In this document: one piece after another, positions 1-64,000 of the stretch | Position numbering within the stretch: the first letter of the stretch is position 1 | Layout: every line of letters starts with the position of its first letter | NCBI GenBank assembly: GCA_963755915.1 | Contig: CAVWLP010000002.1 | Coordinates: 896,001 to 960,000, forward strand | Origin: an uncultured Phycisphaerales bacterium | Lineage (GTDB): Bacteria > Planctomycetota > Phycisphaerae > Tepidisphaerales > Tepidisphaeraceae | Reading direction: 5' to 3' | DNA: 64,000 bases | Made by a program: the position numbers and the translations under genes | The notes under the pieces: model-generated | The model's input: the letters and a program-made list of their open reading frames with translations, nothing else | What the model was told of the DNA's origin: nothing | Database searches by the model: none

Positions 1-1603
1 GCAGTTGACGATTCGCCCGCTGCCGAGGCGGCTGAGAATCAGCGGATAAAAGGCGTAGTTGGCGGGGATGGGGTCGCGGGAGGTAACGGGATGGATGTCG
101 TCGAGATTGGTGACGGACATGAGCCCGATGGCGCGGTCGGCGAGGGTGCCGCATTCACCGTTGACGGGAAGGGTGAGCCAGTCGTCGGTCTTGAGATTGC
201 CGAGGAGGGGGTGGGGGGTGAGGACCTGGCAATCGGCGCCGACGGAGCAGTATTCCCAGACGCCTTGCTTGAGGCCGTTAAGCTCGTCGACGGGGGGAGT
301 GCCGATGCCGGGGGTTTGAAGGGCGAAGCCGGAGAGAACCAGCAGACCCTTGCCGGCGCGGACGGCGGATTCGATGCCGGCGACGATTTGCGGGCTTTCG
401 TTCCAGACGCGCTGGCAGGCGATGACATCGAGGCTCAGCAGTTGATCTTTTTGGGAAGCGTCCAGTGGAGTGATTCCGCGGAAGCCGGCGTGAAGGGCGG
501 CGGCGAGATCTGTTGCATCCTGCGTCCCCGGCTCGATGACGGGCACGACCTGGATTTCGGGATCGTCGCGAAGAGCGCGGAAGGTGTCGAGGTAGCCGTC
601 TTTGAGGGCATAGGGCTCGTCAGATTCGTGAGGACCGGCGGCCGTGAATTCGCTGAGCAGCAGGCCGACGCGGATCGTGCCCGTGCGCGGGGGAGGGTCG
701 GCGATTGTTGCGACGGAGATTGACGCGGGCGGCGGCGAGAAATGGCGGACGATTTTGACGCCGCCAATGCTGGCGGCGGCGGTAACGACAACCGCGGCGA
801 TTGCATAAGCGACAGACGAAGGGATGGCAAAAATCGCTGAAGACGAAAACGCCGACTGGGCCAGCACGTGGGCGGCGTGGGTTGACGAGGCGGTGAGGGT
901 TGAAGCGGCGGCGGGAACCGCGGCCGATACGGTGGGTTGCATGGCGGCGGCAAAAGACTTGGCCGCCAGATCCGAGGGGGTGGGGAGACGGCCGAGGGCA
1001 ATGATGGTGGCGGCGAGAGATTCCAGAGGGGATTCCAGGGGGAATTCCATCGCGGTTTCCACTCCGCGCGCGGCAAATCGCTTGCGAAGCTTGGCCAGGG
1101 CGCGGGTGAGGCGCTTGGTGGCGGCGGATTCGGTGACGCCCATGGCGGCGGCAACCCGTGCGGGGGCATATCCCTGGAGATATCGGAGCGTGATCGCGGT
1201 GCGGTCGCGCGGGCCGAGGTAGGAGAGGGCCTCATCGAGAAGCTCGCTGATTCGCGGGCGATTGTCGGGAGAATCGGATTCGGTTTTCATCGAAGCCACC
1301 TGGAGTTCGCGAATTTTTCTGCGGATTTCGGCGCGGCGTGCTTCCATGGCGATGAAGCGCGTGGTCTTGATAAGCCAGCCAGGGAGTGTGCTGCCGTTGA
1401 GATGGCGCGCCTTGCGGGCAAGAACGATAAAGACGGCCTGAGAGGCGTCTTCGGCCAGGGCGTGGTCGCGCAACTGGCGCATGGCGGCGGAATAGACGAG
1501 GTCGACGTACTGCTGAACCAGGGCGAAAGGCGTCCTGGTCGCCGACATGCGCGTAGAGGCGAAGAAGCTCGGCGTCAGAGAGAGAAATAAAGCCTCCGTT
1601 CAA
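1..1603 (-). CDS. ECF sigma-70 factor with long C-terminal extension; frameshift near 1520; 3' end runs off the window
   Basis: [14 protein letters not shown] start, then in the shifted frame [26 protein letters not shown] (region 2) and [25 protein letters not shown] (region 4). That frame stays open to position 1. Confidence 0.8.
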
Positions 1604-1664
1604 GAGAATATTGTCGCTCAGATGTGAAAATGGACGTTTTATTTTTAACGTACGGCAAACGAGC

Positions 1665-2219
1665 CTATTTGTGCTTGGAGGAGGGCTGGGGGGAATTGCT
1701 CAGGAGGAAAATCAGTTTGGCGTCATGGGTCGCCTGGGCAAAACTGAGGGGGGATCGGCCCCTAATGTCGCGGGCGGTGGGATTAGCGCCGTGATTTAAC
1801 AGGATGAGGGCGGTGGTGGCCGAGTTGGGGGCCCCCGCCGCGCACATGAGGGGGGTGCGTCCGGCGGGGCTGGGGAAGTTGGGGTCGGCGCCCCAGTCGA
1901 GAAGCTGGAGAAGGACCGGGAGACTGCCGGAGGCGGCGGCGCAGCGGAGGGGATTGGCCAGGACAGGACGCGGGTCGTCGAGCTCAGGCGAGAATTCATA
2001 GGATGCCCAGATGGATTTGAGTCGAGGTAGATCGCTTTTTAGCGCGGCAAGGTCGAGCTGCTCTTCAAGGATGGGAGTTGAGGGGGAAGCGTTTTCGTGC
2101 GGGGGTTGGGCGGCGATGAGGGCAATGCAGACCATCCCGATCAGGGCGATCCAGAGCCGAAATGGGCGATCGGTCTGTGGGCGCGGCGAATGATCGCCTC
2201 GCGGCGGTGACTGGGGCAT
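1665..2219 (-). CDS. ankyrin-repeat protein with N-terminal hydrophobic segment
   Basis: LLDWGADPN, GRTPLMCAA, LLNHGANP, GRSPLSFA motifs. Confidence 0.85.
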   Translation of the reverse strand: MPQSPPRGDHSPRPQTDRPFRLWIALIGMVCIALIAAQPPHENASPSTPILEEQLDLAALKSDLPRLKSIWASYEFSPELDDPRPVLANPLRCAAASGSLPVLLQLLDWGADPNFPSPAGRTPLMCAAGAPNSATTALILLNHGANPTARDIRGRSPLSFAQATHDAKLIFLLSNSPQPSSKHK

Positions 2220-2396
2220 CGACTTCCTTCCCTATTACGAATGGAGCCCAGGGTTGAACGGGAAAATGCAGTATAGCGGAAATTTGCCGGTTGCAATGTT
2301 AAATTTTCGTGTGTGGAATTGGGAAGGGTGCGAAGGCGTGGGGTGGTACAATCGAGAGTGTGGTGCTTTGGGCAGGGCATGTAGCCGAAAACTCAC

Positions 2397-2915
2397 GTGA
2401 ATATGCAGGCGGAATCGACGAGCAACGAAGCGTTTGAAGCCGAGGCGCGGCGGCGGGGAAAATTATTTTTCCGGCAGCAGTTTTGGATGGTGTTGCCGGT
2501 TCTGGGCATGGTGCTTGTGGGGTTGGCGATTTTTGTGGGGTTAGCAGTGATTTTGGGGCTGACGAATCATCGGCGACTTTCGGACTGGTTGATGCTGGTG
2601 GAGGCGATCGTGTTTCTGGTGGTGCTGAATCAATATGCGGCGTATATGGGGAGGCGGGCGGCGCGGCTGGTATCGGTGAATTGTCCGGCGTGCGGGGCGG
2701 CGGCGCATTTTGAGACGGCGCCGCTGCCGGACACGCAGATTTATATGGTTTGTCCGAATTGCGATCAGCGGGCGGGAACGGGGTTTAAGGTTCCGCATAG
2801 TCGCCAAATGGGAGGGAGATATGCGATGGGATACGATTGGGAGAGGCGGAAGAAGATTGGGGCGCAGGTAATCGTGCGGGTGAGGAGGGGGAAGAGGAAG
2901 GGTGAGAAAGTGTGA
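2397..2915 (+). CDS. membrane protein with two TM helices and a CxxC...CxxC zinc ribbon
   Basis: Two hydrophobic stretches, then CPAC and CPNC. Confidence 0.7.
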   Translation: MNMQAESTSNEAFEAEARRRGKLFFRQQFWMVLPVLGMVLVGLAIFVGLAVILGLTNHRRLSDWLMLVEAIVFLVVLNQYAAYMGRRAARLVSVNCPACGAAAHFETAPLPDTQIYMVCPNCDQRAGTGFKVPHSRQMGGRYAMGYDWERRKKIGAQVIVRVRRGKRKGEKV

Positions 2916-2945
2916 AGGTGTGAAGGTAAGAAAGTGGGAGGGGAA

Positions 2946-4355
2946 TTAATAGAGTTTGGTTTGGGTGGGGGATTTGGCGGCGGATTTTACGTTTTGCCAG
3001 CTTTGGCGGCAGGCGGGGATGTCGGCGGAGGGATAGTCTTTGCCGCTGGTGGGGACGAGGGTTTTGGCGGGGAGTGGGGGCAGCAGGTCGCCGTGAGCGG
3101 CGATCAGTTCGTCGCACATTTCCACGATTTTATCGAGGGGCAAAACCGCGGCGGTGAGGGGGTCGAACATGGCGGCCTGGTAGACGTGGTCGCGGCGGTT
3201 TTCCAGAGCGGCGCGGATGAATAGCTCGTGCTGGGAGATGTGGGGATTCATATAGGCGACTAGCTGCGGCGGGAGTTCGCCGACGGTGGTGAACTGGGGG
3301 CCGTTGCGATCGACGAGGGTGGGGACTTCAGCGATGGCGGTTTTGGGGAGATTGGAGATGGCGCCGTTGTTTGGCATGTTGCCGTAGACGACGGTGGGTG
3401 TGCCGGTCGTCATGGAGTGGATGATCGTGCTGCCGTATTCGTGGCTGCGGTGGATGTCCATTTTTTCGGGGCTTTTGCTGAAAGTCTTCATGCGCTCGAA
3501 CTCGTCGATGATGGCGTCGCAACGGCGGGGGTATTCGTCGAGGGGGATGTGAAAGCGGTCGACCATCTCGTGGCCGTGGGGGATGAAATGGGGGTTGTAC
3601 TCGGCGTTGTGCTCGGAGCTTTCGGTGACGAAATAGCCGAGGCGTTTCATGAGCTCGAAACGGACGGCGTTGTGGGCGAAGGTTTCGGGGTTCTGCATGG
3701 CCTGGAAAAGGCGCGGATACAAGTCCTCGCCATTTTTTTTGAGTTTTAGGTAGAAGGCCATGTGGTTGATGCCGGCGCAGATGAAGGAGACTTTTTTGGG
3801 GTCTTCGTTGATGTAACGCATGAGTTGGTCGAAGGTGCCCTGGACGGAGTGGCACAGGCCGATGGCGGGAACGCAGCTCGTGCGCGAGATCGTCTGCATG
3901 TTCATCGACATGGGGTTGGAATAATTGAGCAATAGAGCGCGCGGGCAAACGTCGGCCATGTCGCGGCACATGGAGGTGAGCATGGGGAAAGTTCGCAGGG
4001 CGCGGAAGAGGCCACCGGGGCCGGTGGTGTCGGCGATGGTGAAACGGAGGCTGTATTTTCGGGGGATTTCGAAATCGACAAGGGTGGAATCGAAGCCGCC
4101 GATCTGGACCATGTTGATGACGAAATCTGCTCCGGAGAGGGCCTGGCGGCGGTCGGTGGTGCCTTCGATTTTGGGATTGGCGCCCAGGGCGTGGGCGACT
4201 TTTTTGCAGAGATTGACGCCCACATCGAGCCGCTGGCCGTCGATATCCATGTAACTGATGGTGGCGTTCTTGAACTCGGGGTAGGAGAGGATGTCTCCGG
4301 TGAGATTTTTGGAGAAAACGACGCTGCCGGCGCCGATCATGGCGATTTTGATCAT
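2946..4355 (-). CDS. melA: GH4 NAD-dependent alpha-galactosidase
   Basis: KIAMIGAGS, DTTGPGG, NYSNP, GLCHSV, GINHMAF, TESSEH motifs; ATG at 4355. Confidence 0.9.
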   Translation of the reverse strand: MIKIAMIGAGSVVFSKNLTGDILSYPEFKNATISYMDIDGQRLDVGVNLCKKVAHALGANPKIEGTTDRRQALSGADFVINMVQIGGFDSTLVDFEIPRKYSLRFTIADTTGPGGLFRALRTFPMLTSMCRDMADVCPRALLLNYSNPMSMNMQTISRTSCVPAIGLCHSVQGTFDQLMRYINEDPKKVSFICAGINHMAFYLKLKKNGEDLYPRLFQAMQNPETFAHNAVRFELMKRLGYFVTESSEHNAEYNPHFIPHGHEMVDRFHIPLDEYPRRCDAIIDEFERMKTFSKSPEKMDIHRSHEYGSTIIHSMTTGTPTVVYGNMPNNGAISNLPKTAIAEVPTLVDRNGPQFTTVGELPPQLVAYMNPHISQHELFIRAALENRRDHVYQAAMFDPLTAAVLPLDKIVEMCDELIAAHGDLLPPLPAKTLVPTSGKDYPSADIPACRQSWQNVKSAAKSPTQTKLY

Positions 4356-4604
4356 TGTGGAAACCAGAATGACGAAACCCGAAATTAGAATCAAGGGCGA
4401 TTAATCAATTCGCTTCTGAATCGCATGGCAATCACACTTGTGCAGGAAGTGCGATAGACAGCACTAGCGGCTAGAAACTCCCCATACTTATGACAGGGCA
4501 CCGATGGACATTACGAAGAATTTTATTGAGTGCGGGGCCGGACCGGATCGTATTGGTATCCGGACCTGGGGTTAGAAGGGATCGCGCGGTTGAGAGGAGG
4601 CAAA

Positions 4605-5737
4605 ATGAAAATTGTTGCGCGGATTCTCGTCATAATCGTGCTCATCATCGTGGGGGGACGTTTCGCGCTAAATCTTCTATTTTTCGGGCGGTTGACGGCG
4701 CCGGGGATGAGTGACTTCGCGACAATTGCGAAGCAGAATCAATACATCGTCCAAGCGATTTGCGATTTCCGGGCGGACCATGGAATGCTGCCACAGGCTA
4801 TGGGCGATCTTGTTCCCAACTATCTCTCCAGGATGCCAGGGGGCATGGTGTTTTTCGACGGCGACTCGCTCGATATCCCTGCGGCGCACCGCACACGGGT
4901 GTTTATTATTCATTCCGAGCTGGACAGGAGGGCTGGTTCGTCGGAGGCGATTTTGGCAACGGCCCATTGCCTCTGCCGAAAGTCGCCTCGACGCATCCAT
5001 CACCCGTCGGCGACGACCTGGCAAAAACACGTGTTGCCGAGTACGACCGGCGCATTGCAGCTGACCCAAAGTCCCATCGAAATTACGTGCAGAAATTGGA
5101 CTACTTGTACTCGGTGGGCAAGACGGACGAACTTCTGGCGGCATGTAAGCTTGCATCGCAACGATTTCCGCAATGGTGGCGACCTAAGATGGTGGAGGCA
5201 GTATTGGCGGATTCTAAGTCGCGACCGCAGGCCGAGGCGAGCTTTCGCGCTTGGGCCGGAGCAAATCCCGGTTTCATCCACTGGTGGTATCTATGTCGAT
5301 ACTACGGTGATATCGGGCGCGACCACGAAGCGGTGGCGGCGTTGGAAAATGCCGTGAAATATCCGCTTCAGAACATCGACGATGACGAGGATTGGGTTCC
5401 GGCAGCGTTCGCATTCGATGCGGCGGCCTATGCCTACAATCAAAAGCGATTTCCGCTGGTTTTGGAAATCGCGCGCGTCTGGGCGTCGCCCGTAGGGATT
5501 TATAATTATTTCGATAACGATATTTACGCGTTTCGTGCGGCGGCGGAATTATCTTTGGGTAGGTTCGCAGACGCGAAAGCTGATGCGGACAAGGCGGTGC
5601 AGGCGAATGCGCAACAGGCGATGTGGGCGGGACATTTGCCTGACCTGCAGGCAGCTGCAAATCGACAAGATCAGGGGTTCGTTTACGATCCAGGCACCCA
5701 ATGCGGAGATTGGACGCTGTTCCAACCGCCACAATAG
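4605..5737 (+). CDS. membrane-anchored TPR-like protein (frameshift near 4890)
   Basis: GAGGAGG RBS and hydrophobic N-terminus MKIVARILVII in one frame; helical TPR-like repeats in the 4760..5737 frame. Confidence 0.65.
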
Positions 5738-5853
5738 TTTCTGGATCGCGATTTTTTATTGGACTTGTTCTAAAGCGGGTCGTGCGTTTTCAGAGAAAGG
5801 AGACTGGGCGTACAATTAGGCTTGCCGCGATTGCGCGGTGATGTGACGAGCGC

Positions 5854-8800
5854 ATGGTTTTCACGACCCAGTGTCCACAATGCGGGAAGATTTTGTGGTT
5901 TGCCAGCAATTTGACTGGGAAGCTGACGATCTGCCCTGCGTGTGGAGCAGTGATGAAGCTGACCCCCCCGCCGGAGGCGGCTGGCCCGGCGGAGGCGGCG
6001 CCGGAGGGGACGATTCCGCTGATGCCTGAAGCGGCGCAGGCGGCGCCACCGCTGCCGCCAGCGGACGAGCAGCCGCCGCCGATGGGATCGGCGGATGGTG
6101 AGGTCAACCAGGAGACGGGAACGCCGATCTTGGGGCAGGAGCCGGTCGCGGAGCCGATTCAGGAGCAGATTCCGGCGGCCGTGGAAGAGGCATCGCTGGC
6201 GCACCAGGCGGCGCTGGCGGCGGCGGGGGAAGTACACGTCGAGGTGAATGAAGGGGAGATGGTTGAATTCGGTGCCCAGGGCGAGATCAACGCCCAGATG
6301 GCGCCGCCTCAGCCGTCGATGGCGCCGCCGGAGTGGTCGCCCGCCCCGCTGTCGGATTATGGGGCCGCGCAACCGCCGGCGAACCAGGAGATGGTTTGGA
6401 TTCCATCGTCGGCGTCGCGGATCGATTCGCTGATGAGGGGCTCGCCGGCGCGGTCGATCGAGGATGAAGAGAGCCGGCGGCGGACGATTATCTGGGCGCT
6501 AGGAGCGACGGGGGTTGTGGGATTGATCATCGGGCTTTTGTGGCTGCTGCGCGGACAGGCGCCGGTGGTGACGTGGGAGCAGCAGAATCGCGACGCGATC
6601 CTGACGCTGAAGGATGAGGCGGAGCAGCTTGCCGTCGACGGCGACAACCAGCGGGCGTATGAGAAATACCAGGAGCTGGAGCGGATGGTTTCGGGGCAGA
6701 CGATCACCGACCCGTATTTGCAGCAGGAATTGGCGCGAAGCTGGGTGCGGAAGGATTCGCTGTATGACCTGCTGACGGCGGCGAAGCGAGCCGCAGGCTG
6801 AGAAAGAAGCGGCGGCGACAATGCCATCTCCTGGGCCATCGCTTGGGCCATCGCCGGGTGCGTCGGCATCGGCGCATCCGCCGACCCCCCCGCCGGGGCA
6901 GGTGAGCCCCGCGTCAGAGCCCAGCGAGAGCCAGAATTTTTTGTTGCTTCCCCCGCTACCGTTGCCGGTGACGCCGCCTCCGGCGCAGGCGGCGCCAAAG
7001 CCGCGGATAGCGGTGAACAAGCATCCGGCGGTGAAGCCGGATCCCGTGCCGCAGACGGGCTTGACGGACGCGCAGGTGGGGGATTCGATCCAGAAGGGGG
7101 TGGATTTTCTGTTGGGAAAATTCAGCGGGCCGGAAATCGCCGGGCAATACGAGCATTATGAGGGGCTCGACACGCTGGCGGTCTATGCCCTCATGCAGGC
7201 GGGGCTGGCCACGCACGACAAACGGCTTGACATCCACAACCCGTTCATGGTTGACGCCATCGACGCGATGAAGAAGTTTCCGATGGTGACGGATTATGTG
7301 ACCTACGCCCGGTCCCTTCGTGCGACGGCGCTGGCGCTTTACGATAGGCCGCAGGATCATGCGGCCATCCGCGAAGATGTCGACTGGCTGATCCAGTCGC
7401 AGGAGGGAGGGGCGTTCACGTACAACAACGAATTCCCGCGCGGCGGAGGTTTTTCATTCTGGGACAATTCGAATTCGCAGTATGGCTTGCTCGGGGTGTG
7501 GTCGGGCGCGGAGGTGGGGATACAGATTCCGATGGATTTCTGGCGCGACGTGCGCGAGCACTGGAATAAATACCAGTTGCCGGACGGCGAGTGGTGCTAT
7601 CGCGAAGACCAGACCGATCCGAGCCGGTCGATGACGCTGGCGGGGATCGCCTCGCTGCTGGTGGCGCAGGATTATCTGGAATCGGCGGATTACGCGGAGC
7701 AGGTGGGACGGGCGCCCTATTCGCCGGCGCTGGCGAAGGCGCTGGGGTGGCTGGCGAGCGAAGACAACAGCGTGATCGCCCTGCCGCACACGGCGGATTT
7801 CTATACCTATTATTCGCTGTACGGGCTGGAGCGGACGGGGCTGGCTTCGGGCTACAAATATTACGGTGCGCACGACTGGTATCGCGAGCGGGCGGCGGAC
7901 ATCATCGCGGCGCAAAAGGACGACGGCTCGTGGGGAAACCTCGGCGACGCGTTCGACACGGTGGTGGACACAGCATTCTCGATCCTCTTCCTGCGCGCGG
8001 CCGGCACCCGGTGCTGATGAACAAGCTGAATTACGACGGCGACTGGGCCAACCGCCCGAGGGATGTCGCCAACCTGGCGCGCTTCGCCAGCGCGGAGCTG
8101 GAGCGGCCGCTGAACTGGCAGATCGTGCCGCTGAACCAGGCGTGGACGGACAGCCCGATTCTTTATCTCTCCGGCGACAAGCCGCCGAAGCTGAGCGACC
8201 AGGACAAGTGGAATATCAAGCAGTACATACTCAACGGCGGCATGCTGCTTACGCAGGCGGACGCCGGGAGCGAGGAATTTTCGGCGTTCGTCAGACAACT
8301 GGGCAGGGAGCTTTTTCCGCAATATCAGTGGCAGGATTTGCCGGACGATTCGGTGGTTTTTTCGGTTTCCTATCACATCTCGGATCATCCGAAGATCGAG
8401 GCGATCAGCAACGGCTCGCGGATTTTGATGATGCACTGGCCGGAGGATGTTTCGAAGTATTGGCAGCTTCGGCAGGACCGGATTCACCGCCCGGCGTTTG
8501 AGCTGGGGGTAAACCTGGCGCTGTACGCGGCCGGCAAGAGCGATTTGAAGAACCGCGTGGAGTCGGAGGAAATCGAGATGCCGCCGGACGAGCCGCTGGC
8601 GTCGATGAAGATCGCGCGGGTGAAATATCGAGGCAACTGGGACCCGGAGCCAAACGCGTGGGATCGCGGGCGCAGATGGCTGCGGCAGCAGACGAGCCTG
8701 GATATCGATCCGGAGGCGACGGAGGCTGGAGATCTGAGCGCCAGCAAAGCGCCGCTGGCGGATCTCGTCGGCACGGGGAAATTGGAGCTGACCGACAAGC

Positions 8801-9216
8801 AGATCGCGTCGATGAAGAAATATGTGAAGGGCGGGGGGATTTTGCTGGTCGAGCCTTGCGGCCAGCCGGATGCGTTTTTGCAGAGCTTTCACGACGACGT
8901 GCTGCTGCGGATGTTTCCGGATGCGAATGCCGAGCCGGTGAGCGATTCGAGCCCATTGATGACCGCCAGCGGCAATGGGATGAGTGATGTCTCCAACCCC
9001 GACGTGCGGCAGTTTGTGAGATCGTACACCGACATCACCGACTGGCGGCCGATGATGGCCAAACAAGGCCAGGGGCGGATTTTGATCTTGCCGGTGGATA
9101 TGACCAGCGGACTTTTGGGAGCGGATGCTTGGGGGATCGCGGGGTATGAGCCGGAGTATGCGTTGCAGCTAATGAAGAATATTGTGCTTTGGAGTTGGGA
9201 TGGGGGAGGGGATTAG
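5854..9216 (+). CDS. large protein: zinc ribbon, TM helix, prenyltransferase/squalene-cyclase-like repeats and DUF4159 domains (frameshifts near 6800 and 7995)
   Basis: CPQC..CPAC; WDNSNSQYGLLG; QKDDGSW; LFL[ARG]RHPVLMNKL joins across frames; KYRGNWDPEP. Confidence 0.75.
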
Positions 9217-9282
9217 AATCGCGGGTTGGAATCGGAAGCTGCCGACGCAATACTTGTGATAGAATGGAAAAGAGAGAATAAG

Positions 9283-9575
9283 ATGAAATTAACTCAGGAA
9301 ATGTTGCGACAAAAACGCGATGGGATTCTGAGTATCGCCCGCCGCTACGGCGCCCACGATGTACGGATATTTGGCTCGGTGGCGCGAGGCGATAACAGCG
9401 ACCAATCGGACCTCGACCTGATTGTTCGTTTTGACGACGGCCGAACATTGCTTGACCAGGGCGGTTTGCTGATGGAACTGCGCGAATTTCTGGGGATGAG
9501 AGTCGATGTTGTTGACGAAGGCGCGTAAGCGGAAGATTCGAAAAAATTGTGCGCAAAGAGGCAGTCCCCCTATGA
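9283..9575 (+). CDS. MNT (minimal nucleotidyltransferase) antitoxin; frameshift near 9525
   Basis: [15 protein letters not shown] matches GSX10DXD; typical tail VRKEAVPL-stop in the shifted frame, overlapping the next ATG. Confidence 0.85.
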
Positions 9576-9934
9576 CGACCCAGAGGGGCAATCGACTTCG
9601 TCTTCAGGATATTCTCGATGCCGTCAACGAGATTCAACGATACCTCCCCACAGAGCGGGCGGGATTTGACGCTAACCCCCTGCTTCAATCCCACATCTTT
9701 CGTCATGTAATGATCGTAGGTGAGGCGACATTCCGGCTATCGAAAGACCTGAAACAGAGTCATCCGCAAATTCCATGGGCAAAAATCGAGGGAATGCGAC
9801 ACATTCTGGTGCATGATTATTTTAAGGTCAATTGGGCGCGTGTGTACGACACCGCACGCCTTGATGTGCCTATACTCAAGACTCAGATCGAGCAAATCCT
9901 CGCGTCATTGCCCCTAGACCCCTCTGTGCCATAA
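9572..9934 (+). CDS. HEPN (DUF86/HepT-like) RNase toxin
   Basis: PQIPW..IEGMRHILVHDY matches RX4HXY. Confidence 0.9.
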   Translation: MTTQRGNRLRLQDILDAVNEIQRYLPTERAGFDANPLLQSHIFRHVMIVGEATFRLSKDLKQSHPQIPWAKIEGMRHILVHDYFKVNWARVYDTARLDVPILKTQIEQILASLPLDPSVP

Positions 9935-9943
9935 GCGTCAGGT

Positions 9944-10651
9944 TTACCGCGTCAGCGCCTGCTGATATAGCGGATCAATCGGCGCTTCTTCAATCGACCC
10001 ATCCCCGCTCGGGCGAAGCGTAATCGTGTAGACGTGACCAGGCAGAAATTGCCCAAACAGCCCCTGCCCGTCCATGGCGCGAATGCCGCGGGATTCGCGG
10101 GCGTCTTTGTCGTTGTAGAGCTGCCAGAAATTATCCCATAGATCTTTTTGTTCTTCCGAGATCTGCGGATCCTGGCCGCGGTAGAAATCGGGGATGGAGT
10201 TGGGGGTGTCGATCGCGAAGCCGGAGTTGGGGGACTGGTCGGCGCCGTAGACTCTTGTGAAGAGCATGATGGCTTGGCCGCGCAGCGGGTCGATTTCCGG
10301 CTTCTCGACGTACTCGTCCTTGAATTTGATCACCTCGGCGTCGAAGTGGGCTTCGGTGCCGTCGATCGTAAATTGCCGCGCGGGCAGATCGCGGCCGTCG
10401 GGCGTTGTCTCCTGGAAGAGGAGGGTTGTCTGGAGTTGTCCGCCGGACATCTTCTGGGCGGTGACCAGAATCCTCGCTACGCGCCGGTCGGCTTCGAGGC
10501 GCTGGCGAATCTGCTCCAGCTCCTGGTTCTTGCGCTCGACTTCCTCGATCTGCCGCTGGGCGGCGGTGTGGACGTAGTAGAAAAACAGGCCCGTGGATCC
10601 GGCGATCAGCAGGATCGATAGGAAGATGAGCTTGGCAATGGTGCGCAGCAT
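9944..10651 (-). CDS. hypothetical membrane-anchored protein with coiled coil
   Basis: N-terminal TM helix, long ORF with host-like codon usage. Confidence 0.7.
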   Translation of the reverse strand: MLRTIAKLIFLSILLIAGSTGLFFYYVHTAAQRQIEEVERKNQELEQIRQRLEADRRVARILVTAQKMSGGQLQTTLLFQETTPDGRDLPARQFTIDGTEAHFDAEVIKFKDEYVEKPEIDPLRGQAIMLFTRVYGADQSPNSGFAIDTPNSIPDFYRGQDPQISEEQKDLWDNFWQLYNDKDARESRGIRAMDGQGLFGQFLPGHVYTITLRPSGDGSIEEAPIDPLYQQALTR

Positions 10652-10693
10652 GGGCGTCTCATTTAGATTATCGGTCTTTCTGGGGGCATCGCA

Positions 10694-12349
10694 TTACGGG
10701 GAGTGAGGCAAAACCTCATCCGTGTCGGAATTTGCCGGTTGGGAAGGGGCGGAAAGGTCCGGCCGGGTCCAGAGATGGCTCAGCGTTTCGTTGTCCGTCG
10801 GAACCACCTCAATCGTGGAGGTTTGGCCGTTGTTTCCGGTGGGGAATGTGCTGGTGCTGCCGAGGAATTTGCCGTCGAGGGTGACGTACCACGTCGTTAG
10901 CGTGCCATCGAGGGTGATTCTGTCGGAGATGGGCACGGCGTCGAAATCCTGGCCGCGGAAGGTGACGTGCTGCACAGGCAGGACCTGGAGATAGCGCGGC
11001 ATAATGTTCCCCACGCCCGCGGTGGAGGTGGCTTCGGGGGGAGTGGGAACGAAAGTGGCAACCATGTACGACTTGGGCTTGGACGGAAGGATTTCGGGGA
11101 GGATGAAGTTGAAAGCCTGCGGGATGTAGAAGACGGGGGTTTCCTCATGCAGGGGACTGAGCTGGGTGTTGCGGTGGGTGGAGTTCACCTCGAGCGTACG
11201 GCTGGTTTCGACGTCGACGTTTCCCTGGCCGAGGGGGCCGCCGTAGTTCAGGTTTTCCGGCTGGTTGGGAAGGATGGCGCCGTCGGGGTTTTGAACGGGG
11301 TGCAGGGCGAAGGCCTTGGTGGCCTCGTCGCTGACGCCGACCTGCGAAAAGCTGTCGACGATCTGCCCGTGGTTGTCGGTGCAGCTGGCAGCGGTTTTCC
11401 AGTGTTCGTGCTTTCGGTCGGCGGTGCTGAACATCCAGGTTTCGGTGTCCCACTGGAGAACGGGAGAGGCGGCCATGTGGGAGCGGACGCCGATCTTGAC
11501 GATCGAGCTTTCAGGAGAGCGGGAATCGGGTTCGTACTGCTCGATGACGTGCTGGTAGCCGATGTCCTGGCCGTCCTTGATGATCCGCAGGTATTGGTCC
11601 GGGACGAGGGCGACGCGGATGGGTCCGTAGTCGTCGCCGCCCCACAGGGCGAAGAGCGCGCGGGTGGCCCAGAGGGCCTGGCGCTCGAAATCGACGATTT
11701 CGGTGCGGTCGAGGAGGACGACGGAATCGACGAGCTGGCTGAAGGTGTCGAAGGCGAGCTTTTCGGCGGGGTTGACCACATCGTCAGATTCGTATTGCGG
11801 TTTGCCGGGGCCGGTGAGATCGAAGAAGTAGTAGAGCTGGTGATTGGCATTAGGGGCTTCGAAGATGGCCTGCTGGGTATAGCGGCGGTCGTGGGTGGCG
11901 GCGACGTAGCGCACGGCGATCAAGCCCACACGAACCGGGCCAACATTGATGACTTCATTGCGGAGGACCTGTGCATCGGGCGACTGGCGTTTGATGTTGG
12001 CGATGGTGATTTCCATCACGCCGTCCTGGTCGTCGCCGAACTGGTCTTTGTGGATGGTGAGGGGAAGGGATTGCTGGAGGTTCACGCTCCAGCATTTGAG
12101 CTGCCAGTTATAGTCGTCGCGATCGAATTCGACGATCGAATCGGGCGCGGAGTTGGCGACTTTTACCGAGCCGGCGGGCGGGCGGAATTGGATGGAGTGG
12201 TCGCGGTTGCGGTAGGCGGGGGCAAGGAGATCCGTGGGGGCGGTGGTTTGGGAGAAGACATGTGACGGTGTGAAAAGTATGAAAGGTGCGAAAAGTGTGA
12301 AAAAAATAGTCGCGAGTTTTGGAGCACGGGGGGTACGGCTATTTGGCAT
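10694..12349 (-). CDS. hypothetical exported protein
   Basis: 551 aa ORF with signal-peptide-like N-terminus. Confidence 0.7.
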   Translation of the reverse strand: MPNSRTPRAPKLATIFFTLFAPFILFTPSHVFSQTTAPTDLLAPAYRNRDHSIQFRPPAGSVKVANSAPDSIVEFDRDDYNWQLKCWSVNLQQSLPLTIHKDQFGDDQDGVMEITIANIKRQSPDAQVLRNEVINVGPVRVGLIAVRYVAATHDRRYTQQAIFEAPNANHQLYYFFDLTGPGKPQYESDDVVNPAEKLAFDTFSQLVDSVVLLDRTEIVDFERQALWATRALFALWGGDDYGPIRVALVPDQYLRIIKDGQDIGYQHVIEQYEPDSRSPESSIVKIGVRSHMAASPVLQWDTETWMFSTADRKHEHWKTAASCTDNHGQIVDSFSQVGVSDEATKAFALHPVQNPDGAILPNQPENLNYGGPLGQGNVDVETSRTLEVNSTHRNTQLSPLHEETPVFYIPQAFNFILPEILPSKPKSYMVATFVPTPPEATSTAGVGNIMPRYLQVLPVQHVTFRGQDFDAVPISDRITLDGTLTTWYVTLDGKFLGSTSTFPTGNNGQTSTIEVVPTDNETLSHLWTRPDLSAPSQPANSDTDEVLPHSP

Positions 12350-12364
12350 TCTGTTTATGGTCGG

Positions 12365-14155
12365 CTAGTGGGGCTGGATGGTCAAGCGGGAATCGCCGGC
12401 GAAGGCGGCGTCGATTTCGGATTCGGTGGAGGGATGAAGGTGCAGGTCGCCGGCGAAGTCGGCGTGGTCGAGGGACCGGTCGGGGTGGAAATACCAATGG
12501 CTGAGCTGGGCGGAGCCGTTGACCTGGGCTTCAACGATTTGGAGGTTCGGCGGTGAAGGAACGCGATTGGCCAGGAGCAGGACGGGGGTTGGGAACAACT
12601 CGGCTTCGACGCCGGGAAAGCGGTCGGTCCAGAAGGCGGTGGGATTCGGGCTGATGGAAGAGAGAAGCCAGGGAAAATTCTGGCTGAGGACGAAGGCGGG
12701 CGGGTTGAAGCGGATATTGCCCGTGGTTTCGCGATTGCTTCGGTCGCGGACGGCGGTGGTGATCCAATCGGAGACGGTGGTTTGCTGCTCGAAGAAGGGA
12801 AGGAGGGGATCGTCAAGATTGGTCTCGGCGTCGGAGCGTTTCATGCTGGCCCACGGGCCGGCGGCGGAGTTATAGCCCCATTGCTGCAGGATGGCGGTGG
12901 CGGCGCCATCCCAATTGCGGCGGACCGTGTATCGAAAGACATATTGCGAATCGCGGTTGGAGAATTGGTGCGTGAAACCGATGGGCGTCACGCCGCGCGT
13001 CCAGGTCCACCATGATTCGGCAGGCATGTGGGGCGCCGTGGATTGGATGAGAGAAGCGCCGGCCTTGAGCGCGTCGACGAGCGAGGGGGTTTTGCCGACG
13101 TGGATGTTGCCGGAAATTTCGTCCCAGAGGCGGTCGAGATCGGTGGAATCGGCCGGTGGCTCGGCAGAGAGGATGACGACCAGGCCATAGCTGCCCGGCC
13201 CGGTGACCAGATGGGCCACCCGGCGCGGAGTGATGACGGCGTCGGGCGAGTCCTGCGGCGTGAGCGTCCAATGATCCGGGTTTTGCGGCGCAACCTGGCA
13301 ATTGATCCAGGCATCGGCGATCTCAGGGTTGCGGAAATCGAGCCCTTCGCGGGCTTCAAGCCCGGCGAACAGATAGGGCGTGGGCTGATGTTCGGGGACG
13401 GCAACGGGAATGAACTCGGCGCTGACCCAGCCGCCGTCGTCGGTGATGGCGGCGGCGTAGCGCTCGTCGCGAAGCGGATCGAGCTGCGGATAGAGCTGGA
13501 GATCGGAGGGGACGGAGACAGAGACATTGGTTGAGAGCTGGAGGTTGCCGCCGGCGGTCGGGCGCGTGGTGGAGATCTGGATGCGGTCGAGGACCTGCTT
13601 GTAGAGGTTTTCATCGGAAGGATCGAGGGGAGTGTCCTTGCCTTTGTCGAGGCGGATCATGAGGGCCTGGTTATCCGGGAGGATGAGGGCGGAGGTGGAG
13701 GAAAATTTCACTTCGCCGGTCGATTGGAGAGAAACGCTTTGTGTGGCCCAGTGGATATTCTGCGCGGGCCAGCCGTCGATGGAGATGGATTTGAAGTCGC
13801 CGGGGGAAAGATCTCCGGAGATGGGCAGGGCGCGAAGGATGTACTGCGCCGGGGGCATGAGGCGGGGGACGCGTTGAAGGGAAATGGTGAGGGTGCGATC
13901 GATGCCGTTGACGGTTTGCGTGGCGATGTGGGAGACGCCATCCCCCTCGCCCTGGCGTGAGAATGTTTTCCAGCCGTCCGGGAGGGAGAAGGTGATGGGG
14001 CCTTCCGTGATGGGGGCAGAGAAGTTGATGATCTGCCCGAGGCGGAGATGGCGATCGAGCAGCGCGGCGAGGGCGACGGTTCCGCCGAGGATCAGCCACA
14101 TGACCACCTGCATAAGCAGGTGTCGCCAGCGGGGGAAGTAGGGGTCGCGGGGCAT
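12365..14155 (-). CDS. hypothetical membrane-anchored exported protein
   Basis: About 600 aa ORF with N-terminal TM helix. ATG at 14155 preferred over the upstream TTG, which lies in repeat DNA. Confidence 0.7.
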   Translation of the reverse strand: MPRDPYFPRWRHLLMQVVMWLILGGTVALAALLDRHLRLGQIINFSAPITEGPITFSLPDGWKTFSRQGEGDGVSHIATQTVNGIDRTLTISLQRVPRLMPPAQYILRALPISGDLSPGDFKSISIDGWPAQNIHWATQSVSLQSTGEVKFSSTSALILPDNQALMIRLDKGKDTPLDPSDENLYKQVLDRIQISTTRPTAGGNLQLSTNVSVSVPSDLQLYPQLDPLRDERYAAAITDDGGWVSAEFIPVAVPEHQPTPYLFAGLEAREGLDFRNPEIADAWINCQVAPQNPDHWTLTPQDSPDAVITPRRVAHLVTGPGSYGLVVILSAEPPADSTDLDRLWDEISGNIHVGKTPSLVDALKAGASLIQSTAPHMPAESWWTWTRGVTPIGFTHQFSNRDSQYVFRYTVRRNWDGAATAILQQWGYNSAAGPWASMKRSDAETNLDDPLLPFFEQQTTVSDWITTAVRDRSNRETTGNIRFNPPAFVLSQNFPWLLSSISPNPTAFWTDRFPGVEAELFPTPVLLLANRVPSPPNLQIVEAQVNGSAQLSHWYFHPDRSLDHADFAGDLHLHPSTESEIDAAFAGDSRLTIQPH

Positions 14156-14208
14156 CGAGGGGAATTGTAGATGCGGAATGCGGAATGCCAAATGCCGAAC
14201 CGCAGCCG

Positions 14209-14232
14209 GACTTCGGTGAGCTCAGTCGAACC
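14209..14232 (+). repeat. 24-nt hairpin micro-element copy
   Basis: GACTTCGGTGAGCTCAGTCGAACC, 22/24 identical to the copy at 35411. Confidence 0.85.
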
Positions 14233-14296
14233 GAGGCGAGGAGCGGTACTCCGCATAGGCCGGAGGCCGTCGGGCGGGACGCCCGCTTCTACACAC

Positions 14297-14329
14297 AAAA
14301 AGGCCCCGGTAATCCTTACCGGGGCCTTT
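14297..14329 (-). terminator. rho-independent terminator of the first Tad-like gene
   Basis: GGCCCCGGTAA-tcc-TTACCGGGGCC stem with A/T tails. Confidence 0.8.
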
Positions 14330-14350
14330 GGGGGAGATTACAAAGTTCTG

Positions 14351-15655
14351 TTAGTGCACCAGTTCGATCTGGTACTGGGTGATGGTGGCCTGGTATCCGC
14401 CCTGGTTGTTGCTCCACTCGTGGCCGTCCATGGTGCCGAGGAAGAGGGTGGTGGCGTTGGCGGGGACGATGATGGTCTGGGCGACGCCTTGGGAGTTCTG
14501 GCCGCTGCCGACGTAGAAGGTCTGGCGGAGCTCGGGGTCGAAGGTGGTGTAGTCGCGGGAGTTGGAGGTGCTGAAGTCCACGCCCTTCGGGACGGTTCCC
14601 TGGTCGTCGGGAACGGCGCCGTTGTTGGTGTCGAGGAAGACGCCGACGACGGAATTGATGGGGGTTGCGATGTTGGAGATGCCGTGCTCAGAGCCGCTGG
14701 TGGTGACGGTGCCCTGGGCGAGGTTGGGGTTGGCAGCGTCGTCGCTGTAGATGGCGTAGGTACCGTTGTCGGAACCGTCGGCATTGTAGGTGATGGAACC
14801 ACCGGTGAGGTATCCGGAATTGGTGGCCATGTCGCTGGAATCCTGGGGGATGCTCACCTGGATGACGGAGCCCGGGGTAACGGTGAGGTTGAAGGCGGCG
14901 GGAGATTCATCCGGTTCGCCCGCGCTGTAGTCGGTGGATTCGATCTTGGTGGAATTCGTGGGGGCGACATAGTTGCCGTCCGTGCCGGCTTCGTCGTCGG
15001 CGGTGGCGACGGCGGCGGGATTGGCAATGTCATATTTCCAGGGGTGCGTGTCGTTGGCCGAGGGCTTGTCGTATCCGGTGTCGGGCACTGAGCCGAGCGT
15101 CCCTTTGGGCTCGCCCGCCAGCCAGGGGTTGCCGTGGGCGGAGACGTAGATGTGCTGGGGGGCCTGGACGGAGACCAGAGCCGCGACGGAAGTGGCATTA
15201 ACGTCGCAGGAGTTGGCGCCGATGAGAGCGCCGAACATGAGAGGGATGGGATTTCCATTGGCCTTGGTGCGACGCCCGATGACCTGCACCGCGAGAAACG
15301 TGTTCACGTAGTCGGGCGAACCGTTTTGGCTGAACGTCTGAGTTTGTTTGTTCCAGATGCCAAGGGAGACGTCCAGGGGATTGATGGTGAGATAGGTGGT
15401 GTCGACCTTGTTTTTTCCGCCCATGGCGACGGCCGCGTTCTGGACGGCGCTGAGGCCCTGCGGAGCATAAGCCGCGGCGGCGCGAGCGGCGGCGTCGCAA
15501 GCGCGGCGAATTTCGGTCTTGGCGGTCTGCACGCGACCCAGATCGACGGCCAGCGAGCAGAAGGCCAGCATGACCGTCAGGGCGGCACAGATGTAAATCA
15601 GTACGACACCGCGGCGTCGGCAGTAGGAGCGGCCGGTTGTGAGTGGGCTTCTCAT
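14351..15655 (-). CDS. TadG-like pilus-assembly/minor pilin protein with C-terminal beta domain (paralog 1)
   Basis: RRGVVLIY..LAVDLGRVQTAKTEIRRACDAAARAAA pilin-like N-terminus; GNPIPLMFG. Confidence 0.8.
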   Translation of the reverse strand: MRSPLTTGRSYCRRRGVVLIYICAALTVMLAFCSLAVDLGRVQTAKTEIRRACDAAARAAAAYAPQGLSAVQNAAVAMGGKNKVDTTYLTINPLDVSLGIWNKQTQTFSQNGSPDYVNTFLAVQVIGRRTKANGNPIPLMFGALIGANSCDVNATSVAALVSVQAPQHIYVSAHGNPWLAGEPKGTLGSVPDTGYDKPSANDTHPWKYDIANPAAVATADDEAGTDGNYVAPTNSTKIESTDYSAGEPDESPAAFNLTVTPGSVIQVSIPQDSSDMATNSGYLTGGSITYNADGSDNGTYAIYSDDAANPNLAQGTVTTSGSEHGISNIATPINSVVGVFLDTNNGAVPDDQGTVPKGVDFSTSNSRDYTTFDPELRQTFYVGSGQNSQGVAQTIIVPANATTLFLGTMDGHEWSNNQGGYQATITQYQIELVH

Positions 15656-15835
15656 GTGCGGAGTATGCCACGCGTTTGGAAATGAGCGCGGGAAAGTCAA
15701 TCATTTTCCGGGGCATCCGGAAGCGGCGCGAGTCCGGGCGTGAGGGCGGTGAGGTTTAGAGCGGGAGGATCGGGAGCAGGGAGGGGGTTATGGGGCGTGA
15801 GCAACGCTGCTTGTTGGAAGCGCGCAACGAAAATG

Positions 15836-15870
15836 AAAACGCCCCGGATTTTCAGCCTCCGGGGCGTTTT
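15836..15870 (-). terminator. rho-independent (possibly bidirectional) terminator
   Basis: AAAACGCCCCGGA...TCCGGGGCGTTTT. Confidence 0.8.
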
Positions 15871-15893
15871 TGGGCACAGATATTCAGCGGAAA

Positions 15894-17202
15894 TCAGTGA
15901 ACGATTTCGACATTGAAACTCGTGATGGTGGCGTTGAAGCCGCCCTGGTTGTTGCTCCATTCGTGGCCGTCCATGGTGCCGAGGAACAGCTCGTAGGCGT
16001 TGTTGGGCACCACGATGGTCTGCTGCACGCCCGAGGAGGTTTGGCCCGTGCCGACGTAGAAACTCTGGTTGAGCTGGGGTTCGAGTGTGGTGTAGTCGCG
16101 TTCGGTTTGGGTGCTAAAGTTCAGGCCGGTGGGGACGGTTTCACCGGAAGTGTTGTCGGCGCCGGCGGAAGACGAGGCCTGGTCAAGGAAGACGCCGTTG
16201 AGGGAGTTCAAGGGTGTCTCGATATTGGAGATACCGTGCTCGGAGCCGCTGGTGGTGTCGGTGCCCTGGGCGTCGGTGGGGTTGGCGGCGTCGTCGCTAA
16301 AGATGGCGGTGGAGCCGTCGTCGTTGCCGTTGGCCTCGGTGTCGATTCCGCTGCCGGTGTTGTCGAGCAGACCCATGTTGGAGGCGGTGCTGCCGGTACC
16401 GGACGTGGGGACGGAGATCTGGATGACCGAGCCGGGCGAGACGGCATAGGCGACCGGGGAGCCGTAAGGTTCACCAGTGGAATAGTCGGTGGATTCGACT
16501 TTTTTGGAGTCGGTGGGGGGAGTGTAGCTGCCGCTCGAGCCTGCGGAAGCGACGGCGCTGGCGACGGCGGCGGGATTGGCGATGTCGTATTTCCAGGGGT
16601 GGTCGTTGTTGGAGGGCTGGTAGGAGTCATCGGGCTCGCTGCCGAGGGTTCCTTTGGGCTCTCCCGCGAGCCAGAGGTCTCCGTGCGCGGAGACGTAATC
16701 CGTAAGCGGCGCACTCGTGGAAATCAGCGCGGCGACGGAAGTCGCGTCGACGTTGCACGTGTTGGCGCCCAGGATCTGCCCGAAGAGCAGGGGAATCGGA
16801 TTCCCGTTGGCGGCGGTGCGCAGACAGGTGATCTGCACGGCGTTGTAGGTGTTGGTGTTGTTGGCGGTGCCGCTGGTGCTGAACGTGTTGGTGCTGGTGT
16901 TCCAGATTCCGACCTGCACGTTGGAGGCAGTGATCGTGACGGCGGAGCCGTCGCACTTATTCTGTGCAGCGATGGCAATGGCGGCGTTCTGCACCGCCGT
17001 GGTCCCCAGCGGAATGTTCGCGGCCCCCGCGCGCAGCGGCGTCGGCGGCGCGGCGCAGCTCGGTCTTGGCCGTCTGCACGCGGCCAAGGTCGACCGCGAA
17101 AGAGCAGAAACCCAGCATCGCGACCAGCGCGACGATGATGTAAATAAACGCCATACCGCTACGGCGTGAACGAACCCGTGCCTTATTCATAGAGAACCTC
17201 AT
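15894..17202 (-). CDS. TadG-like protein (paralog 2), frameshift near 17030
   Basis: N-terminus in the 16957..17202 frame, body in the 15894..17087 frame; long blocks shared with paralog 1 (HPWKYDIANPAAVA, LFLGTMDGHEWSNNQGG). Confidence 0.8.
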
Positions 17203-17372
17203 GGCGTTGATATCGAATTGAATCGGCCGGGATGAGACCAGGGTTCATTCATTTTTCAGCCGGAAAATCGACCGACGGTGTGGAGCTGGTGGAACCCTGG
17301 GGATTGTGAGGGCTGGGCTGAGACGTTATCGGGCGTGCGGATATTTGTTCTTTGCGGAACCCGCCGAGCGGG

Positions 17373-19250
17373 TTATTGGGCCAGCGTGACAAACTGGCGA
17401 TAGAGGTGGGCATATTTGCCGTCAAGCGTCAGGAGGTCGCGGTGATTGCCGCGCTCGACGATCCGGCCACCGTCGATCACCAGAATCTGGTCGGCCCGAA
17501 GAATCGTGCTCAGGCGGTGGGCGACGATGAAGGTGGTCCGATTTTCCAGCAGTTTTTCCAGCGAGTGCTGGAGCTGCTGCTCGGTGGCGGTGTCGACGGC
17601 GCTGGTGGCTTCGTCGAGCATGAAGATGCGCGGGTCGGCCAGGAAAGCCCGAGTGAAGCAGATGAGCTGCCGCTGCCCGAGCGACATGCTTGCCCCCCGC
17701 TCGCCGACGTGTGTCTCGAACCCGCTGGTGAGCGACACGATCGCGTCGTAAGAGCCGATCGCTTTCGCCGCGTCGATGATCTGCTGCTCGGTGGCTTCGG
17801 GCTTCGCGTAGCGGACGTTTTCCATGACCGTGCCGGTGAACAGATAATTGGACTGGAGCACGAGGCCCATCTGCTTGTGCAGCGAATCGCCGGTGATGAG
17901 GCGGATGTCGTGCCCGTCGACGAGAACTTTTCCCGACTGCGGCTGATAGAAGCGGGCGATAAGCGAGATGATGCTGCTCTTCCCCCCGCCGGTGGGGCCT
18001 ACGAGAGCGACCATCTGGCCCGGACGCGCTTCAAAAGTGATGTCGTGAAGAACCGGGCGATCGGGGTTGTAACCGAAATTCACGTGGTCGAACGACACGT
18101 TCCCCTGCACCCGCGGCAGCGGATGGGAATCGGGAACGTCGCAAACCTCCGGCTTAAGATCAAGCAGTCCGAACACGCGCTCGGCCCCTGCCATGGCCAT
18201 CATGAGCTGGTTGTAAAACGCCCCCAGCGTAACGACCGGCCCCATGAACCAGTCCCAATACTGGTAGAAGGCGACCACCAGCCCCACGGTTTTTTCCCCC
18301 ATCGCGACCATGTATCCGCCGTAAAGAAGGATCGTCACGCGACCGGCAAAGCGGATGACCTCCAGCAGCGGCTGGTAGATGCCGTTCACGCGGGCGACGG
18401 CCATGTTGTTGGCGGTGTTGATGTCCTGAAGCTGGTTGAAGACGGAAAGGTTGGGGTCCTGGCGATTGAAGGCCGTGACCACGCGCATGCCCGTGATATT
18501 TTCGGCGAGATTGGTACTGACCCGCGTGAAACCCTCGCGGGAGATTTGATAGAGCAGCGCCGATTTGCTGTGGTAGACGCGCGAAAGCAAGTAAAGAACC
18601 GGCCCTAGCCAGCAGATGGCGAAGAACAGGTGGGCGTCCTTATGAAGCATCTTGATCGCGGCGACGATCATGATCATGCCGTTGGCGACGATCTGCCAGA
18701 TTCCCCAGACGTTCACTTCGCGCAGGCTGTTCACATCCGTGGTGCACCGGCTGATGATCCGCCCGAGCTTAGTGCGGTCGTAAAAGCTCATCGAGAGCCG
18801 CTGAAGCTGGGCGAAAATCCGCCGCCGGAATTCGAACTGCACGCTCTCCCCCGCGCGGGTCATTAACAGGATGGTGAAGCGCTGGAGAATCACCGAGCCG
18901 ATGAAGACAGCCGTCCACGCGGCAATGATGTGGACGATGTGCCACGACGCGGCGTTCATGGTGACGCCCGGCAGCGCCTTCTGCGCGTAAAGCGCGCCGT
19001 AGTCGATGATCCGCTGCAGAAATTCCGGGCTCTGCATGTCGAGCAGAACCTGGCAAAGCCCCAGCGAAATGGCCACCAAATAGAGTTTTTTGAACGGGGC
19101 GAGAGAACCCATCAGCCGCCGCACCAGCGGCCACTGGATCGGCCGATAACGGTCCTCGTCTTCCGATTCCACCTGCGCAACCGGCACGGGCGGCTGGGTC
19201 AGTGGAGTTCGCCGCGGGTTCCGCGAGGATGTGGGGTTGAACAGCGACAT
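17373..19250 (-). CDS. ABC exporter, fused permease/ATPase half
   Basis: GPTGGGKS, MSLGQRQL, MLDEATS, AHRLST. Confidence 0.95.
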   Translation of the reverse strand: MSLFNPTSSRNPRRTPLTQPPVPVAQVESEDEDRYRPIQWPLVRRLMGSLAPFKKLYLVAISLGLCQVLLDMQSPEFLQRIIDYGALYAQKALPGVTMNAASWHIVHIIAAWTAVFIGSVILQRFTILLMTRAGESVQFEFRRRIFAQLQRLSMSFYDRTKLGRIISRCTTDVNSLREVNVWGIWQIVANGMIMIVAAIKMLHKDAHLFFAICWLGPVLYLLSRVYHSKSALLYQISREGFTRVSTNLAENITGMRVVTAFNRQDPNLSVFNQLQDINTANNMAVARVNGIYQPLLEVIRFAGRVTILLYGGYMVAMGEKTVGLVVAFYQYWDWFMGPVVTLGAFYNQLMMAMAGAERVFGLLDLKPEVCDVPDSHPLPRVQGNVSFDHVNFGYNPDRPVLHDITFEARPGQMVALVGPTGGGKSSIISLIARFYQPQSGKVLVDGHDIRLITGDSLHKQMGLVLQSNYLFTGTVMENVRYAKPEATEQQIIDAAKAIGSYDAIVSLTSGFETHVGERGASMSLGQRQLICFTRAFLADPRIFMLDEATSAVDTATEQQLQHSLEKLLENRTTFIVAHRLSTILRADQILVIDGGRIVERGNHRDLLTLDGKYAHLYRQFVTLAQ

Positions 19251-19251
19251 C

Positions 19252-21252
19252 TCACCCCTCCTTTTCCGCGGCGGCAATGGCGTCGGCAATTTCCGAATCG
19301 GACTGCGCCCGCTTCATGTGCGACGGCGCATCGGCAAGGTCCTGGGCAATGTTCTCGTCGCCGCGAAGCTGCGCATCGGCGATTTCGCGGTAGTGCCCAT
19401 CCTCGGCCATAAGCTGGTCGTGCGTGCCCATCTGGGTGATCTTTCCGTGCTCGACGACCAAAACCAGATCCGCCTGCTTCACCGTGCTGATGCGATGGGC
19501 GATGACGAACGTCGTCCGGCCAAGCATCACGAAACGCATGGCGCGGTTGATGAGGTCTTCGGTTTCCGGATCGACCGACGCGGTGGCGTCGTCGAGGATC
19601 AGGACGCGGGGATTGGTGACGATCGCCCGGGCAATCGCCAGCCGCTGCCGCTGCCCGCCGGAAAGCGATGCGCCGCGCTCCCCCAGCATCGTCTGATACC
19701 CGCGCGGCATCGCTTCGACGAACTCATGCGCCTGCGACAGCCGTGCCGCGGCTTCAATGTCCCCCTCGCTGATGTGCGGCCTGCCGTAGGCGATGTTCCC
19801 AGAAACCGTGTCGCTGAAGAGATATGTTTCCTGAAACACCGTGGCCACCTGCGTCCGCAGGCTCGCGAGGGTGAGGTCGCGGATGTCGGCGCCGTCGATG
19901 AGAATTCGCCCGTGCTGCACGTCGTAGTAGCGGGCGATGAGGTTGACGATGGTCGATTTCCCCGCCCCCGTCGGCCCGACGATCGCCACCACCGACCCTC
20001 CGGGAATCGCGAAGCTGAGGTCGTGAAGCACCGGTTTTTGCGGGTCGTATCCGAAGGTGACATTCTGGAACGTAACGGTTCCCGGCCCGGGCGGCAGCTC
20101 GATGCACGTCGGGCTTTCAGGAACGGTGGGCTCGGCCATCAAAACTTCGTACAGCCGCCGCGAAGAGACCATCGCCAGTTGATATTGCTCGTTGATCGTA
20201 CCGACCTGTTGAAGCCGGCTAAGGATGGTCCCCATCGCCCCGCCGAGCATGAAAATATCTCCGGCGGCCATTTTGCCGTGGATCATCAGGATGCCGGCCA
20301 GCAGAAACAGCGACAGGTGCGACGCCATCGCGATCGAACGAATCACCGGCTGAAAATCCGCGAACATCCGGATGCGATTGAGCACCCGCCCTTTAAACGT
20401 GTCGCAATTGGCCTGGTATTTATCGATCTCCAGGTTCTCGGTGGCGAACGCCTTCACCACGTGTACGCCCGCGATGTTTTCCGTGATGATGGAGACGTTC
20501 CGATCCTCCGCCTCCATCACGCTCTTGGCCACCGGCTGCACCTTCCGGCTGAACCGCAATATGTAATACGTCCAGATCGGCAGCGGCACCAGCGACAGCG
20601 CCGCCACCCACTTGTTCACCGTCCAGATCAGGATGATGTTGAAGGCCACCGCCAGAACAATGTCGAGGGTGACGAGAACCGCCGTCTGGATGAACGTCCG
20701 GACATTTTGCAGATCGGAGAGCGCCCGGTTGATGAGCTGGCCGGAGCTGTGAACGTCGTGAAAGCCGAAGCCCACGCGCTGAACTTTGTCGTACACCGCT
20801 TCGCGGATATAGAAAACCATGTTCATGCTCATCCGCGTGTTCGCCGTCTCCTTGAAATAGCGAACCACGAGCATGACGATGACCAGAACCGCCAGCCATT
20901 TGAGCCAGCGAATCAATTCCTGCGTGTGCGCATCCGGCTGAAGAAGCCACCGGCGCAGCGAGAGGGTTTCCGCCTTCTCAACCTTCTGGATTCCCTGGAT
21001 GGCATTGACCGCTTTTCTGGCGACGGCCAGGGTCAATGTTTCCGTCCCCATCGCCGCCGCCACCCACCAGCACGCCAAAATGAGCAGGACGACAACCGGA
21101 CGGACAAACCCGAACATCCACCCGAAGAGCATCCGATTGGTCGGGTTAAGGTGCGCGGAATGGGCGGAAAAATGCTGCTGGGGCAAAGCCCCGGCAGCAC
21201 CAGGAGTTAAATCCGTTTCACCTGTGGTGCGGGCGACCGCTTGATTGGACAC
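19252..21252 (-). CDS. ABC exporter, fused permease/ATPase half (heterodimer partner)
   Basis: GPTGAGKS, LSGGQRQR, ILDDAT (Asp in place of the catalytic Glu, as in heterodimeric exporters). Confidence 0.95.
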   Translation of the reverse strand: MSNQAVARTTGETDLTPGAAGALPQQHFSAHSAHLNPTNRMLFGWMFGFVRPVVVLLILACWWVAAAMGTETLTLAVARKAVNAIQGIQKVEKAETLSLRRWLLQPDAHTQELIRWLKWLAVLVIVMLVVRYFKETANTRMSMNMVFYIREAVYDKVQRVGFGFHDVHSSGQLINRALSDLQNVRTFIQTAVLVTLDIVLAVAFNIILIWTVNKWVAALSLVPLPIWTYYILRFSRKVQPVAKSVMEAEDRNVSIITENIAGVHVVKAFATENLEIDKYQANCDTFKGRVLNRIRMFADFQPVIRSIAMASHLSLFLLAGILMIHGKMAAGDIFMLGGAMGTILSRLQQVGTINEQYQLAMVSSRRLYEVLMAEPTVPESPTCIELPPGPGTVTFQNVTFGYDPQKPVLHDLSFAIPGGSVVAIVGPTGAGKSTIVNLIARYYDVQHGRILIDGADIRDLTLASLRTQVATVFQETYLFSDTVSGNIAYGRPHISEGDIEAAARLSQAHEFVEAMPRGYQTMLGERGASLSGGQRQRLAIARAIVTNPRVLILDDATASVDPETEDLINRAMRFVMLGRTTFVIAHRISTVKQADLVLVVEHGKITQMGTHDQLMAEDGHYREIADAQLRGDENIAQDLADAPSHMKRAQSDSEIADAIAAAEKEG

Positions 21253-21447
21253 TGTTTAACGCCGATTTTTGAACAAAGCCCTACGCTATCGAACTCAATG
21301 GATGCGTCAACCCCCTTCCGTTGGACAATTCATCGGCAAATCTTCAGAATAGCCCAGCTTAACAGTTGAGAAACCGGGCAGAATTCGACCAAAGCAGACA
21401 CGTACTAGGCTGAAGGATTTACTGGACGCAGGCCGATAAAAATCCCT

Positions 21448-22125
21448 ATGGCCACAACAATTGCGCAAAACGGAGTCACGCGATACTTTCTCGAAGCCCT
21501 GGGCAAATTCGCCACGGCACGATTACGACAAGTCGGCGCCGCCCGAGTTCACCCCCAGTGGGAAGATCGCGCCGAGGTTTGCGAACGCTGCTCACTGCGC
21601 GTGGTGAGCTGCGGCGTTTCCTTTTGCGGAAACCCGTTCTTGAAGCAGTTAGACCGTGACCCGGCCGTCGATGGCTGCGGCTGCCCCTGCCGCGACAAGG
21701 CGAAGAGCCCCGGCGAACATTGCCCGGTGGATGCGCATTACCAGGCGGTGGGGGTTACGGAGGGGAAGTGCAATTGCAAATGGTGCCGGGCAAATTCGAA
21801 ACTCGAATCCCGGCGCCGGGACAAATCGAAATTCGAAGCTCGAAGAAGTCGGGGTGTAGCGCCCCACCGTTTAGCCGCAACCCCCGCAGGGGTGCGCTTT
21901 TCTCGCTTTCCCGGAATCCTGCCCCAATTCAAACCGGGTTCTCCCAGGGTATGTCCTTTATTTTGCGCAGTAGTTCGCAAATCTAGCCTGCACAAACAGC
22001 CAATCACTAAGCCGGTTCAGATACGTCAGCAGCGTCGGCGGAACCGGCCGATCATGCGAAAAATCCACCAGCACCCGTTCCGCTCGCCGGCAGACCGCCC
22101 GGGCAATATGAAGCCGGGCGGCTGA
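21448..22125 (+). CDS. small cysteine-rich protein; true 3' end uncertain
   Basis: 11 Cys within residues 45-113; the remainder runs through repeat DNA and overlaps the next gene. Confidence 0.55.
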   Translation: MATTIAQNGVTRYFLEALGKFATARLRQVGAARVHPQWEDRAEVCERCSLRVVSCGVSFCGNPFLKQLDRDPAVDGCGCPCRDKAKSPGEHCPVDAHYQAVGVTEGKCNCKWCRANSKLESRRRDKSKFEARRSRGVAPHRLAATPAGVRFSRFPGILPQFKPGSPRVCPLFCAVVRKSSLHKQPITKPVQIRQQRRRNRPIMRKIHQHPFRSPADRPGNMKPGG

Positions 22126-22467
22126 TTCGCCGCCGCCGGGCAGAATGAAATTTCTCAGGGGTTCCAACTTTTCCGTTGCCGCGTCGATTTCCATTTCCAG
22201 GCGGTCGATACTCGAGGATTCCAGTGAGGGCAGATGGGCCGGGTGCGGCCCATTGGCCGCAAGCTGCGACCCGACAATGAATAGCTCGTTTTGAATGGGC
22301 AGAAGCTTGGCGGCAAGCTCGGCCGATTGAACAGCCGCCCAGCCGATGACGGCATTAAGCTCATCGATGGCGCCCATGCAGGCGATGCGAGCGTCGGACT
22401 TGGGAACCCGGGAGCCGCCGATCAGCCCGGTGGAACCGTCGTCGCCGGCTTTGGTGTAGATCTTCAT
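21958..22467 (-). CDS. PduO-type ATP:cob(I)alamin adenosyltransferase
   Basis: MKIYTKAGDDGST, FILPGG, RAVCRRAER, YLNRLSDWLF. Confidence 0.92.
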   Translation of the reverse strand: MKIYTKAGDDGSTGLIGGSRVPKSDARIACMGAIDELNAVIGWAAVQSAELAAKLLPIQNELFIVGSQLAANGPHPAHLPSLESSSIDRLEMEIDAATEKLEPLRNFILPGGGESAARLHIARAVCRRAERVLVDFSHDRPVPPTLLTYLNRLSDWLFVQARFANYCAK

Positions 22468-22555
22468 TGGGGAGATTGTCTGCGGTTTTTGGGGGTTTGT
22501 CATGGGGCGGGGGAGCGCTCCCCTTCTGGTCGCGGCCAAACTAAAATGTAGGGGA

Positions 22556-23225
22556 ATGTCGGATGCATGGATTTTGGCGTGCTTCGTGCCAGCGGCCTAT
22601 TTGATCGGTTCGGTCCCCTTCGGCCTGCTCGTCGGCAAGGCCAAAGGAATCGATCCCCGCAAGGCAGGCAGCGGCAATATTGGCGCAACCAACGTCGGCA
22701 GACTCCTCGGCGGAAAATATTTCTGGCTCGTCTTCAGCCTCGACATGCTCAAAGGCGCACTCCCCGCTTTGGCAGCAGGAACAGTAATTGGCTATCGCAT
22801 CACTGATTGGGTGACCTGCCTCCTGTGGATGGCCGTCGCCGCCGCCGCGGTGCTGGGGCATATGTGCAGCCTCTTCCTGAAATTCAAAGGCGGCAAGGGC
22901 GTCGCCACCAGCGCGGGCATGATGATCGGCATCTTCCCCTTTTACACCCTGGCCCTGATCCCCGGCGCGATCGTCTTTGTGATCGCCTTCCTTTTGACCA
23001 AATACATCAGCGTAGGCTCGATCTCGGCGGCGTTTGCGTTTGCCGTTGGGTATATCATCATCGGATTGATCGAGCACTGGCCAATCACCGGCGCCCAGCT
23101 TCCCCTGCTCTGTTTTGCCCTGGCGCTGCCGGCACTGATCATCTATAAGCACCGCGGCAACATCGCCCGCCTGCGCCGGAACGGAGCCGCGATTTGCGGC
23201 AAAGGCATCATGCGAATCAAAGTGA
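22556..23225 (+). CDS. plsY: glycerol-3-phosphate acyltransferase; frameshift near 23175
   Basis: YLIGSVPFG, GSGNIGATN, FKGGKGVAT, HRGNIARL; GTEPRF tail in the shifted frame. Confidence 0.9.
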
Positions 23226-23407
23226 ACGGACAGGATTTTGAGGCTGCCGAGGGGGCGGATATTCATGCGCTGCTGAAGGCGCATAACCTGACGGCGGACA
23301 AGGTGGCCGTGGAGGTTAATCGGCGGCTGGTGAGGGGGGATAAGTATGATACGAAATTGAAGGGCGGGGATGAGGTGGAGATTGTGACGTTTGTGGGAGG
23401 GGGATAA
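23210..23407 (+). CDS. thiS: sulfur carrier protein ThiS
   Basis: MRIKVNG..VAVEVN..EIVTFVGGG-stop. Confidence 0.92.
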   Translation: MRIKVNGQDFEAAEGADIHALLKAHNLTADKVAVEVNRRLVRGDKYDTKLKGGDEVEIVTFVGGG

Positions 23408-23447
23408 ACGGCAAAAGCCAAATGCCGAATCTTGCTAAATTGGTCGA

Positions 23448-24164
23448 TCAGATTTTCGATTCAGCAAGGCTTGGCTCGCCTACGACAAATTCCGGATCGA
23501 GCAGAGTCAAGTCACGTTGAAATCTGTTCTTAAGGGATCTTTGAAATTCTCGACATCTTTCAACGTCATTTCGATCGAAAAGAGATTTTCCTCGATTCTT
23601 GGCGATTGTCTCAACAGACCTCTGGTCGAGCAGCTCCAATGCGGCGTTGAGCACACGGTCAATTTTGGTCACGCGGTCTCGCACGGTCTTAGACGGCATC
23701 CCTGGTGCCACTCCCCAGAACTGCCCCGCTTCTCGGAAATACTTTGGCTTGGATGGGTCGGACAGCCATGCTTTAAAAACAGGATGCTCCAATATCCCCG
23801 ATAGAAGCGATTCAAGTTCGCGGTCAGCCTTCTCGCGAGTGACTCCATCGCCCGGTTTAAGCTGCGAAGCCTCGTGAAGTCCTGCGGCGGCGAGCCGATA
23901 AATCATTGGCCTAACCCGCTCTATCAGGCCCTGCCCAACGAGGCCGATAGAACCACGCCGATTGAGTTCCTTATTAATCTTTTCGGCGTCCGGAAACTCG
24001 TTTTCGAATTTTCGCAGGCCCCATGCCGCTTTGTCTTGGCGCCAAGCTTCCACGAGCAGATCTTCCGCGGAAAAGGTTTTTCCCAGGTCGCCTCCCGTTA
24101 GGCGTAAAGCCGCGAGAAGAGCCTGATCACGTAAACCTAAGCCCTTGACATCAACGTCTGGCAT
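23448..24164 (-). CDS. hypothetical protein with possible winged-helix N-terminus (island gene 3)
   Basis: ATG at 24164 just downstream of the previous stop; GLVGQGLIERVRPMIYRL resembles a wHTH wing; lower GC by eye. Confidence 0.7.
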   Translation of the reverse strand: MPDVDVKGLGLRDQALLAALRLTGGDLGKTFSAEDLLVEAWRQDKAAWGLRKFENEFPDAEKINKELNRRGSIGLVGQGLIERVRPMIYRLAAAGLHEASQLKPGDGVTREKADRELESLLSGILEHPVFKAWLSDPSKPKYFREAGQFWGVAPGMPSKTVRDRVTKIDRVLNAALELLDQRSVETIAKNRGKSLFDRNDVERCREFQRSLKNRFQRDLTLLDPEFVVGEPSLAESKI

Positions 24165-24187
24165 ATCATTACCTAGCGTACGAACTT

Positions 24188-26534
24188 CTACGTTAACTCC
24201 TGTCCACTCGTGATGTAGGACTGAAGCTTTTCCCACATGGGCTGCATGAGAGACACCTGAAAGTTTTCGAGTGTGCGTTTATGGTTCGCCCAATATTCTA
24301 GCTTCTCATTCTCGCCCTTTCTGGTGAATTCTTCCATCATGTGCACCTGAGCTACCATCTCGATGAGCTTTTGAACGTGAAATGAGCGCCAACGAAGTAA
24401 ATCTTCATGGCGCGACTTGAAAAAATAAGAAGCTTCTGGGCTTCCCAAGTTCAACCACCAAATATTGGCCAACTCGTCACAAACCTCTTGCCAGAGTGTT
24501 GGCTGATCCGGGTTTGACGGACGAATTTTCCCAGTATCGGGATCGACGTCCTTGTCGGTGATGAGCAGTCGTGGAAATCCTCCGCCTCGCTGCCTCTCTT
24601 TCGGGTTAGGGATCACCGCGACTTCTGCTCGAATACGAGCCCAAATTCCGCCATTAGCCTCTTCCCCCGCGCCTGCGCTAATGGACGTGCGCCCGATCCG
24701 ATTCCCCGTGACTTGCCCCCACGGGGAAACTCTTACTATCAGCTGATCGGGGGCATCGTGTGCCCAGTTCAATAGAACATTCGTCGCGCGGTTGCCCTCA
24801 TCGTTCGTCACCTGAGCCGTAATCGGTTTGCGATTGCCAAGTGGGATTTCGAGCGTTCTTGGTGTTAGAAGTACGTGATCAACCAACCACACTTCGATTT
24901 CAACGCGAGGAGATTCGATCTTCTGGCCCTTCACGCGGCACCAGATATGGCATCCGCCTTTGCGCGACGCCGTCATTCGGTCACCCGAGTTGAACTCGAC
25001 GACGTGCCGATCGCTGGAGAACCACTCCAGGTCAACGTGGGGGACAGTCTTGCCGTCTCGGTCGCAGACACGGCTGCCCAGGATGCCGGACATCCCCGAC
25101 GTAACGCCGGCGCCGATTCTAAGTGGCTGCGCAGCGTCCCAACTAATAAACTCGATCGACTCAGGCGTTTCTCCGTAATCCCGCGCCGGGGGTGTAGGCC
25201 GGAAGATAGGCCCCTTGCCATCACCAGAGCCTGTCCCGTCGCCGCCCGGCCCCGCGCTTTCAAGAAATTGGTTCTTAAACCGGTCCAACGCGGCGTTCTC
25301 TCGCTGAACCTCATCCAACGTGTGATCGTCGAGTTCTTGGCGACGGTGTTCATTGATCTCTTTGGCCAGTTCTTTGATACAGTCGCAAATGAAGCGGTCT
25401 ACCGCCGAGACGAGAGGTCCGTCGTTAGGCGCACGCGCCCAAGAGCGACGTAGTCCGGCTCAAACGCGCCGAGCTCAACAACGCCGTAAATGAAATCAGA
25501 ACCGGGTATACCAGACGCGAAATCGGAAACTGGCTTTGAACCAATGATGTGATTATGGTTAGCTTTGTAAGTGACCTTCCATCGCGGCTTCAAATTCTTA
25601 TGAGCTGTGCGCATGTTCTGGCGTGAAGTGTAAAGCACGAGCCGCCCGCGACTCCGAGCGCCATTAAGCGTCGTGGACTGATCCACGCCGGCCTCGTCCT
25701 TTAACAGTTCGGGGATCTCATACGCCGGGCGAGTTCGAAGCCGGGATACGGCTCGATAGGCTCAAGCTGTAGTGGTTTACCTTCATTTAGAATCGTGCCA
25801 TTCCGGACAGCGAAGAGCCGAAATTGCTCAATAGCAGCCGTCGCTTGGTCATGCCGCAAGAGTTTCGTCGTGAGGTCTACTGGAATGCGGCCTTTGAAGA
25901 AATCTTTTGGATCTAGTCCTTCCACCAACGTGAAAGCTTGCCGCTTTTCTATCGCATCGGTCACCGCGTGAGGCAACTCCTCAGGCTGAATGTCGTACAC
26001 CTTTAGAGCCTCGCTCAATTCCGATCGCCACGACGCTACTGGCAAATCGCGTGCAGCGGCATCGCTCGGGATGAAGCCTGGGCAACCGCGTTCCAGCGAT
26101 TGAGGCGGTCCCTCAAAACCCTTGCAATTCAGTTTTCCGTCACGGATGCCGAGGATACGAGCGCGACCGTTGAAGAGCTTGTACATGTAGGCCTTGGCGC
26201 CGTTACCCTGGGTTTGTTCTTCCGGAAGCGAGGACCCGCGGCCAGAGGCCGTAAAATCTTGCCAAACGCTCCACCTAGTAACGTCTTCGAGCGTAGCGCC
26301 ACCAACGTCCAAAACACCCAATGCGGCCGGGCCTTCGTATTCGGCATCCTTCATTAGCAACACCGCAACGCGCAATTCTTCCGGAACGCTGGCGCGGTCG
26401 GATTGATAGGCGCGTCTTACATTTTTCAGCCATTCGGCGAGCCCCTCAGCGTGAGTGCTGATCCATCTTGTGAGTGAGCGAAGTGTCCCGAGTTCGTGAA
26501 ACTCGATGCCGTTCTCATCGCGTTCAATGCTCAT
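24188..26534 (-). CDS. GHKL (MORC/HSP90-like) ATPase with tandem Ig-like domains, about 780 aa; two frameshifts (island gene 2)
   Basis: EGLAEWLKN, LDVGG, QGNGAK motifs. The three listed ORFs join across 1-nt shifts near 25730 (YEIPELLKDEAGVDQST) and 25430 (PNDGPLVSAVDRF..LDEVQ). Confidence 0.7.
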
Positions 26535-26551
26535 AAATCCCACCTATATAA

Positions 26552-27169
26552 CTATTCCCCATTGGGCTGAGCCGGTAAACGTTCCCAGCGTGCTTGAACC
26601 TCTGCTCGCCACTCGGATGTTCCGGGAATCGAGTAGCCTTGACGCCCGTGTTGCTCCACTAGACCGCACTCGCGTAACCAGTTCAGGCAGAGATATGGCT
26701 GATAGGACGGAATTTCGCTGCCATCGCCCGTCGTCAGAGGCAAAACATCGTTCATCGAAAACTGCCTGCTTTTGCGGCTCGCTTTAACCAATGCCTCCAC
26801 CAGCGAGAATAACACTGCCTTGGGAGCCTTGTGCTCGTATTCCCCCTCTGATTTGGAATAGCCAACCTTAATCAGCCAGTCTTCTCGCCCATAAAATTTA
26901 GGGTACTCAGATCTTCGACCCCTCTTTCGCTTGAATGTTGCCGCGTCGGCTGCGCTAGGTTGGCCCTGCCCAGCCGCAACGCCCACCCCAATCTCTTGTG
27001 CGTGCCCTCCGATCGCCCTAGACCATTTGTCCGACAGAGCTCCAATCGCTCGCGCGATGTCCAAGACAGTGGCGGCGCGGTCATAGTTTCTCGACGAGGC
27101 ATATTCTCCGGACAGCTTCGCGAGCGATTCCTCAGCACCTACTAAGATTTCGTGAACCTTCTGATCCAT
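26552..27169 (-). CDS. hypothetical protein (island gene 1), possible C-terminal winged helix
   Basis: 205 aa ORF preceded by AT-rich promoter-like DNA; LNWLRECGLVEQHGRQGY. Confidence 0.7.
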   Translation of the reverse strand: MDQKVHEILVGAEESLAKLSGEYASSRNYDRAATVLDIARAIGALSDKWSRAIGGHAQEIGVGVAAGQGQPSAADAATFKRKRGRRSEYPKFYGREDWLIKVGYSKSEGEYEHKAPKAVLFSLVEALVKASRKSRQFSMNDVLPLTTGDGSEIPSYQPYLCLNWLRECGLVEQHGRQGYSIPGTSEWRAEVQARWERLPAQPNGE

Positions 27170-27413
27170 ACAGGGAAGAATAATACAACGAAAATACTAA
27201 TTGTCAAATAAAAAATACAGATAAAATACAGGCAAAATGCTCTTTGGGGCCGTCGCGGCCTCGAAACGAACAGTTTGGCCAGCGGCCATCTCTTCAACTG
27301 TTCGCCAATTTTGGCCCATGCCCCTATTTTGTTCGAGAGTGTCACTTTTTGTAACCTTTTGTCACCTCGTTTCGGCATTTGGCCTTCGGCCTTCGCCGTT
27401 CTAAAATCCCCCC

Positions 27414-28232
27414 ATGCACCCCCTCCGCATCGGCAAATTCGAACTCTCCAGCCGCCTGTTCGTCGGAACGGGCAAATACGCTTCGTACGAGATCATGCAG
27501 GAAGCCCTGGCCGCCAGCGGCTGCCAGGTGGTGACCGTCGCTGTGCGGCGGGAACGGCTGATCGATAAACAGGGGCGGTTGATCCTGGATTTCCTGGACC
27601 TGAGCAAATATGTCATTCTGCCGAACACGGCGGGTTGCTTCAGCGCGGAGGATGCGATCAGGGTGGCGCTGCTGGGGAGGGAACTGCTCGAGAAGCAAAA
27701 GAATCCGGGGGCGAACTGGGTGAAGCTAGAAGTGCTGGGGGATAAGAAGACGCTGTTGCCGGATCCGATGGGATCGCTCGAGGCGACCAAGGAGCTGGTA
27801 AAGGAAGGGTTCACGGTGTTGTGCTACAGCAGCGACGATCCGATCGCGGCCCGGCGGATCAAAGAAGCCGGTGCGGCGAGCGTAATGCCGGCGGGAAGCC
27901 CGATCGGGTCGGGGCAGGGCGTTTTGAATCCGCTGAATATTTCGCTTTGCCTGGAGACGCTGAAGGAGGGGGATAAGAATTATCCGGTGATTGTGGATGC
28001 GGGAGTGGGGACCGCGAGCGATGTGGCCGTGGCGATGGAGTTGGGAGCCGACGGTGTGCTGCTGAATACGGGGGTGGCGCACGCCAAGGATCCGGTGAAG
28101 ATGGCCGGCGCCATGAAGCTGGCGATCGAAGCGGGGAGATTGGCGTTTGAATCGGGGCGAATCGCCAAAAAGCGGTACGCGACGGCGAGCAGCCCGTTTG
28201 ATGGAGTGATCAGCTATATTCCAGGCGAGTGA
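27414..28232 (+). CDS. thiG: thiazole synthase
   Basis: [40 protein letters not shown]. Confidence 0.96.
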
Positions 28233-28236
28233 GGGC

Positions 28237-29025
28237 GTGACTGAGGATTCGGGCAACAATTCTACTGACGGCCCCCACCCTAACCCTCTCCCCGGAGGAC
28301 TGCGTCCCGCGTACCAGGGGAGGGGAGAAGAGTTGTGGCGGAAGTTGGCCGATAAGGCGGGGGTAACTCTTGGGGCTGACCAGATCTCGAAACTTCATCG
28401 GTATCTGGATTTGCTGCTCGAAGCCAATCAGCGGATGAATCTCACGCGAATTTCTGATCGCGGGGCGGCGGAGCTTTTGCATGTTGCGGATGCGCTAACG
28501 GTTCTTGGGCATCTGCCGGAGGCGGAGCATCGGCTGGCGGACCTGGGAAGCGGCGGCGGGGTGCCGGGGATTGTGCTGGGAATTGCGCGGCGAAATTGCG
28601 CGGTGACGCTGATCGAATCGACGCGAAAAAAGGCGGATTTTCTCCGCGAGGCGGTGAAGATATTGGGTTTGGAGAATGTGTCGGTAGCGGCAATCCGCGC
28701 CGAGGAGGCGGGGCGAGGGAAGATGCGGGAGGGGTTTGACGTGGTTGTAGCGCGGGCGGTAGGGGTTTTGCCGATCTTAGTCGAGTGGATGCTGCCTCTG
28801 GTGAAGGTTGGGGGCCAGGGTTTGGCGATGAAGGGGCCCAAGGGGCGGGAGGAAGTTGAGCAGACGAAGGGGGCGATAACGGCGCTGGGGGGCGGGAAGG
28901 TGGAGATCGTTTCAGCCGAACTGGAGGGGGCGGAGGGGCACGTGATTGTGAAAATCGGCAAGATACGGCCAACACCGGCCAGGTTTCCGCGGGATGCATC
29001 GATTTCCAAGGGAAAGCCGATATAG
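28237..29025 (+). CDS. rsmG: 16S rRNA m7G527 methyltransferase
   Basis: NQRMNLTRI, DLGSGGGVPG, IESTRKKADFL, VARAV. Confidence 0.92.
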   Translation: MTEDSGNNSTDGPHPNPLPGGLRPAYQGRGEELWRKLADKAGVTLGADQISKLHRYLDLLLEANQRMNLTRISDRGAAELLHVADALTVLGHLPEAEHRLADLGSGGGVPGIVLGIARRNCAVTLIESTRKKADFLREAVKILGLENVSVAAIRAEEAGRGKMREGFDVVVARAVGVLPILVEWMLPLVKVGGQGLAMKGPKGREEVEQTKGAITALGGGKVEIVSAELEGAEGHVIVKIGKIRPTPARFPRDASISKGKPI

Positions 29026-29131
29026 CAGTGGGTCAACTGGGCAATGTATGGATATAATTGGCAGACTGCCCACTGGGCAAGCGCCTCAAGGTTGACGTGC
29101 GCTTTCGAGCCGCCGCCAGGAAAGGTTTTCT

Positions 29132-29848
29132 ATGCTCGTGCTGACCCGCCAGCGAGATCAGATCATCATGATTGGGGATGACGTGGAGATTACCGTGGTT
29201 GATATCCGCGGCGACAAAGTGCGGCTGGGGATCACCGCGCCGATGAGTGTGAAGGTTTATCGGCGTGAGGTTTACGATCAGATTCGCGAGGAGAACCGGG
29301 CCGCGGCGCAGATGGTTCCGGCGGATCTGGTGAACATTCCAGCCACGCCCCCCCCGCCGGCGCCGGTGGCGATCGAGCCGCAGCGGGCGACGTTTCCGCG
29401 ACTGGCGGCCGAGAGCCGCGACCCGTTCATGCAGGCGGCGATTGATGAAGCCTTACTGGGCCTCAGCGAGGGAGGATTGCCGATCGGGTCGGTGCTGGCG
29501 CGCGGAAATCAGATTATCGGGCGCGGACACAATCGCCGCGTGCAGCGCGGGGATCCGATGGCCCATGCGGAGATCGATTGCCTGACGAATGCCGGGCGGC
29601 AGAAGACATATGCGGACACGGTGCTCTATTCGACGCTGATGCCCTGTTTTCTGTGCAGTGGAGCAGTCGTGCAGTTTGGCGTGCCGAGGGTGGTCGTGGG
29701 AGAGAGCGTAAATTTTGGAGGCGGGCCGGAGCTGATGCGCTCGAAGGGAATTGAAGTCGTGGATTTGCACGATCGGGATTGCATTGAAATGATGGGGCAA
29801 TTCATCCGGCAGCATCCGGAGCTTTGGAATGAGGATATCGGGAAGTAA
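29132..29848 (+). CDS. csrA: CsrA RNA-binding domain fused to a zinc-dependent cytosine/nucleoside deaminase
   Basis: MLVLTRQRDQIIMIGDDVEITVVDIRGDKVRLGITAP..VYRREVY, Pro-rich linker, then HAE..PCFLC and WNEDIG. Confidence 0.85.
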   Translation: MLVLTRQRDQIIMIGDDVEITVVDIRGDKVRLGITAPMSVKVYRREVYDQIREENRAAAQMVPADLVNIPATPPPPAPVAIEPQRATFPRLAAESRDPFMQAAIDEALLGLSEGGLPIGSVLARGNQIIGRGHNRRVQRGDPMAHAEIDCLTNAGRQKTYADTVLYSTLMPCFLCSGAVVQFGVPRVVVGESVNFGGGPELMRSKGIEVVDLHDRDCIEMMGQFIRQHPELWNEDIGK

Positions 29849-29927
29849 TTAACGTAAGCCGGACCGGCCCGGGGACGGGCCGGCTCATTTTCGGGGCAAT
29901 ACGGGATTGGAGATTCGGGGCCGGCAT

Positions 29928-30443
29928 ATGGTGGAGTTGCCCCCACAAAGTCGCATTTCGCTACGCGTGGACCGCGAGGGGATGACCATCGTTATTCCAA
30001 AGCCGATGGGGAAATCGAAGGGTAGCTGGGGGCTGGCGGCAATCGCAGCGTTTCTCACCGTTTCGTTTATCGTTCAGGGGCTTCTCAGCGGCAACCAGGC
30101 GTGGACAGGCGTGGGCCTGCTCTGCTTCATCGTAACGGCCTGGCAGCTCATGGCGCTGTGCGGACTGGCGGCAAGGGAGGATCAGACAAAATTGCAGGTT
30201 ACCGGCGAATATCTGGTGAGATTCGCGGGCCCGGCGGATAGCCCGCAGCGGACCGACTGGCAACGGGTGAAGGTATCGGAGCTGAGGGTCGAGAAGGAAT
30301 CAGAATCCAATCGCACCGGGCTGCGAATGCATTTCAAGGATAAGCAGGCGCCGGCGTGGCTGGTCATGGATGGGGATTCGCAGGAGCTGGACTGGGTGGC
30401 GGAGCAGATTCGTAAGAAATGGGGGATGGGAGGGGCGGTTTAA
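29928..30443 (+). CDS. hypothetical two-TM membrane protein
   Basis: Two hydrophobic helices followed by a soluble domain. Confidence 0.65.
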   Translation: MVELPPQSRISLRVDREGMTIVIPKPMGKSKGSWGLAAIAAFLTVSFIVQGLLSGNQAWTGVGLLCFIVTAWQLMALCGLAAREDQTKLQVTGEYLVRFAGPADSPQRTDWQRVKVSELRVEKESESNRTGLRMHFKDKQAPAWLVMDGDSQELDWVAEQIRKKWGMGGAV

Positions 30444-30502
30444 TTTAATCCGCGGCAAACAATCTGACCCTACCTTACCATTCGAACACCCAATAGAGGG
30501 CA

Positions 30503-31459
30503 TTGGAGGCAATCGTGAACCAAAGGACTTCAATGCGGTTCGTCACTGGCTCGACAAGCCTTTTCAATGAATTCGCTTTAATATTGGGCGGACTCGCGGC
30601 AGCAATCCTTCTTCCTGCCTCCGCGCGTGGCCAAATCTTCGCCAGCAACACCGCCCTCGGGACAATTGGTGAATACACCACGTCGGGAGTCCCAATAAAT
30701 CCCTCACTGATAACGGGGCTTGACGGCGCGGGAGCCATTGTCGCCTCTGGGTCGGACCTGTACTTCGTAACCAATAGCGGCACAACTGTCGACAAATACA
30801 CGACATCGGGGACCATCGTGCAGACCTTCAATGTTAACGGGTTGTCAGCAATATCCGGAATTGCAGTCTCCGGGTCTGATCTGTTCGTCGCGGAATCCCT
30901 CGGCGCCATCCTCGAGTATACCACTTCGGGAGTCCTCCTCAACCCATCGCTGGCCGTTTCGAGCGATCCTTCCAGCATCGCCGTATCCGGATCCGACCTG
31001 TATGTGACGAATCTGTTTGCCGGCACGATCAGCGAATACACAACCTCCGGAACCTCAGTAAACCCCTCACTTGTTTCCGGGCTGGACGATCCCTACGACA
31101 TTGCCGCACCGGGTTCGGATTTGTTTGTTCTCAACGAAGGAAGCGACACGATCAGCGAATTCAATACCTCGGGAGATCCCGTCGATACCGACCTGGTTTC
31201 GGGCCTCGATGGATCGGGTGGAATAGCCGTATCCGGATCCGGCCTGTTCTACGCAAGCTTTGCCGGCGGAACGATCAACCAGTACACCACGTCCGGGGAT
31301 CCCGTCGCGGCGCCTCTGATCTCTGGCCTGCCAGGGGTGCAGGACATCGCGGTTGTGCCCGAGCCAGCGATCGGATCAATCCTCCTGACCAGCGCCGTTG
31401 GAATCGTGATGCGCCGAGCGCCACAAGTTGGCCAGGGTTGCGAACGCCGCTTCAGATGA
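30503..31459 (+). CDS. PEP-CTERM protein with beta-propeller-like repeats
   Basis: Repeated TIxEYTTSGxxVNPSL/IAVSGSDL units; VPEP, hydrophobic stretch, RR. Confidence 0.85.
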   Translation: MEAIVNQRTSMRFVTGSTSLFNEFALILGGLAAAILLPASARGQIFASNTALGTIGEYTTSGVPINPSLITGLDGAGAIVASGSDLYFVTNSGTTVDKYTTSGTIVQTFNVNGLSAISGIAVSGSDLFVAESLGAILEYTTSGVLLNPSLAVSSDPSSIAVSGSDLYVTNLFAGTISEYTTSGTSVNPSLVSGLDDPYDIAAPGSDLFVLNEGSDTISEFNTSGDPVDTDLVSGLDGSGGIAVSGSGLFYASFAGGTINQYTTSGDPVAAPLISGLPGVQDIAVVPEPAIGSILLTSAVGIVMRRAPQVGQGCERRFR

Positions 31460-31485
31460 TACAGCCGGATGCAATACGGTCTAAC

Positions 31486-32610
31486 TCATTGGGCGGGGCT
31501 ACTGTAATCCGGACGCATGACGGGGGTCAGGTCCACGCCGGTCGCGGATTGGACTGACTGGATCAAATCCTGCGCCGTTTGCGGAGGGTGATTGCGCCAG
31601 GCGGGGAGTACTTTAGCAAGCGCGGAATCGCCGGATTTGGTCAGCAGGGTTTGGATCACCAGGGCCCCTTTGGGCAGGAGCATTTCATCATATTGAGCCA
31701 GGTATTCTGGGCGGATTTGCGAAGGGTCGAGGGTGTTGGTCAGGTCGATGGCCAGATAGGGGCGGGGCTCGCCGGGGCGGCCGATGAGCTGCTCCGTCCA
31801 GTATTGCCGCGACATCCCGGTGATTTGCGAGCAATATTTGACGGCAAAAAGGTTGCAGGCGCCGAAATCGATCCACTGAAGCTGGGCGGGGAGGTTCAAG
31901 GGCGCGAAGACGGTTTTATGGATGAAGATCTCCAAGATGTGCTCGGCCTGGTTTTGGGAGAAGAGTGAGATGTCGCCGGCGAGGAGGGCTTCGAGGGTTT
32001 TGGCCTGTGTTTCGAGCGCATCGCGGCGGGTGGGAGTTGAGTCGCCGCCCTGAAGCGGGACCCACCAGATCAGATCGTCCATCGGCTGCAGCGCGGAAAG
32101 GTGGAAGAAGGGGGAATATCCAACATCATTTGCATAGCGGTTATAGTGGAACCGGGGATCGGACCACCCGGCGACCAGCAGCGAGGCGAGATCCTCGTGG
32201 GTGATGGGGAAATAATAGACGTTAAGCTTCATCGCCGACATTTTCTGGAGGCCGGTGAGGAGATCGTTGTCGAAGAAGGCATCGACAACTTTGGGATCGG
32301 CAAGGGCGAAATCCCCGGTAATCTGCGTGATAAGATCGGCCCGATGCTGATTGGCCGCGGAGACCAGGTCGGAAGGCATGGTGGTGGGACGCGTCGTGGG
32401 CGGAACGGAGGCGAGCGCCGATTTCACCCAGTCCTCGTCAGCGGACAAACAGAAGGCGGCGCGATCGCCGGACGTGACGATGTGATAGCCGGGCGGGACG
32501 ACTGCTTTGTGCGCCGCCGGCTGGGTGGACGGATCGGGCGTTGGATTAGCTTGAGCCAGCGCGGCGAGCAGCAGCAGCGGACAACCAAGGATCGCGATCC
32601 AGCGGAACAT
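31486..32610 (-). CDS. hypothetical exported protein
   Basis: Signal peptide; PSTQP/TTRPTT motifs. Confidence 0.7.
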   Translation of the reverse strand: MFRWIAILGCPLLLLAALAQANPTPDPSTQPAAHKAVVPPGYHIVTSGDRAAFCLSADEDWVKSALASVPPTTRPTTMPSDLVSAANQHRADLITQITGDFALADPKVVDAFFDNDLLTGLQKMSAMKLNVYYFPITHEDLASLLVAGWSDPRFHYNRYANDVGYSPFFHLSALQPMDDLIWWVPLQGGDSTPTRRDALETQAKTLEALLAGDISLFSQNQAEHILEIFIHKTVFAPLNLPAQLQWIDFGACNLFAVKYCSQITGMSRQYWTEQLIGRPGEPRPYLAIDLTNTLDPSQIRPEYLAQYDEMLLPKGALVIQTLLTKSGDSALAKVLPAWRNHPPQTAQDLIQSVQSATGVDLTPVMRPDYSSPAQ

Positions 32611-32625
32611 TCAATCGCCCCCGGA

Positions 32626-34252
32626 TTACTTTGCCCTCGGAGGCAAAGTGAGACTCTTAATCCTGGTGATGTTGGGCCGGCCCTTAAGGCGGCTGAAGAG
32701 CGCCTCGGGCGCCGGGCTGTCGGTTTTGATAACCATGATCGCGGTGGCCTTTCCCGCGGAATCAAATTCGCGGCTGATGACCATGTCGGCGATGTTGACC
32801 TTGGCGTCGCCGAAACTGGACCCAACGAGCCCGATGACGCCCGGCTCATCCTGATTGATGAGGATGACCATGTTTCCTTCGGGGATAAGGTCCATGCTGT
32901 ACCCGTCGATGCGGAGAACGCGGGGCCAGCCGTCGGCGTAGACCGTTCCGAGGACGCGGTGGGTTTCGCCGTTGGGGCCTTCAGCGCGGATTCCGACGAT
33001 GTCGCCGACCAATCCCGCCGGCGGATTGGGCTCGTGGACGGTGGTGAGCGCGATGCCGCGGGCGCGGGCGAGATGCTCCACGTTGATGACATTCACCCCA
33101 GTGTCGAGGTGGGGGCGAAGCAGCTCGACGGTCGCGACGCGCAGCAGGGTGTTCATGTGCTTGGGGGCACGCGTGCCGCTGGCGCGGAGGGTGATGGTGC
33201 GGTAGCCGCCATCGAAGAGGGAGGCAAGGATCGCGCCAATTCGGCGGGCAAGCTCGACGAAGGGCTTTTCGTCTTCGGGGAGATCGAGCTTCAGGCCGCC
33301 GGCGTTAACGGCGCCGCGGATTTCGCCGGTGTTGAGATAAGCGACGATCGCCTTGCACGCCTCGACGGAGACGGCGGTTTGCGCTTCATCCGTGCTGGCG
33401 CCGAGGTGCGGCGTGAGGACGGCGTTTTCGATTCCAAGAAGCGGATGATCTTTCGCCGGCGGCTCGGTCGCGTAGACGTCGATGGCGGCGCCGGCGATTT
33501 TCTTCGCGGTAAGCGCTTCGGCGAGGGCGATTTCATCGACGACTTCGCCGCGGGCGTCGTTAATGACGAGCAGATTGGGGCGGCACTTGTTCATCAGCCG
33601 CTCGCGATTGAGGAGGTGCTTGGTTTCTCCGCCGCCGGGAACGTGGAAGGTGATCACGTCGATCTGGGAGAGGAATTCGTCGAAGTCGCGAATGAGGCGG
33701 ACTTTTCCTTCGAGGGCCGTGGGGCCGGTGAAGTAGGGGTCGTAGCCCACGACGTTCATTTCCATCGCGAGAGCGCGGGTGGCCACGGTTCGTCCGATGC
33801 GGCCAAGGCCGACAACGCCAAGGGTTTTGCCGGCGAGCTGTGTGCCCTGGTACTGGCTGCGCTTTTTCCAGTCGAGCGCCCCGTCTTCAGGCTGTTATTC
33901 GCCTGCGGGATTTTTCGGGCCAGGGAGAGCAAAAGGGCCAGCGCATGCTCGGCAGTGGAAAGAGTGCTGGCCTCGGCGGTGTTGAGGACGAGGATGCCCT
34001 TGGAAGTGGCGGCTTCAAGGTCGATGTTATCGACGCCGACCCCGGCCCGGGCGATTGCCTTGAGCTTGCCCGGCTTCTCGAGCACGCGGGCGGTGACCTT
34101 CGCACCGAGCGGACGATGAGGGCGTCATATTCCCCAACCGCGGCGGCGAGCTCCTCTTCCTTCAGGCCAACCTTCGCGTCGAAGTCGGCCTTTTGTTGCT
34201 TGAGAAAATCGAGACCTTCCTGGGCAAGTTTATCGGCGACGAGAATACGCAT
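32626..34252 (-). CDS. serA: D-3-phosphoglycerate dehydrogenase (frameshifts near 34105 and 33870)
   Basis: MRILVAD..LIVRS; ARAGVGVDNID; TAEHA; INDARG; LTPHLGAST; C-terminal ACT domain. Confidence 0.9.
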
Positions 34253-34494
34253 GGAAACTACCTCCGAACTTTCTATGGTTAAAGGGCCAAGATGGTAAGG
34301 ACGGGGGGCGGTGGGTTCAAGGGACGGGAAGCAATTGAAGGATGGATTGGCAGCGATCTGACGTTCGCACTAACGGGGCGCAACTATCGGAGCTTGGGAG
34401 TCTTAGGGGAATTCCTTTGAGGTATCGGGGGCGTGGGGGGAGCGACCCTATGCCGCGGATCCGGTTCATGAGAATGAACCTACCGAGTTTACGC

Positions 34495-35070
34495 TCACTT
34501 CCCACCCCCTTTCAGCGCCGCAAGCTCCCCTCGCAGTGATTCGATCGAATCAAGGATTTCGTGATGCCGCTTGTCCTCGCTCGTTGGCGTCTTCTGAACG
34601 AACGTAATCGTCCCCGTCGGTTCAAGCACGGCGCTCTCGACCTCGGCGAGTGAATCAATTCCCTGCCGATGTGCCGCGGCCACCAATTCGGCGCGAGTAA
34701 TGAACTGTTTATTGAGGTCCCGCCGGTTAACGCGGCCCTGGCGGATCAGATAGTCGCGCTTCCCTTCAACCAGCGTATCGAGCTTTGGAAACCGGAACAA
34801 AATGCGAACGACCAGGTAGTTGATGGCCAGCAACGTCCCCGCGCCGATCATTCCGCCGGTAACGCTGTTGTCATCTCCGATGATCGCGTTTTGCACCGTG
34901 TTCGAGAGGGTCAGAAGCACGATCAGATCAAAAGGATTCAACTGCGCCAGCTCGCGCTTGCCGGAGAGGCGAATTCCGACGATCAGGAAGATATAGACGA
35001 GGATTGGCCGCAGAATCTTCTCCAGCAGAGGGAGCTGGAGGGTGAACATGTTAACGAGTGTTTCGTGCAT
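34495..35070 (-). CDS. DUF421/YetF family membrane protein
   Basis: RLSGKRELAQLNPFDL; AVLEPTGTITF. Confidence 0.88.
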   Translation of the reverse strand: MHETLVNMFTLQLPLLEKILRPILVYIFLIVGIRLSGKRELAQLNPFDLIVLLTLSNTVQNAIIGDDNSVTGGMIGAGTLLAINYLVVRILFRFPKLDTLVEGKRDYLIRQGRVNRRDLNKQFITRAELVAAAHRQGIDSLAEVESAVLEPTGTITFVQKTPTSEDKRHHEILDSIESLRGELAALKGGGK

Positions 35071-35207
35071 GGTGAGTTCCTTATTTCAATCCCATCGGCA
35101 GCGACGGCCGCTGATTTGCAATGGAGCATTTTCACGCCTGCCGGGGTGATTGACAATCCGGCGGGTATCCCCCTTTCTTCCCACTGATTAACCCTCTCGC
35201 GCAGCGT

Positions 35208-35237
35208 GTGCCGCCGGTGTCCCCACCGGCGGAATCC
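35208..35237 (+). repeat. REP-like palindrome (empty copy)
   Basis: GTGCCGCCGGTGTCCCCACCGGCGGAATCC. Confidence 0.75.
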
Positions 35238-35401
35238 TCGCTTAGCGCCGACCCAGCCGCAAGGGATAAGAAGAGGCCGAATTTGGCGTGAGACGGAATG
35301 GGACGAAATGGGACGGTTTTGCAGATATCTATTAGTGTATACTAACTAGCAGAATAATGTAGATTTTGGCGTACCGCACAAATATGAGGGGAAGAGGCGC
35401 G

Positions 35402-35455
35402 GTGCCGCCGGACTTCGGCGAGCTCAGTCGAGCCGTGTCCTCACCGGCGGAATCC
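35402..35455 (+). repeat. same REP-like palindrome carrying a 24-nt insert at 35411..35434
   Basis: Matches 35208..35237 (one substitution) apart from inserted GACTTCGGCGAGCTCAGTCGAGCC. Confidence 0.85.
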
Positions 35456-35482
35456 GGCGGAGATTAAGTTCTCCGCCCCATT

Positions 35483-35649
35483 TCAGTCATTCCCGTGCCA
35501 GAACCTGAGCGCGCTCTGGCAGCCGGTGGCGTTGTAACGGGCGCAGAGGTTTTTGATCGATTCGCCATCGTCGGTCCGAGCGTTTGCATTGGCGCCGTGG
35601 TGGAGGAGGAAGACCATCAGCTCCGTATCGCGGTTGGACACGGCGTAGG
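35483..35649 (-). pseudogene. 3' part of an ankyrin lipoprotein gene split by IS21
   Basis: YAVSNRDTELMVFLLHHGANANAR continues the ankyrin repeat cut at 38505. Confidence 0.8.
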
Positions 35650-35765
35650 TGTCATGGGGCGCACAAACCGGCCAATTGAGGGCGCGCCAAAACCGGCCAT
35701 TTTGAGGCACAGGAGATTGGGTTATCGACCTTGGCTTTCGGCGGTTGCCGCAAGCCAATGGTGGG

Positions 35766-37495
35766 ATGGCCAATCAACTCAAGATGGCGGAAGTACAAGC
35801 AATTTTGGCACTTGCGCAGCGGCTGGTCCAATCGGAACATCGCCCGCCAACTCGGCGTTCACCGGGAGACCGTTGGACGCCACATCCGGTTGTCGGGCGG
35901 CGATCCTGCGGCGCCCGGATCGGATTCAAAACCGGCCAGCGCGCCCCTCGGCTCGACGGTGCTCGCCGCAGGCGGCTCGACGGTGCTCGCCGCAGGCGGC
36001 TCGACGGTGCTCGCCGCAGGCGGCTCGACGGTGCTCGCCGCAGGCGGCTCGACGGTGCTCGCCGCAGGCGGCTCGGAGAGCGCGCCCACCGGGTTATCCG
36101 GCGCGCCCATCGGGTCGGTCAGTACGGCATCGCCCTGGCGTGAGGTCATTGTTCAGAAGTTGGAAGCCGGGCTGACGGCCCAGCGGATTTATCAAGACAT
36201 CTCCAGCGATCACGGCTATGCCGGCAGCTATTACAGCGTGCGCCGGTTCATCAAGAAGCTCTCGGCTGCCGCGCCGGCGCCCTTTCGCCGGATGGAATGC
36301 GAGCCGGGAGCCGAGGCGCAGGTGGACTTCGGCCGGGGTGCGCCCTGGTCGGTCCTGACGGCAAACGCAAAGCAACCTGGGTCTTCCGCATTGTGCTGAG
36401 CCACAGCCGCAAGGGGTACGCCGAGGCGGTGGAGCGGCAGACGACCGATGATTTTCTGCGTTGTCTGGAAAATGCCTTTACGCACTTCGGCGGGATGCCG
36501 TCAGCGCTGGTGATCGACAATCTTCGCGCGGCGGTGACGCGGGCGGACTGGTTCGAGGCGGAGTTGTGTCCCAAGGTCCGGTCGTTCGCCGAACATTATG
36601 GAATCGCCATTCTGCCCACCAAGCCGTACACGCCGCGGCACAAGGGGAAGATCGAGCGGGGCATCGGCTATGTGAAGAGCAATGCTCTCAAAGGCCGGCA
36701 ATTCGCCTCGCTCTCGGATCAGAACGCGCATCTGCTGACGTGGGAGAAGAGCGTGGCCGACACGCGCATCCACGGCACGACGCGGCGGCAGGTGAAGGAA
36801 GTCTTCGAGCAGGTAGAGAAGCCGGCACTGTTGGCTCTGCCGCCGGTGCGATTCGATCTTTTCACCGAGGCGTTGCGCAGTGTTCACCGCGACGGGCACG
36901 TGGAGATCAAGGGGGCGTACTATTCGGTCCCGCCGGAGTTTTTGGGCCAGCGGGTCTGGGCGCGGTGGGACGGCGCACGGTCCGGCTGTTCGATCAGAAG
37001 ATGCGTGCGATCGCTCTGCACGCGCAGCGTCCGCCGGGCAGGTTCTCGACGCAAGACGCCCATATCCTGCCGGAGAAGATCAGCGGCATCGAGCGTGGAA
37101 CGACCTGGCTTCTCCAGCGGATCGAATGCATCGGGCCGCACGCCACGCAGTGGGCGCAGTCAATGCTTCAGCATCGCGGCATCGAAGGCGTGCGCGTGTT
37201 GATGGGGCTGCTGTCGCTGGCCAATCAGCAGCCGCGACCGGCCGTGGAACGAGCCTGCGAGATTGCTCTGGGGCATGGCGCGTATCACCTGCGCTCCCTG
37301 CGGCAGCTCATCGAACACCAAAACGGTGCGCCGGTTCAACAACACTTCGAGTTTGTTCAGGAACATCCAATCATCCGCGGACTGGCCGATTACGGACAGT
37401 TCGTACGCGACGCAATCACCCAAGCGGAGGCTTTGCCTGCCGCACAACCTTTACAGGCCTGCCCTGAGCAGAGCCGAAGGGAGTCCACCCCATGA
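35766..37495 (+). CDS. istA: IS21 transposase (several frameshifts)
   Basis: HTH IARQLGVHRETV; EAQVDFG; VIDNLRA; KGKIERGIGYVK; RIHGTT; YYSVP. Confidence 0.88.
35950..36075 (+). repeat. five perfect tandem 24-nt units plus 6 nt inside istA (GSTVLAAG x5)
   Basis: GGCTCGACGGTGCTCGCCGCAGGC repeated without spacers. Confidence 0.95.
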
Positions 37496-38382
37496 GACCT
37501 TCGTTGATGCAGACGCTCAAGCAACTTCGGCTTTCAGGTCTGGCGAGCAGCCTTGAAGTTCGCCTGAGCGAGGCGGCCGGCAATCGGCTCGACCACAGTG
37601 AGTTTTTGGAACTGATCCTTCAGGATGAACTGAACGTCCGATCCAGCCGGCAGATCGGCCGGCGCGTCAAGGCGGCGATGTTCCGCGACACCAAAAACCT
37701 CGACGAGTTCGACTTCTCCTTCAACACCTCCATCAAACGCAAACAGATTCACGATCTGGCCGCCGGCCAGTTCATTCGTGACAAACGTGACGTGCTCTTG
37801 CTGGGTCCGCCCGGCGTGGGCAAATCGTTTTTGGCCCAGGCCATCGGACACCAGGCGATCAAGAGCGGCTTGGTGGTCCTGTACCGATCCATCTTCGACC
37901 TGGCCCGCGACTTTTTAGGCGACGAGGATCTGGGAGCCCAGGACAAGACGCTGGCCCGGTATCTCAAGCCTGATCTGCTTATCATCGACGACATGGGAAT
38001 GAAGCAGCTTCCGCGGCGCAGCGGCGAATGCCTGCTGGAGATCGTCATGCGCCGGCACGAGAACCGCTCGACGATGATGACCAGCAACCGTCCACTGGAG
38101 GACTGGGCCAAGCTGATCGGCGACGTGCCGGCGGCCACGGCCATTCTGGATCGGTTCCTGCAGCACGCCACGATCATCAACATCACCGGCAAGAGCTACC
38201 GCCTTCGGCATGGGGGCCATTCGACTTCGCTCACGGCAGGCCAATCCGGGACACCGGAAAAGACAAATCCAAAAGGACGGCGGAGTACCGCCGGCGATGA
38301 AGGGTGCTCCCCCCCGGAAGACACCGTGACAGAGCCGCCGTTGTCTTCTGATGTGGGGGTATCCGCCGGCCAGACGGCGTGA
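37492..38382 (+). CDS. istB: IS21 helper ATPase
   Basis: GPPGVGKS, LLIIDDMG, TSNRP, AILDRFL, GKSYRL. Confidence 0.93.
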   Translation: MRPSLMQTLKQLRLSGLASSLEVRLSEAAGNRLDHSEFLELILQDELNVRSSRQIGRRVKAAMFRDTKNLDEFDFSFNTSIKRKQIHDLAAGQFIRDKRDVLLLGPPGVGKSFLAQAIGHQAIKSGLVVLYRSIFDLARDFLGDEDLGAQDKTLARYLKPDLLIIDDMGMKQLPRRSGECLLEIVMRRHENRSTMMTSNRPLEDWAKLIGDVPAATAILDRFLQHATIINITGKSYRLRHGGHSTSLTAGQSGTPEKTNPKGRRSTAGDEGCSPPEDTVTEPPLSSDVGVSAGQTA

Positions 38383-38504
38383 ACGGGGACCAATAACTCA
38401 AGGAACAGTTGCGTCGGATAGAACGGATGCGGTATAGAATACGTCAGCACATTGGCCGGTTTTGAAGCGCCCCGCCCTGGCTGGTTTTGGTGCGCCCCGT
38501 GACA

Positions 38505-38903
38505 ATGGGCAAGCGGCGTCCATCCCGCATTATCACGCGCGTTAACATTTGCGCCGCGGAATACCAGGTAAGCGGCAACGTGAACCTGGTCGTAAGACGC
38601 CGCAACAAGCAGCGGCGTCATCCTGGCATTGTCCAGCGCTTCGATCTCCGCTCCGTGATCGACCAGCACCTGTGCCGCACTCAGCTGGCCCGAATAGGCG
38701 GCCCAGTGCAGGGCGGTATAACCATTGCTGTCCTGGCTGTTGACGTCATACCCGGCCTTAATTTTCTGCAGAATCGTGCTGGTATCAGCCTCGCTTACAG
38801 CTTGCTGGGGTGGGATTGGTTGATCGGCGCAGCCGCAGAGCCCCAGGGTGACAAGTAGAAGGCAACCTAAATGCCAATAATTGTGGACTTTTCTCGCATC
38901 CAT
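38505..38903 (-). pseudogene. 5' part of the ankyrin lipoprotein gene split by IS21
   Basis: LCGC lipobox; GYTALHWAA, RMTPLLVAA, GWTPLAH, then the IS end. Confidence 0.85.
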
Positions 38904-39132
38904 GATTGACTGTATTTCGGCATATTTGGGCCGCGAAAAAACAATGGGAGGAGAAATAAAGGGGGATATGAAGCGGCCACTTCTGGTCAGTTCCCAATTT
39001 TACGGGGCTGTTCTTATCTACTGTTCCGCTTTCTACTGCTCCACTTTCTCGCGAAGCGGCCCCTCCCCGTGTAGCCGCCCCGCGAGCGGGGCGAGTCGCC
39101 TAACTTCCAACATGCTATTCGCGCGCCTGTTC

Positions 39133-39633
39133 CTACGAATCTGATCGCAGCCCTACCGGAAACCCCCGCCAGCGGGAATCACGGCGGCGCTTCAAAACTC
39201 CCCAAAGCTGGATCGCAGGGATAATTGCGGCTGGAATCCAGATCGCGTGATACATCACCCACCAACGTCGTTCTTCAATTCGAGTGCCACGCACAAACTG
39301 GTCCATCCCAAACTGATTGGCAATTCTAAGGTGATAGTAATAACCGCCGACCAGATACCTCCAAATGCCTTTTCCTGGCAGTACACCGCCACTGGGTTGG
39401 CCCAATTCCAGTTGCCACCTCCAAGACGCCATTCCCTCCCAATCGGGGAAATTACTTGTCAGAACTCCCCACTCTATGTGCCCGCGGTATGAATCCAAAC
39501 CCTCCATACGCCCGGGCACCGATTTCCCGAAACCATCTGACGCAAAATAACTGCGCAGCCAGAATCCCGAGATCAGAAGACAGAGGCCCCATGAAAAGTA
39601 AACTGCGAACTTCACCGGAAGCCCTTCTCGCAC
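39133..39633 (-). CDS. hypothetical membrane protein
   Basis: FWLRSYF and terminal GFPV; hydrophobic segments at both ends. Confidence 0.6.
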   Translation of the reverse strand: MREGLPVKFAVYFSWGLCLLISGFWLRSYFASDGFGKSVPGRMEGLDSYRGHIEWGVLTSNFPDWEGMASWRWQLELGQPSGGVLPGKGIWRYLVGGYYYHLRIANQFGMDQFVRGTRIEERRWWVMYHAIWIPAAIIPAIQLWGVLKRRRDSRWRGFPVGLRSDS

Positions 39634-39698
39634 CAGAGTTTTCCTGCGTCAGGTGCGGCTCCAACTGAAGGGGACACGACCGTCCTGAGTTCAGAAAT

Positions 39699-40462
39699 TT
39701 AACGCGCTGCTTTTAGGTCTCTGCTCACCGTCGTTCCGCATTCCGGACAGAGATCCGGTGTCGCCCGCATGTCATAGCCGCAGGCAGGACAAAGCCCGTG
39801 CCGAATCCGGTGACGCCTGGTTATCTCCACCGAATATCTCCGAATCGACGCTGCGAGCCAGACGATCGGCGCTACCGCAAAAATTTGGCTTAGCGTTTGG
39901 AGGTAGCACACCTCTATCGTTTCGGTTCGCAACGGCCGCGAAAAGTCGCGAGGTTCCATCAAATACCCTGGCGCTTCTGAGCTGAGATACCGAACCTTAG
40001 GATACGGCCCATCAGCGTCAGCAACGTAGCCCCGGCCGTCCGCCCGAAGGGCGTACTCTGCGTATGCGGTCGCAATTGTGATCCCGTAGACTGGGTGCCT
40101 GGTAGACGAAGTAGGATAGCCGCGCCCGGTCCTAATATAGGCGAGGGGGCCTGGCGCCTTCGAACTCCTGGTGTTCCACCACCTCAACGGCTGAGGGCCT
40201 GGCCAACCATGGGTAACACTCGCGAGAATCTCAGCGCGATGTAACCGTCAATTGCCATAAGCAATCCGCCGGTCGTGAAAAAGCGAGCCCTCTCATACCG
40301 CCGCCGACCATCCCGCGCGACGATTGTCATCGCGCATAAAACAAACGATAGCGCAGCTACGAACGTGCAACCTTTCTGTGCAGCTCGTCGCCACCTTGGA
40401 TGGTAGTGAAGCATCAGAGTCGGCCCACGAATTCTATGCTCGCCTTCCGTCGTCAAGCCCAT
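39699..40462 (-). CDS. membrane protein with C-terminal zinc ribbon, probably one frameshifted gene
   Basis: N-terminal TM helix in 40184..40462; [19 protein letters not shown] in 39699..40187. Confidence 0.55.
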
Positions 40463-40483
40463 TAAAACTGCTTTCAGTTATCT

Positions 40484-43400
40484 TTATGTGCCACTGCCAG
40501 CGATATATGTTAATTGCCACGGCGCGCTTTGGTAATTCGTTGCATAAACCGGCTCACCCGTGGGAGCGGCCCATCCGATTGGGGCTGTGATCGTCGGCGC
40601 AGCGCCGACGAATCCCCAACCGCCGGTTGGACCCGCACCATCTTTCGCATCAAACGACGCACTCCACTGAAGGACCCCTAGAGGGATCCATTGACTGTTT
40701 GCCCCGACAGGCTGGTACATGATATATAGCGAGTAAAGGTCATTTCTAACTATTTCGTTGGCCGACAAGGTTGTTCCCGGTATCGGCAATGCGTACGACG
40801 AGGAGCCATTGTCGGTCCAATCATAAATCGATGCACCCGTCGACAGCATGGCGTTCGCTACCGGAGCGAGGGCGGCGTCATCCCAGATCGGACTAGTCGG
40901 CGGCGGATTATAAGGGAAACTACCGCTGGGGCTGTCCAAGACCCATTGCCCGTTAACTGATGATGCCCAGGTCTGGTAGGGATTAAACCCATCAGACCAA
41001 TGATCCTCTTCGTCATTTGCCTTCACCATCTGCAGGTAGCTCCAGTTCCCAGCCTGCGCAAATACTGACGGCTGTTGCACGGAAACACTCTGAAAAATAT
41101 CTGAAATAAATGTTGCATGAGGAGTCACATCAACCGCATCAATTTGCGATGTGGGGACGTCGACTTGGAATGCTCCAAAATAGGGCGCGGCGCTCACAAT
41201 CGACGCGGTAGGGCTGTAAACCTTAAATGTCGTCGACTGTGAAGCGACTGTGCCGTTGCCAAGTGTAACGCGTATGCCTATCTGCTGGTTGGTGGCACTT
41301 CCAAAATCCCCTCCCGTTGTAAGCCAAAAAAATTGAATGCTCTGGTCCTGTGTACCGGTATTGTTGGTCGCGAAATTGGCCTGCAACGGCACGTTCGACG
41401 CTGTGCTGCCAGATTGGTTCCATTCCATTAGGGTATTCCCCGGCACGCTCCAATTGTATTTGAGATTATTGAGCCAAGCCGCCGGACCCTGTACCTGCGC
41501 TTGTAGCTCCACCATCTGCCCCACCATCCAATTATTCGTCTGTCCCGCGATATCGTTCCCTTGAATTCCTGCATTATTTGGATCGTTTTCGGCGATGATC
41601 TGCACCTTCACCGCAGTCGCAGGCTGCGTGCTAGCCTGCGTCACTGGCGTCGATGATCCAGGTGCCATGATGGCGAGCGTGAAGACGATATCCCCCAAAC
41701 TCGCGCTCCCCTGCGTCGCACCAACCCAAAGCGTGCTGGGAATCGTATCCGTGCCAACAGTCCAGGTGACGCTGCTCGTCTGCCCGCTCCCGCCCAGTAG
41801 CGGCGTGTCCACGCTCTGTGGGTCGTCGCTGTTCCAGACATCGACCTCATTAGGTGCCGACGTGGAAAGGGTGATCTGAGTACCATCCGGAAGAGTCCCG
41901 GAGCCATCAACCGGGCCTCCTGGAACTACGAGATTCAGAGGAACCATGTCCATGGTCCCACTACTACTACCCTGCAAAACCTGATCTTCGGTATCGTTAC
42001 CCAATGTGATACTCAGCAATTCGGGAGCCCATGTCAGGTTGTCGATAAACGGGACCGGCGTACTGGTATCGGCTCTGATCTCTGTAATGTCCGGATATTG
42101 CGAAAGATCGACTTGCTCCCCCGGGACCACACTCAACTCTGTCGAAAATTCCCCGCCCTGATAGATCTCTATTTCCCCACTTACACTTGAGATCGTATCA
42201 ACCTCGAAACTCATATCGTATGCCGGCGGCGAAAAGTATAAATTTTGGTTGCTGCCAATTCGAGCGACAGTATTCGGGGTGTAATTTCCTTCGGCTACGA
42301 ACGTCGCAACACCTACAAGGTTACCGCCCCACGCGTAGACATTTTCAATTCCCGGTCCATCGGGATCGGAAAGCTCACCGGACGTGATCGTATTTGGCAA
42401 GGCAGTGGTCCAAGTAAATGTCGGCTGTGATAACATTGGATCACCAAACTGATCGTTTTGGACCGCGGAATATTGTAAGAATCCACCAACCGCAATCGTT
42501 GCCAACTCGGGGGAAACCGAAACACTCGTCGCCACCTGATTAACGTCCACGCTCACGTCGCTCCCCACCGACAACCCCGTGTCACCATCCGTCGCCGTAC
42601 ACCGGAAATCATAATTCCCCGCCGCCGACAGAATCACATCCGTCGTCTGCTCGCTATTGGTGAATTCCGGCGCTGGCCCGCCGGGGCCGGAGATCAATTG
42701 CCATGAATAATCGATCGGATCATTCCCCGAAACCGCCGTCATCGTCAGGCTCAGCGTCGTATTCGTCGGCTGGGAAGAGGTCGCCGCTTGCGTGATCGCG
42801 GGCGCCGTCGGCCCTTCCGTGCCGCCGTTCCCATCCGAGGGATCCGTCGCCGCCGAGGTAAATCCGACGGCCGGCATCCCCGTCCCCGCCGGCAGAAGCT
42901 CGAAATAATACGCCGTCGACGGCGAAAGATTGGAGGCGACAAAATCGGTGACGCCGGCGGAGAGGTTTTCGGTCGTCACATTCGTCTGAAAATTCGGATC
43001 GGTGCTGATCAGCAGCGTTTCGCCGCTATTCAGGATCGGTAGCGCCGGCCACAGGACCTGGATGTCGTAGGCGTCCAGCGGCGTCGCCGTCAGGGCGGCG
43101 GGAGAGACGACCGCGGTCGACTCCACCTCCGTCGTCGAATTGGAACTGCTGTCGGTGATCGTCGTCGTCACCTGGTACGTCCCCGTCTGACCGTAAACGT
43201 GATTGGCCAGCACGTGAAATGTGCCGTTTCCGTCGCTGACAATAGCCCCCGTAGTCGGCGTGGAAGAATCCCCCCAGTCGATTGATGCCGTCAGATCGCT
43301 CAACGGCGTATTTGCCGCATCCGTAAACGTCGCCACATACTGCGGCGGAACGGTGTAACTGCCCGCGGGCCAGACGACCGAGCCCAGCCCGAAGTTGGCC

Positions 43401-44263
43401 CCCTGGGCGGAAAAATCCGAGCCGTTGAACACCCCGGTGTAATCAAAATCCCCCTCGTCCCAGCCGGTCACGCTCGCTCCGAAATTGCCCGTCATGGCGA
43501 AATCCGTCCCATTCACATTGCCGTCCAGGTTGGCGTCTCCCATCAGGGTGTACATGATCTCGATTTGCCCCGAAGCCAGCCCAGAAATCTTGCCGTCCGC
43601 CTCATCGGCATAACCGAGCGCATAATAGTGCCCGAACGTCGGCGTCTGCGCGGAAGATGAGATGATCCCCATCCCATTCCACCCGCCGCCGTTACGGCCC
43701 GAGATGAGATAGCTTCGGATCGTGGAAACCGAATCGCTCCCGCCCCCATTGCCGCCGTTCCCGTAATCGATGATCAATTTATTGTCCCCGACGTCGAGGA
43801 CGCCGCTGCCCGATATCGTCAGCGAATCGACGGTACTGGTTCGCGACCGATTCGTCGGCGAATCCGCCGATGAAAGCGTAAGCTGCCCCGCGATATCCAG
43901 CGACCCCTCATTCACCTCATCCACCGCCACCGAGACCCCCGCCGGAACGTAGATCGACCCGCTCCCGTCGATGTCCCCGGCGTCCAGAAGCACCCCGGCG
44001 ATCGCCTGAATGGAAGTCCCGGTCCCCGTCAATCCGCTGAGCAGCACCCGCGGCTCCAGCGCCTCCACAATCGCTTTGATCTGAAGATACCCCGCCCTGC
44101 GACGCCCCCCGCCCAAACACCCCTGCCCAAACGCCTGCCACAATCCCACCGCGCGGCCCGGCCGCGATTTCCTTCCCTCATATACCCACCTTTCCTTCCA
44201 GAATTGGCCAGCAACAATAACCAAATGTAGCCGGACAACGCAAAAAGGAAGGGCTAAACACAC
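40484..44263 (-). CDS. large secreted multidomain protein (LEPRxLL motif, dockerin-like, PKD/FN3/Ig-like domains); start uncertain
   Basis: EALEPRVLLS; GDANLDGNVNGTDF; ASIDWGD; LSPSTAYYF. Confidence 0.8.
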   Translation of the reverse strand: MCLALPFCVVRLHLVIVAGQFWKERWVYEGRKSRPGRAVGLWQAFGQGCLGGGRRRAGYLQIKAIVEALEPRVLLSGLTGTGTSIQAIAGVLLDAGDIDGSGSIYVPAGVSVAVDEVNEGSLDIAGQLTLSSADSPTNRSRTSTVDSLTISGSGVLDVGDNKLIIDYGNGGNGGGSDSVSTIRSYLISGRNGGGWNGMGIISSSAQTPTFGHYYALGYADEADGKISGLASGQIEIMYTLMGDANLDGNVNGTDFAMTGNFGASVTGWDEGDFDYTGVFNGSDFSAQGANFGLGSVVWPAGSYTVPPQYVATFTDAANTPLSDLTASIDWGDSSTPTTGAIVSDGNGTFHVLANHVYGQTGTYQVTTTITDSSSNSTTEVESTAVVSPAALTATPLDAYDIQVLWPALPILNSGETLLISTDPNFQTNVTTENLSAGVTDFVASNLSPSTAYYFELLPAGTGMPAVGFTSAATDPSDGNGGTEGPTAPAITQAATSSQPTNTTLSLTMTAVSGNDPIDYSWQLISGPGGPAPEFTNSEQTTDVILSAAGNYDFRCTATDGDTGLSVGSDVSVDVNQVATSVSVSPELATIAVGGFLQYSAVQNDQFGDPMLSQPTFTWTTALPNTITSGELSDPDGPGIENVYAWGGNLVGVATFVAEGNYTPNTVARIGSNQNLYFSPPAYDMSFEVDTISSVSGEIEIYQGGEFSTELSVVPGEQVDLSQYPDITEIRADTSTPVPFIDNLTWAPELLSITLGNDTEDQVLQGSSSGTMDMVPLNLVVPGGPVDGSGTLPDGTQITLSTSAPNEVDVWNSDDPQSVDTPLLGGSGQTSSVTWTVGTDTIPSTLWVGATQGSASLGDIVFTLAIMAPGSSTPVTQASTQPATAVKVQIIAENDPNNAGIQGNDIAGQTNNWMVGQMVELQAQVQGPAAWLNNLKYNWSVPGNTLMEWNQSGSTASNVPLQANFATNNTGTQDQSIQFFWLTTGGDFGSATNQQIGIRVTLGNGTVASQSTTFKVYSPTASIVSAAPYFGAFQVDVPTSQIDAVDVTPHATFISDIFQSVSVQQPSVFAQAGNWSYLQMVKANDEEDHWSDGFNPYQTWASSVNGQWVLDSPSGSFPYNPPPTSPIWDDAALAPVANAMLSTGASIYDWTDNGSSSYALPIPGTTLSANEIVRNDLYSLYIMYQPVGANSQWIPLGVLQWSASFDAKDGAGPTGGWGFVGAAPTITAPIGWAAPTGEPVYATNYQSAPWQLTYIAGSGT

Positions 44264-44529
44264 AACCCCAACTAAACCATCACAAACAGGCTCGGAAGCC
44301 CTCCCCCGCCCAAAGCTCCCCTAGTGTGTGCCAATGAATACAGCGCGAAAGTGATATCATTGATATCATTGATATCACGAAAAGTGCCTACCCAACCCGC
44401 CCAGATACCCCATCTTACTGCGGGCTGTAAACTTTTGCACTCGATGCACCCGCGCCCAAATTTTATCCCCCTTTCACACTTTCAAACCTTCACACCTTCT
44501 CACCGCTTTTTCCGCCGCAACCCAGAAGC

Positions 44530-44973
44530 TCACTTCGACGATTTCGGAGATTTCTGTTTGGGCGTGGGCAATGACTCTATATCGCGGACCTGGTTCATGA
44601 GCTCCGGCTTGCCGAGGTGGTCGGCACAGAAGCGGGCGATGGCTTTCAGGCCGTTGGCATACCAGTGCAGCAGCCGGGGGCTGGCGCGGATTTCGGGGGG
44701 GACCTTCGACCAGATCAAGCCCTGGTTGAAGATGGAATTCTCGTGCTGCCGGCAGAGCTGGCAGAGCTTCTGGCTGTCGCCGGTGGCGGCGGCGTCGAAG
44801 AGCTGTTTGCGGAGGACCTCGGGAGTGAGCGGCGGATCGTTGACCTTGGGGATGCGCAGCTCGATGAGGACGGGGTCGTCGTGGGCGGGCGATTTGCCGG
44901 GCGACTTAGTGGGGCCGCGCTGCGGGGTGCGTTTTTTGAGGAAGCCGAATAGTCCCATGATATCGATTGCCAT
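44530..44973 (-). CDS. hypothetical protein
   Basis: MGLFGFLKK start, host-like codon usage. Confidence 0.6.
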   Translation of the reverse strand: MAIDIMGLFGFLKKRTPQRGPTKSPGKSPAHDDPVLIELRIPKVNDPPLTPEVLRKQLFDAAATGDSQKLCQLCRQHENSIFNQGLIWSKVPPEIRASPRLLHWYANGLKAIARFCADHLGKPELMNQVRDIESLPTPKQKSPKSSK

Positions 44974-45024
44974 TAACTTGCGATAAACACCGTGGTTTGG
45001 GGTTCTATCGGTATCAATGCCGGA

Positions 45025-45870
45025 TCAGGTCCATTGAAGCTCCAATTGCGAAAAAGCGGGCCGTTCGTGGGCCGATAACCATTCGGTGGCCCGGTCCTGC
45101 TCGGCGAGAACGAGCCGCTCGGCGATGCGCGGATCGGATGAAAAGAGTTCGCGAACTAAATTCGGGCAATTGCACTGCCGGCTGCGGTGGAGCAGGACAA
45201 TGTGTTTGGGGAGAATTCTTTTTCGCTGGTGCGAGTGGTCGAGGATTTTCTGGACGATTTCGAGGGCCTGCTGATTGGAGAGATGTCCGCGGCCGCCCAT
45301 GATGCGGCGTTTGAGGAACCAGGGGCGATCGCTGGCAAGCTGCATGTCGGGGTCGTAATTGCTCTCGATGGCCAGCAGATCGACGCCGCAGAAGGTGCGG
45401 ATAAGGTGCTCGCTGACGCGGCCAAGATCGGTGGCGTAGCCGACGCGGGAATTCTGGGATTCGATGAGGAAACCGTGGGAGCCCAGCTCGTCGTGATCGA
45501 GGGGGATGGGGGTGAGATTGAGGCCTTCGATTGGGGCGAAGGGGTGACCGTTAAAAGTTTTTATGAGGTGCGAAAATTCTGCTCCCTTTCCGCTGAGATT
45601 CGCGAGCTCTTGGGCGCGGGACTGGTGGCAATAGACAGCGATGCCGGCTTGAATGATGCGGCGGAGCCAGGATTGGGAGAAATGATCGGAGTCGAGATGG
45701 GTGAGGCAGATGGCGGAAATATTTTCGACGGTGAGGTCGAGATTTTTCATGCGGGATGCGGCGGTTCGGGGGCCGATGCCGCAATCGATGAGGATCGCGC
45801 CGGAGGGGGAGCGGAGGACGGAGCAGTTTCCAGAGGAGCCGCTGGCGAGAATTGAGAGGGAGAGGGACAT
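45025..45870 (-). CDS. metallo-beta-lactamase-fold hydrolase (YycJ/WalJ-like)
   Basis: ASGSSGN, THLDSDH, ATDLG, ESNYD, GHLSN. Confidence 0.88.
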   Translation of the reverse strand: MSLSLSILASGSSGNCSVLRSPSGAILIDCGIGPRTAASRMKNLDLTVENISAICLTHLDSDHFSQSWLRRIIQAGIAVYCHQSRAQELANLSGKGAEFSHLIKTFNGHPFAPIEGLNLTPIPLDHDELGSHGFLIESQNSRVGYATDLGRVSEHLIRTFCGVDLLAIESNYDPDMQLASDRPWFLKRRIMGGRGHLSNQQALEIVQKILDHSHQRKRILPKHIVLLHRSRQCNCPNLVRELFSSDPRIAERLVLAEQDRATEWLSAHERPAFSQLELQWT

Positions 45871-45882
45871 CCGTGTCCTGTG

Positions 45883-46116
45883 TTAGGCGCTTTTTCGCTC
45901 GAATCCCCTGATTTCGACTTCCACACCGGAACCAATCGCTTTCTCCGCATCGAGGAGCAAGCGCCGTGTTATCTTCTCGGAAATGTATTGTTCACCGCAG
46001 TTGTCACAGACGTCGGCAGGAACGGACTTATAGACAAGCGTTGCGCCCTCTCGCTCCAGCGTTACGGTAACGCGTGCGCGCCTGGTATTGCCGTGTTTGC
46101 AGATTGTGCACTTCAT
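45883..46116 (-). CDS. YgiT-type zinc-finger antitoxin (MqsA-like N-terminal domain only)
   Basis: MKCTIC..VPADVCDNCGE. Confidence 0.85.
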   Translation of the reverse strand: MKCTICKHGNTRRARVTVTLEREGATLVYKSVPADVCDNCGEQYISEKITRRLLLDAEKAIGSGVEVEIRGFERKSA

Positions 46117-46403
46117 CTTCGTTTTCTACGATGCCGAAATGTTTTATCCCATTGTCTCGGGTCCGGCCAGTATACAGTTATGATAACCGTCGCCCGGGCT
46201 GAAATATCGTCGGTTGCCACAACGTGTAGCGGGCGGCCGTTTGGAAATCCTAAAACAAGATAGCTTGGCCAAGGCACATCGTCCGGATTCACTTTGATAA
46301 TCTTACCTTTTTCCAACGCCTGACGCACATGCGCGGTTGAGATTCCGCGTTGAAACATTCGTCGAACAGCATGGGCGCAATAAATGAGTTTCGCATAACG
46401 CAT
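46113..46403 (-). CDS. DUF4258-like putative RNase toxin
   Basis: HAVRRMFQRGI..RPLHVV..ITVYWPD; ATGA overlap with the zinc-finger gene. Confidence 0.82.
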   Translation of the reverse strand: MRYAKLIYCAHAVRRMFQRGISTAHVRQALEKGKIIKVNPDDVPWPSYLVLGFPNGRPLHVVATDDISARATVIITVYWPDPRQWDKTFRHRRKRR

Positions 46404-46435
46404 GGGCTTGCGCCGGCCAGGGATGGTCTACGCAT

Positions 46436-48391
46436 CTAAACCGCCGCAACGATGGATTTGAACCCGAGCTGGAGGTAATCCAGAACATCCTGCGGCTCGC
46501 GGCCGGATTTGGGGATGTTGTGGACGTAGAGGGCTTTCAGTTTTATTGAAGCGCCCACGGCGGCGATTTGCTCGGCGAGCTCGCTGTCGAGGCCGCCGGT
46601 GTAGTTGTCTTCGACGGTAATGATTCGTCCGCCGGATTTTGAGGCGATGTCAAGGATGCCGGTGTCTTTGAGGGGCAGGCCATAGGCGTCGATGACACCG
46701 GCTTTTTTGCCGGATTTGGCGAGCTCATCGGCGGCTTTGAGACATTCGTGGACCATATAGCCGGCGGAGACAAAGACCAGGTCTTTGCCTTCGCGGAGGA
46801 CCTTGTAGCCGCCGACCTCGAAGGTGTCCTCGGGCTTGTAGAGGGCCTTGGTGTCGGCGCGGAGGGCGCGCTGGTAGCAGGCGCCGTCGATGTTGGCCAT
46901 CAGCTCGGTGATGCGGTAGCAACTGACGGCGTCGGCCGGGAAGAAATAGGACATGGCCGGTTTGCCGTTGTAATTCTTGGTATGGCAGAAGCTGCGGAAG
47001 AAGGCGACGTCTGGGAGGGACATCTGGCTGGGCCCGTCGGCGGCGAGGGTGACGCCGGCGTGGGTGCCGGTGATCTTGAGGTTGGCGCCGGAGATGATGG
47101 CCATTTCAACCTGGTCGTAAGCGCGGACGACGAACTTCGCGAAGGTCGAGCAGAAGGGGATTTTGCCCCCGGCGCTGGCGCCGGCGGCGACGGAGATCAT
47201 GTTCTGCTCGGCGATTTTGCACTCCAGATATTGGGCGGGGAATTTCTTGGCGAACCATTCGGCGTGCGTTGAATTTTTGACGTCGGCGTCGAGGCCGACA
47301 ACGCGCTTGTCGGCTTCGCCGAGGGCGACCAGTGCCGCGCCATACGCCTTGCGCGGGGCGATGAGTTTGCCGGCGGCGAGGTCCTTATCCATCCCCACGG
47401 CCGCGAGGCCGTCGGCGTAGGATTTGATCTTGATCGGTTTTTTCTCGCGCGGGGGGGCCTTGGTGGTGATGTCGGCGGGCTTAAGCTCGCCGTCGAGTTT
47501 GTAGTCAGCGACGCCGAGGTCTTTGGCGGTGCGATCGAGCTCGCCGAAGATCGTGGTGAGCTTGTCCTTTTTCACGGGCGTGCCGTGCTTGCCCATGCCC
47601 TGCTCGTCGGGCGCGCCCCAGCCCTTGATGGTTCGGGCGACGATGGCGAGAGGGCGATTGCCGTTTTGGACAACCAAGATTTCGCTGAGCGCCTGGTCGA
47701 TTCCACCGGGGTCGTGGCCGTTGACCGTGCGGACGATGAAGCCGAAGGCGTGCAGCTTGTCGGCGAGGCCCTGGTAGCTCTGCTGGGGCGATACATAGTC
47801 GCTCTGGGCAAGTTCGTTGCAGTTGAAGATGGGGACGACGTTGGTGAGTGCGTGATCGGCGATGAAGTCGGCAGCTTCCCAGTTCTGGCCTTCGCGGGAT
47901 TCACCGTCGCCGATGATGCAATAGAAATTCCGATCGATCTTGTCCATGCGTGCGGCGGCGGCGAGACCGGCGGCGACGGAAAGCCCCTGGCCGAGGCTGC
48001 CGGTGGCGGCGTCGAAGAAGGGGACGCCGAGCATCGGATTGGGGTGGCCGTCGATGGAGCTGTCGATGGCGCGGAGGCTCATGGCGTCTTCGCGGGTCAT
48101 GGGTCGGGCCGATTCGCGGCCTTTGCCGAGGGGGATGAACATCGCACCCAGGTCGGCCAGGGCGGCGTAGATGATGGGGACGGCATGGCCCTCGGAAAGA
48201 ACCAGGCGGTCGCTGCCGGGGTTCCACGGGTCCTTGGGGTCCCAGCGCATGCGGTGGTACATCAGGACAGTGACGATGTGGGCAAGGGAGAGGGCGGTCG
48301 AGGGATGGCCGCTGCCGGCGGCGGTGGTGATATCAACAGAAAGTTTGCCGATATCGATTGCTTTTCGATTGACTGCCAGATCGAGGGACAT
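46436..48391 (-). CDS. tkt: transketolase
   Basis: SGHP, LSEGHA, TGSLGQG, GDGE..N, IAEQNM, DGPSQ. Confidence 0.92.
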   Translation of the reverse strand: MSLDLAVNRKAIDIGKLSVDITTAAGSGHPSTALSLAHIVTVLMYHRMRWDPKDPWNPGSDRLVLSEGHAVPIIYAALADLGAMFIPLGKGRESARPMTREDAMSLRAIDSSIDGHPNPMLGVPFFDAATGSLGQGLSVAAGLAAAARMDKIDRNFYCIIGDGESREGQNWEAADFIADHALTNVVPIFNCNELAQSDYVSPQQSYQGLADKLHAFGFIVRTVNGHDPGGIDQALSEILVVQNGNRPLAIVARTIKGWGAPDEQGMGKHGTPVKKDKLTTIFGELDRTAKDLGVADYKLDGELKPADITTKAPPREKKPIKIKSYADGLAAVGMDKDLAAGKLIAPRKAYGAALVALGEADKRVVGLDADVKNSTHAEWFAKKFPAQYLECKIAEQNMISVAAGASAGGKIPFCSTFAKFVVRAYDQVEMAIISGANLKITGTHAGVTLAADGPSQMSLPDVAFFRSFCHTKNYNGKPAMSYFFPADAVSCYRITELMANIDGACYQRALRADTKALYKPEDTFEVGGYKVLREGKDLVFVSAGYMVHECLKAADELAKSGKKAGVIDAYGLPLKDTGILDIASKSGGRIITVEDNYTGGLDSELAEQIAAVGASIKLKALYVHNIPKSGREPQDVLDYLQLGFKSIVAAV

Positions 48392-48490
48392 AAGAGGCCT
48401 CCATGAAAGGAAACGCCGAGAATACTGCGGGGCGGATTGGGACGCAATTCGGACAACCTGCGCAGCGGTTATAGAGGATAAGCGTGGTGG

Positions 48491-48636
48491 TCAGACATTC
48501 GGGGAAAGTGCGGAGAGGATTTTGGGGATATCCAGGGGCCCTTCGATGGAGACGAAGGGGCGCGGGTCGCTCAGGCGGGAGAATTTTAGGGAAATGTGAA
48601 GGGCGTCGCTGGCAGGGGAATCGAAGAGGCGGGCGA
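48491..48636 (-). repeat. duplicated 3' end of the 50476..51129 gene
   Basis: 48504..48602 matches 50489..50587 at 98/99 nt; both encode the same C-terminal peptide. Confidence 0.92.
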
Positions 48637-48963
48637 AATCGGGGGCAAAGGCGGACGGAAGGTTTCGCCTCCACAAATATCATGTGTAGACATTAATTGC
48701 TGTCGGCTCTCGATCCGATTGCTGTGCCCCAATTTTCAATCAGGGGAATTCGTCTAATTTTTAAACTTTCTTTATTTTCGACAATTGTATCTCCGTTTGC
48801 GACTTTTTGGCCGTTAAAAGCTTGATTCTGCGTTCAGGCAGGTTATTTTCGGGGCATTCAAGATTTGAACGAGGCGGTTCCTTCTTAGGTGGTTTCGCTG
48901 CCGTTGTAGGGGATTCGGAACGCCGTGGCACGGAGGGGTCGCCCGCAACTCGGGAGGTGGAAT

Positions 48964-50463
48964 ATGCAATCGGTGAAGAATCGCAAGAGAGTATTGCCGG
49001 CATTGACGATGGCGGCGGCTTCGGCATTCGCCATTAAGTCGGCTAGCGCCGCTTCGCTGAGCGTCTACTACGGCGACACCGCCGGGACAACCAGCGCAAA
49101 TTCCGACGGAATCTATGTGAATGCCGGCGGCGAGCCGTCGACCGCAAACACCGCCATTGGCGGTCTGAGTGGCGGGACGACGATAATGATAAAGCCAAAT
49201 CAGAGCACTCCGACGACAATTTCACTTGCGCCGGGGGGCTACCTCTCGATCTCAATCAATGCGCTGCTCACCGGCGACACAAATCCAGACGGCGGTTTGG
49301 CTGAGGCGACCCCTTCAGGCACTGCCGTCGAGCCAAATAATTTGGGCTTGACTGCTTTAGGGATTCGTGTCCCCGTATCCGCCAACGATGCCAATGGCTC
49401 TATTCTGCAGCCGGTGGCCAACGGCCCTTCGTACACCACGTTCAACGGTACACCTGGCTATAAAAGCTATGCCGTGGTCAACCAGAGTACCACCGCGCCA
49501 GGTGGATCGGAGGTACCGGATTACGATACGAGTTCCCCGGGTGACGTGGAACAAAATAGCGGCAGTGTCGGTGCCAACGTCCAGATCTTCGGCGGTGACA
49601 ACGATCTTGCTCAAAACCCACGTACAGGGATTTCTGCGATCCAAACGCTCTCGGCGAGCACGGCCACCTACAGCAATTCAACCGAATTCTTCCGAAACCT
49701 GATCTATCAGGCGGGTAATCCCGGCATCGTGACCCTTTCACCCTTCGTTGACACAACCGCGACCGGGTACTGGTCAGTATCGACGCCCGCTTCTAATGAG
49801 GTAAGGGGTGTTTACCGATCTCCTACGAAATATCAGTTCACCTATTTTGGAGCCAATGACACTGTCGGAACGCTTCCGGTCCTGGTCATCGATGTGGGAG
49901 AGGCACAACCCGCACATACAATCGTGACGCTCGGATCCTCTGCCCCTACTCCGGCGTATGGAACATCCTCGGGCACCCTGACAGTGACCGGTGGCAATGG
50001 CACATACAACTTCGCTCAGATCAGCGGCTTGAGCGATGTAACCAATTATGTTGAAGCCTCCGGCTGGAACCCGTCGGCAGAGCAAGAGGTTTATGGGTTG
50101 GACGTTCTGGTCAACGGAAACCAGGCGAATTCTGCCCAGCTCGCCACGCTGATCAATGCGATCGACGGCGATAATACCGCTCCGAATTCGGCCACGGGTT
50201 CGCCTGGCCTGACTGCCAGTCAGACCAACCCGGGCGGATTCCCGAGCCAATACGATTTGTTCCTCACATTCGCCGGCGGCAGTTCCGAGTTGAACAGCAC
50301 GGACTATCTCGGCATTGACCTGAGCAGTTCCAATGACTCCAACCTGGTTGGGTACAGCTTTTCGGCAGTTGCGATTGTTCCCGAGCCGCTGAGCGTCGGT
50401 CTTTTGGCGGTCGGCAGCGTGGGGCTTCTGGCTCGTCGTAACCGACGCAGACGCTACACCTGA
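48964..50463 (+). CDS. PEP-CTERM exported protein
   Basis: GGAGG RBS, signal peptide, VPEPLSVGLLAVGSVGLLARRNRRR. Confidence 0.88.
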   Translation: MQSVKNRKRVLPALTMAAASAFAIKSASAASLSVYYGDTAGTTSANSDGIYVNAGGEPSTANTAIGGLSGGTTIMIKPNQSTPTTISLAPGGYLSISINALLTGDTNPDGGLAEATPSGTAVEPNNLGLTALGIRVPVSANDANGSILQPVANGPSYTTFNGTPGYKSYAVVNQSTTAPGGSEVPDYDTSSPGDVEQNSGSVGANVQIFGGDNDLAQNPRTGISAIQTLSASTATYSNSTEFFRNLIYQAGNPGIVTLSPFVDTTATGYWSVSTPASNEVRGVYRSPTKYQFTYFGANDTVGTLPVLVIDVGEAQPAHTIVTLGSSAPTPAYGTSSGTLTVTGGNGTYNFAQISGLSDVTNYVEASGWNPSAEQEVYGLDVLVNGNQANSAQLATLINAIDGDNTAPNSATGSPGLTASQTNPGGFPSQYDLFLTFAGGSSELNSTDYLGIDLSSSNDSNLVGYSFSAVAIVPEPLSVGLLAVGSVGLLARRNRRRRYT

Positions 50464-50475
50464 AGTGAGAATGCT

Positions 50476-51129
50476 CTAAACATTTGGAGAAAGTGCGGAG
50501 AGGATTTTGGGGATATCCAGGGGCCCTTCGATCGAGACGAAGGGGCGCGGGTCGCTCAGGCGGGAGAATTTTAGGGAAATGTGAAGGCCGGGCTCGAAGT
50601 GCAGATCGGCGCAGGCGGGGGAATCGAAGAGGCGGGCGAGGTCGTCGGTGGCAATCTGGCCATTGACCTGGGCGCGGCCGAGACGGGCGAATTGGGCGAT
50701 GGAGGAGGTGAAGCCGATGCCCTCCCCGTCCTGCCTGAATTCGGCGGAGATCTGCTCGGCAGTGGTGACGAAAGCGCCGGACTGCCAGGTGAGCTTGCCG
50801 TTTTCGACGCGGATGGTTTCGGCTGGGAAGCTGCCGGAGGGGGGCGCGGAGGAATTGGGGCGGGGGATTTTCGAATCGAGGAAGAGCTCGGGCGATTCGA
50901 TCAGCATTTCTTTGATGACGATCTGGCCGCGCAGGGCCCTGGCGATGGCGATTTTCGCGGTGATGCGCTGGATGGTGAGAATCGGTCGGCCGGGGGTGGG
51001 ACCGGCGACGGTCATGTTTTCGGCAATCAGCGCACCGGCATGGGGAGAGACCTTGAGCTTCCGGAAGCGCACCTCGGAGCCGAGGAGTTCGGAGAGCTTG
51101 GCTTCGATTTTGGGGAGAAGAAAGTTCAT
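50476..51129 (-). CDS. AsmA-like N-terminal domain protein
   Basis: IEAKLSELLGSEVRF..LRGQIVIKEMLIESPEL; overlaps the helicase stop codon. Confidence 0.6.
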   Translation of the reverse strand: MNFLLPKIEAKLSELLGSEVRFRKLKVSPHAGALIAENMTVAGPTPGRPILTIQRITAKIAIARALRGQIVIKEMLIESPELFLDSKIPRPNSSAPPSGSFPAETIRVENGKLTWQSGAFVTTAEQISAEFRQDGEGIGFTSSIAQFARLGRAQVNGQIATDDLARLFDSPACADLHFEPGLHISLKFSRLSDPRPFVSIEGPLDIPKILSALSPNV

Positions 51130-53201
51130 GCCTCACCGGTTTCGGTTCGGTCGCGGACGACGACGGTGCAGGGAGGCAGCGCCTGGAGGAAGCGTTTGCC
51201 ATAGCGCTTGGTTTTGATTCGGCTGTCGAGGATGACGACGATTCCGGTGTCGGTCTTGCTTCGGATGAGGCGTCCGAACCCCTGCTTGAGGCGGATGATG
51301 GCCTGGGGGACGGAATATTCCATGAAGGGGTTTCCGCCAGCGCGGATGATGGCTTCGAGTCGGGCTTCGATAACGGGTTCATCGGGTACGGAGAAGGGGA
51401 GCTTGACGATGATGACATTTCGCAGCGCCTCGCCGCGGACGTCGATGCCCTGCCAGAAGCTGGAGGTGCCGAAGAGGACGGCGTTGGGGGTGGTGCGGAA
51501 GCGGTCGAGGAGGACTTTGCGGGTTTCGGCTTCGCCCTGGATGAGCACTGGATAACCCTGTTCTTCGAGCTGGGGTTTAAGGCGTTGGGCGGCGTCGCGC
51601 AGGGCGGAGTAGCTGGTGAAGAGGACGAATGCTCCGCCGCGGGTTTTCTGGATGTAGTGGAGAATTTTTTCGGAGGCGGCGGGGGCGAATTTGGCGGATT
51701 CGCTGGGGTCGGGGAGGTCGGATTCGATGAAGAGGGTGGCCTGTTTGGCGTAATCGAAGGGGGAGCCGAGCGCCAGCGTTTGGGCCTTGTCGGCGCCGAG
51801 GCGAGTGAGCATGTAGGAGAAGGCGGGGTCGGGGTGACTCTCGTGTTCACGGCCCCCTCCCCTGCCCTCCCCCGGAGTACCGGGGGCGGGGGAAAGAGGG
51901 GAAATTTCTAGGGAGGATTTGCTGGTGCAGAGTGTGGCCGAGCAGAGGATCACCGAAGGGAGCTTGGAGAAGAGGTGCATTCGCAGGCCTTCGGCGACGT
52001 TGATGGGGGCGGCGTGGAGAGAGATGTTGCGGCGGAAGCGGCCGCCGCGCTCGATCCAGTAGACGGCGTCGGGCATTTTCTGGGAGACGATGGCGTCGAG
52101 CTCGTAGCCGAGGAGGTCGACTTTGTCGGCCATGGCGGTCAGCTCGGAGATTTCTTCGATGTTTTCGAGGCCGGGGAGGATCGCCTTGATGCGGGTGGAA
52201 AGCTGAGAAAGGAGCGGGCTGAGGTTGTTATCGACGATGGCGGGCTCGTGAATTCGGCCGTTTTCGCGGCCTTTTTGCTGTTGCCAATGAGCGCAGCGAT
52301 CGAAAAAATCGTCCATGCGCTCGTGGATTTCGGTGATGGCGTCGATCGCGTCGTTCACGCGGGCGCCGTGGGTGCTGAGCAGGCCTTTGCCGCGCTTGGG
52401 GTCGTAAAGGGTGCGGAGCTGATAGCGGAGGCGATGCTCGGAAATGTTGAGGCCGAAATGATCGGCGGCGACGTCTTCGACGGTGTGGGCTTCGTCGAGG
52501 ATGGCGACGTCATACTTGGGAAGGTAATTCACGCCGGAGATTCGCAGGGCCAGGTCGGAGAAGAAGAGGGCGTGATTGACGACGAGGATGTTGCCGCTCT
52601 GCATCCGTTTTTTGGCGTCCTGCCAGAAGCATTCTTTGTAGTGGAGGCATTTTTTACCGAGGCAGTTTCCGTGCTCGGCGCAGACGCGGTCCCAGACGCC
52701 GGCATCGGGGAGGTTGGGGAGATCGGCCAGGGAGCCGTCGGTGGTTTCGTGGGACCATTGCTCGACGGCCAGGAGCGATTCGACCTGCCTGGGTGTTTCG
52801 AAGAGGGAATCGCGGCGTTGGAGGGCCTGGTCGAGCCGGCGGCGGCAGAGGTAGTTGGAGCGGCCCTTTACCAGGACCGCCGAGAATTCATCGGGATAGA
52901 CAGCGCGAAGCAGGGGGATGTCTTTTTCGATGAGCTGTTCCTGGAGGGAGATCGTGTGGGTCGAGATGACCACGCGTTTCTTGGTTTTGACGACATATTC
53001 GATCACCGGAAGGAGATAGGCGAAGGATTTTCCGACGCCGGTGCCGGCTTCGACCATCAGGTGGTGGGAATTATGGATGGCTTCCGAGACGGCGTGGGCC
53101 ATTTCGATCTGCTGGGGGCGGAATTCGTACAGGGGGCCAAGGCGGCGCGCGACGGAGCCATCCTGGCCGAGGATCGCGGAAACGATGTCAACATCAGGCA
53201 T
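51126..53201 (-). CDS. DinG/YoaA-family Fe-S helicase
   Basis: EAGTGVGKS, KGRSNYLC, DEAH, SATL, SFWQGID, QGFGRLIR. Confidence 0.93.
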   Translation of the reverse strand: MPDVDIVSAILGQDGSVARRLGPLYEFRPQQIEMAHAVSEAIHNSHHLMVEAGTGVGKSFAYLLPVIEYVVKTKKRVVISTHTISLQEQLIEKDIPLLRAVYPDEFSAVLVKGRSNYLCRRRLDQALQRRDSLFETPRQVESLLAVEQWSHETTDGSLADLPNLPDAGVWDRVCAEHGNCLGKKCLHYKECFWQDAKKRMQSGNILVVNHALFFSDLALRISGVNYLPKYDVAILDEAHTVEDVAADHFGLNISEHRLRYQLRTLYDPKRGKGLLSTHGARVNDAIDAITEIHERMDDFFDRCAHWQQQKGRENGRIHEPAIVDNNLSPLLSQLSTRIKAILPGLENIEEISELTAMADKVDLLGYELDAIVSQKMPDAVYWIERGGRFRRNISLHAAPINVAEGLRMHLFSKLPSVILCSATLCTSKSSLEISPLSPAPGTPGEGRGGGREHESHPDPAFSYMLTRLGADKAQTLALGSPFDYAKQATLFIESDLPDPSESAKFAPAASEKILHYIQKTRGGAFVLFTSYSALRDAAQRLKPQLEEQGYPVLIQGEAETRKVLLDRFRTTPNAVLFGTSSFWQGIDVRGEALRNVIIVKLPFSVPDEPVIEARLEAIIRAGGNPFMEYSVPQAIIRLKQGFGRLIRSKTDTGIVVILDSRIKTKRYGKRFLQALPPCTVVVRDRTETGEA
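51853..51892. repeat. REP-like palindromic element in frame inside the helicase gene
   Basis: CCCCCTCCCCTGCCCTCCCCCGGAGTACCGGGGGCGGGGG; related copy near 28272..28326. Confidence 0.65.
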
Positions 53202-53216
53202 CGCGAATTAAGGGTA

Positions 53217-53618
53217 TCACCCCGCGAGGTGAAAAGCCTGGCGCTCGAAGAAATTGTCCTTGTAGGGCCGGCGGCCGGTGATCCAGGCCCAGAAGGAGCA
53301 GAAGATATAGGCGGGAATGAAGAAGGGCCCCCAGCGCTCGCTCTGGCGGACGTGGACGCGTTCATGTGCGCGAGTGGTGAGGAGCAGATCGGAATCGCGG
53401 GCGATGACGACATGGCCGAGGGTCATGGCCGAGGCTCCGCCACGGAGGATGAGACCGACGACGCGGCGGAGGTAAAAATCGGTCGCGCCGCCGGAGACTT
53501 CCAGGACGCCGTCGACGACGCGGAGCTGGCCGCCGGTGACCCAGACGATGCCGGCGAGGATGAGTCCCCAGACGGTTGTGGGGAAGACCCAGAGATAGAC
53601 AATCCAACGCCAGCGCAT
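53217..53618 (-). CDS. conserved hypothetical membrane protein with HExxH motif
   Basis: AMTLGHVV..HERVH..YKDNFFE. Confidence 0.75.
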   Translation of the reverse strand: MRWRWIVYLWVFPTTVWGLILAGIVWVTGGQLRVVDGVLEVSGGATDFYLRRVVGLILRGGASAMTLGHVVIARDSDLLLTTRAHERVHVRQSERWGPFFIPAYIFCSFWAWITGRRPYKDNFFERQAFHLAG

Positions 53619-53680
53619 AGTGATTTAAGCCTTACGTATCCGGGGCCGAATGCGTTTTCGCCAGGGTGGTGCCGATAACC

Positions 53681-53960
53681 TGTGGAAAAGCTGAGTGATC
53701 GCAGCGAAGGAGCAGCGCGAAAACCCCGCAGGAGCCACAGGCGAGCGGAGGCACGACGAAGGCATGTCGTAAATCGGCTGAATTGGCGCGAGGCATCGCA
53801 CAACCTCCCCGACATTTTATCCACAGTTTACGTCCGATAATATGAGCGCCATCTTTATATATCAAAGCGGGTTACGCGAGGTTTTGAGAATCTGTCCACA
53901 ATGCGCCAGGCACCATTACTACTACTAATTCCATTTAATGTTCCATTATATAGTGGATAG
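53681..53960. promoter_or_regulatory. putative replication origin oriC
   Basis: DnaA boxes TGTGGAAAA (53681), TTATCCACA (53817), CTGTCCACA (53892); trio run ATTACTACTACTA (53915..53927); AT-rich tract; directly upstream of dnaN. Confidence 0.75.
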
Positions 53961-54007
53961 CGTTACACTCCGTCGCCTCCAAAAACGGAGAGAAGAAAGG
54001 CTTGGTC

Positions 54008-55114
54008 ATGAAAGCGATCTGTAATCGCGGAGCGCTCTCCGAGGCGCTGAATCTCACGGGAAACGTAGTGGCGGCACGGACGCCCAAGCCGGTGCTCCAG
54101 TGCCTTAAGCTCACCGCCGAAGGCAACGCCCTGACGGTGGCGGCGACCGACCTGGAAGTGGCAATCCGATATCGCGATGAGCAGGTGCAGATCGAGCAGG
54201 AGGGCGAGACGCTGGTTCCTGCCGATAAATTGCGGGATATTGTGCGGGAAAGCATCGACGACACGCTGGCGCTGGAAGTGAGCGGGGACATGGCCAACGT
54301 GCGGGGGCAGGATTCGCATTTCAAAATTTATACGCAGAAGGCGACCGATTTTCCGCCCATCCCGGATTTTGAGGGGGAGCCCGATATCCAGGTTGCCGGC
54401 GGGGCACTGAAGCAGCTCATCGGGCAAACGCTTTTTGCCGCGGCGAAGGAAAGCACGCGATACGCGTTCAACGGCGTGCTGATCGTGGCCAAAGCGAAAA
54501 AGATTTCGCTGGTTTCAACCGACGGACGCAGGCTGGCGATGGCCAAGGGGGACCTGGCTTCGGGCGACAAGCTCGACAAGGAGGGGAAGAAGGCGATCGT
54601 TCCGACCAAGGCGCTGCAACTGATCGAGAAGCTGATCGAGGATCCGGAAGAGCTGATGGGGATTCAGATTCGCGAGAACCAGGTGATTTTCCACACCAGC
54701 AACGCGACGCTGACCAGCAACCTGGTTGAGGGGCAATTTCCGCCGTATGACGATGTGATTCCCAAGGACGTCGACAAAAAGATGTCGGCCTCGACGGCGG
54801 ATTTTCTGAGCGCGATCAAGCGTGCGGCGCTGCTGACTACGGAAGAGAGCCGCGGGGTGAGATTGGCGTTCAACAAGAAGGGGCTGGTGCTGACGAGCCG
54901 CTCGCCGGAAAGCGGCGAGGCGACGATCAATTTTCCGTGCAAGTATGAAGGGGCGGATGTTGAGATCGGATTCAATCCGAATTTCCTCGTCGAGGCGCTG
55001 CGCGTGGTGAACACCGATGAAGTGAGCCTGGAGATGACGGCGCCGAATCGGCCGGGGCTTCTGAAGGCGGGGGGAAATTTTCTGTACGTGATCATGCCTG
55101 TGAATTTGCAGTAA
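54008..55114 (+). CDS. dnaN: DNA polymerase III beta clamp
   Basis: ATDLEV, STDGRRL, EGQFPPYDDVIP, IGFNPNFL, VIMPV. Confidence 0.96.
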   Translation: MKAICNRGALSEALNLTGNVVAARTPKPVLQCLKLTAEGNALTVAATDLEVAIRYRDEQVQIEQEGETLVPADKLRDIVRESIDDTLALEVSGDMANVRGQDSHFKIYTQKATDFPPIPDFEGEPDIQVAGGALKQLIGQTLFAAAKESTRYAFNGVLIVAKAKKISLVSTDGRRLAMAKGDLASGDKLDKEGKKAIVPTKALQLIEKLIEDPEELMGIQIRENQVIFHTSNATLTSNLVEGQFPPYDDVIPKDVDKKMSASTADFLSAIKRAALLTTEESRGVRLAFNKKGLVLTSRSPESGEATINFPCKYEGADVEIGFNPNFLVEALRVVNTDEVSLEMTAPNRPGLLKAGGNFLYVIMPVNLQ

Positions 55115-55145
55115 CAATCGAGCATTTGCCGATGGAGCGGAAATC

Positions 55146-55556
55146 GTGCTGACAGGGAAGGCAGATCAGACGGCGCAGATTCGCAGGATGCAGCGATATA
55201 AATCGCAGGGGCAGCCGGCGACCATCGCCCTGGGGCCGGAGATGGTGGAATTCTTCAAACAGTCGGTTGCGAAGCGCCAGACGAAGCTGGAAAAGATCGC
55301 CGAGGGGTGGAGCGCGCTGGTGCCGAATCTGCTCAATGAGCACTGCTCGCTGGAGGGTTTTTCCAGGGGAACACTCACAGTGATGGTGGACAGCTCTTCG
55401 CACCTGTTTGATCTGAAACACTTGCTCCTGGCCGGGCTGGAAGCACAGCTACAGCTTGCGTGCAAGAGCGCCGGGCTGAGGAAGATTACGCTTCGGCCGG
55501 GGAGATGGTATGAGGGCGAATCGTCGGGGGATCGGCGGATGCGATTTGGGCGGTGA
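55146..55556 (+). CDS. dciA: DciA/DUF721-family protein
   Basis: W..LV......C......RGTLTVMVDSSSHLFDL pattern; follows dnaN. Confidence 0.7.
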   Translation: MLTGKADQTAQIRRMQRYKSQGQPATIALGPEMVEFFKQSVAKRQTKLEKIAEGWSALVPNLLNEHCSLEGFSRGTLTVMVDSSSHLFDLKHLLLAGLEAQLQLACKSAGLRKITLRPGRWYEGESSGDRRMRFGR

Positions 55557-55916
55557 AGAGGATTTCGAGAGTATTGGGTGACTCAGTGGTCTGAGGGCAA
55601 TCACTCATCCAGCCCAAGCCGATCGTCTCCAATGTTTGCCATATCCTGTTCGTCGTTGCCATCGTTTGTTTTATTGCCGCAGCTTACAACTGGTGCTGCT
55701 TCGCCCGTAGTGTCGGGAAAAGTCCATTCGTTCGTATTGTTTCAGGGGACCTGCAATACCCACTAAGTCCCGACAGCCGGCGGTTCTTTGCGATTTTTGC
55801 AAAATTCATCTTGGGAGCTTTGGCCTGCTTGGCGCTTTCATTCCTCGTCGCTTGGTGGTTTCCTTACTGAACGGCCGTTCGAGCGGCGGCTCCGGAAATC
55901 GCATAAGATTTTGGGA

Positions 55917-57758
55917 ATGTGCGGCATCGCCGGCGTCATGGCCTGGGAGGAGCGGTTTGTGGCTTCGCGCGAGGTTCTCGCGCAAATGGGCGAGGCGATT
56001 GCGCACCGCGGGCCGGATGGGCGGGAGGTCTGGTCCGACGGCAAATGCGGGCTGGCATTTGCCCGGCTGGCGATCCTCGACCTGGACCGCCGCGCGATGC
56101 AGCCGATGACCGATGGGAAACGATGGATCGTCTTTAACGGGGAGATTTATAACTTTCGGGAATTGCGCGGGGAATTGGATCGCGTTTGTCCGGGGTATGC
56201 GTGGAAGACGACGGGCGATACCGAGGTAATCCTGCGGGCGTATGACGCGTGGGGGGAGAATTGCGTCCAGAAATTCAACGGTATGTTTGCCTTCGCGATC
56301 TGGGAAACCGGGACCGGAGCAATTTTTCTCGCCCGCGATCGGATGGGGCAGAAGCCTTTGTATTTTTCGCTTCGCGCGGGGCAAGCCTTGACCTTTGCGA
56401 GCGAACTGGAGGCGCTGCGTTCTGTGTCTTGGATTGGATGGGAGATCGATCGGGATTCTGTGGGGGAATATTTGCAGACAGGGTATATCGCATCCCCGGC
56501 GACGATTTATCGGCAGGTCTCGAAACTGCCGCCGGGAAGCTGGATGCGGTGCGGGGCGGATGGGTCGGTAACACTGCGGAAATACTTCGATCCGAATGAG
56601 TTCGACGCGAAATCTCCGCGCGGGGCGGAGGACGTAAAAGCGGTCGTGACGACGGCCGTTCGCCGGCAACTCGTTTCCGATGTGCCGGTGGGGTGTTTTT
56701 TGTCGGGAGGGATCGACAGCAGCATCATCGCAGCGGCGATGAAGGCAGCGGCAGATCAGCGGGTAATGACGTTTGCGATCGGCTTTGACGATCCGCGCTA
56801 TGACGAGACGAAATTTGCCGCGGAAGTGGCTAAACACCTTGGTACGGAGCATCGGCAGTTCACGGTCAGGCCCGATGCGGCCCGTGATCTGCCCAAACTG
56901 GCCCGGGTTTTCGGCGAGCCGTTCGGCGATTCTTCGGCGCTGCCGACGCATTACCTTTCGCGGGAGACGCGCGGGCATGTGAAAGTTGCGCTGAGCGGAG
57001 ATGGCGGGGACGAATTATTTGGCGGATATGACCGATATCGCGCCATGCGGCTAGGAGGCAGAGGGGGAAAGATGCCGGCGGTTTTCCGGAAAGTCGCGGC
57101 GGCGATGCCGGAAGGGCATCCCAAGTCGGCAATGTCGCGGGCGCGGCGGTTTGTGGCGGGGATGGGATTGGCGGCGGCGCAAAGATATGCCCAGTATGTC
57201 GGGCTGTTCGATCGGGAAATGATCGAGGCGATTTTTCCGCAGGCGATCTCGCCCCGGCGGGAGGTCGTCGCCGAGGTTTTTGCAGAGCTTGAAGCAGATC
57301 GCGATCTGGTGCGGGCCGCCGCGGCGACCGATCGGGTGACCTATCTGCCGGAGGATCTCCTGACGAAGCTCGATCGGGCCTCGATGCTGCATGCGCTGGA
57401 GGTGCGCTCGCCGTTCATGGATCACGAGCTGGTGCGCCTGGCGGCGGGATTAACCACGGAGCAGCTTCTGCGCGGCGGCGCGAAGCGCATGCTGCGAGAA
57501 GCTTTTGCCGGAGATTTGCCGCAGTGGGTGTTTGAGCGCAAGAAAATGGGATTTGCCGTGCCCATCGGCGAGTGGTTGCGCGGGCCGTTGCGGGGGATGA
57601 TGGAGGAATTGCTGTTTGCCAAAGATTCGTTCGCGGCGGCAAATTTTCATCAGGGGGTTTTGCGGGGGATGGTTGAGGCCCACTGTGCGGAAAAAGTGGA
57701 TCATTCACAGAGGCTCTACGCGCTGGTGATGCTGGAATTGTGGTGGAAATTAGACTGA
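55917..57758 (+). CDS. asnB: asparagine synthase (glutamine-hydrolysing) family amidotransferase
   Basis: MCGIAG, HRGPD, FNGEIYN, LSGGIDSS, SGDGGDELFGGY. Confidence 0.93.
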   Translation: MCGIAGVMAWEERFVASREVLAQMGEAIAHRGPDGREVWSDGKCGLAFARLAILDLDRRAMQPMTDGKRWIVFNGEIYNFRELRGELDRVCPGYAWKTTGDTEVILRAYDAWGENCVQKFNGMFAFAIWETGTGAIFLARDRMGQKPLYFSLRAGQALTFASELEALRSVSWIGWEIDRDSVGEYLQTGYIASPATIYRQVSKLPPGSWMRCGADGSVTLRKYFDPNEFDAKSPRGAEDVKAVVTTAVRRQLVSDVPVGCFLSGGIDSSIIAAAMKAAADQRVMTFAIGFDDPRYDETKFAAEVAKHLGTEHRQFTVRPDAARDLPKLARVFGEPFGDSSALPTHYLSRETRGHVKVALSGDGGDELFGGYDRYRAMRLGGRGGKMPAVFRKVAAAMPEGHPKSAMSRARRFVAGMGLAAAQRYAQYVGLFDREMIEAIFPQAISPRREVVAEVFAELEADRDLVRAAAATDRVTYLPEDLLTKLDRASMLHALEVRSPFMDHELVRLAAGLTTEQLLRGGAKRMLREAFAGDLPQWVFERKKMGFAVPIGEWLRGPLRGMMEELLFAKDSFAAANFHQGVLRGMVEAHCAEKVDHSQRLYALVMLELWWKLD

Positions 57759-57823
57759 GGCTTGACCTTCGCCCGTCAGCTCCTTAAACCGATTGTATCT
57801 TATGACCGGCTCCAGGCCTTCAT

Positions 57824-59674
57824 TTGACCCCCACTACTTGCCGCTTTCGGCAGGCGCAGCATAGCGCAAGGATCCTTTCTATAAAATTTAGAAACTTCAA
57901 GGCCTTCCCTGATTTTCTACTGTCTTTGCGTCACGCGACAATTCTGGTCGGCCCCAATAACTGCGGAAAATCTACCGTTCTTGGCGCATGCCGCATATTG
58001 GCAACTGGTCTCCGAAGAGCGGGTGCCAAATCTAGCGAAACCGTTCAGGGACCAGGGGGCTCGCAGCAGGGCTATTACATCAGCGGCGATGATCACCCGG
58101 TTTCGCTGGAGAATGTTCATACGAATTATTCGGCTGAAAAATCCACCGTAACTTTTCGTTTGAGCACGGGCAACGACTTGGCGCTGTTCTTTTCAGGAGA
58201 TGGTGGGGCCTCACTAGTAATGCCAGGTCGAGAAATCGCGAGAACGGCACCTAAGCAATTTCGTACGCTGTATCCACTTACCATTGGGCAAGTACCGGTC
58301 CTCGGACCGGTGGAACACGACGAGCAGCTGCTATTGAAGGAAACGATTGATCGGTCACTTGCTACACATAGGGCGTCACGGCACTTCCGAAACTACTGGT
58401 ACCACTATCCCGAGCGCTTTCACGAATTTCAGGAGGCGATCGAACACACATGGCCGGGAATGAAAATCAAAGCCCCCGAACAAAAATCCACCCCAGATGG
58501 CTCATTCCTTTATATGTTCTGCACAGAAAACCGAATCGATCGGGAGCTCTATTGGGTTGGTTTCGGATTTCAGGTGTGGTGCCAATTGCTAACTCACATT
58601 CTCAGGTCGAGAACGGATAGTATTCTCATTGCGGACGAGCCTGAGATCTATCTTCACCCGGACATGCAGCGCCAGCTATTGAGCATCTTTCGTAACGCGG
58701 GTCCGGACCTTCTATTAGCGACCCATTCGTCCGAGCTGGTTGGCGAAGCGGAAGCCACTGAAATCGTTCTTGTTGACAAGACCTCGTCAAAAGGCAGGCG
58801 ACTCACCAAACTTGATGCCATTCAAGATGCCCTCGAATATCTTGGCTCGGGTCATAACATAGCATTGACGCAGATAGCGAGGACCCGTCACATCGTCTTT
58901 GTCGAGGGCGATGATTTTAAGTTTCTACGCGGCTGGGCGGAAAGGTTGAATCTGAAGGAACTCGGCACTGGCCTTGGCATTGTACCTATTTCAGTGGGCG
59001 GTTTTGGTCAATGGGAGCGCGTAAACGCGTTAGGCTGGGGGTTTCGCGCTGCTTTGAACCAACCGATGCAACTCGCCGCAATTTTTGATCGGGATTACTA
59101 TTGCGACGAAGAAATCCAACTCATCGTTGCTAAGCTTAAGCAGAATGTTTCTTGCGTTCACATCCTCCAGCGCAAGGAGATCGAGAATTACCTGCTCCTG
59201 CCAAGCGTATTAGACAGGTGCGTTGCGAAACTTTTGCAGGACCGAAAGCAGCGCGGCCACGAACAGTCGAAGGCGGTCGTACCAATGCTTAAACTCTTGG
59301 GGGGAATCTGCGAAAAATTTAAGAACGAAGTATCGGGCAACTTAGTGGGCAAAGCTGTAGAACATTTCAATCGGCAGAGAAGTGGAGACTGCGCGGCAAC
59401 GATATCGACCCGTGTGTTGGCCGAGTTTGAGCAGAAGTGGAAGAAAATCGATTGGAAACTTGAGCTTGTCCCAGGTAAGCAGGCGCTTAGTGAGGTCAAT
59501 AAGAGCCTTCAAGCGGATTACGGAATCACGCTTACGCCTGGCGCAATTATCCGGGAAACGCGCCAAGACGAGATTCCTGCCGATTTAATCACATTCCTGC
59601 GTAAACTTGAAGCGTTTAGAAAATCTGAACCTCCCAGATTGCGTCATTCGCAACCAGTGGCAGCCGAAGATTAG
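57824..59674 (+). CDS. OLD-like ATP-dependent nuclease (ABC-type ATPase plus TOPRIM-like domain)
   Basis: GPNNCGKS, IADEPEIYLHP, ATHSS, FVEGDD, FDRD, KEIENYL; lower GC by eye. Confidence 0.82.
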   Translation: MTPTTCRFRQAQHSARILSIKFRNFKAFPDFLLSLRHATILVGPNNCGKSTVLGACRILATGLRRAGAKSSETVQGPGGSQQGYYISGDDHPVSLENVHTNYSAEKSTVTFRLSTGNDLALFFSGDGGASLVMPGREIARTAPKQFRTLYPLTIGQVPVLGPVEHDEQLLLKETIDRSLATHRASRHFRNYWYHYPERFHEFQEAIEHTWPGMKIKAPEQKSTPDGSFLYMFCTENRIDRELYWVGFGFQVWCQLLTHILRSRTDSILIADEPEIYLHPDMQRQLLSIFRNAGPDLLLATHSSELVGEAEATEIVLVDKTSSKGRRLTKLDAIQDALEYLGSGHNIALTQIARTRHIVFVEGDDFKFLRGWAERLNLKELGTGLGIVPISVGGFGQWERVNALGWGFRAALNQPMQLAAIFDRDYYCDEEIQLIVAKLKQNVSCVHILQRKEIENYLLLPSVLDRCVAKLLQDRKQRGHEQSKAVVPMLKLLGGICEKFKNEVSGNLVGKAVEHFNRQRSGDCAATISTRVLAEFEQKWKKIDWKLELVPGKQALSEVNKSLQADYGITLTPGAIIRETRQDEIPADLITFLRKLEAFRKSEPPRLRHSQPVAAED

Positions 59675-59693
59675 TCGGCGGAAGACCGCGCAA

Positions 59694-59766
59694 GGATCAT
59701 CCACACAGGCTCTACGATCTGATCATGCTGGAACTTTGGTGGCGGGGGCGCAATGGGGCGGCGTAG
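59694..59766 (+). repeat. duplicated 3' end of asnB
   Basis: 41/49 ungapped identity to 57698..57746; encodes DHPHRLYDLIMLELWW versus DHSQRLYALVMLELWW. Confidence 0.8.
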
Positions 59767-59953
59767 GTTTGTGCTTTAGCACGCCTGTGCCGAAGAGTTT
59801 GTGTCAGGGGTCGTATAATCTTCGGTCTGGGCGCAAGAAAGCGCCCGGGGTGGAAAATTTGTTATTGGCTCAGGTCGATAGAGGGTGTATAGTGCCCCTG
59901 ACAGCAAATTCTGTGCCCAAAAGGTGCGGGTTTGTCGTAAGGTGAACTGATAT

Positions 59954-61477
59954 ATGCAGTTAACGCAATCAGCTTCGATGCGGACGGAGATGCGGCAGCT
60001 TCTCACGCCGCGGATGATCCAGAGCATGGAAATCCTCCAGTTGCCACTGATGGCGCTGGAGGAACGGATCGAGCAGGAGCTGGAAAACAACCCGGTTTTG
60101 GAGATTCGTGAGCCGGAGAATGAGCCGGGAACATCCAACGGCGAAGGTCAGCCCGAGGAGCATGGCCGCGGCGAGGACATGTCGGAGGACGAGCGGGCGC
60201 TGGTCGTTAAAGAGAATTCCGGGCAGTCGGAAGATTTCGATCGGCTGACGAAGCTGAGCGATTACCTGGAGAACGAGGAGTTCGGCACCAACGCCGGAAA
60301 TTTCCGCCAGGCTGCCACCTACGACGGGGAGCGCGACAAAAAACAGGACGCGATGAACAACACCGCGGCGCGCGGGATCACGCTGACGGAACACCTGATG
60401 GACCAGTGGGCCTTTGTGGAGGCCCCGCCGGCGATTAAGAAGGCGGGGGAAATCCTCATCAACAACATCGATGAGGAGGGGTATTTCCGGGTGAAGTTTG
60501 AGGACGTGCAGAAGGAATCAAAAACGCCGGTCACGATCCCCGATTTGCAGGAAGCACTGCTGCTGATCCAGACCCTGGAGCCGACGGGCGTGGGAGCGAG
60601 GAGTTTGCAGGAATGCCTCGCGCTTCAGCTCGATGCGCTGGAGGATGACGAGGAGCTTGCCGAGGGGCACGATTTGGAGCTGGAGCGCACGCTGGTGACG
60701 GATCATCTGAACGACCTGATGATGAACCGTTATCCGCAGATCAGCCGCAAGCTCGGCAAACCTATCGATGAGATTCAGCGGGCGGTGAAGCATCTGGCCA
60801 GGCTCAACCCCCATCCGGGAAAACTGATCGGCGACAACAGCGCGCCGCAGATTACGCCGGACGCGATCATTTATTACGATGAGGACGCCGACAAATACGA
60901 AATCGAGATGACCAACGATCCGGCGCCGAACCTGTACATCAGCGGGATGTACCGCAAGATGCTGAAGGACCGGTCGCAGGACAAGAAGACACGGGAATTT
61001 CTGTCGAATAATGTCCGCAACGCCCGCTGGCTGATCGAAAGCATTGAGCAGCGGCGGAGCACGATCATGCGGGTGATCCGCGCGGTGGTGGACGCCCAGC
61101 GTGATTTCTTCGACAAGGGCCCGGAGTTTCTCAAGCCGCTGCCGATGATCCACGTGGCCGACCAGCTTGGGATTCACGTGGCGACGGTGTCGCGTGCGGT
61201 GTCGGAGAAATGGATCCAGACGCCCCGCGGGGTCTTCCCGCTGCGGAGATTCTTCTCCGGCGGCACCACCAGCGCCGAAGGCGAGGACATGAGCTGGGAC
61301 GCGGTTAAGGAGAAATTAAAGACCATCGTCGGCGATGAAGACCCGAAAAACCCGCTGAATGACGATGAGATCGTGGACAAGCTGAAAGTTCAGGGAATCG
61401 ATCTGGCGCGGCGCACGGTGGCGAAGTATCGGAAGATATTGAACATTCCGACGGCGCGGCAGCGGCGGACTTTTTAG
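59954..61477 (+). CDS. rpoN: RNA polymerase sigma-54 factor
   Basis: QSMEILQLP..ENNPVLE; EPTGVGARSLQECL; RpoN box ARRTVAKYR. Confidence 0.96.
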   Translation: MQLTQSASMRTEMRQLLTPRMIQSMEILQLPLMALEERIEQELENNPVLEIREPENEPGTSNGEGQPEEHGRGEDMSEDERALVVKENSGQSEDFDRLTKLSDYLENEEFGTNAGNFRQAATYDGERDKKQDAMNNTAARGITLTEHLMDQWAFVEAPPAIKKAGEILINNIDEEGYFRVKFEDVQKESKTPVTIPDLQEALLLIQTLEPTGVGARSLQECLALQLDALEDDEELAEGHDLELERTLVTDHLNDLMMNRYPQISRKLGKPIDEIQRAVKHLARLNPHPGKLIGDNSAPQITPDAIIYYDEDADKYEIEMTNDPAPNLYISGMYRKMLKDRSQDKKTREFLSNNVRNARWLIESIEQRRSTIMRVIRAVVDAQRDFFDKGPEFLKPLPMIHVADQLGIHVATVSRAVSEKWIQTPRGVFPLRRFFSGGTTSAEGEDMSWDAVKEKLKTIVGDEDPKNPLNDDEIVDKLKVQGIDLARRTVAKYRKILNIPTARQRRTF

Positions 61478-62502
61478 AGCATTTCCCAAATTAAGATAGC
61501 GGAAGGCGATATCTGCAGTGCTCAAAGAATCCCTCGGCGTCGCCGGCCGTGATTGCATCCATCGCCTTGAACACCGCCTCCACCAACGCTTCGAATGTTC
61601 TGGGCTCGGCGCCGCGGATCAACTGCTTCACCTTGCTCCACATCATCTCGATCGGATTCCAATCCGGAGAATAAGGCGGCAGCAGCCGTAATTCACAGCC
61701 CGCCGCTTCGATCATCGCCCGCACCGCCGGCCGCTTGTGAGCCGGCAGATTGTCCATCACCACGATGTCGCCGGGCCGCAGTCCTGGAAGCAGCGCCTCA
61801 CGCACCCACACGACGAAAACGTCGCCGTCCATCGGTCCTTTCACCACCGCGCCGGCGATGGCGCCGCCGACTCGCACCGCGGCGATCATGGTGGTCGTGC
61901 TCCAGTGTCCGGCCGGGACCCTGCACACCAATCGTTCACCCCGGGCGCAGCGGCCACGCAGGCGGGTGAAGTTGGTTTTGGCCCCGGATTCATCCAGAAA
62001 AACCAGGCGATTGGGATCGACCTGCTTTACGTTTTGTTCCCATTGCGCACGCGCCTCGGCGACGTCGGGCCGCTCCTGCTCGGCGGCGTGGAGGGACTTT
62101 TTTTAAAGGACAAATCCAGCTTCCCGACCCAACGGTCCACCGTGGAGAGCGCCACGTCCAGTTGCAATTGCTCCTTGATTTCAGCGAGCGTGGCGTCGGG
62201 ATGATCCGCCACGAATTGCCCGAGCTGCGTTTTGATCTGGTCGGTGAGTTTTCCTTTGCGGCCGCGAAGGTGGAGCAGCGGGTCCGCGGTTCCGCGCTCG
62301 CGATGATTCTGCCGCACGCGGCGAACGGCTGATTCGCACCGGCCGAAGATGGCGGCGATTTCCTTGGTGCCCTTGCCGGCTTGATAGGCCGAGATGATCC
62401 ATCGACGGGTGAGGGTGATCTGGGAAGCCATGAAAACCTCCTTGTTGTTTCGGAGGTTAGCACAGGTCGATGCCTGGCGCTAGTTTAGAAAAGGAAATGC
62501 TC
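61477..62502 (-). mobile_element. IS630-family insertion sequence
   Basis: Inverted ends GAGCATTTCC/GGAAATGCTC flanked by duplicated TA; encodes HTH and DDE ORFs. Confidence 0.92.
61491..62431 (-). CDS. IS630 transposase, split ORFs with an A7 slippery site at 62098..62104
   Basis: HPDATLAE HTH region; VMDNLPAH, LPPYSPDWNPIE. Confidence 0.88.
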
Positions 62503-62619
62503 TAGTTTGGAGTGAGTGAGTCGGGGGTTGCCATCCGAATTGTTTTTCTTGCCGGAGACATTGGTACAAAAGGTAACCTCGACAGGCTGGCGGGGGCTTT
62601 TGGATAAAGGCCTTGCGCG

Positions 62620-64000
62620 TTATGCGTGGGCGGGCATGTTGCCGAACGTTGGCGGGGCTTTTACATCCACAGTAACCCTCGGCGTCTGCCGCAATTCCGA
62701 TTCGGCTTGGACGCGAACTTCGTCCATCTTGGGATATCTCACTTCGCGGTATCCGGTGACGCGCTCGGGGCAGCGGAGGATTCGCACCGCTTTCTCGTAC
62801 GCTTCGTCGCTGGCCAGGCTCACGCGATCCAGCAGGCTGAAATACCAGTCGCGGAAGGCGACTTCGCGTTTGTGCCAGCCGGGGAGCTTGCGCCACCATT
62901 TCATGTGGCGTGACGATGCGTAGCTGCCAGTCGGTGGTCGTCAGGCGCAGGCGGATGCGCCATTTGCCGATGTTGAATTCGGGGCTGGTGTGGTGGCGAT
63001 ATTTGAGACGGTCGCCGTTGGGGACGTCGACGTTGTACTTGACGATGTCGCGCTGCTTTTTCTCGTAGCGGGTCAGGAGATAAGAGACGTACGGCTCATC
63101 CTTGATGAGCATCACCTTGGCCAGGTTCCAGATGACGGCCTGCGTGGCGGCGAAATTCGCGTTCGGCGCGGTCGCGGCGATAGATCTTCCGGACCGCTTC
63201 CACGATATCGCTTGGCGAAGGCGAGGTTCTGGTATTGCATCAGGTCGTAGATGCGCAGGGCCAGATCATACTTGCCGGCTTCGGGCAGATCGGGCATCTG
63301 CTTGATCGCGGGGTTGACCGAGCTGCTCCAGTTGTTCGGCGAGGATCTGCCCGCGGAAACGCGTCTTGCGGAGGATGCGGACCTTGTTGGTGAGAAGCTG
63401 CTCCCAGGTTTCCGGCTCGGGCTTGCGCGGCAAGGCGCGCGGCTCCAGGGCCAGCTTGCGGCCGATGTTGAACGCCTTGAGGTTCCGGCGATGCTCGCGG
63501 CGGATGGTGTCCTTGATCGCCCAGGCGATGCTGCGGGCCGATACCGGAATCAGCCCAAGCTGATACGCCACGCCCAGCATCATGATGTTGGCGAACTGCT
63601 TGCTTCCCAGCCGCTGCTCGCAGATTTCGGAAAGGTTGGCGGCGAAGCTGCGGTCGGGGTTGCACTGCTCGAAGATCTGCTCGCGAAGCGCTTCGGGATC
63701 GAAATCCTCGCTTGCCCAGGAGCGTGTTGACCGTCGGCTGCTTGTGCGTGATTCAGCACGGCGGCCGTGTGCTGGGGCGAGGCGACGCGGAACTGCTCGC
63801 GCGGATCGATGGCGCGCGCGGCTTCGAGAATGTCGATGCCCAGCAGCAGATCGGCTTTGCCGTAGGGGATGGAGCCGGTGATGGGGAAAGAATCGGCGGA
63901 CGATTTCTCAGTGCTTGAGGGTTGACGAAGGTGATCTGCGAAAAGACGCCGCCGTTGCGGATGGCCAGGCCTTTTTTGTCCTGGAAGACGACGTGGTATC
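62620..64000 (-). CDS. C-terminal part of an indolepyruvate:ferredoxin oxidoreductase-family protein (multiple frameshifts; 5' end outside the window)
   Basis: Fragments NIMMLGVAYQLGLIPVS, NLKAFNIGR, KDEPYV, PERVTGYREVR. Confidence 0.7.

Follow-up and report, generated by a model that had tools for sequence, protein, structure and literature searches.

A candidate paraMORC-like, nuclease-free conflict module, probably inactive in its local copy, between thiS and thiG of a Phycisphaerales bacterium

Gene content and boundaries of the thiS–thiG island

The analysed window is a 64,000-nt stretch from an uncultured Phycisphaerales bacterium, in which the thiS and thiG genes flank three minus-strand genes, designated A, B, and C. 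The thiS gene (PF02597, E = 3e-12) ends at 23407 and thiG (PF05690, E = 1.5e-98) starts at 27414, while gene A occupies 27169-26552 (205 aa), gene B 26534-24188, and gene C 24164-23448 (238 aa). This layout (27169-23448) agrees with the first-pass annotation, which had placed three minus-strand genes between thiS and thiG. All three are genuine genes rather than chance ORFs, with relatives found at E = 1.5e-68 (A), 7e-97 (B), and 6e-114 (C). The GC content over 23430-27370 was 0.539 vs. 0.597 in the remaining window, and no other 3.9-kb stretch was equally low, so the island, already suspected of a lower GC content, is the GC minimum of the window. Within it GC3 ranged between 0.52 and 0.62, compared with 0.68-0.78 for thiS, plsY, and thiG. 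A sigma-70-like promoter candidate (TTGACA-16-TATTAT, 11/12 consensus positions) is located on the minus strand at 27180-27207, in an AT-rich stretch directly upstream of gene A; it is a consensus match only, and the region contained three such sites vs. 2.4 expected. The lowest GC of the window, the promoter-like site and the splitting of the thiS/thiG pair support the foreign origin of the island, in line with the acquisition proposed earlier. The island is bracketed by an imperfect inverted repeat with a 13-nt exact core (GCCAAATGCCGAA), the left arm of which (23407-23429) begins at the thiS stop codon; the right arm (27371-27393) is followed by thiG, which starts 21 nt farther on. A third exact copy of the core was found at 14187, amid a run of similar heptamers.

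Gene B is split over three frames, its open stretches being 26543/26534-25704, 25761-25402, and 25459-24191, with the ATG at 26534 as the probable start. In tblastn alignments, the three pieces were colinear with the intact 788-aa relative P0002 (query 14-295, 288-382, and 383-784, respectively), to which they are 47-56% identical, and apart from the breaks they are free of stop codons. Shift 1 was mapped to ~25735-25716 and shift 2 to ~25432-25425, both being single-base shifts in the same direction (−1) at C runs of the coding strand just 2-3 bases long. The two 1-nt shifts assumed in the first-pass annotation rejoin a protein of ~780 aa, and intact relatives are 750-850 aa long. Genes A and C are still intact in the window. 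Because of its two frameshifts the window copy of B is probably non-functional, and this copy of the module is most likely an inactivated remnant. Of the 22 related loci that could be judged, 8 also have a disrupted B gene, and the lesions of L002, L013, L014, L023, L024, and L026 are nonsense codons, an insertion or truncation. These knock-outs are repeated and clustered by position, and the same Trp codon was changed to TAG twice, independently.

Domain architecture of B, C, and A

The N-terminal part of B (25800-26534; all B domains lie on the minus strand) is a GHKL (Bergerat-fold) ATPase domain with the EWLKN, LDVGG, and GNGAK signatures. The sequences EGLAEWLKN, LDVGG, and QGNGAK, which had been picked out in the window protein as GHKL-like, fall on invariant or near-invariant columns in the alignment of 46 full-length relatives. 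According to the P0002 numbering, D86, G89, G123, G125, and K127 are invariant in these proteins, and E44, K47, N48, and G126 are kept in ≥90% of them; at the G126 position the window protein has Ala (GNGAK). Motif I (the N-box with its Glu/Asn), motif II (a G1 box of DxGxG type) and motif III (a Gly-rich G2 box) are all present. The fold was modelled on the relative P0001, which is 59% identical to window piece 1, using an alignment of 86 rows. With the AlphaFold model (pLDDT 89.5), the Foldseek search for a GHKL fold returned 203 matches from the PDB at E ≤ 1e-3, and the matches listed were all GHKL proteins. The best match was MORC2 (2.9e-9), and the nearest solved folds were those of MORC2/3/4, SMCHD1, TRAP1/Hsp90, and topoisomerase VI-B (rank 46), with TRAP1, Hsp90, and GRP94 at E values of 6e-8 to 1e-6. 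The alignments with MORC2/3/4 spanned 422-513 columns (444-513 for MORC2), thus they reach past the ATPase into the following S5/transducer-like beta-rich domain, which lies at 25430-25799 and corresponds to strands 270-353 of the P0001 model. The two breaks of the window copy fall in this domain, which has conserved basic residues in the family (an RPRWK stretch and the near-invariant R380). The model supports the assignment of B as a GHKL ATPase, with the MORCs as the closest structures solved.

The earlier designation of B as a MORC-type protein stood at the level of the fold, with MORC2 as the best match, but failed at the level of sequence. A Pfam match of HATPase_c type was found neither for the window pieces (E ≤ 1) nor for the 46 relatives (E ≤ 0.1), and inspection of P0001, P0002, P0005, P0008, and P0015 by eye indicated that the MORC S5 motif GhXhhpXXRhl is not kept. 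The closest stretch of B, G-x-L-x-L-x-T-S, has R, K or A in place of the motif Arg and polar residues at the hydrophobic positions. The term 'MORC-type' applies to B at fold level only.

The coiled segment and the Gly/Pro linker noted previously were recovered at 25190-25429 as a long helix of ~50 residues (373-423 in the P0001 model) and a Gly/Pro-rich disordered linker (pLDDT <50 at 427-448); the window translation of this region includes GPGGDGTGSGDGKGP. The next part of B (24620-25130) contains two Big_2-type Ig-like domains, as the two Ig-like repeats seen earlier had suggested. Positions 450-630 of the family profile matched Big_2 PDB chains with E values of 1e-18 to 1e-7, and Pfam Big_2 (PF02368) was detected in 21 of the 46 relatives (best E = 3.8e-12), while the Big_2 piece of the window, residues 146-219 of a 376-aa ORF, was below the cutoff (E = 0.016, 15.6 bits vs. 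22.8). B carries these Ig-like domains with no visible signal peptide, which is an unusual architecture. The conserved C-terminal domain (24188-24619, including the stop codon at 24188-24190) is characterized by the GFPxLL... and NIWWLN... motifs; in the alignment of 46, N701 is invariant and P660 and P671 are near-invariant, and no acidic, His or Lys residue is invariant. This domain had no Pfam or PDB match and no Atlas match at 0.9 or above. Clustered at 50%, the B family has 234 representatives in a set of 1.84 billion proteins.

Gene C encodes the most conserved partner of the module. Its ORF spans 24236-23448, and the relatives start at M25 (24164). All 98 relatives are called hypothetical and none of them matched Pfam; mean column identity across phyla is 53%, and 34 of the 35 aligned relatives are 43-76% identical, the remaining one 29%. 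The AlphaFold model of C (pLDDT 89.2) yielded no Foldseek match at E ≤ 1e-3 in the PDB or BFVD, nor was an enzyme fold recognised. The best PDB match, the MukF N-domain, was non-significant (E = 9.2e-3, TM 0.30, rmsd 19 Å), and the other sub-threshold matches included the winged-helix proteins MukE, PadR, AphA, IdeR, MarR, and F93. C is predicted from its model to be a tandem winged-helix protein with further helices. Assignment of C as a kleisin or KITE was rejected on account of the E value and TM score of the MukF match and the lack of an SMC gene in the module.

In the product of gene A, a variable, basic linker connects a helical N-terminal part with a conserved C-terminal domain, which has the motifs YPKF..., SYQxYLCLxWLR..., and QHGRQGYS. 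Its 33 relatives are all called hypothetical and carry no precomputed Pfam annotation, and searches of Pfam, PADLOC, NCBIfam and PDB sequences with A gave no match. Winged-helix regions had been suspected in both proteins flanking B. For C this is the predicted fold, its model matching winged-helix proteins, though none at E ≤ 1e-3. No tool shows the fold in A, for which a winged helix is tentatively suggested by the pattern of its sequence and by a weak hhalign hit on the first winged helix of C (probability 10.8%, 24 columns).

Related loci and their neighbourhoods

All 28 related loci were retrieved via C using one peptide pattern, thus the frequency of C given B is sampled by a single plasmid hit only. 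B was located directly upstream of C in 24 of the 28, the other four lying at a contig end (two) or retaining C as a 3′ remnant (two). The first-gene slot could be judged in 19 loci and was occupied by A in four, by a HARE-HTH protein in seven and by nothing in eight. This substitute, A′, is a coiled-coil protein with HARE-HTH (PF05066), which was matched in six of the seven A′ proteins at E = 1e-5 to 3e-4 (one at the curated cutoff). Gene A of the window had no HARE-HTH match and is non-homologous to A′ (hhalign probability 0.35%). Of the three-component system proposed in the first-pass annotation, the co-occurrence of the genes elsewhere was confirmed, but what is conserved is the B-C pair rather than all three genes, and gene A is a variable accessory of the module.

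The loci belong to at least six phyla (Planctomycetota, Verrucomicrobiota, Acidobacteriota, Actinomycetota, Pseudomonadota, and Eremiobacterota), and C remains 43-76% identical in all but one of its aligned relatives, which fits lateral spread. A very distant B-C pair, adjacent and intact, is carried by the conjugative plasmid NZ_CP118613.1 of Ensifer adhaerens; its B shares 25% and its C 23% identity with the queries. The module was present in 1 of 72,556 plasmid records and had no match in 50,697 phage records. A large serine recombinase was encoded downstream in five loci and tyrosine integrases in three, and IS66 and IS1595 were also among the neighbours. In other cases the module was kept at one chromosomal site, as indicated by the shared flanks of L011/L020 and of L007/L008/L018.

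Proximity to defence genes, another expectation for the module, was found in some loci, toxin-antitoxin genes being among the conflict-type neighbours: HamA and a DEAD helicase (Hachiman) are neighbours in L026 and HEPN_AbiU2 in L017, VapBC, PIN, CcdB or Gp49 lie nearby in L003, L010, L022, L024, and L027, and a DNA methyltransferase and an AAA ATPase adjoin the Ensifer pair. However, the context was suggestive in a minority of the loci and many were flanked by housekeeping genes; a consistent defence-island context was not found across them. All-against-all clustering and Pfam searches of the 28 loci revealed no superfamily-II helicase, nuclease or DNA methylase recurring beside B-C; single instances were SNF2, encoded 3 kb downstream in L003, the Hachiman helicase of L026 and the methyltransferase near the Ensifer pair.

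The module is not named by any Pfam, NCBIfam, PADLOC or literature match. As stated in the first-pass annotation, no nuclease, methylase or named defence system was detectable (Pfam, PADLOC, NCBIfam), and the module lacked a recognisable nuclease, NADase, pore or protease effector. For A, B, C, and A′, neither the window pieces nor seven intact relatives gave a match above threshold in PADLOC-DB 2.0.0; the sub-threshold hits were at chance level (GajB, E = 0.002-0.03 over 35-40 residues; BrxC, LmuB, and AbiEi, E > 0.006). This included the absence of a match between B and Tiamat, a GHL ATPase compared below, if its model is included in this release, and Pfam detected no DUF3684 or PD-(D/E)xK in B. 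The Tiamat model is presumably part of the PADLOC library.

Possible function of the module and its relation to known systems

We give a probability of about one half to the reading that the island is a horizontally acquired, unnamed B-C module, acting as an ATP-gated DNA clamp that restrains invading DNA, whose local copy has been inactivated. B would dimerise via its ATP-bound N-domains, as other GHL ATPases do, and form an ATP-gated clamp or switch on DNA, while DNA binding and target choice may be provided by C together with A or the HARE-HTH substitute, the interchangeable DNA-binding-type protein that usually heads the operon. The Ig-like and C-terminal domains of B may serve as protein-contact surfaces. 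In this way the DNA of an invading phage, plasmid or rival mobile element could be restrained without a built-in nuclease, and the module itself would travel on integrative and conjugative elements. It is a candidate for a new paraMORC-like, nuclease-free conflict or defence module, with a probably inactive copy in the window. An anti-phage role and the sensing of phage proteins by the Ig-like domains, both of which had been suggested earlier, remain inferences. Big_2 Ig-like domains occur for the most part outside the cell or in phage structures, an odd fit with a DNA clamp of the cytoplasm. The disruption of B in the related loci would equally fit a decaying gene of a selfish element. A further version, in which B-C is a nuclease-free bacterial counterpart of eukaryotic MORC/SMCHD1 silencing, an ATP-gated clamp loaded by the tandem winged-helix partners compacts or silences foreign or mobile DNA instead of cutting it, A or HARE-HTH chooses the target and the B knock-outs reflect a self-silencing cost or an on/off switch, seems to us a long shot.

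Other explanations concern both the state of the window copy and the function of the module. It is doubtful that the window copy is intact and functional, with the breaks in B being assembly consensus errors at short homopolymers. Both breaks are single-base shifts in the same direction at C runs, the pieces of B are otherwise stop-free and retain their identity to P0002, A and C are intact, and the single 5.0-Mb contig may mean a long-read assembly. Nevertheless, the runs are only 2-3 bases long, the lesions in the six relatives listed above are not explicable by indel error, and the window ORFs with a Pfam match (25 of 55) included no comparable split and no further split family except one transposase fragment.

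As regards function, the module may instead serve its carrier element in compaction, partition, maintenance, exclusion or counter-defence, with the B clamp and the C and A/A′ adaptors organising or protecting element DNA. The recombinases and IS elements often found adjacent, the copy on a conjugative plasmid, the lack of an effector domain, the best (non-significant) structural matches of C to the kleisin MukF and to MukE, and the lack of matches in phage records are consistent with such a role. We consider it rather unlikely, though, since no element gene was found near the module within the stretch examined in the window, L003, L005, L007, L008, L011, and L020, just one plasmid record carries the module, and its chromosomal site is fixed in some clades. 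Finally, B might be a chaperone-like or signalling (Hsp90- or kinase-like) GHKL protein acting on proteins, its winged-helix partners being transcription regulators of the operon. Although the strong fold matches include TRAP1, Hsp90, and GRP94, Ig-like domains are modules that bind proteins, and gene A is first in the operon directly behind the promoter-like site, this appears very improbable: the top fold matches are the DNA-acting MORCs and SMCHD1, C is strictly coupled to B and far better conserved than a usual local repressor, the substitute of A has the HARE-HTH domain, which takes its name from restriction endonucleases, and a patchy distribution over phyla is what conflict genes typically show.

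GHL/MORC-type ATPases tie bacterial conflict systems to eukaryotic genome defence. To our knowledge, few bacterial members have been studied, and those described either contain a nuclease, helicase or methylase or recruit one. The module departs from these as a sequence-orphan GHL family that has no Pfam, NCBIfam or PADLOC model and no recognisable effector, combines Ig-like domains with the lack of a visible signal peptide, and has an obligate, highly conserved winged-helix partner. If its role is defence, it likely acts in a new way, and if it works for mobile elements, it would be a new kind of element-borne DNA-handling device. Since an intact copy resides on a plasmid of a cultured, non-pathogenic Ensifer strain, the module is testable at the bench. 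For the window genome the finding is modest, probably a dead cargo island that separated thiS from thiG.

Prokaryotic MORC and paraMORC proteins have been predicted in restriction-like systems (Iyer, Abhiman & Aravind 2008, PMC2292703). As far as the available part of that survey describes them, B resembles MORC and paraMORC1-5 in that its N-terminal GHKL domain, the ATP-binding motifs of which are intact, precedes an S5-type domain, in its patchy lateral distribution and family-specific C-terminal extensions, and in its presumed DNA action in conflict systems. Unlike these proteins, B has neither a Pfam HATPase match nor the MORC S5 signature, and it lacks conserved neighbours of the helicase, nuclease, and methylase kinds that MORC/paraMORC operons typically include, while its tandem winged-helix partner and two Big_2 domains are not among the features described in the same part of the survey.

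Tiamat, as outlined in the accessible portion of its preprint (bioRxiv 10.64898/2026.09.30.754977), is a single-protein defence system consisting of a GHL ATPase and a PD-(D/E)xK DNase. It is similar to B as a rare, patchily distributed GHL ATPase with swappable C-terminal modules, and its role is antiphage, whereas B lacks the DUF3684/TPR core and the nuclease and belongs to a multi-gene module. GHL ATPases are ATP-dependent dimers with a middle domain resembling a clamp, which in the GHKL-Shedu protein VcSduA is thought to gate the downstream activity, according to the available sections of that report (PMC12137116). VcSduA shares the N-terminal GHKL and clamp-like middle domains with B, but it has a DUF4263 PD-(D/E)xK nuclease and a Pfam HATPase_c match, and B has neither. 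The SMC-kleisin-KITE complexes (MukBEF; Wadjet/JetABCD) differ from B in their SMC protein and, for JetD, in the Toprim nuclease, and the likeness to them lies in working principle only, namely the combination of a DNA clamp gated by ATP and small partners of winged-helix type.

The island between thiS and thiG

The three minus-strand genes lie between an ORF carrying PlsY and ThiS, which ends at 23407, and thiG, which starts at 27414, as located by Pfam. Gene A (27169–26552) encodes a protein of 205 aa, and gene B extends from an ATG at 26534 to a stop at 24188–24190 through three frames. The ORF of gene C spans 24236–23448, and the start used by its relatives corresponds to M25 (24164), which is also the start in the 238-aa collection record P0151, 100% identical to the C protein of the window. 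The segment 23430–27370 has a GC content of 0.539 versus 0.597 in the remaining window and is the lowest-GC 3.9-kb stretch of the window, while GC3 is 0.52–0.62 in the island versus 0.68–0.78 for thiS, plsY, and thiG. A sigma-70-type promoter-like site (27207–27180), matching the consensus at 11 of 12 positions, was found directly upstream of A. Since thiS and thiG are usually adjacent, as in the thiCEFSGH cluster of E. coli and thiSGF of B. subtilis, the island looks like an insertion into this gene pair. The Rfam scan of the window detected no family, thus there is no TPP riboswitch near thiS or thiG, and the search for tRNA genes in the window was also negative, so there is no tRNA-type integration site.

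The island is bracketed exactly by an imperfect 23-nt inverted repeat with a 13-nt exact core (23407–23429 and 27371–27393), one arm of which begins at the thiS stop; 21 nt separate the other from the start of thiG. The 13-mer core recurs as a third exact copy at 14187–14199 within a run of similar heptamers (GCGGAAT GCGGAAT GCCAAAT GCCGAA). The bracketing repeat may be a dispersed REP-like repeat, recombinase half-sites, or an ancestral thiS–thiG hairpin split by the insertion. PlsY (residues 31–224) and ThiS (residues 239–301) share one stop-free ORF (22502–23407), within which ThiS may have its own internal start, an ATG at about 23210, or may be fused to PlsY.

Several other features of the window are worth recording. 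Overlapping genes for an MNT-like nucleotidyltransferase (PF01909) and a HepT-like RNase (PF01934), both of low GC3, occupy 9226–9934 and constitute a toxin–antitoxin-type module. The ORF at 29132–29848 contains a complete CsrA domain (1–53) and a cytidine/deoxycytidylate-type deaminase domain (96–227), and is either a fusion of an unusual kind or a pair of genes with no stop between them. A 616-aa AAA_21/AAA_15 ATPase (57824–59674, with a low GC3 of 0.54), belonging to a family named for AbiEii toxin and OLD-like ATPases, is encoded between asnB and rpoN and may be another acquired conflict gene. Mobile-element genes were found at 36461–38382, where an IS21-type IstB ATPase (37492–38382) follows a 344-aa ORF, and a DDE_3 transposase fragment (61491–61931, profile positions 32–145 of 146) precedes two short ORFs with the same orientation, the whole segment (61491–63115) possibly being a broken IS630-type element.

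Domains and predicted folds of the module proteins

The N-terminal half of B gave no match in Pfam, NCBIfam, PADLOC, or PDB sequence searches. HMMER analysis of the first B piece against 1.84 billion representative proteins identified 234 relatives at E ≤ 1e-3, and 46 relatives of 700–860 aa among the best 150 of these were taken as the full-length set. D86, G89, G123, G125, and K127 (numbering of the intact relative P0002) are invariant in all 46 proteins, and at least 90% of them retain E44, K47, N48, and G126, which corresponds to the N-box, G1 box, and G2 box of GHKL proteins. The structure of P0001, another relative (524 aa, 59% identical to the first piece in the window), was modelled from an 86-row alignment with a pLDDT of 89.5 and a pTM of 0.76. 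The model comprises an alpha/beta domain up to about residue 245, a beta-rich domain (270–355), a single long helix (373–423), a disordered stretch (427–448), and the start of a beta domain. Foldseek returned 203 PDB matches at E ≤ 1e-3, headed by MORC2 (2.9e-9, 454 columns) and followed by MORC3, MORC4, SMCHD1, TRAP1/Hsp90/GRP94, and, lower down, topoisomerase VI-B, which bears out the GHKL fold proposed in the first-pass annotation. The alignments extended over 420–510 columns, thus they also cover the second, S5/transducer-type domain of B. The TM-scores were low (0.3–0.4), as is expected because the domain orientations differ.

Behind the linker, B contains two Big_2 Ig-like domains. The family profile matched PDB Big_2 chains at profile positions 450–630 (E 1e-18 to 1e-7), which was its sole match in PDB, and Pfam Big_2 was detected in 21 of the 46 full-length relatives. 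The last approximately 140 residues are also conserved, with N701 invariant and P660 and P671 near-invariant in this set, and they include no invariant acidic, His, or Lys residue. For this C-terminal domain, nothing was found in the PDB profile and Pfam searches or among the Atlas look-alikes at 0.9 or above.

The 98 relatives of C are similar to it in length, and all are unnamed or hypothetical proteins devoid of Pfam domains. Its conservation is striking, as the mean column identity amounts to 53% across phyla. The C model (pLDDT 89.2) is built of winged-helix-like units and helices, for which Foldseek detected no PDB or viral structure at E ≤ 1e-3, the nearest ones being the MukF N-domain (9.2e-3, TM 0.30), MukE, and the winged helices of PadR/AphA/IdeR/MarR type. 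The model points to a DNA-binding-type fold without a recognizable enzyme, and the likeness to kleisins is only a lead. The Atlas look-alikes of C were limited to its own unnamed family, and longer, fused forms were not found, the search being weak evidence in this respect. A has 33 relatives, all unnamed, whose alignment shows a helical N-terminal part followed by a basic linker that varies and a C-terminal domain that is conserved; no match to A was found in Pfam, PADLOC, NCBIfam, or the PDB sequence profile search. Of the winged helices suspected earlier in both proteins flanking B, that of C finds support in the model, while A gave just a weak hhalign match between the start of its C-terminal domain and the first winged helix of C (probability 10.8%, 24 columns).

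In other loci, A is replaced by a protein termed A′, which consists of a coiled-coil N-terminus and a HARE-HTH domain (PF05066, matched by six of seven proteins, E 1e-5 to 3e-4). Homology of A and A′ was rejected (hhalign probability 0.35%), and the sequence profiles of A, A′, and C found nothing significant in PDB. HARE-HTH domains have been associated with the reading of DNA modification, and their Pfam name links them to restriction enzymes. Such a link would suit a self/non-self role of the first gene. A complex prediction with B (1–770) and C (P0159, 1–230) of locus L001, run without controls, gave a score of 0.01 (mark 0.32) and speaks neither for nor against binding.

Spread, context, and decay of the module

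The genome scan was anchored on the C alignment and one peptide pattern, and co-occurrence is known from the side of C only. It identified 28 loci in MAGs labelled as Planctomycetota, Verrucomicrobiota, Acidobacteriota, Actinomycetota, Pseudomonadota, and Eremiobacterota. When six-frame ORFs were searched with the profiles, B was found immediately upstream of C in 24 of these loci, and the remaining four are contig ends (L022, L025) or contain only 3′ remnants of C (L027, L028). In the 19 loci where enough sequence precedes B, A was present in four (L001, L004, L006, L013) and A′ in seven (L009, L011, L012, L019, L020, L021, and L023, in the last one 3.3 kb away), while eight had neither. Thus, the genes do co-occur elsewhere, as the earlier proposal of a three-component system implied, but the core is the B–C pair. 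Most relatives of B and C are metagenomic. In 72,556 plasmid records, tblastn detected one match each for C and B, both on the Ensifer adhaerens conjugative plasmid pCTYH.Ch1_3 (NZ_CP118613.1), where a 75-aa ORF is followed by B (800 aa, profile E 1.9e-249) and C (229 aa, E 2e-33), which share a 4-nt overlap. These proteins are just 25% and 23% identical to the queries, which indicates that the B–C pairing holds across the breadth of the family. The same search of phage records with C and B gave no match. Beside the plasmid pair, the other strand (locus L029, 269–4450) carries genes for a DNA methyltransferase, a hypothetical protein of 410 aa, and an AAA-family ATPase of 583 aa, which may be a separate restriction-like or defence operon.

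Two kinds of neighbour recur: large serine recombinase genes lie just downstream of the module in five loci (L012, L014, L016, L017, L026), and tyrosine integrases occur nearby in L017, L024, and L026. Scattered neighbours are IS66 (L013), IS1595 (L023), a Hachiman-type pair of HamA and DEAD helicase (L026), HEPN_AbiU2 (L017), an AAA_21/SMC_N ATPase together with an APH/TCAD9 protein (L019), a Uma2 nuclease (L023), and toxin–antitoxin-type genes (VapBC, PIN, CcdB, Gp49, UPF0175; L003, L010, L021, L022, L024, L027). At many loci, the module is flanked by plain housekeeping genes, and the flanks are common to related genomes (L011/L020 and L007/L008/L018), thus the module is stably chromosomal in some clades. 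The context fits mobile, conflict-type cargo with no consistent defence island.

The three B pieces of the window are colinear with the 788-aa P0002 (tblastn; 56%, 54%, and 47% identity), and the frame shifts fall at about 25735–25716 and 25432–25425. Both are single-base −1 shifts at short C runs. Programmed −1 frameshifting was rejected, as no X XXY YYZ slippery heptamer was seen by eye in either overlap window. Assembly errors are a rather unlikely source of the breaks: 25 of the 55 other ORFs of the window match Pfam, and the only sign of a family divided between adjacent ORFs is a transposase fragment, consequently the breaks are more likely real. B is a single open frame in 14 of the 22 judgeable loci and is disrupted in eight, by an in-frame TGA (L002, 770–772), frameshifts (L005 and L007, the latter at about 8393–8490), a 1.5-kb insertion (L013), loss of all but the 3′ part beside a recombinase-like ORF (L014), a 5′ truncation with a TAG (L023), a deletion leaving a B/C remnant (L024), or a TAG (L026). 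Judging from contig names, some of these MAGs may be long-read assemblies, where frameshifts can be errors; this explanation does not apply to the nonsense codons, the insertion, or the truncations. The B gene of the window belongs with the disrupted set, and the local copy of the module is probably inactivated in this genome.

Locus L013 (a Pirellulales MAG) is a clear case of decay by insertion, as an IS66 transposase gene (4643–6121) separates A from B, and B itself is interrupted inside the Ig region by another insertion of about 1.5 kb (approximately 7750–9264). A conserved Trp codon of B (...LRPRW[KQ]...) is TAG in both L023 (8569–8571) and L026 (8550–8552), and C follows this stop in both loci. 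The synonymous sites of these two B genes are saturated relative to each other and L016, the closest relative of L026, keeps TGG, thus the two stops look independent in origin. They could reflect a mutational hot spot, selection for knock-out, or a readthrough/split-gene switch. Six of the seven point disruptions (two in the window and one each in L002, L005, L007, L023, and L026) lie within or at the boundary of the S5-like domain (approximately residues 262–368 of about 775) and the seventh (L005) in the Ig region, a clustering that is only a hint since the region was picked after the fact.

Possible function and comparison with known systems

B is an ATPase of the GHL type whose ATP-site motifs are intact, and it is strictly coupled to the conserved winged-helix-type protein C. 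The pair is often preceded by a DNA-binding-type protein, of which there are two unrelated kinds, and the module is carried by mobile DNA. No nuclease, methylase, or other effector was detectable in the module. Other GHL ATPases, as described in PMC12137116, respond to ATP binding with dimerisation of their N-domains and closure of a clamp formed with the middle domain. B would dimerise and close in the same manner, C together with A or A′ would bring and choose the DNA, and the Ig-like and C-terminal domains of B might make protein contacts, by which an invader could be restrained through entrapment, compaction, or recruitment of host factors. We give this clamp reading as a whole a probability of about 0.5. 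That the module acts in host defence is possible, at slightly less than even odds, and it is quite improbable that it serves the mobile element carrying it. The original observation stands, including the GHKL and Ig-like domains and the lack of a nuclease; the defence role is something we infer, and the fixed three-gene unit was not upheld.

PADLOC and NCBIfam searches found nothing for the module, and full-text searches of one paper collection, covering main texts, retrieved no account of a GHKL/MORC protein that combines Ig-like domains with a winged-helix partner, in agreement with the earlier view that no named system is present. Tiamat (bioRxiv 10.64898/2026.09.30.754977) and GHKL-Shedu (PMC12137116) are GHL defence proteins with a built-in nuclease, and B matches neither. 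In the survey by Iyer, Abhiman, and Aravind (2008; PMC2292703), MORCs are defined by the GHKL motifs, the S5 domain, and a GhXhhpXXRhl motif, whereas B lacks this motif and any HATPase Pfam match. The MORC and paraMORC operons described there carry superfamily-II helicases, nucleases, and methylases, unlike those of B. The same text presents paraMORC1–5 as related families built on the GHKL+S5 plan, each carrying a C-terminal extension of its own, and B has both this plan and a family-specific extension in common with them. By analogy, and with paraMORC1–5 compared by description only, B would work like a paraMORC, outside the MORCs proper. We conclude that the module is a sequence-orphan variant of the GHL/paraMORC conflict ATPases, consisting of a two-gene core and a swappable third gene.

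Follow-up and report, generated by a model that had tools for sequence, protein, structure and literature searches.

The window, the whole 64,000-nucleotide stretch of DNA that was analysed, contains a gene in which a CsrA domain is fused in frame to a predicted cytosine deaminase. Features of the locus and its upstream neighbours, by position in the window, are:

27414 to 28232, + strand: thiG, upstream neighbour (Pfam ThiG, 1.5e-98)
28237 to 29025, + strand: rsmG/gidB, upstream neighbour (Pfam GidB, 8.5e-45)
29053 to 29058, + strand: TATAAT, a possible -10 box, read from the sequence
29118 to 29125, + strand: Shine-Dalgarno-like AGGAAAGG, read from the sequence
29132 to 29848, + strand: the whole fused gene, 238 codons plus stop, ATG start, the sole open reading frame listed there
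29132 to 29308, + strand: CsrA domain, residues 1-59 (Pfam PF02599, NCBIfam NF002469)
29309 to 29422, + strand: proline-rich linker, residues 60-97 (FPRLA at 88-92), variable among relatives
29348 to 29355, + strand: C8 homopolymer forming proline codons of the linker, exactly eight C in the sequence
29423 to 29845, + strand: putative Fcy1-type cytosine deaminase domain, residues 98-238 (phmmer to yeast chains)
29564 to 29572, + strand: H145-A-E147, zinc ligand and catalytic Glu (yeast H62 and E64), invariant in the alignment
29642 to 29656, + strand: P171-C172-x-x-C175, zinc ligands (yeast C91 and C94), invariant in the alignment
29825 to 29842, + strand: W232-N-E-D235-I236-G237, C-terminal lid over the base pocket (yeast W152, D155 and I156), by alignment
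29864 to 29893, + strand: terminator-like GC hairpin with a T-rich tail, directly 3' of the stop codon, from a scan

The genes thiG and rsmG/gidB (27414 to 29025) are a conserved context of the fused gene. The order thiG-rsmG also precedes the fusion in L005, L006, L011 and L013, and rsmG alone lies upstream of it in L012 and L014. A TATAAT-like box is present upstream of most of 29 fused genes compared, and a consensus scan found no full promoter upstream of the fused gene of the window. The terminator scan returned one site against a mean of 0.8 in shuffled sequences, which is weak evidence alone. Comparison of positions 26500-31500 with Rfam at E ≤ 1 gave 0 matches.

CsrA is among the best-studied bacterial translational regulators and is treated as a small single-domain protein. 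Control of such proteins is regarded as external, exerted either through decoy sRNAs or through the proteins FliW and CesT. The earlier note had claimed a complete CsrA domain in a single open reading frame served by one ribosome-binding site, and this is borne out: residues 1-53 cover positions 1-53 of the 53 positions of the Pfam profile (E = 1.7e-22; 79.5 bits against a cutoff of 27), and a Shine-Dalgarno-like sequence precedes the start at 29118-29125. The domain also scores above the cutoffs of the NCBIfam CsrA equivalog NF002469 (82.4 bits, cutoff 73) and of TIGR00202 (73.2, cutoff 70.1). Its alignments to Bacillus subtilis CsrA (1T3O) and to the CsrA chain of 5DMB, a complex with FliW, are gapless, the 5DMB chain being its best structural relative by sequence. 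An AF2 model of the monomer places strands within residues 11-35 and a helix at residues 45-59. Among 41 aligned fused proteins, residues L2, L4, R6, I14, R44, E46 and N55 are invariant; L4 (beta1) and R44 (beta5) are described as critical for RNA binding (PMC7652899, in excerpt).

The full fold signature, together with L4, R44 and N55, is common to the fusion and to CsrA/RsmA proteins of the FliW-regulated type (1T3O, 5DMB). N55 lies on the C-terminal helix and aligns gaplessly to N55 of B. subtilis CsrA, and fliW is present in the genome, so that by these features the domain would belong to the FliW-regulated subtype. Described CsrAs, however, are single-domain proteins of ∼60-90 amino acids, whereas the protein of the window has 238, with an enzyme of 140 residues attached to the C-terminal extension. 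It is thus a protein that contains a CsrA domain and not a typical CsrA.

The linker of ∼38 residues is rich in proline, as read earlier, and includes IPATPPPPAPVAIEP (residues 69-83). Its residues 81-92 have a pLDDT below 50 in the AF2 model. The length and sequence of the linker differ among the 41 aligned fused proteins, and the insertions and deletions are always in frame. An RNA-library contig from a relative (record 5 of public run X15), which may be DNA carry-over, joins a CsrA part (29201-29238) to a deaminase part (29419-29461), with 105 letters between the two as against 180.

The earlier note had cautioned that the C8 run in the linker might have been miscounted, so that two separate genes are joined only in the assembly. 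This caveat was reasonable. The run is eight C; with a hypothetical C7 the CsrA frame runs on to a stop at 29583-29585, and with a C9 it stops at about 29443-29448, in which case a separate deaminase could begin at an in-frame GTG at 29366. Twenty public runs were matched, none with half of the sampled words, and four of them (X1, X2, X4 and X15) were compared as Logan contigs; none of these contigs spans 29348-29355 with flanks, record 14 of X4 ending at 29351. The caveat is nevertheless removed by comparison. Many relatives do encode the deaminase separately, yet the best 120 relatives listed are all fused, contrary to the expectation that would have counted against the fusion, namely that relatives always keep the two apart. 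These 120 proteins are full length (222-277 amino acids), 63-97% identical, carry both PF02599 and PF00383 and have differing linkers. In 32 genomes of the family there is a single match that starts at residue 1. Six proteins that are 95-97% identical, from separate assemblies (JGI, ENA, NCBI and Logan), keep the frame across the C8 run; IPATPPPPAPVAIEP occurs in five of them, in two with one substitution, and in the sixth with two. The chance that a miscounted run created the gene is negligible, and the fusion is, judged from these comparisons, real and conserved rather than an indel artefact.

The boundary of the two domains leads to the same reading. Residues D97-P98-F99 lie directly before M100, and F99 is invariant. 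Stand-alone deaminase relatives begin with M-DPFL or MS-DPFL, so a product that started at M100 would lack the invariant F99. The earlier argument that the DPF residues upstream of the first deaminase methionine favour a true fusion thus holds.

The deaminase half matches Pfam dCMP_cyt_deam_1 at residues 96-190 (E = 8.7e-20) and has pLDDT values mostly of 83-97 in the AF2 model. By phmmer, residues 98-238 align to residues 13-158 of the 158-residue chains of yeast cytosine deaminase with E values from 5e-38 to 7e-39. The best TadA chain reaches 1.5e-17, TadA alignments end at about residue 190-203, and the NCBIfam TadA equivalog NF008113 scores 72.3 bits against a cutoff of 150 over residues 96-192 only. 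The WxEDIG tail had been judged nearer to Fcy1 than to TadA, and these values agree. The CDA fold and the HAE and PCxxC zinc motifs are common to TadA and the domain of the window, but the C-terminal lid of the latter is absent from TadA. Defence-system models give only 45-residue matches to the zinc motif (PADLOC dCTPase, 5.9e-8), and the anti-phage model NF041025 scores 27.9 bits against a cutoff of 400, which places the protein outside that group.

The motifs HAE (145-147), PCFLC (171-175) and WNEDIG (232-237) are intact, as stated in the earlier note. In the yeast enzyme Glu64, Asn51, Asp155 and Gly63 hold the base together with zinc, and Phe114, Trp152 and residues 153-158 form the lid (PMC11000218, in excerpt). 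Residues N134, H145, E147, C172, C175, F195, W232, E234, D235, I236 and G237 are invariant in the 41 aligned fused proteins; N134 corresponds to yeast N51, D235 to D155, F195 to F114 and W232 to W152, and E234-G237 fall within the C-terminal residues 153-158. Zinc ligands, catalytic Glu, base contacts and lid thus match Fcy1 (PDB 1UAQ, 1P6O, 1YSD) end to end, and the protein of the window differs by the addition of an N-terminal CsrA domain and linker. By these matches the C-terminal domain is a complete zinc deaminase of the yeast Fcy1 type, predicted to act on free cytosine. Relatives carry the JGI label 'cytosine/creatinine deaminase'; cytosine, 5-fluorocytosine, creatinine and isoguanine are candidate substrates.

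An alternative raised in the earlier note is RNA editing, whereby the deaminase would modify C (or A) residues of CsrA-bound RNAs. A nucleic-acid-binding domain is indeed tethered to a deaminase of the CDA fold, and TadA is detectable as a more distant relative. The invariant base-contact and lid residues nevertheless argue for deamination of the free base and against editing: the match to the free-cytosine enzyme is end to end, and the single-base pocket, predicted to be buried, would be ill suited to a polynucleotide. The TadA equivalog score is far under its cutoff, the fused gene is the sole Fcy1-type salvage enzyme in most genomes that have it, and sister fusions bear ordinary PurN and MoaE. 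Editing of CsrA-tethered RNA is very improbable.

A search for the same architecture in relatives, suggested earlier, was productive. Among the genomes sampled, the CsrA-deaminase fusion is found only in the Tepidisphaeraceae, the family of the window itself, where it is present in about 34 of 101 genomes; one carrier is a Humisphaera MAG (L008). At E ≤ 1e-30, 30 of the 34 fusion-bearing genomes contain no match other than the fused gene, which is thus their sole close Fcy1-type deaminase, so that the enzyme role is probably retained. Of 28 genomes in which the fusion was verified to be intact, one (G129) has a second deaminase copy. Another 38 of the 101 family genomes have a stand-alone deaminase only; the fusion is therefore dispensable. 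The host of the window sequence is described as a soil planctomycete.

The fused gene is an extra CsrA paralog. At least two CsrA matches are found in all 34 fusion-bearing genomes, and in those inspected a separate copy adjoins fliW. FliW is detected in 94 of 101 family genomes, as a rule in one copy. In the genome of the window a separate fliW-csrA pair lies on L002 beside a flagellar gene (FliW, Pfam 3.8e-33), with fliW at G000:C3:636572-637018. Unlike this fliW-adjacent CsrA, the fusion is situated away from flagellar genes.

In seven fused proteins (L085, L165, L169, L028, P0128, P0133 and P0141) the lid, zinc ligands or catalytic residues have been lost. All seven maintain an open frame and a conserved, intact CsrA domain. 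Three of the four genomes with such a catalytically dead fusion have a second deaminase (G357, G387 and G414), which in G357 and G387 was read and is intact; the fourth genome, G415, is 72% complete. Beyond the two-member cluster of P0141, the best match to residues 75-227 of this protein has E = 1.8e-9. These proteins point to a non-catalytic role of the deaminase domain, although the dead forms are rare and could be slowly decaying remnants.

The deaminase is one of several enzymes that carry this head. CsrA-PurN fusions occur in five genomes of the family and a CsrA-MoaE fusion in one, each being the sole close copy of the enzyme in its genome. At least 10 clusters of CsrA-GNAT proteins are present among the 120 longer CsrA proteins listed. 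The design appears modular, with one N-terminal CsrA module on at least four enzyme families in a single bacterial family, and these fusions hint at an undescribed link between metabolism and translation.

The reading put forward here, with a probability of roughly 0.45, is that the protein is both an enzyme and a translational regulator, the state of the enzyme domain modulating the attached CsrA. In pyrimidine salvage the deaminase domain would turn cytosine into uracil, and the CsrA domain would dimerise as CsrA does, bind mRNA leaders that contain GGA and repress their translation. Through the tether, the state of the enzyme domain, be it substrate occupancy, lid closure or its own dimerisation, would modulate CsrA; the enzyme domain is attached at the C-terminal extension, to which FliW binds in other CsrAs. 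In that case the availability of pyrimidine bases would govern how a set of mRNAs is translated, and the dead fused relatives would be versions with a regulatory role only. That the protein might be a nucleobase-sensing translational regulator was the other suggestion of the earlier note, and it is now more plausible because relatives with a dead deaminase and an intact CsrA exist.

Single polypeptides that combine a metabolic enzyme, or its fold, with a nucleic-acid-binding regulator are known in PyrR, BirA, PutA and NadR, in which metabolite state sets expression. PyrR, a uracil phosphoribosyltransferase fold and RNA-binding attenuator, is the pyrimidine-salvage case. As a sensor-enzyme with an RNA-binding output, the protein of the window would be a post-transcriptional counterpart of BirA, PutA and PyrR. 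It differs from PyrR, in which the enzyme fold itself binds RNA, by having a separate CsrA module on a flexible linker; all four known proteins use nucleic-acid-binding modules other than CsrA, and the coupling in the window protein is one that we infer.

A wider form of the proposal is considerably more tentative. The Tepidisphaeraceae may possess modular one-component post-transcriptional regulators, in which a CsrA head is wired through the FliW-binding extension to interchangeable small-molecule-binding domains (cytosine deaminase, PurN, MoaE and a PAT-like GNAT). How far mRNAs with GGA leaders are translated would depend on whether the enzyme domain has a metabolite bound. The pseudo-deaminases would be pure sensors, their catalytic work having passed to a stand-alone copy.

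The two domains could also be independent beads on a string, with no coupling between base and RNA, joined for co-expression or fixed stoichiometry or as a near-neutral accident that spread in one family. The linker, predicted to be disordered and freely varying among relatives, fits this as well as it fits allostery. A complex prediction for two copies each of CsrA (residues 1-62) and deaminase (residues 84-238) scored 0.01 against a mark of 0.32, which counts neither for nor against docking of the two domains. A stand-alone enzyme suffices in the 38 genomes mentioned above. The PurN and MoaE fusions, being sole housekeeping copies, are equally expected from mere co-expression of two independent functions. 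In a deaminase-domain tree of 72 rows, made by a quick method and poorly resolved, fused and stand-alone forms of the family intermingle, which suggests that the CsrA half is readily gained or lost; the tree is compatible with one or several origins of the fusion. An accident is hard to reconcile with a CsrA module placed on at least four enzyme families within one bacterial family. The dead fusions keep ∼140 codons open beside a conserved CsrA, and three of the four genomes concerned have a second deaminase. In a CsrA-domain tree of 118 rows and 60 columns, itself unresolved, the fused copies are on longer branches than the flagellar copies, which suggests functional divergence and not mere duplication. 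Independence of the two domains is a serious if somewhat unlikely explanation.

A narrower function than the bifunctional regulator preferred here is that of a self-limiting enzyme, whose CsrA head represses its own mRNA at the Shine-Dalgarno sequence and has no wider regulon. CsrA acts as a homodimer, and a site that overlaps the Shine-Dalgarno sequence is its textbook mode of repression (PMC7652899, in excerpt). The motif AGGA is found in the Shine-Dalgarno region of the window gene, where AGGAAAGG contains the sole GGA within 25 nt of the start, and a GGA lies within 25 nt of the ATG in 20 of 29 orthologous upstream regions. A GGA within a Shine-Dalgarno sequence is expected for any gene, however, and it is absent in the other nine regions, several genes appearing leaderless. 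The window leader folds no better than shuffled sequences (z = -0.39) and contains no second upstream GGA hairpin. The leader of the fused gene thus does not appear to be a conserved CsrA site. Autorepression would also leave the dead-enzyme versions unexplained, and as the whole function it is improbable.

The FliW network offers a further possibility. The fused CsrA might titrate FliW or be switched by it, which would make salvage or other metabolic activity dependent on the status of flagellar assembly. The invariant N55 and I14 would be consistent with this, N55 being required for binding of FliW and I14 for inhibition (bioRxiv 10.1101/2020.07.02.184341, in excerpt), as would the presence of FliW in nearly all family genomes and the closeness of the domain to the CsrA chain of 5DMB. 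But N55 may be kept merely by descent. Position 41, which in B. subtilis CsrA is the salt-bridge partner of FliW K123 according to the excerpted text of the same preprint, is occupied by K in the window protein and is variable across the family. FliW grips the C-terminal extension of CsrA (PMC7652899, in excerpt), and a bulky domain on that segment may block binding. A partner switch with FliW is decidedly improbable.

A natural CsrA with an enzyme on the segment that FliW grips would, if the bifunctional reading is correct, represent a new mode of CsrA control, with a metabolite pool hard-wired to translation. The presence of a CsrA head on cytosine deaminase, PurN, MoaE and GNAT raises the question of whether one-component RNA-binding regulators are built like one-component transcription factors. 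Searches of the literature on CsrA with cytosine deaminase, FliW, Planctomycetes or Phycisphaerae found no natural CsrA-enzyme fusions. A 2026 survey of more than 20,000 CsrA homologs, in which sequences were trimmed to the Pfam domain, does not mention natural fusions in its excerpted text, and its supplements might list long homologs (PMC13443453). Even if the domains are independent, annotation should change: genes of this kind are now labelled 'CsrA' or 'cytosine deaminase', and with either single-domain label one function is lost each time.

The Fcy1-type domain is itself a frequent fusion partner. It is also found joined to a UPRTase (P0189), a Cupin_2 domain (P0124), a radical SAM domain (P0214) and an MptE-like domain (P0234), none of these partners being an RNA-binding regulator. 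The UPRTase fusion unites two consecutive steps of salvage in one protein.

The CsrA-deaminase gene is a single open reading frame with an ATG start that encodes 238 amino acids (open reading frame listing of the window), and its architecture is directly established. The features described in the earlier note are all found again, by the open reading frame listing, Pfam, NCBIfam, the structure search and inspection of the C run.

29118-29125 (+), AGGAAAGG, Shine-Dalgarno-like stretch of the fused gene
29132..29848 (+), fused open reading frame: CsrA domain, linker, deaminase
29348-29355, run of eight C in the linker

The CsrA domain is complete (Pfam; residues 1-53, 53/53 profile positions, E 1.7e-22) and passes the NCBIfam CsrA equivalog NF002469 with 82.4 bits against a cutoff of 73. 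Its closest structural kin by sequence, the CsrA chain of 5DMB (Geobacillus FliW complex) and 1T3O (B. subtilis CsrA), align with it without gaps. Residues L2, L4, R6, I14, R44, E46 and N55 of this half are invariant in 41 aligned fused proteins. According to the available text of PMC7652899, L4 and R44 are critical for RNA binding, the active form of CsrA is an interdigitated homodimer, and the extended C-terminus is the segment gripped by FliW. FliW binding needs N55 and inhibition needs I14 (bioRxiv 10.1101/2020.07.02.184341, available part).

The deaminase half has a CDA fold (Pfam; residues 96-190, E 8.7e-20). A search of all solved structures aligns residues 98-238 end to end with chains of yeast cytosine deaminase (positions 13-158 of 158, E 5e-38 to 7e-39), and the best TadA chain reaches only E 1.5e-17. 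A TadA identity was also considered with NCBIfam and is rejected, the equivalog score being 72.3 bits against a cutoff of 150. In the structure-search alignment, with yeast numbering taken as the 161-residue chain index minus 3, N134, H145, E147, C172, C175, F195, W232, D235 and I236 correspond to yeast Asn51, His62, Glu64, Cys91, Cys94, Phe114, Trp152, Asp155 and Ile156, and all nine are invariant in the 41 fused proteins; both functional surfaces are thus conserved. In the yeast enzyme the base is held by Glu64, Asn51, Asp155, Gly63 and zinc, and the lid consists of Phe114, Trp152 and the C-terminal residues 153-158 (PMC11000218, available part). The earlier note had raised RNA editing by a deaminase tethered to CsrA-bound RNA. 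With the base-contact and lid residues of the Fcy1 type invariant, the pocket appears to suit a free base and not a polynucleotide, and editing is highly improbable.

An AF2 monomer model from the 41-row alignment is confident in both domains (mean pLDDT 82.7, pTM 0.60) and disordered in the linker, where residues 81-92 have pLDDT <50. A linker motif, FPR(L)A (window residues 88-92, 29393-29407), is kept in the majority of fused proteins and has low AF2 confidence. Stand-alone deaminases start M-DPFL and are without this motif.

Sequence comparison indicates that the fusion is real, which the earlier note had favoured. Relatives were sought in a 5.8-billion-sequence database, with 8000 candidates scored and 7952 at E<=0.001. 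The best 120 proteins listed are 222-277 amino acids long and 63-97% identical, all with PF02599 and PF00383; query coverage is 100% in 119 and 95% in one. In the window protein and 40 aligned relatives, linker length and sequence vary but the frame is always kept, and both domains are strongly conserved. Six further members of the window protein's 90% cluster, from JGI, ENA, NCBI and Logan assemblies, are 95-97% identical and have the frame unchanged on either side of the C run. Over residues 69-83 (IPATPPPPAPVAIEP), three of these match the window protein fully, two differ from it at one residue and one at two residues. An indel in the run would break the fusion: with C7 the CsrA frame would stop at 29583-29585, and with C9 at about 29445. 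No public-run contig spanning 29348-29355 was found, and the case for a real fusion therefore rests on comparison, which leaves an assembly artefact a negligible chance.

The CsrA and deaminase domains are textbook; their combination is not. Fused genes are present by the hundreds in databases, labelled 'carbon storage regulator CsrA' or 'cytosine/creatinine deaminase'. The literature searched, outside which lay subscription journals and supplements, yielded no account of a CsrA naturally fused to an enzyme, nor did the available part of the largest CsrA survey (PMC13443453).

The fused gene is an additional CsrA paralog. The window genome has a second CsrA of 90 amino acids that adjoins FliW and a flagellar gene, and at least two CsrA matches are present in 34/34 fused-bearing genomes of the family. 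In the family sample CsrA is found in 100/101 genomes and FliW in 94/101. Membership of the fused protein in the FliW network is very unlikely, with I14 and N55 retained as points in its favour. The fused gene is also usually the sole deaminase: at E<=1e-30, 30 of the 34 genomes have no further deaminase match. In a tree of CsrA domains, whose topology does not resolve, stand-alone CsrAs lie on very short branches, whereas terminal branches of fused CsrAs reach 0.3-1.6 (overall median 0.063); the fused paralogs therefore evolve faster.

A degenerate series is observed as well. In seven fused proteins the active site is partly lost, with the frame open and CsrA conserved:

L085 (genome G357), C-terminal lid lost
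L165 (G414), changed at the positions of yeast Asn51, Cys91 and Asp155
L169 (G415), His and both Cys lost
L028 (G387, a long-read MAG), without His, Glu and one Cys; the frame also changes within the linker
P0128, HAE and PCxxC lost
P0133, PCxxC and the HAE His lost, Glu retained
P0141, HAE and PCxxC lost

An Asn-to-Asp change (GHDRR) is common to four or five of these, and no close relative of the P0141 domain was found beyond its own two-member cluster. Such dead forms are rare among fused proteins. Of the four genomes with a degenerate fusion, G357, G387 and G414 have a second deaminase, intact on reading in the first two and detected at 49% identity in G414; none was found in G415 (72% complete). 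Of 28 genomes with a fused gene verified as intact, a second copy is present in G129 only. The contrast, 3/4 versus 1/28, is suggestive, but the genomes are kin and it is not a statistic.

CsrA is also fused to other enzymes. Thirty CsrA matches, most in long open frames, were fetched and yielded CsrA-PurN and CsrA-MoaE fusions. CsrA-PurN, of 281-290 amino acids with CsrA N-terminal, occurs at L149, L150, L151, L153 and L170 (G352, G265, G178, G171 and G409, respectively). L149 has a Formyl_trans_N match of 7.9e-43; the remaining four show the PurN signature by pattern and are 56-79% identical to the L150 PurN domain. None of the five genomes has another close PurN match. Other formyltransferase matches there, 31-36% identical in frames of about 300-350 amino acids, are taken to be Fmt. 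CsrA-MoaE (L152:1001-1705, 235 amino acids, match 2.5e-38) is the only MoaE match in its genome, G327; MoaE is the catalytic subunit of molybdopterin synthase. In the window's genome MoaE stands alone (G000:C2:2291610-2292011).

Longer relatives of the window genome's stand-alone CsrA gave 653 matches, the best 120 of which were classed by precomputed Pfam labels.

Architectures among the best 120 longer CsrA relatives
CsrA-deaminase: 55
CsrA only, some tandem: 51
CsrA-GNAT, about 246 amino acids: 10 clusters (P0352, P0354, P0355, P0368, P0369, P0385, P0403, P0412, P0413, P0419)
CsrA with flagellin or FliW domains: 2
CsrA-TIR: 1 (P0353)
CsrA with AraC and GyrI-like domains: 1 (P0346)

The GNAT domain is, by our reading, phosphinothricin-acetyltransferase-like. 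Singleton architectures may be gene-calling or assembly errors, and CsrA-AraC-GyrI-like possibly a read-through. P0332 and P0252 are tandem double CsrA proteins. Fcy1-type deaminases are also naturally fused to UPRTase, cupin, radical-SAM and MptE-like kinase domains (P0189, P0124, P0214, P0234).

We tentatively propose, with a probability of about 0.45, a bifunctional enzyme-regulator with coupling. One protein would deaminate free cytosine and also bind RNA as a CsrA. The enzyme domain is joined on at the very site that FliW holds in other CsrAs, and its ligand or oligomeric state may modulate RNA binding. Against coupling are the disorder of the linker in the AF2 model, its variability in the alignment, the rarity of dead forms and the lack of a conserved CsrA site in the gene's own leader; that the domains are instead independent, as beads on a string, is unlikely. 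Self-repression only, by CsrA action on the gene's own leader, is decidedly unlikely: no conserved CsrA site was found there, 9/29 orthologs are without GGA within 25 nt of the start, folding of the window leader gives z = -0.39, and some of the 29 upstream regions look leaderless. The genes at L157, L099, L097, L100 and L161 are perhaps leaderless or nearly so because a TATAAT-like box lies so near the ATG.

From 594 confirmed stretches on species-representative contigs, a set of 80 loci was retained. The fusion is intact at 11 (L005-L015) and split over two frames at L028; public titles of all 12 are Tepidisphaeraceae, Tepidisphaerales, Humisphaera, Phycisphaerales or Phycisphaerae. Stand-alone deaminases starting M-DPFL occur at four loci of the same group, eight loci of other phyla have the stand-alone enzyme only, and 56/80 have CsrA alone. 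In a class-wide sample of 401 genomes from 24 families (G000, the window's genome, included), matches starting at residue 1 are limited, among the best 150, to the window's own family (18/64 genomes); the remaining 337 genomes have none among these 150, beyond which are 1200 weaker matches. The family sample (n=101) has a single match starting at residue 1 in 32 genomes, a continuous fused frame in G426 and two halves in adjacent frames in G387, so that about 34/101 carry the fusion; 38/101 have a stand-alone deaminase only, and 29/101 have no match at E<=1e-30. Excluding G283, a fused-bearing genome marked unpublished, the counts are 17/63 class-wide and 33/100 in the family sample. Among the best 150 proteins in a 50% clustering of 1.84 billion representatives, only P0035, P0128, P0133 and P0141 have a match that begins at residue 1 and extends to residue 233 or beyond.

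The gene order thiG-rsmG-fusion is kept in L005, L006, L011 and L013; in L018 a stand-alone deaminase, preceded by another small open reading frame, is in the fusion's place. The downstream frame (29907-30443, +, 178 amino acids) has no Pfam match and is 43% identical to the frame at the same position in L005. A 301-amino-acid frame at 22502-23407 (+) joins PlsY (G3P_acyltransf, residues 31-224) and ThiS (residues 239-301), which match as separate pieces in L005 and L006, in a different frame in L005; the join is genuine or else comes from an indel in this assembly. Four frames at 23448-27169 (-) lie between thiS and thiG, and in L005 thiS (4115-4312) is directly before thiG (4421-5236). It looks as if about 4 kb was inserted between the two genes in the window's lineage.

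Follow-up and report, generated by a model that had tools for sequence, protein, structure and literature searches.

The closest known kind of repeat to the one analyzed here is the small dispersed repeat (SDR) of cyanobacteria, in the sense that our element works like an SDR when the described properties of the two, not their sequences, are compared; no sequence likeness between SDRs and our element is known. Elhai and co-workers are said to have described SDR1–8 of the Nostocaceae in 2008 as repeats of 21–27 nt that insert precisely and without flanking duplication. These repeats reportedly lie within tandem 7-nt and other small repeats, nest within themselves and form hairpins with compensatory changes, and the same authors reportedly favored a route through RNA and reverse transcription for their movement. 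Among the other small elements, MITEs carry terminal inverted repeats and are accompanied by target duplications. In the published accounts, SDR5 inserts precisely between two bases of HIP1 (PMC4390886) and SDRs are found only in Nostocaceae (PMC5861425); SDRs are also treated in PMC3116915. Three accounts outline REPs as imperfect palindromes of 20–40 nt that bear a short unpaired tag at the 5' end, lie for the most part outside genes and are present in many copies (PMC3116915; PMC3733652; PMC6006769), and one of these gives the tag as GTAG or CGTC, places REPs at times in frame in genes, reports Rickettsia palindromic elements (RPEs) in frame in protein-coding genes, and sets the size of MITEs at 70–300 bp (PMC3733652).

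The window, by which we mean the whole analyzed stretch of 64,000 nucleotides from an uncultured soil bacterium of the Phycisphaerales, contains a REP-like hairpin in both an empty and a filled form. The empty hairpin, GTGCCGCCGGTGTCCCCACCGGCGGAATCC, occupies 30 bases at 35208–35237, with a 9-bp stem and a 4-nt loop, and gives z = -3.81 against 200 shuffles when folded as RNA. At 35402–35455 the same 30-base hairpin is found again, changed at one loop base (C to T) and bearing exactly 24 additional bases, GACTTCGGCGAGCTCAGTCGAGCC, at 35411–35434, which we term E24. The initial annotation of this DNA had described a 30-nt palindrome occurring twice about 190 nt apart, with exactly 24 extra nucleotides in the second copy, no clear target duplication, and a 22/24 copy at 14209–14232 in the same ...GCCG context. 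All of this was confirmed: the start-to-start distance is 194 nt, comparison of the filled with the empty hairpin reveals no target duplication beyond a single ambiguous G (the insertion point is CCG^G or one base rightward), and the second E24 copy has two mismatches and is likewise preceded by ...GCCG. The features of the window are as follows.

35208..35237, + strand: family-A host hairpin without insert (REP/REPIN-like palindrome with a 9-bp stem), one of 24 empty family-A copies in the genome.
35402..35455, + strand: filled family-A hairpin carrying E24, one of seven copies with the 24-nt insert at GCCGCCG^GTGTCC; run contigs agree.
35411..35434, + strand: E24, GGC...GCC subtype, boundary ± one G, defined by the filled/empty comparison and by the search for copies in window and genome.
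14209..14232, + strand: second E24 copy, GGT...ACC subtype (compensatory double stem change), ending a short 7-nt repeat run (~14163–14208).
35949..36075, - strand: tandem array of 5.3 units of a 24-nt unit, 20/24 identical to E24, inside istA and in frame.
35731..38382, + strand: IS21-family insertion sequence beside the E24 site, with istA in pieces (HTH_23, rve, Mu-transpos_C_2) and istB (IstB_IS21).

Two places in the window match the 24-mer with at most three mismatches, against an expectation of 0 and a maximum of 0 in 100 dinucleotide-preserving shuffles, and the repetition of the hairpin is likewise beyond chance (0 in 100 shuffles). Contigs from independent public runs, which are short and of low depth, cover the filled hairpin (35290–35474 and 35344–35494) as well as the empty one (35193–35343) with 0 differences, and the pair is therefore no assembly artifact. 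These low-depth contigs showed neither an excision or insertion polymorphism nor a joint across E24, an observation that carries no weight for or against excision. The unit of the array within istA retains the stem and the G-A core of E24, with istA reading the opposite strand as GGSTVLAA repeats, and judged by its sequence this unit would be a relative of E24; the genome contains 30 E24-like tandem arrays, each of 1–12 units.

The genome to which the window belongs (6.63 Mb in three contigs, 59% G+C), whose closest named relatives, judged by repeats in common, are Phycisphaerales MAGs, was scanned for further copies, as the initial annotation had proposed. Twenty are exact, 58 lie within three mismatches and 72 within four, leaving aside the related tandem unit borne by the insertion sequence, and nhmmer returned 82 matches at ≥18 bits, so that E24 is a real dispersed unit of about 60–80 copies. 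Like the SDRs, it is a repeat of some two dozen bases in unrelated flanks, both those of the 58 copies and, among the matches listed from other genomes, 139 unique ones. Its host contexts number at least 10 unrelated kinds, including family A, which is the hairpin of the window; family B, a second hairpin, cccggaacgcccacg^gcgccgccgtgggg; family C, a REP-like hairpin with a GTAG tag; and family I, a repeat flanking a Y1 transposase gene. The host families A, C and I are themselves REP-like. E24 also lies within runs of 7-nt repeats (cggcaat, cgcagag, gcggaat and gcgagtt), a setting shared with the SDRs.

Across 79 full-length copies in this genome, recurring pairs of flanks are spaced by exactly 0 or 24 nt, the exceptions being 54 nt where a 30-nt element is nested within the insert, 7 or 14 nt in heptamer arrays, and 1 nt in a single case. 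At least one exactly empty (gap-0) paralogue exists for 36 of the 79. Family A alone comprises 24 empty hairpins, seven with 24 additional nucleotides and two with 54, always at GCCGCCG^GTGTCC. The dispersed copies and this exact 0/24-nt spacing support the earlier proposal of a non-autonomous micro-element. Searches of Rfam returned no family at or near the window site, even at E up to 10. A reading of one 5.5-kb gene-poor stretch, which carries three E24 copies, as an rRNA operon was dropped on the lack of an Rfam match.

Comparison with the congener G001, which is collinear with the window's genome (G000) at about 90% nucleotide identity in the flanks, provides orthologous sites. The initial annotation had looked to related genomes for empty alleles, and these were found when 38 listed E24 sites of G001 were fetched and their flanks located in G000, seven of the 38 being exactly 24 nt shorter there; among these, the empty G000 allele on contig C2 at C2:552129 is a family-A hairpin of the same kind as that of the window. 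As for the other listed sites, one differs by 24+7 nt in a heptamer array, three carry E24 in both genomes, 18 fall in spacers that have been rearranged, and nine are without a syntenic pair. In the opposite direction, G000 has E24 at C2:893437–893460, shortly before the start of the window, where G001 has an empty site. The two E24 sites of the window itself lack a clean empty orthologue in this nearest genome, where other sequence takes the place of both spacers throughout. Between the two genomes, E24 differs at orthologous sites as a discrete unit, either present or absent.

The exact pattern occurs in 15 of the 41 genomes of a class sample, a tally that counts G000 and takes in an unpublished genome without a match: 10 of 12 other genomes of the genus carry it, with 0–42 copies per genome, as do 4 of 12 in the rest of the family and 0 of 16 in other families of the class. 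In an even sample of the phylum, 8 of 300 other genomes have it, in 1–4 copies each. The reversed pattern, used as a control, gave 0 matches in the class, phylum and E24-rich-genome searches. Hence, in these data, the distribution of E24 is patchy, with bursts of copies.

The earlier suggestion that the length of the insert preserves reading frames was borne out by 8-residue insertions in frame in real genes. Five of the six reading frames of E24 are open, and in long open frames of other genomes it reads DFGELSRA, TSASSVEP or LRRAQSS, or GSTELAEV on the opposite strand. The most informative case (locus L025, in a Chloroflexota MAG) is a penicillin-acylase-family gene in which DFGELSRA interrupts a conserved block and at whose position a solved homologue has an 8-residue gap. 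Among its best 40 homologues in a collection of 5.8 billion sequences, 39 show a gap of exactly eight residues, at 87–58% identity, and DFGELSRA is present only in a 99%-identical cluster; the difference is therefore an insertion, not a deletion, and lies in unique sequence. E24 has thus been inserted in at least this one case. Other copies within genes affect a RuvA linker, a photolyase, a phage terminase and a phage protease/capsid gene; for the photolyase (L105) no clean gap was found, the region being too variable. In the window's genome, one family-B hairpin with its E24 forms part of the reading frame of a GT41/SPINDLY-like glycosyltransferase gene, where the two together account for ~20 residues that a solved homologue lacks. 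In this occurrence in frame inside genes E24 is unlike the SDRs and resembles the RPEs and, at times, the REPs.

A scan of one genome per species located the exact 24-mer, GACTTCGRYGAGCTCAGTCGARYC, at no fewer than 121 loci in MAGs of many phyla, and additionally at 22 loci on 17 viral contigs. The MAGs are labeled Planctomycetota, Verrucomicrobiota, Chloroflexota, Latescibacterota, Nitrospirota, Nitrospinota, Desulfobacterota, Acidobacteriota, Bdellovibrionota and Gemmatimonadota, among others, and the loci include complete chromosomes (6.2–7.7 Mb) and contigs of 0.4–2.8 Mb. Exact copies reach 99 in a Pirellulales MAG, 58 in a deltaproteobacterial MAG, 49 in Candidatus Amarolinea and 46 in a Terriglobia MAG, and number three in a Latescibacterota chromosome. 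Among the matches listed, only 11 pairs of loci share any sequence besides E24, each pair within one phylum or one genome as labeled except L020/L070, which are 99% identical under labels of different phyla and probably reflect a binning error. A conserved parent element around E24 was accordingly rejected: with that pair apart, no flanks are shared across phyla among the matches listed, and there is therefore no larger element of which E24 is a part. In contrast to SDRs, which are confined to Nostocaceae, E24 is identical in Planctomycetota, Chloroflexota, Acidobacteriota, Desulfobacterota-type and other MAGs; it differs in the same way from REPs, the families of which are lineage-specific.

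E24 also nests. Among the matches listed, another E24 encloses 14 of the 139 unique-flank sites, in either orientation and at a few preferred positions, and such E24-in-E24 nests can only arise by insertion. The window's genome has a triple nest at C2:701050–701076. It also contains a second element, of 30 nt, YCTTCGRGYCTGAGCCTCAGRGYCGAAGRC, which has entered E24 at its apical part; this element occupies a host hairpin family of its own, and it too occurs in heptamer arrays and nests in itself. Residence in heptamer arrays, self-nesting and the hosting of a nested element are further points of likeness to the SDRs, whereas E24 departs from the REPs in that its 24 nt insert alone, in other repeats as well as in copies of E24. 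The occurrence of E24 in many phyla, its self-nesting and its place in frame in genes all lay beyond the view of the initial annotation.

The unique-flank sites of other genomes also yielded the target-site profile that had been suggested as a check. Among the 139 such sites in the matches listed, the base that follows the insert (+1) is G at 135 and the one after it (+2) C or T at 115, and on the other side -1 is G or A at 107 and -2 is C at 76, which gives the consensus C-R^G-Y; E24 has a target preference. The boundary is ambiguous by one base because E24 itself starts with G, and an element of 23 nt with a 1-nt duplication is an equally good reading. Flanks capable of forming a stem of at least 6 bp are present at 29 of the 139 listed sites, against a mean of 4.9 and a maximum of 11 in 200 permutations, and hairpins are therefore preferred as targets, not required. 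The precise insertion without flanking duplication is shared with the SDRs. The lack of target duplication, the precise ends, the strand-specific hairpin and the short fixed neighboring sequence (the +1 G of the listed sites) are shared with IS200/IS605 elements, although those need a hairpin at each end and span hundreds of bases, whereas E24 has one hairpin in 24 nt and a target of barely more than one G. MITEs resemble E24 in being non-autonomous and are moved in trans, but E24 was rejected as a MITE, given its 24 nt, its lack of terminal inverted repeats and the absence of any duplication beyond one ambiguous G.

The covariation among 75 copies in the window's genome defines a stem. Positions 9/22 are T-A in 37, C-G in 37 and T-G in one; positions 8/23 are G-C in 63, A-T in six, T-A in one, G-T in two and G-G in three; positions 10–11/20–21 are an invariant tandem G.A/A.G; and positions 14–16 are variable. 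Pairing in the stem model reaches 98.8% compared with 90.1% in shuffles, with 0 of 1000 shuffles attaining the observed value when the kinship of the copies is ignored. E24 has a covarying stem, and its compensatory changes at 9/22 and 8/23, again with kinship of the copies left out of account, parallel those of the SDR hairpins. Variants that retain the stem have each given rise to numerous identical copies, suggesting that propagation depends on the stem. Folded by itself, E24 shows no thermodynamic stability out of the ordinary (z = 0.11 and 0.78 as RNA, -0.48 and 0.30 as DNA), and the minimum-free-energy pairing of the GGC subtype, which differs from the pairing supported by covariation, was discarded as no better than shuffles. 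E24 can be likened to REPs in being an imperfect hairpin of 24–25 nt, mostly intergenic, with a short 5' tag, and a single-stranded hairpin is the likely substrate of REP/REPIN and E24 alike; the tag, however, is GACU(U) and not GTAG or CGTC, and as GACT/GACU it is invariant at positions 1–2 (75/75) and kept at position 3 in 71/75 of the copies in the window's genome.

We consider it likely, with good confidence, that the 24 nt of E24 (GACTTCGRYGAGCTCAGTCGARYC) make up a mobile element, non-coding and non-autonomous, that inserts precisely 5' of a G, and we hold with greater confidence still that it is an independently inserting unit. It is probably one of the smallest mobile DNA elements seen, and probably undescribed: a search of a paper library did not find the 24-mer, its reverse complement or three of its encoded peptides, and on mobile elements of very small size and on repeats that are nested or made of heptamers it found only work citing the 2008 SDR study. 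E24 enters DNA of many kinds as a precise unit directly 5' of a G within C-R^G-Y, with a target duplication of 0 or at most one base, and has done so repeatedly in different lineages. The targets are often hairpins, REP-like palindromes, runs of 7-nt repeats or E24 itself, and at times genes, to which eight residues are added in frame. The active form is probably single-stranded, with the polarity as written, and when folded would consist of a 5-nt tail (GACUU), a 4-bp stem (positions 6–9 with 22–24 and the following G), the tandem G.A/A.G and a variable apex. An enzyme encoded by the host or its mobilome would presumably act on it in trans, cutting and joining single-stranded DNA.

Among the candidates examined for this role (Y1_Tnp, RVT_1 and the transposases of the window), none was identified as the mobilizer. 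The statement of the initial annotation that no mobilizing enzyme is visible in the window stands, the sole nearby transposase genes being those of the IS21-family element. IS21-family transposases are of the DDE type and generate target duplications; the element beside the window site is best taken as context, and is not likely to be the mobilizer. HUH/RAYT genes flanked by the motif, which the initial annotation proposed looking for, were not found among the Y1 loci examined. We examined 14 Y1 loci, 12 of them among the top-scoring in five E24-bearing genomes (four with 46–99 copies and one with three) and two from the window's genome; a single E24 copy lies within 1.5 kb of one of the 14, and for none is there E24 on both sides, unlike the arrangement of REPs and RAYT genes. 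Every E24-rich genome that was examined has Y1 (HUH) transposases, and Y1_Tnp genes occur in 36 of the 41 genomes of the class sample, E24-free relatives included; being present with or without E24, they are therefore uninformative as a partner. No closely similar Y1 protein recurs across phyla, the best cross-phylum pair being 40% identical. A nuclease-ligase of the HUH/Y1 type would nonetheless be the leading candidate, which we put forward as a tentative possibility. The chemistry of Y1 (HUH) enzymes fits a hairpin substrate, an absence of duplication and precise ends.

The SDR precedent raises a route for E24 through RNA, by transcription, insertion or copying by a reverse transcriptase and fixation by recombination, and this we regard as unlikely. 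In other genomes the E24 stem accepts G.T (G.U) pairs far more often than A.C pairs (35 vs 12, with the common descent of the copies ignored); the structure is thus strand-specific, and the strand as written is therefore the folding strand. The asymmetry would suit an RNA, but hairpins of single-stranded DNA tolerate G.T pairs equally, and we take it as pointing to a single-stranded active form. The window's genome has 15 RVT_1 matches, 12 of them identical copies, as such a route might call for; against this, no RVT_1 match was found in five congeners that carry E24 (G001, G006, G011, G012 and G009, with 42, 22, 15, 8 and 8 exact copies and 59–92% complete). Nor is there any bias in the orientation of E24 relative to neighboring genes in the window's genome (26 sense vs 22 antisense). 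In the comparison with the replication strand, the GC skew of this genome is irregular and noisy and the E24 copies are not mutually independent. The disfavoring of an RNA route sets E24 apart from the SDRs as they were interpreted.

A reading that we consider improbable takes E24 to be an optional module of REP/REPIN-like hairpin families, which it would have entered rarely, to be spread and lost thereafter through amplification of the host repeats or gene conversion. The subtypes of E24 do correlate with the host repeat family, family C having its own loop variant and all seven family-A inserts being GGC...GCC; since they track their hosts in this way, part of the copy number in the window's genome surely derives from the spread of host repeats or from conversion among them, and independent insertion events there may be nearer 10–15 than 80. 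Most of the filled/empty differences in situ between G000 and G001 fall in the multi-copy families A, B and I, and the host hairpins look mobile themselves, with family I flanking a Y1 gene, family A forming inverted pairs and family B present in the GT41-family gene. A module of this kind, however, leaves unexplained the insertion into unique coding sequence that lacks a counterpart in 39 of the best 40 homologues, the 139 differing flanks across phyla that share nothing else among the matches listed, and both the 14 self-nests and the common +1 G (135/139) of those sites, and the arms of homology available for conversion are only ~10–25 nt.

The exact conservation of E24 across phyla and its covarying stem would also accord with a mainly functional module, for instance a protein-binding or transcript-stabilizing hairpin with a tandem G.A, kept by selection and transferred horizontally. 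A crude gene caller places 68 of the 82 copies in the window's genome between genes, many of them 10–100 nt from a gene end, where hairpins of the terminator or REP type occur. On the other side, both orientations relative to genes are equally common, copies lie in genes, in each other and in an IS, members of a single genus have anywhere from 0 to 42 copies, Rfam gives no match, and subfamilies of identical copies are better explained by propagation from a few master variants than by selection at each site; we therefore regard a primarily functional origin as very unlikely. An artifact of assembly, binning or library construction is hardly credible: the cross-phylum matches are all in metagenome-assembled genomes among those listed, L020/L070 have identical flanks under two phyla, one match is in an archaeal MAG (L085) and some binning errors are likely, but different phyla have the copies on complete chromosomes and long contigs, each copy with its own flanks, the run contigs reproduce the window hairpins, and the reversed-pattern control is 0 everywhere.

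Returning to E24 as a mobile element, we see even chances that it and its 30-nt companion represent a class of self-nesting mobile hairpins of 24–30 nt beyond the cyanobacteria, unchanged across at least 6–7 phyla and moved in trans by a widespread or horizontally mobile activity on single-stranded DNA. How elements of ~20–30 nt move has been an open question since the description of the SDRs in 2008, and repeats of one family give little comparative leverage. An element that is identical across phyla and varies from 0 to about 100 copies even among close relatives makes a search for the enzyme by phylogenetic profiling tractable, and the filled and empty pairs of E24 suit a definition of the chemistry, with a cut before G and no duplication. 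For the genomes that carry them, elements of this type remodel terminator and REP hairpins and add 8-residue loops to enzymes, and in annotation they create spurious short ORFs and alignment gaps. If the reading as a cross-phylum class is true, E24 and its companion would be the smallest mobile DNA known to cross phyla and a natural source of 8-residue insertions in frame.

A 24-nt unit resembling E24, the 24-nt hairpin-forming mobile element, is tandemly repeated in the window inside a transposase gene.

35731-37202: istA, IS21-family transposase gene, holding the array
35949-36075: tandem array of the 24-nt unit GCCTGCGGCGAGCACCGTCGAGCC, unit on the minus strand

The unit matches E24 at 20 of 24 positions, retaining its stem and G-A core, and the array lies in frame, so that it is translated within the transposase as GGSTVLAA repeats. 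Genome-wide, there are 30 arrays of this unit in G000, the genome holding the window, with 1 to 12 units apiece. Judged by its sequence, the unit looks like a relative of E24 that was captured by an IS21-family insertion sequence and later expanded into a variable-number repeat.

E24 itself is also found in frame within a gene of G000 outside the window.

C2:3011959-3014649 (L215): GT41/SPINDLY-like TPR glycosyltransferase gene

Here a complete hairpin of family B, one of the host repeat families that E24 has invaded, and E24 are both in frame; compared with the solved homologue 7y4i_A, they lengthen the protein by ∼20 residues, which fall between two conserved blocks.

E24 is in turn a target, its apical part being invaded in G000 by a second micro-element of ∼30 nt, YCTTCGRGYCTGAGCCTCAGRGYCGAAGRC.

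C2:1776493, 4032562, 4212620, 2525191 and C3:819018, 219319, 222291, with about 20 others, all outside the window: YCTTCGRGYCTGAGCCTCAGRGYCGAAGRC element sites

This element has a separate host hairpin family of its own (ccccctcccc...ggggagggg), is hosted by heptamer arrays as well, and in one case is nested within itself; its two subtypes differ by paired changes.

Two Y1 (HUH-type transposase) genes, both IS200-like/RAYT-like, are present in G000.

C3:576500-576694 (L145): Y1 gene
C3:1125127-1125471 (L144): Y1 gene

The former lies between inverted copies of GTCGCGGCTAAACAA, the family-I repeat, an arrangement similar to that of a REPtron, and E24 has invaded 2 of the ∼14 family-I copies in the genome. 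A 474-aa reverse-transcriptase ORF occurs in 12 identical copies on C2 and C3 (for example, C2:345371-346042), which probably represent a recently expanded group II intron; among 12 congeners searched with the RVT_1 profile, 7 gave no match.

Three E24 copies, all toward one end, lie in a gene-poor stretch of the same genome.

C2:3505328-3510222 (L202): 4.9-kb gene-poor stretch, outside the window

A crude gene caller called no genes within it, its ORFs reach only 135-208 aa, and an Rfam search of the stretch matched no family. Elsewhere, loci L020 and L070 are 99% identical across 462 shared nt, E24 included, in MAGs titled Bryobacteraceae and Tepidisphaeraceae, a conflict of labels that probably stems from misbinning in one of the two.

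When the window spacers at 14160-14290 and 35187-35700 are compared with their counterparts in the nearest genome (L152 and L146), the small-repeat cassettes are entirely different, the bordering genes are ∼90% identical, and the terminator hairpin adjoining the first of these spacers (about 14296-14325) is identical in both genomes. Turnover of these two intergenic spacers is very fast.
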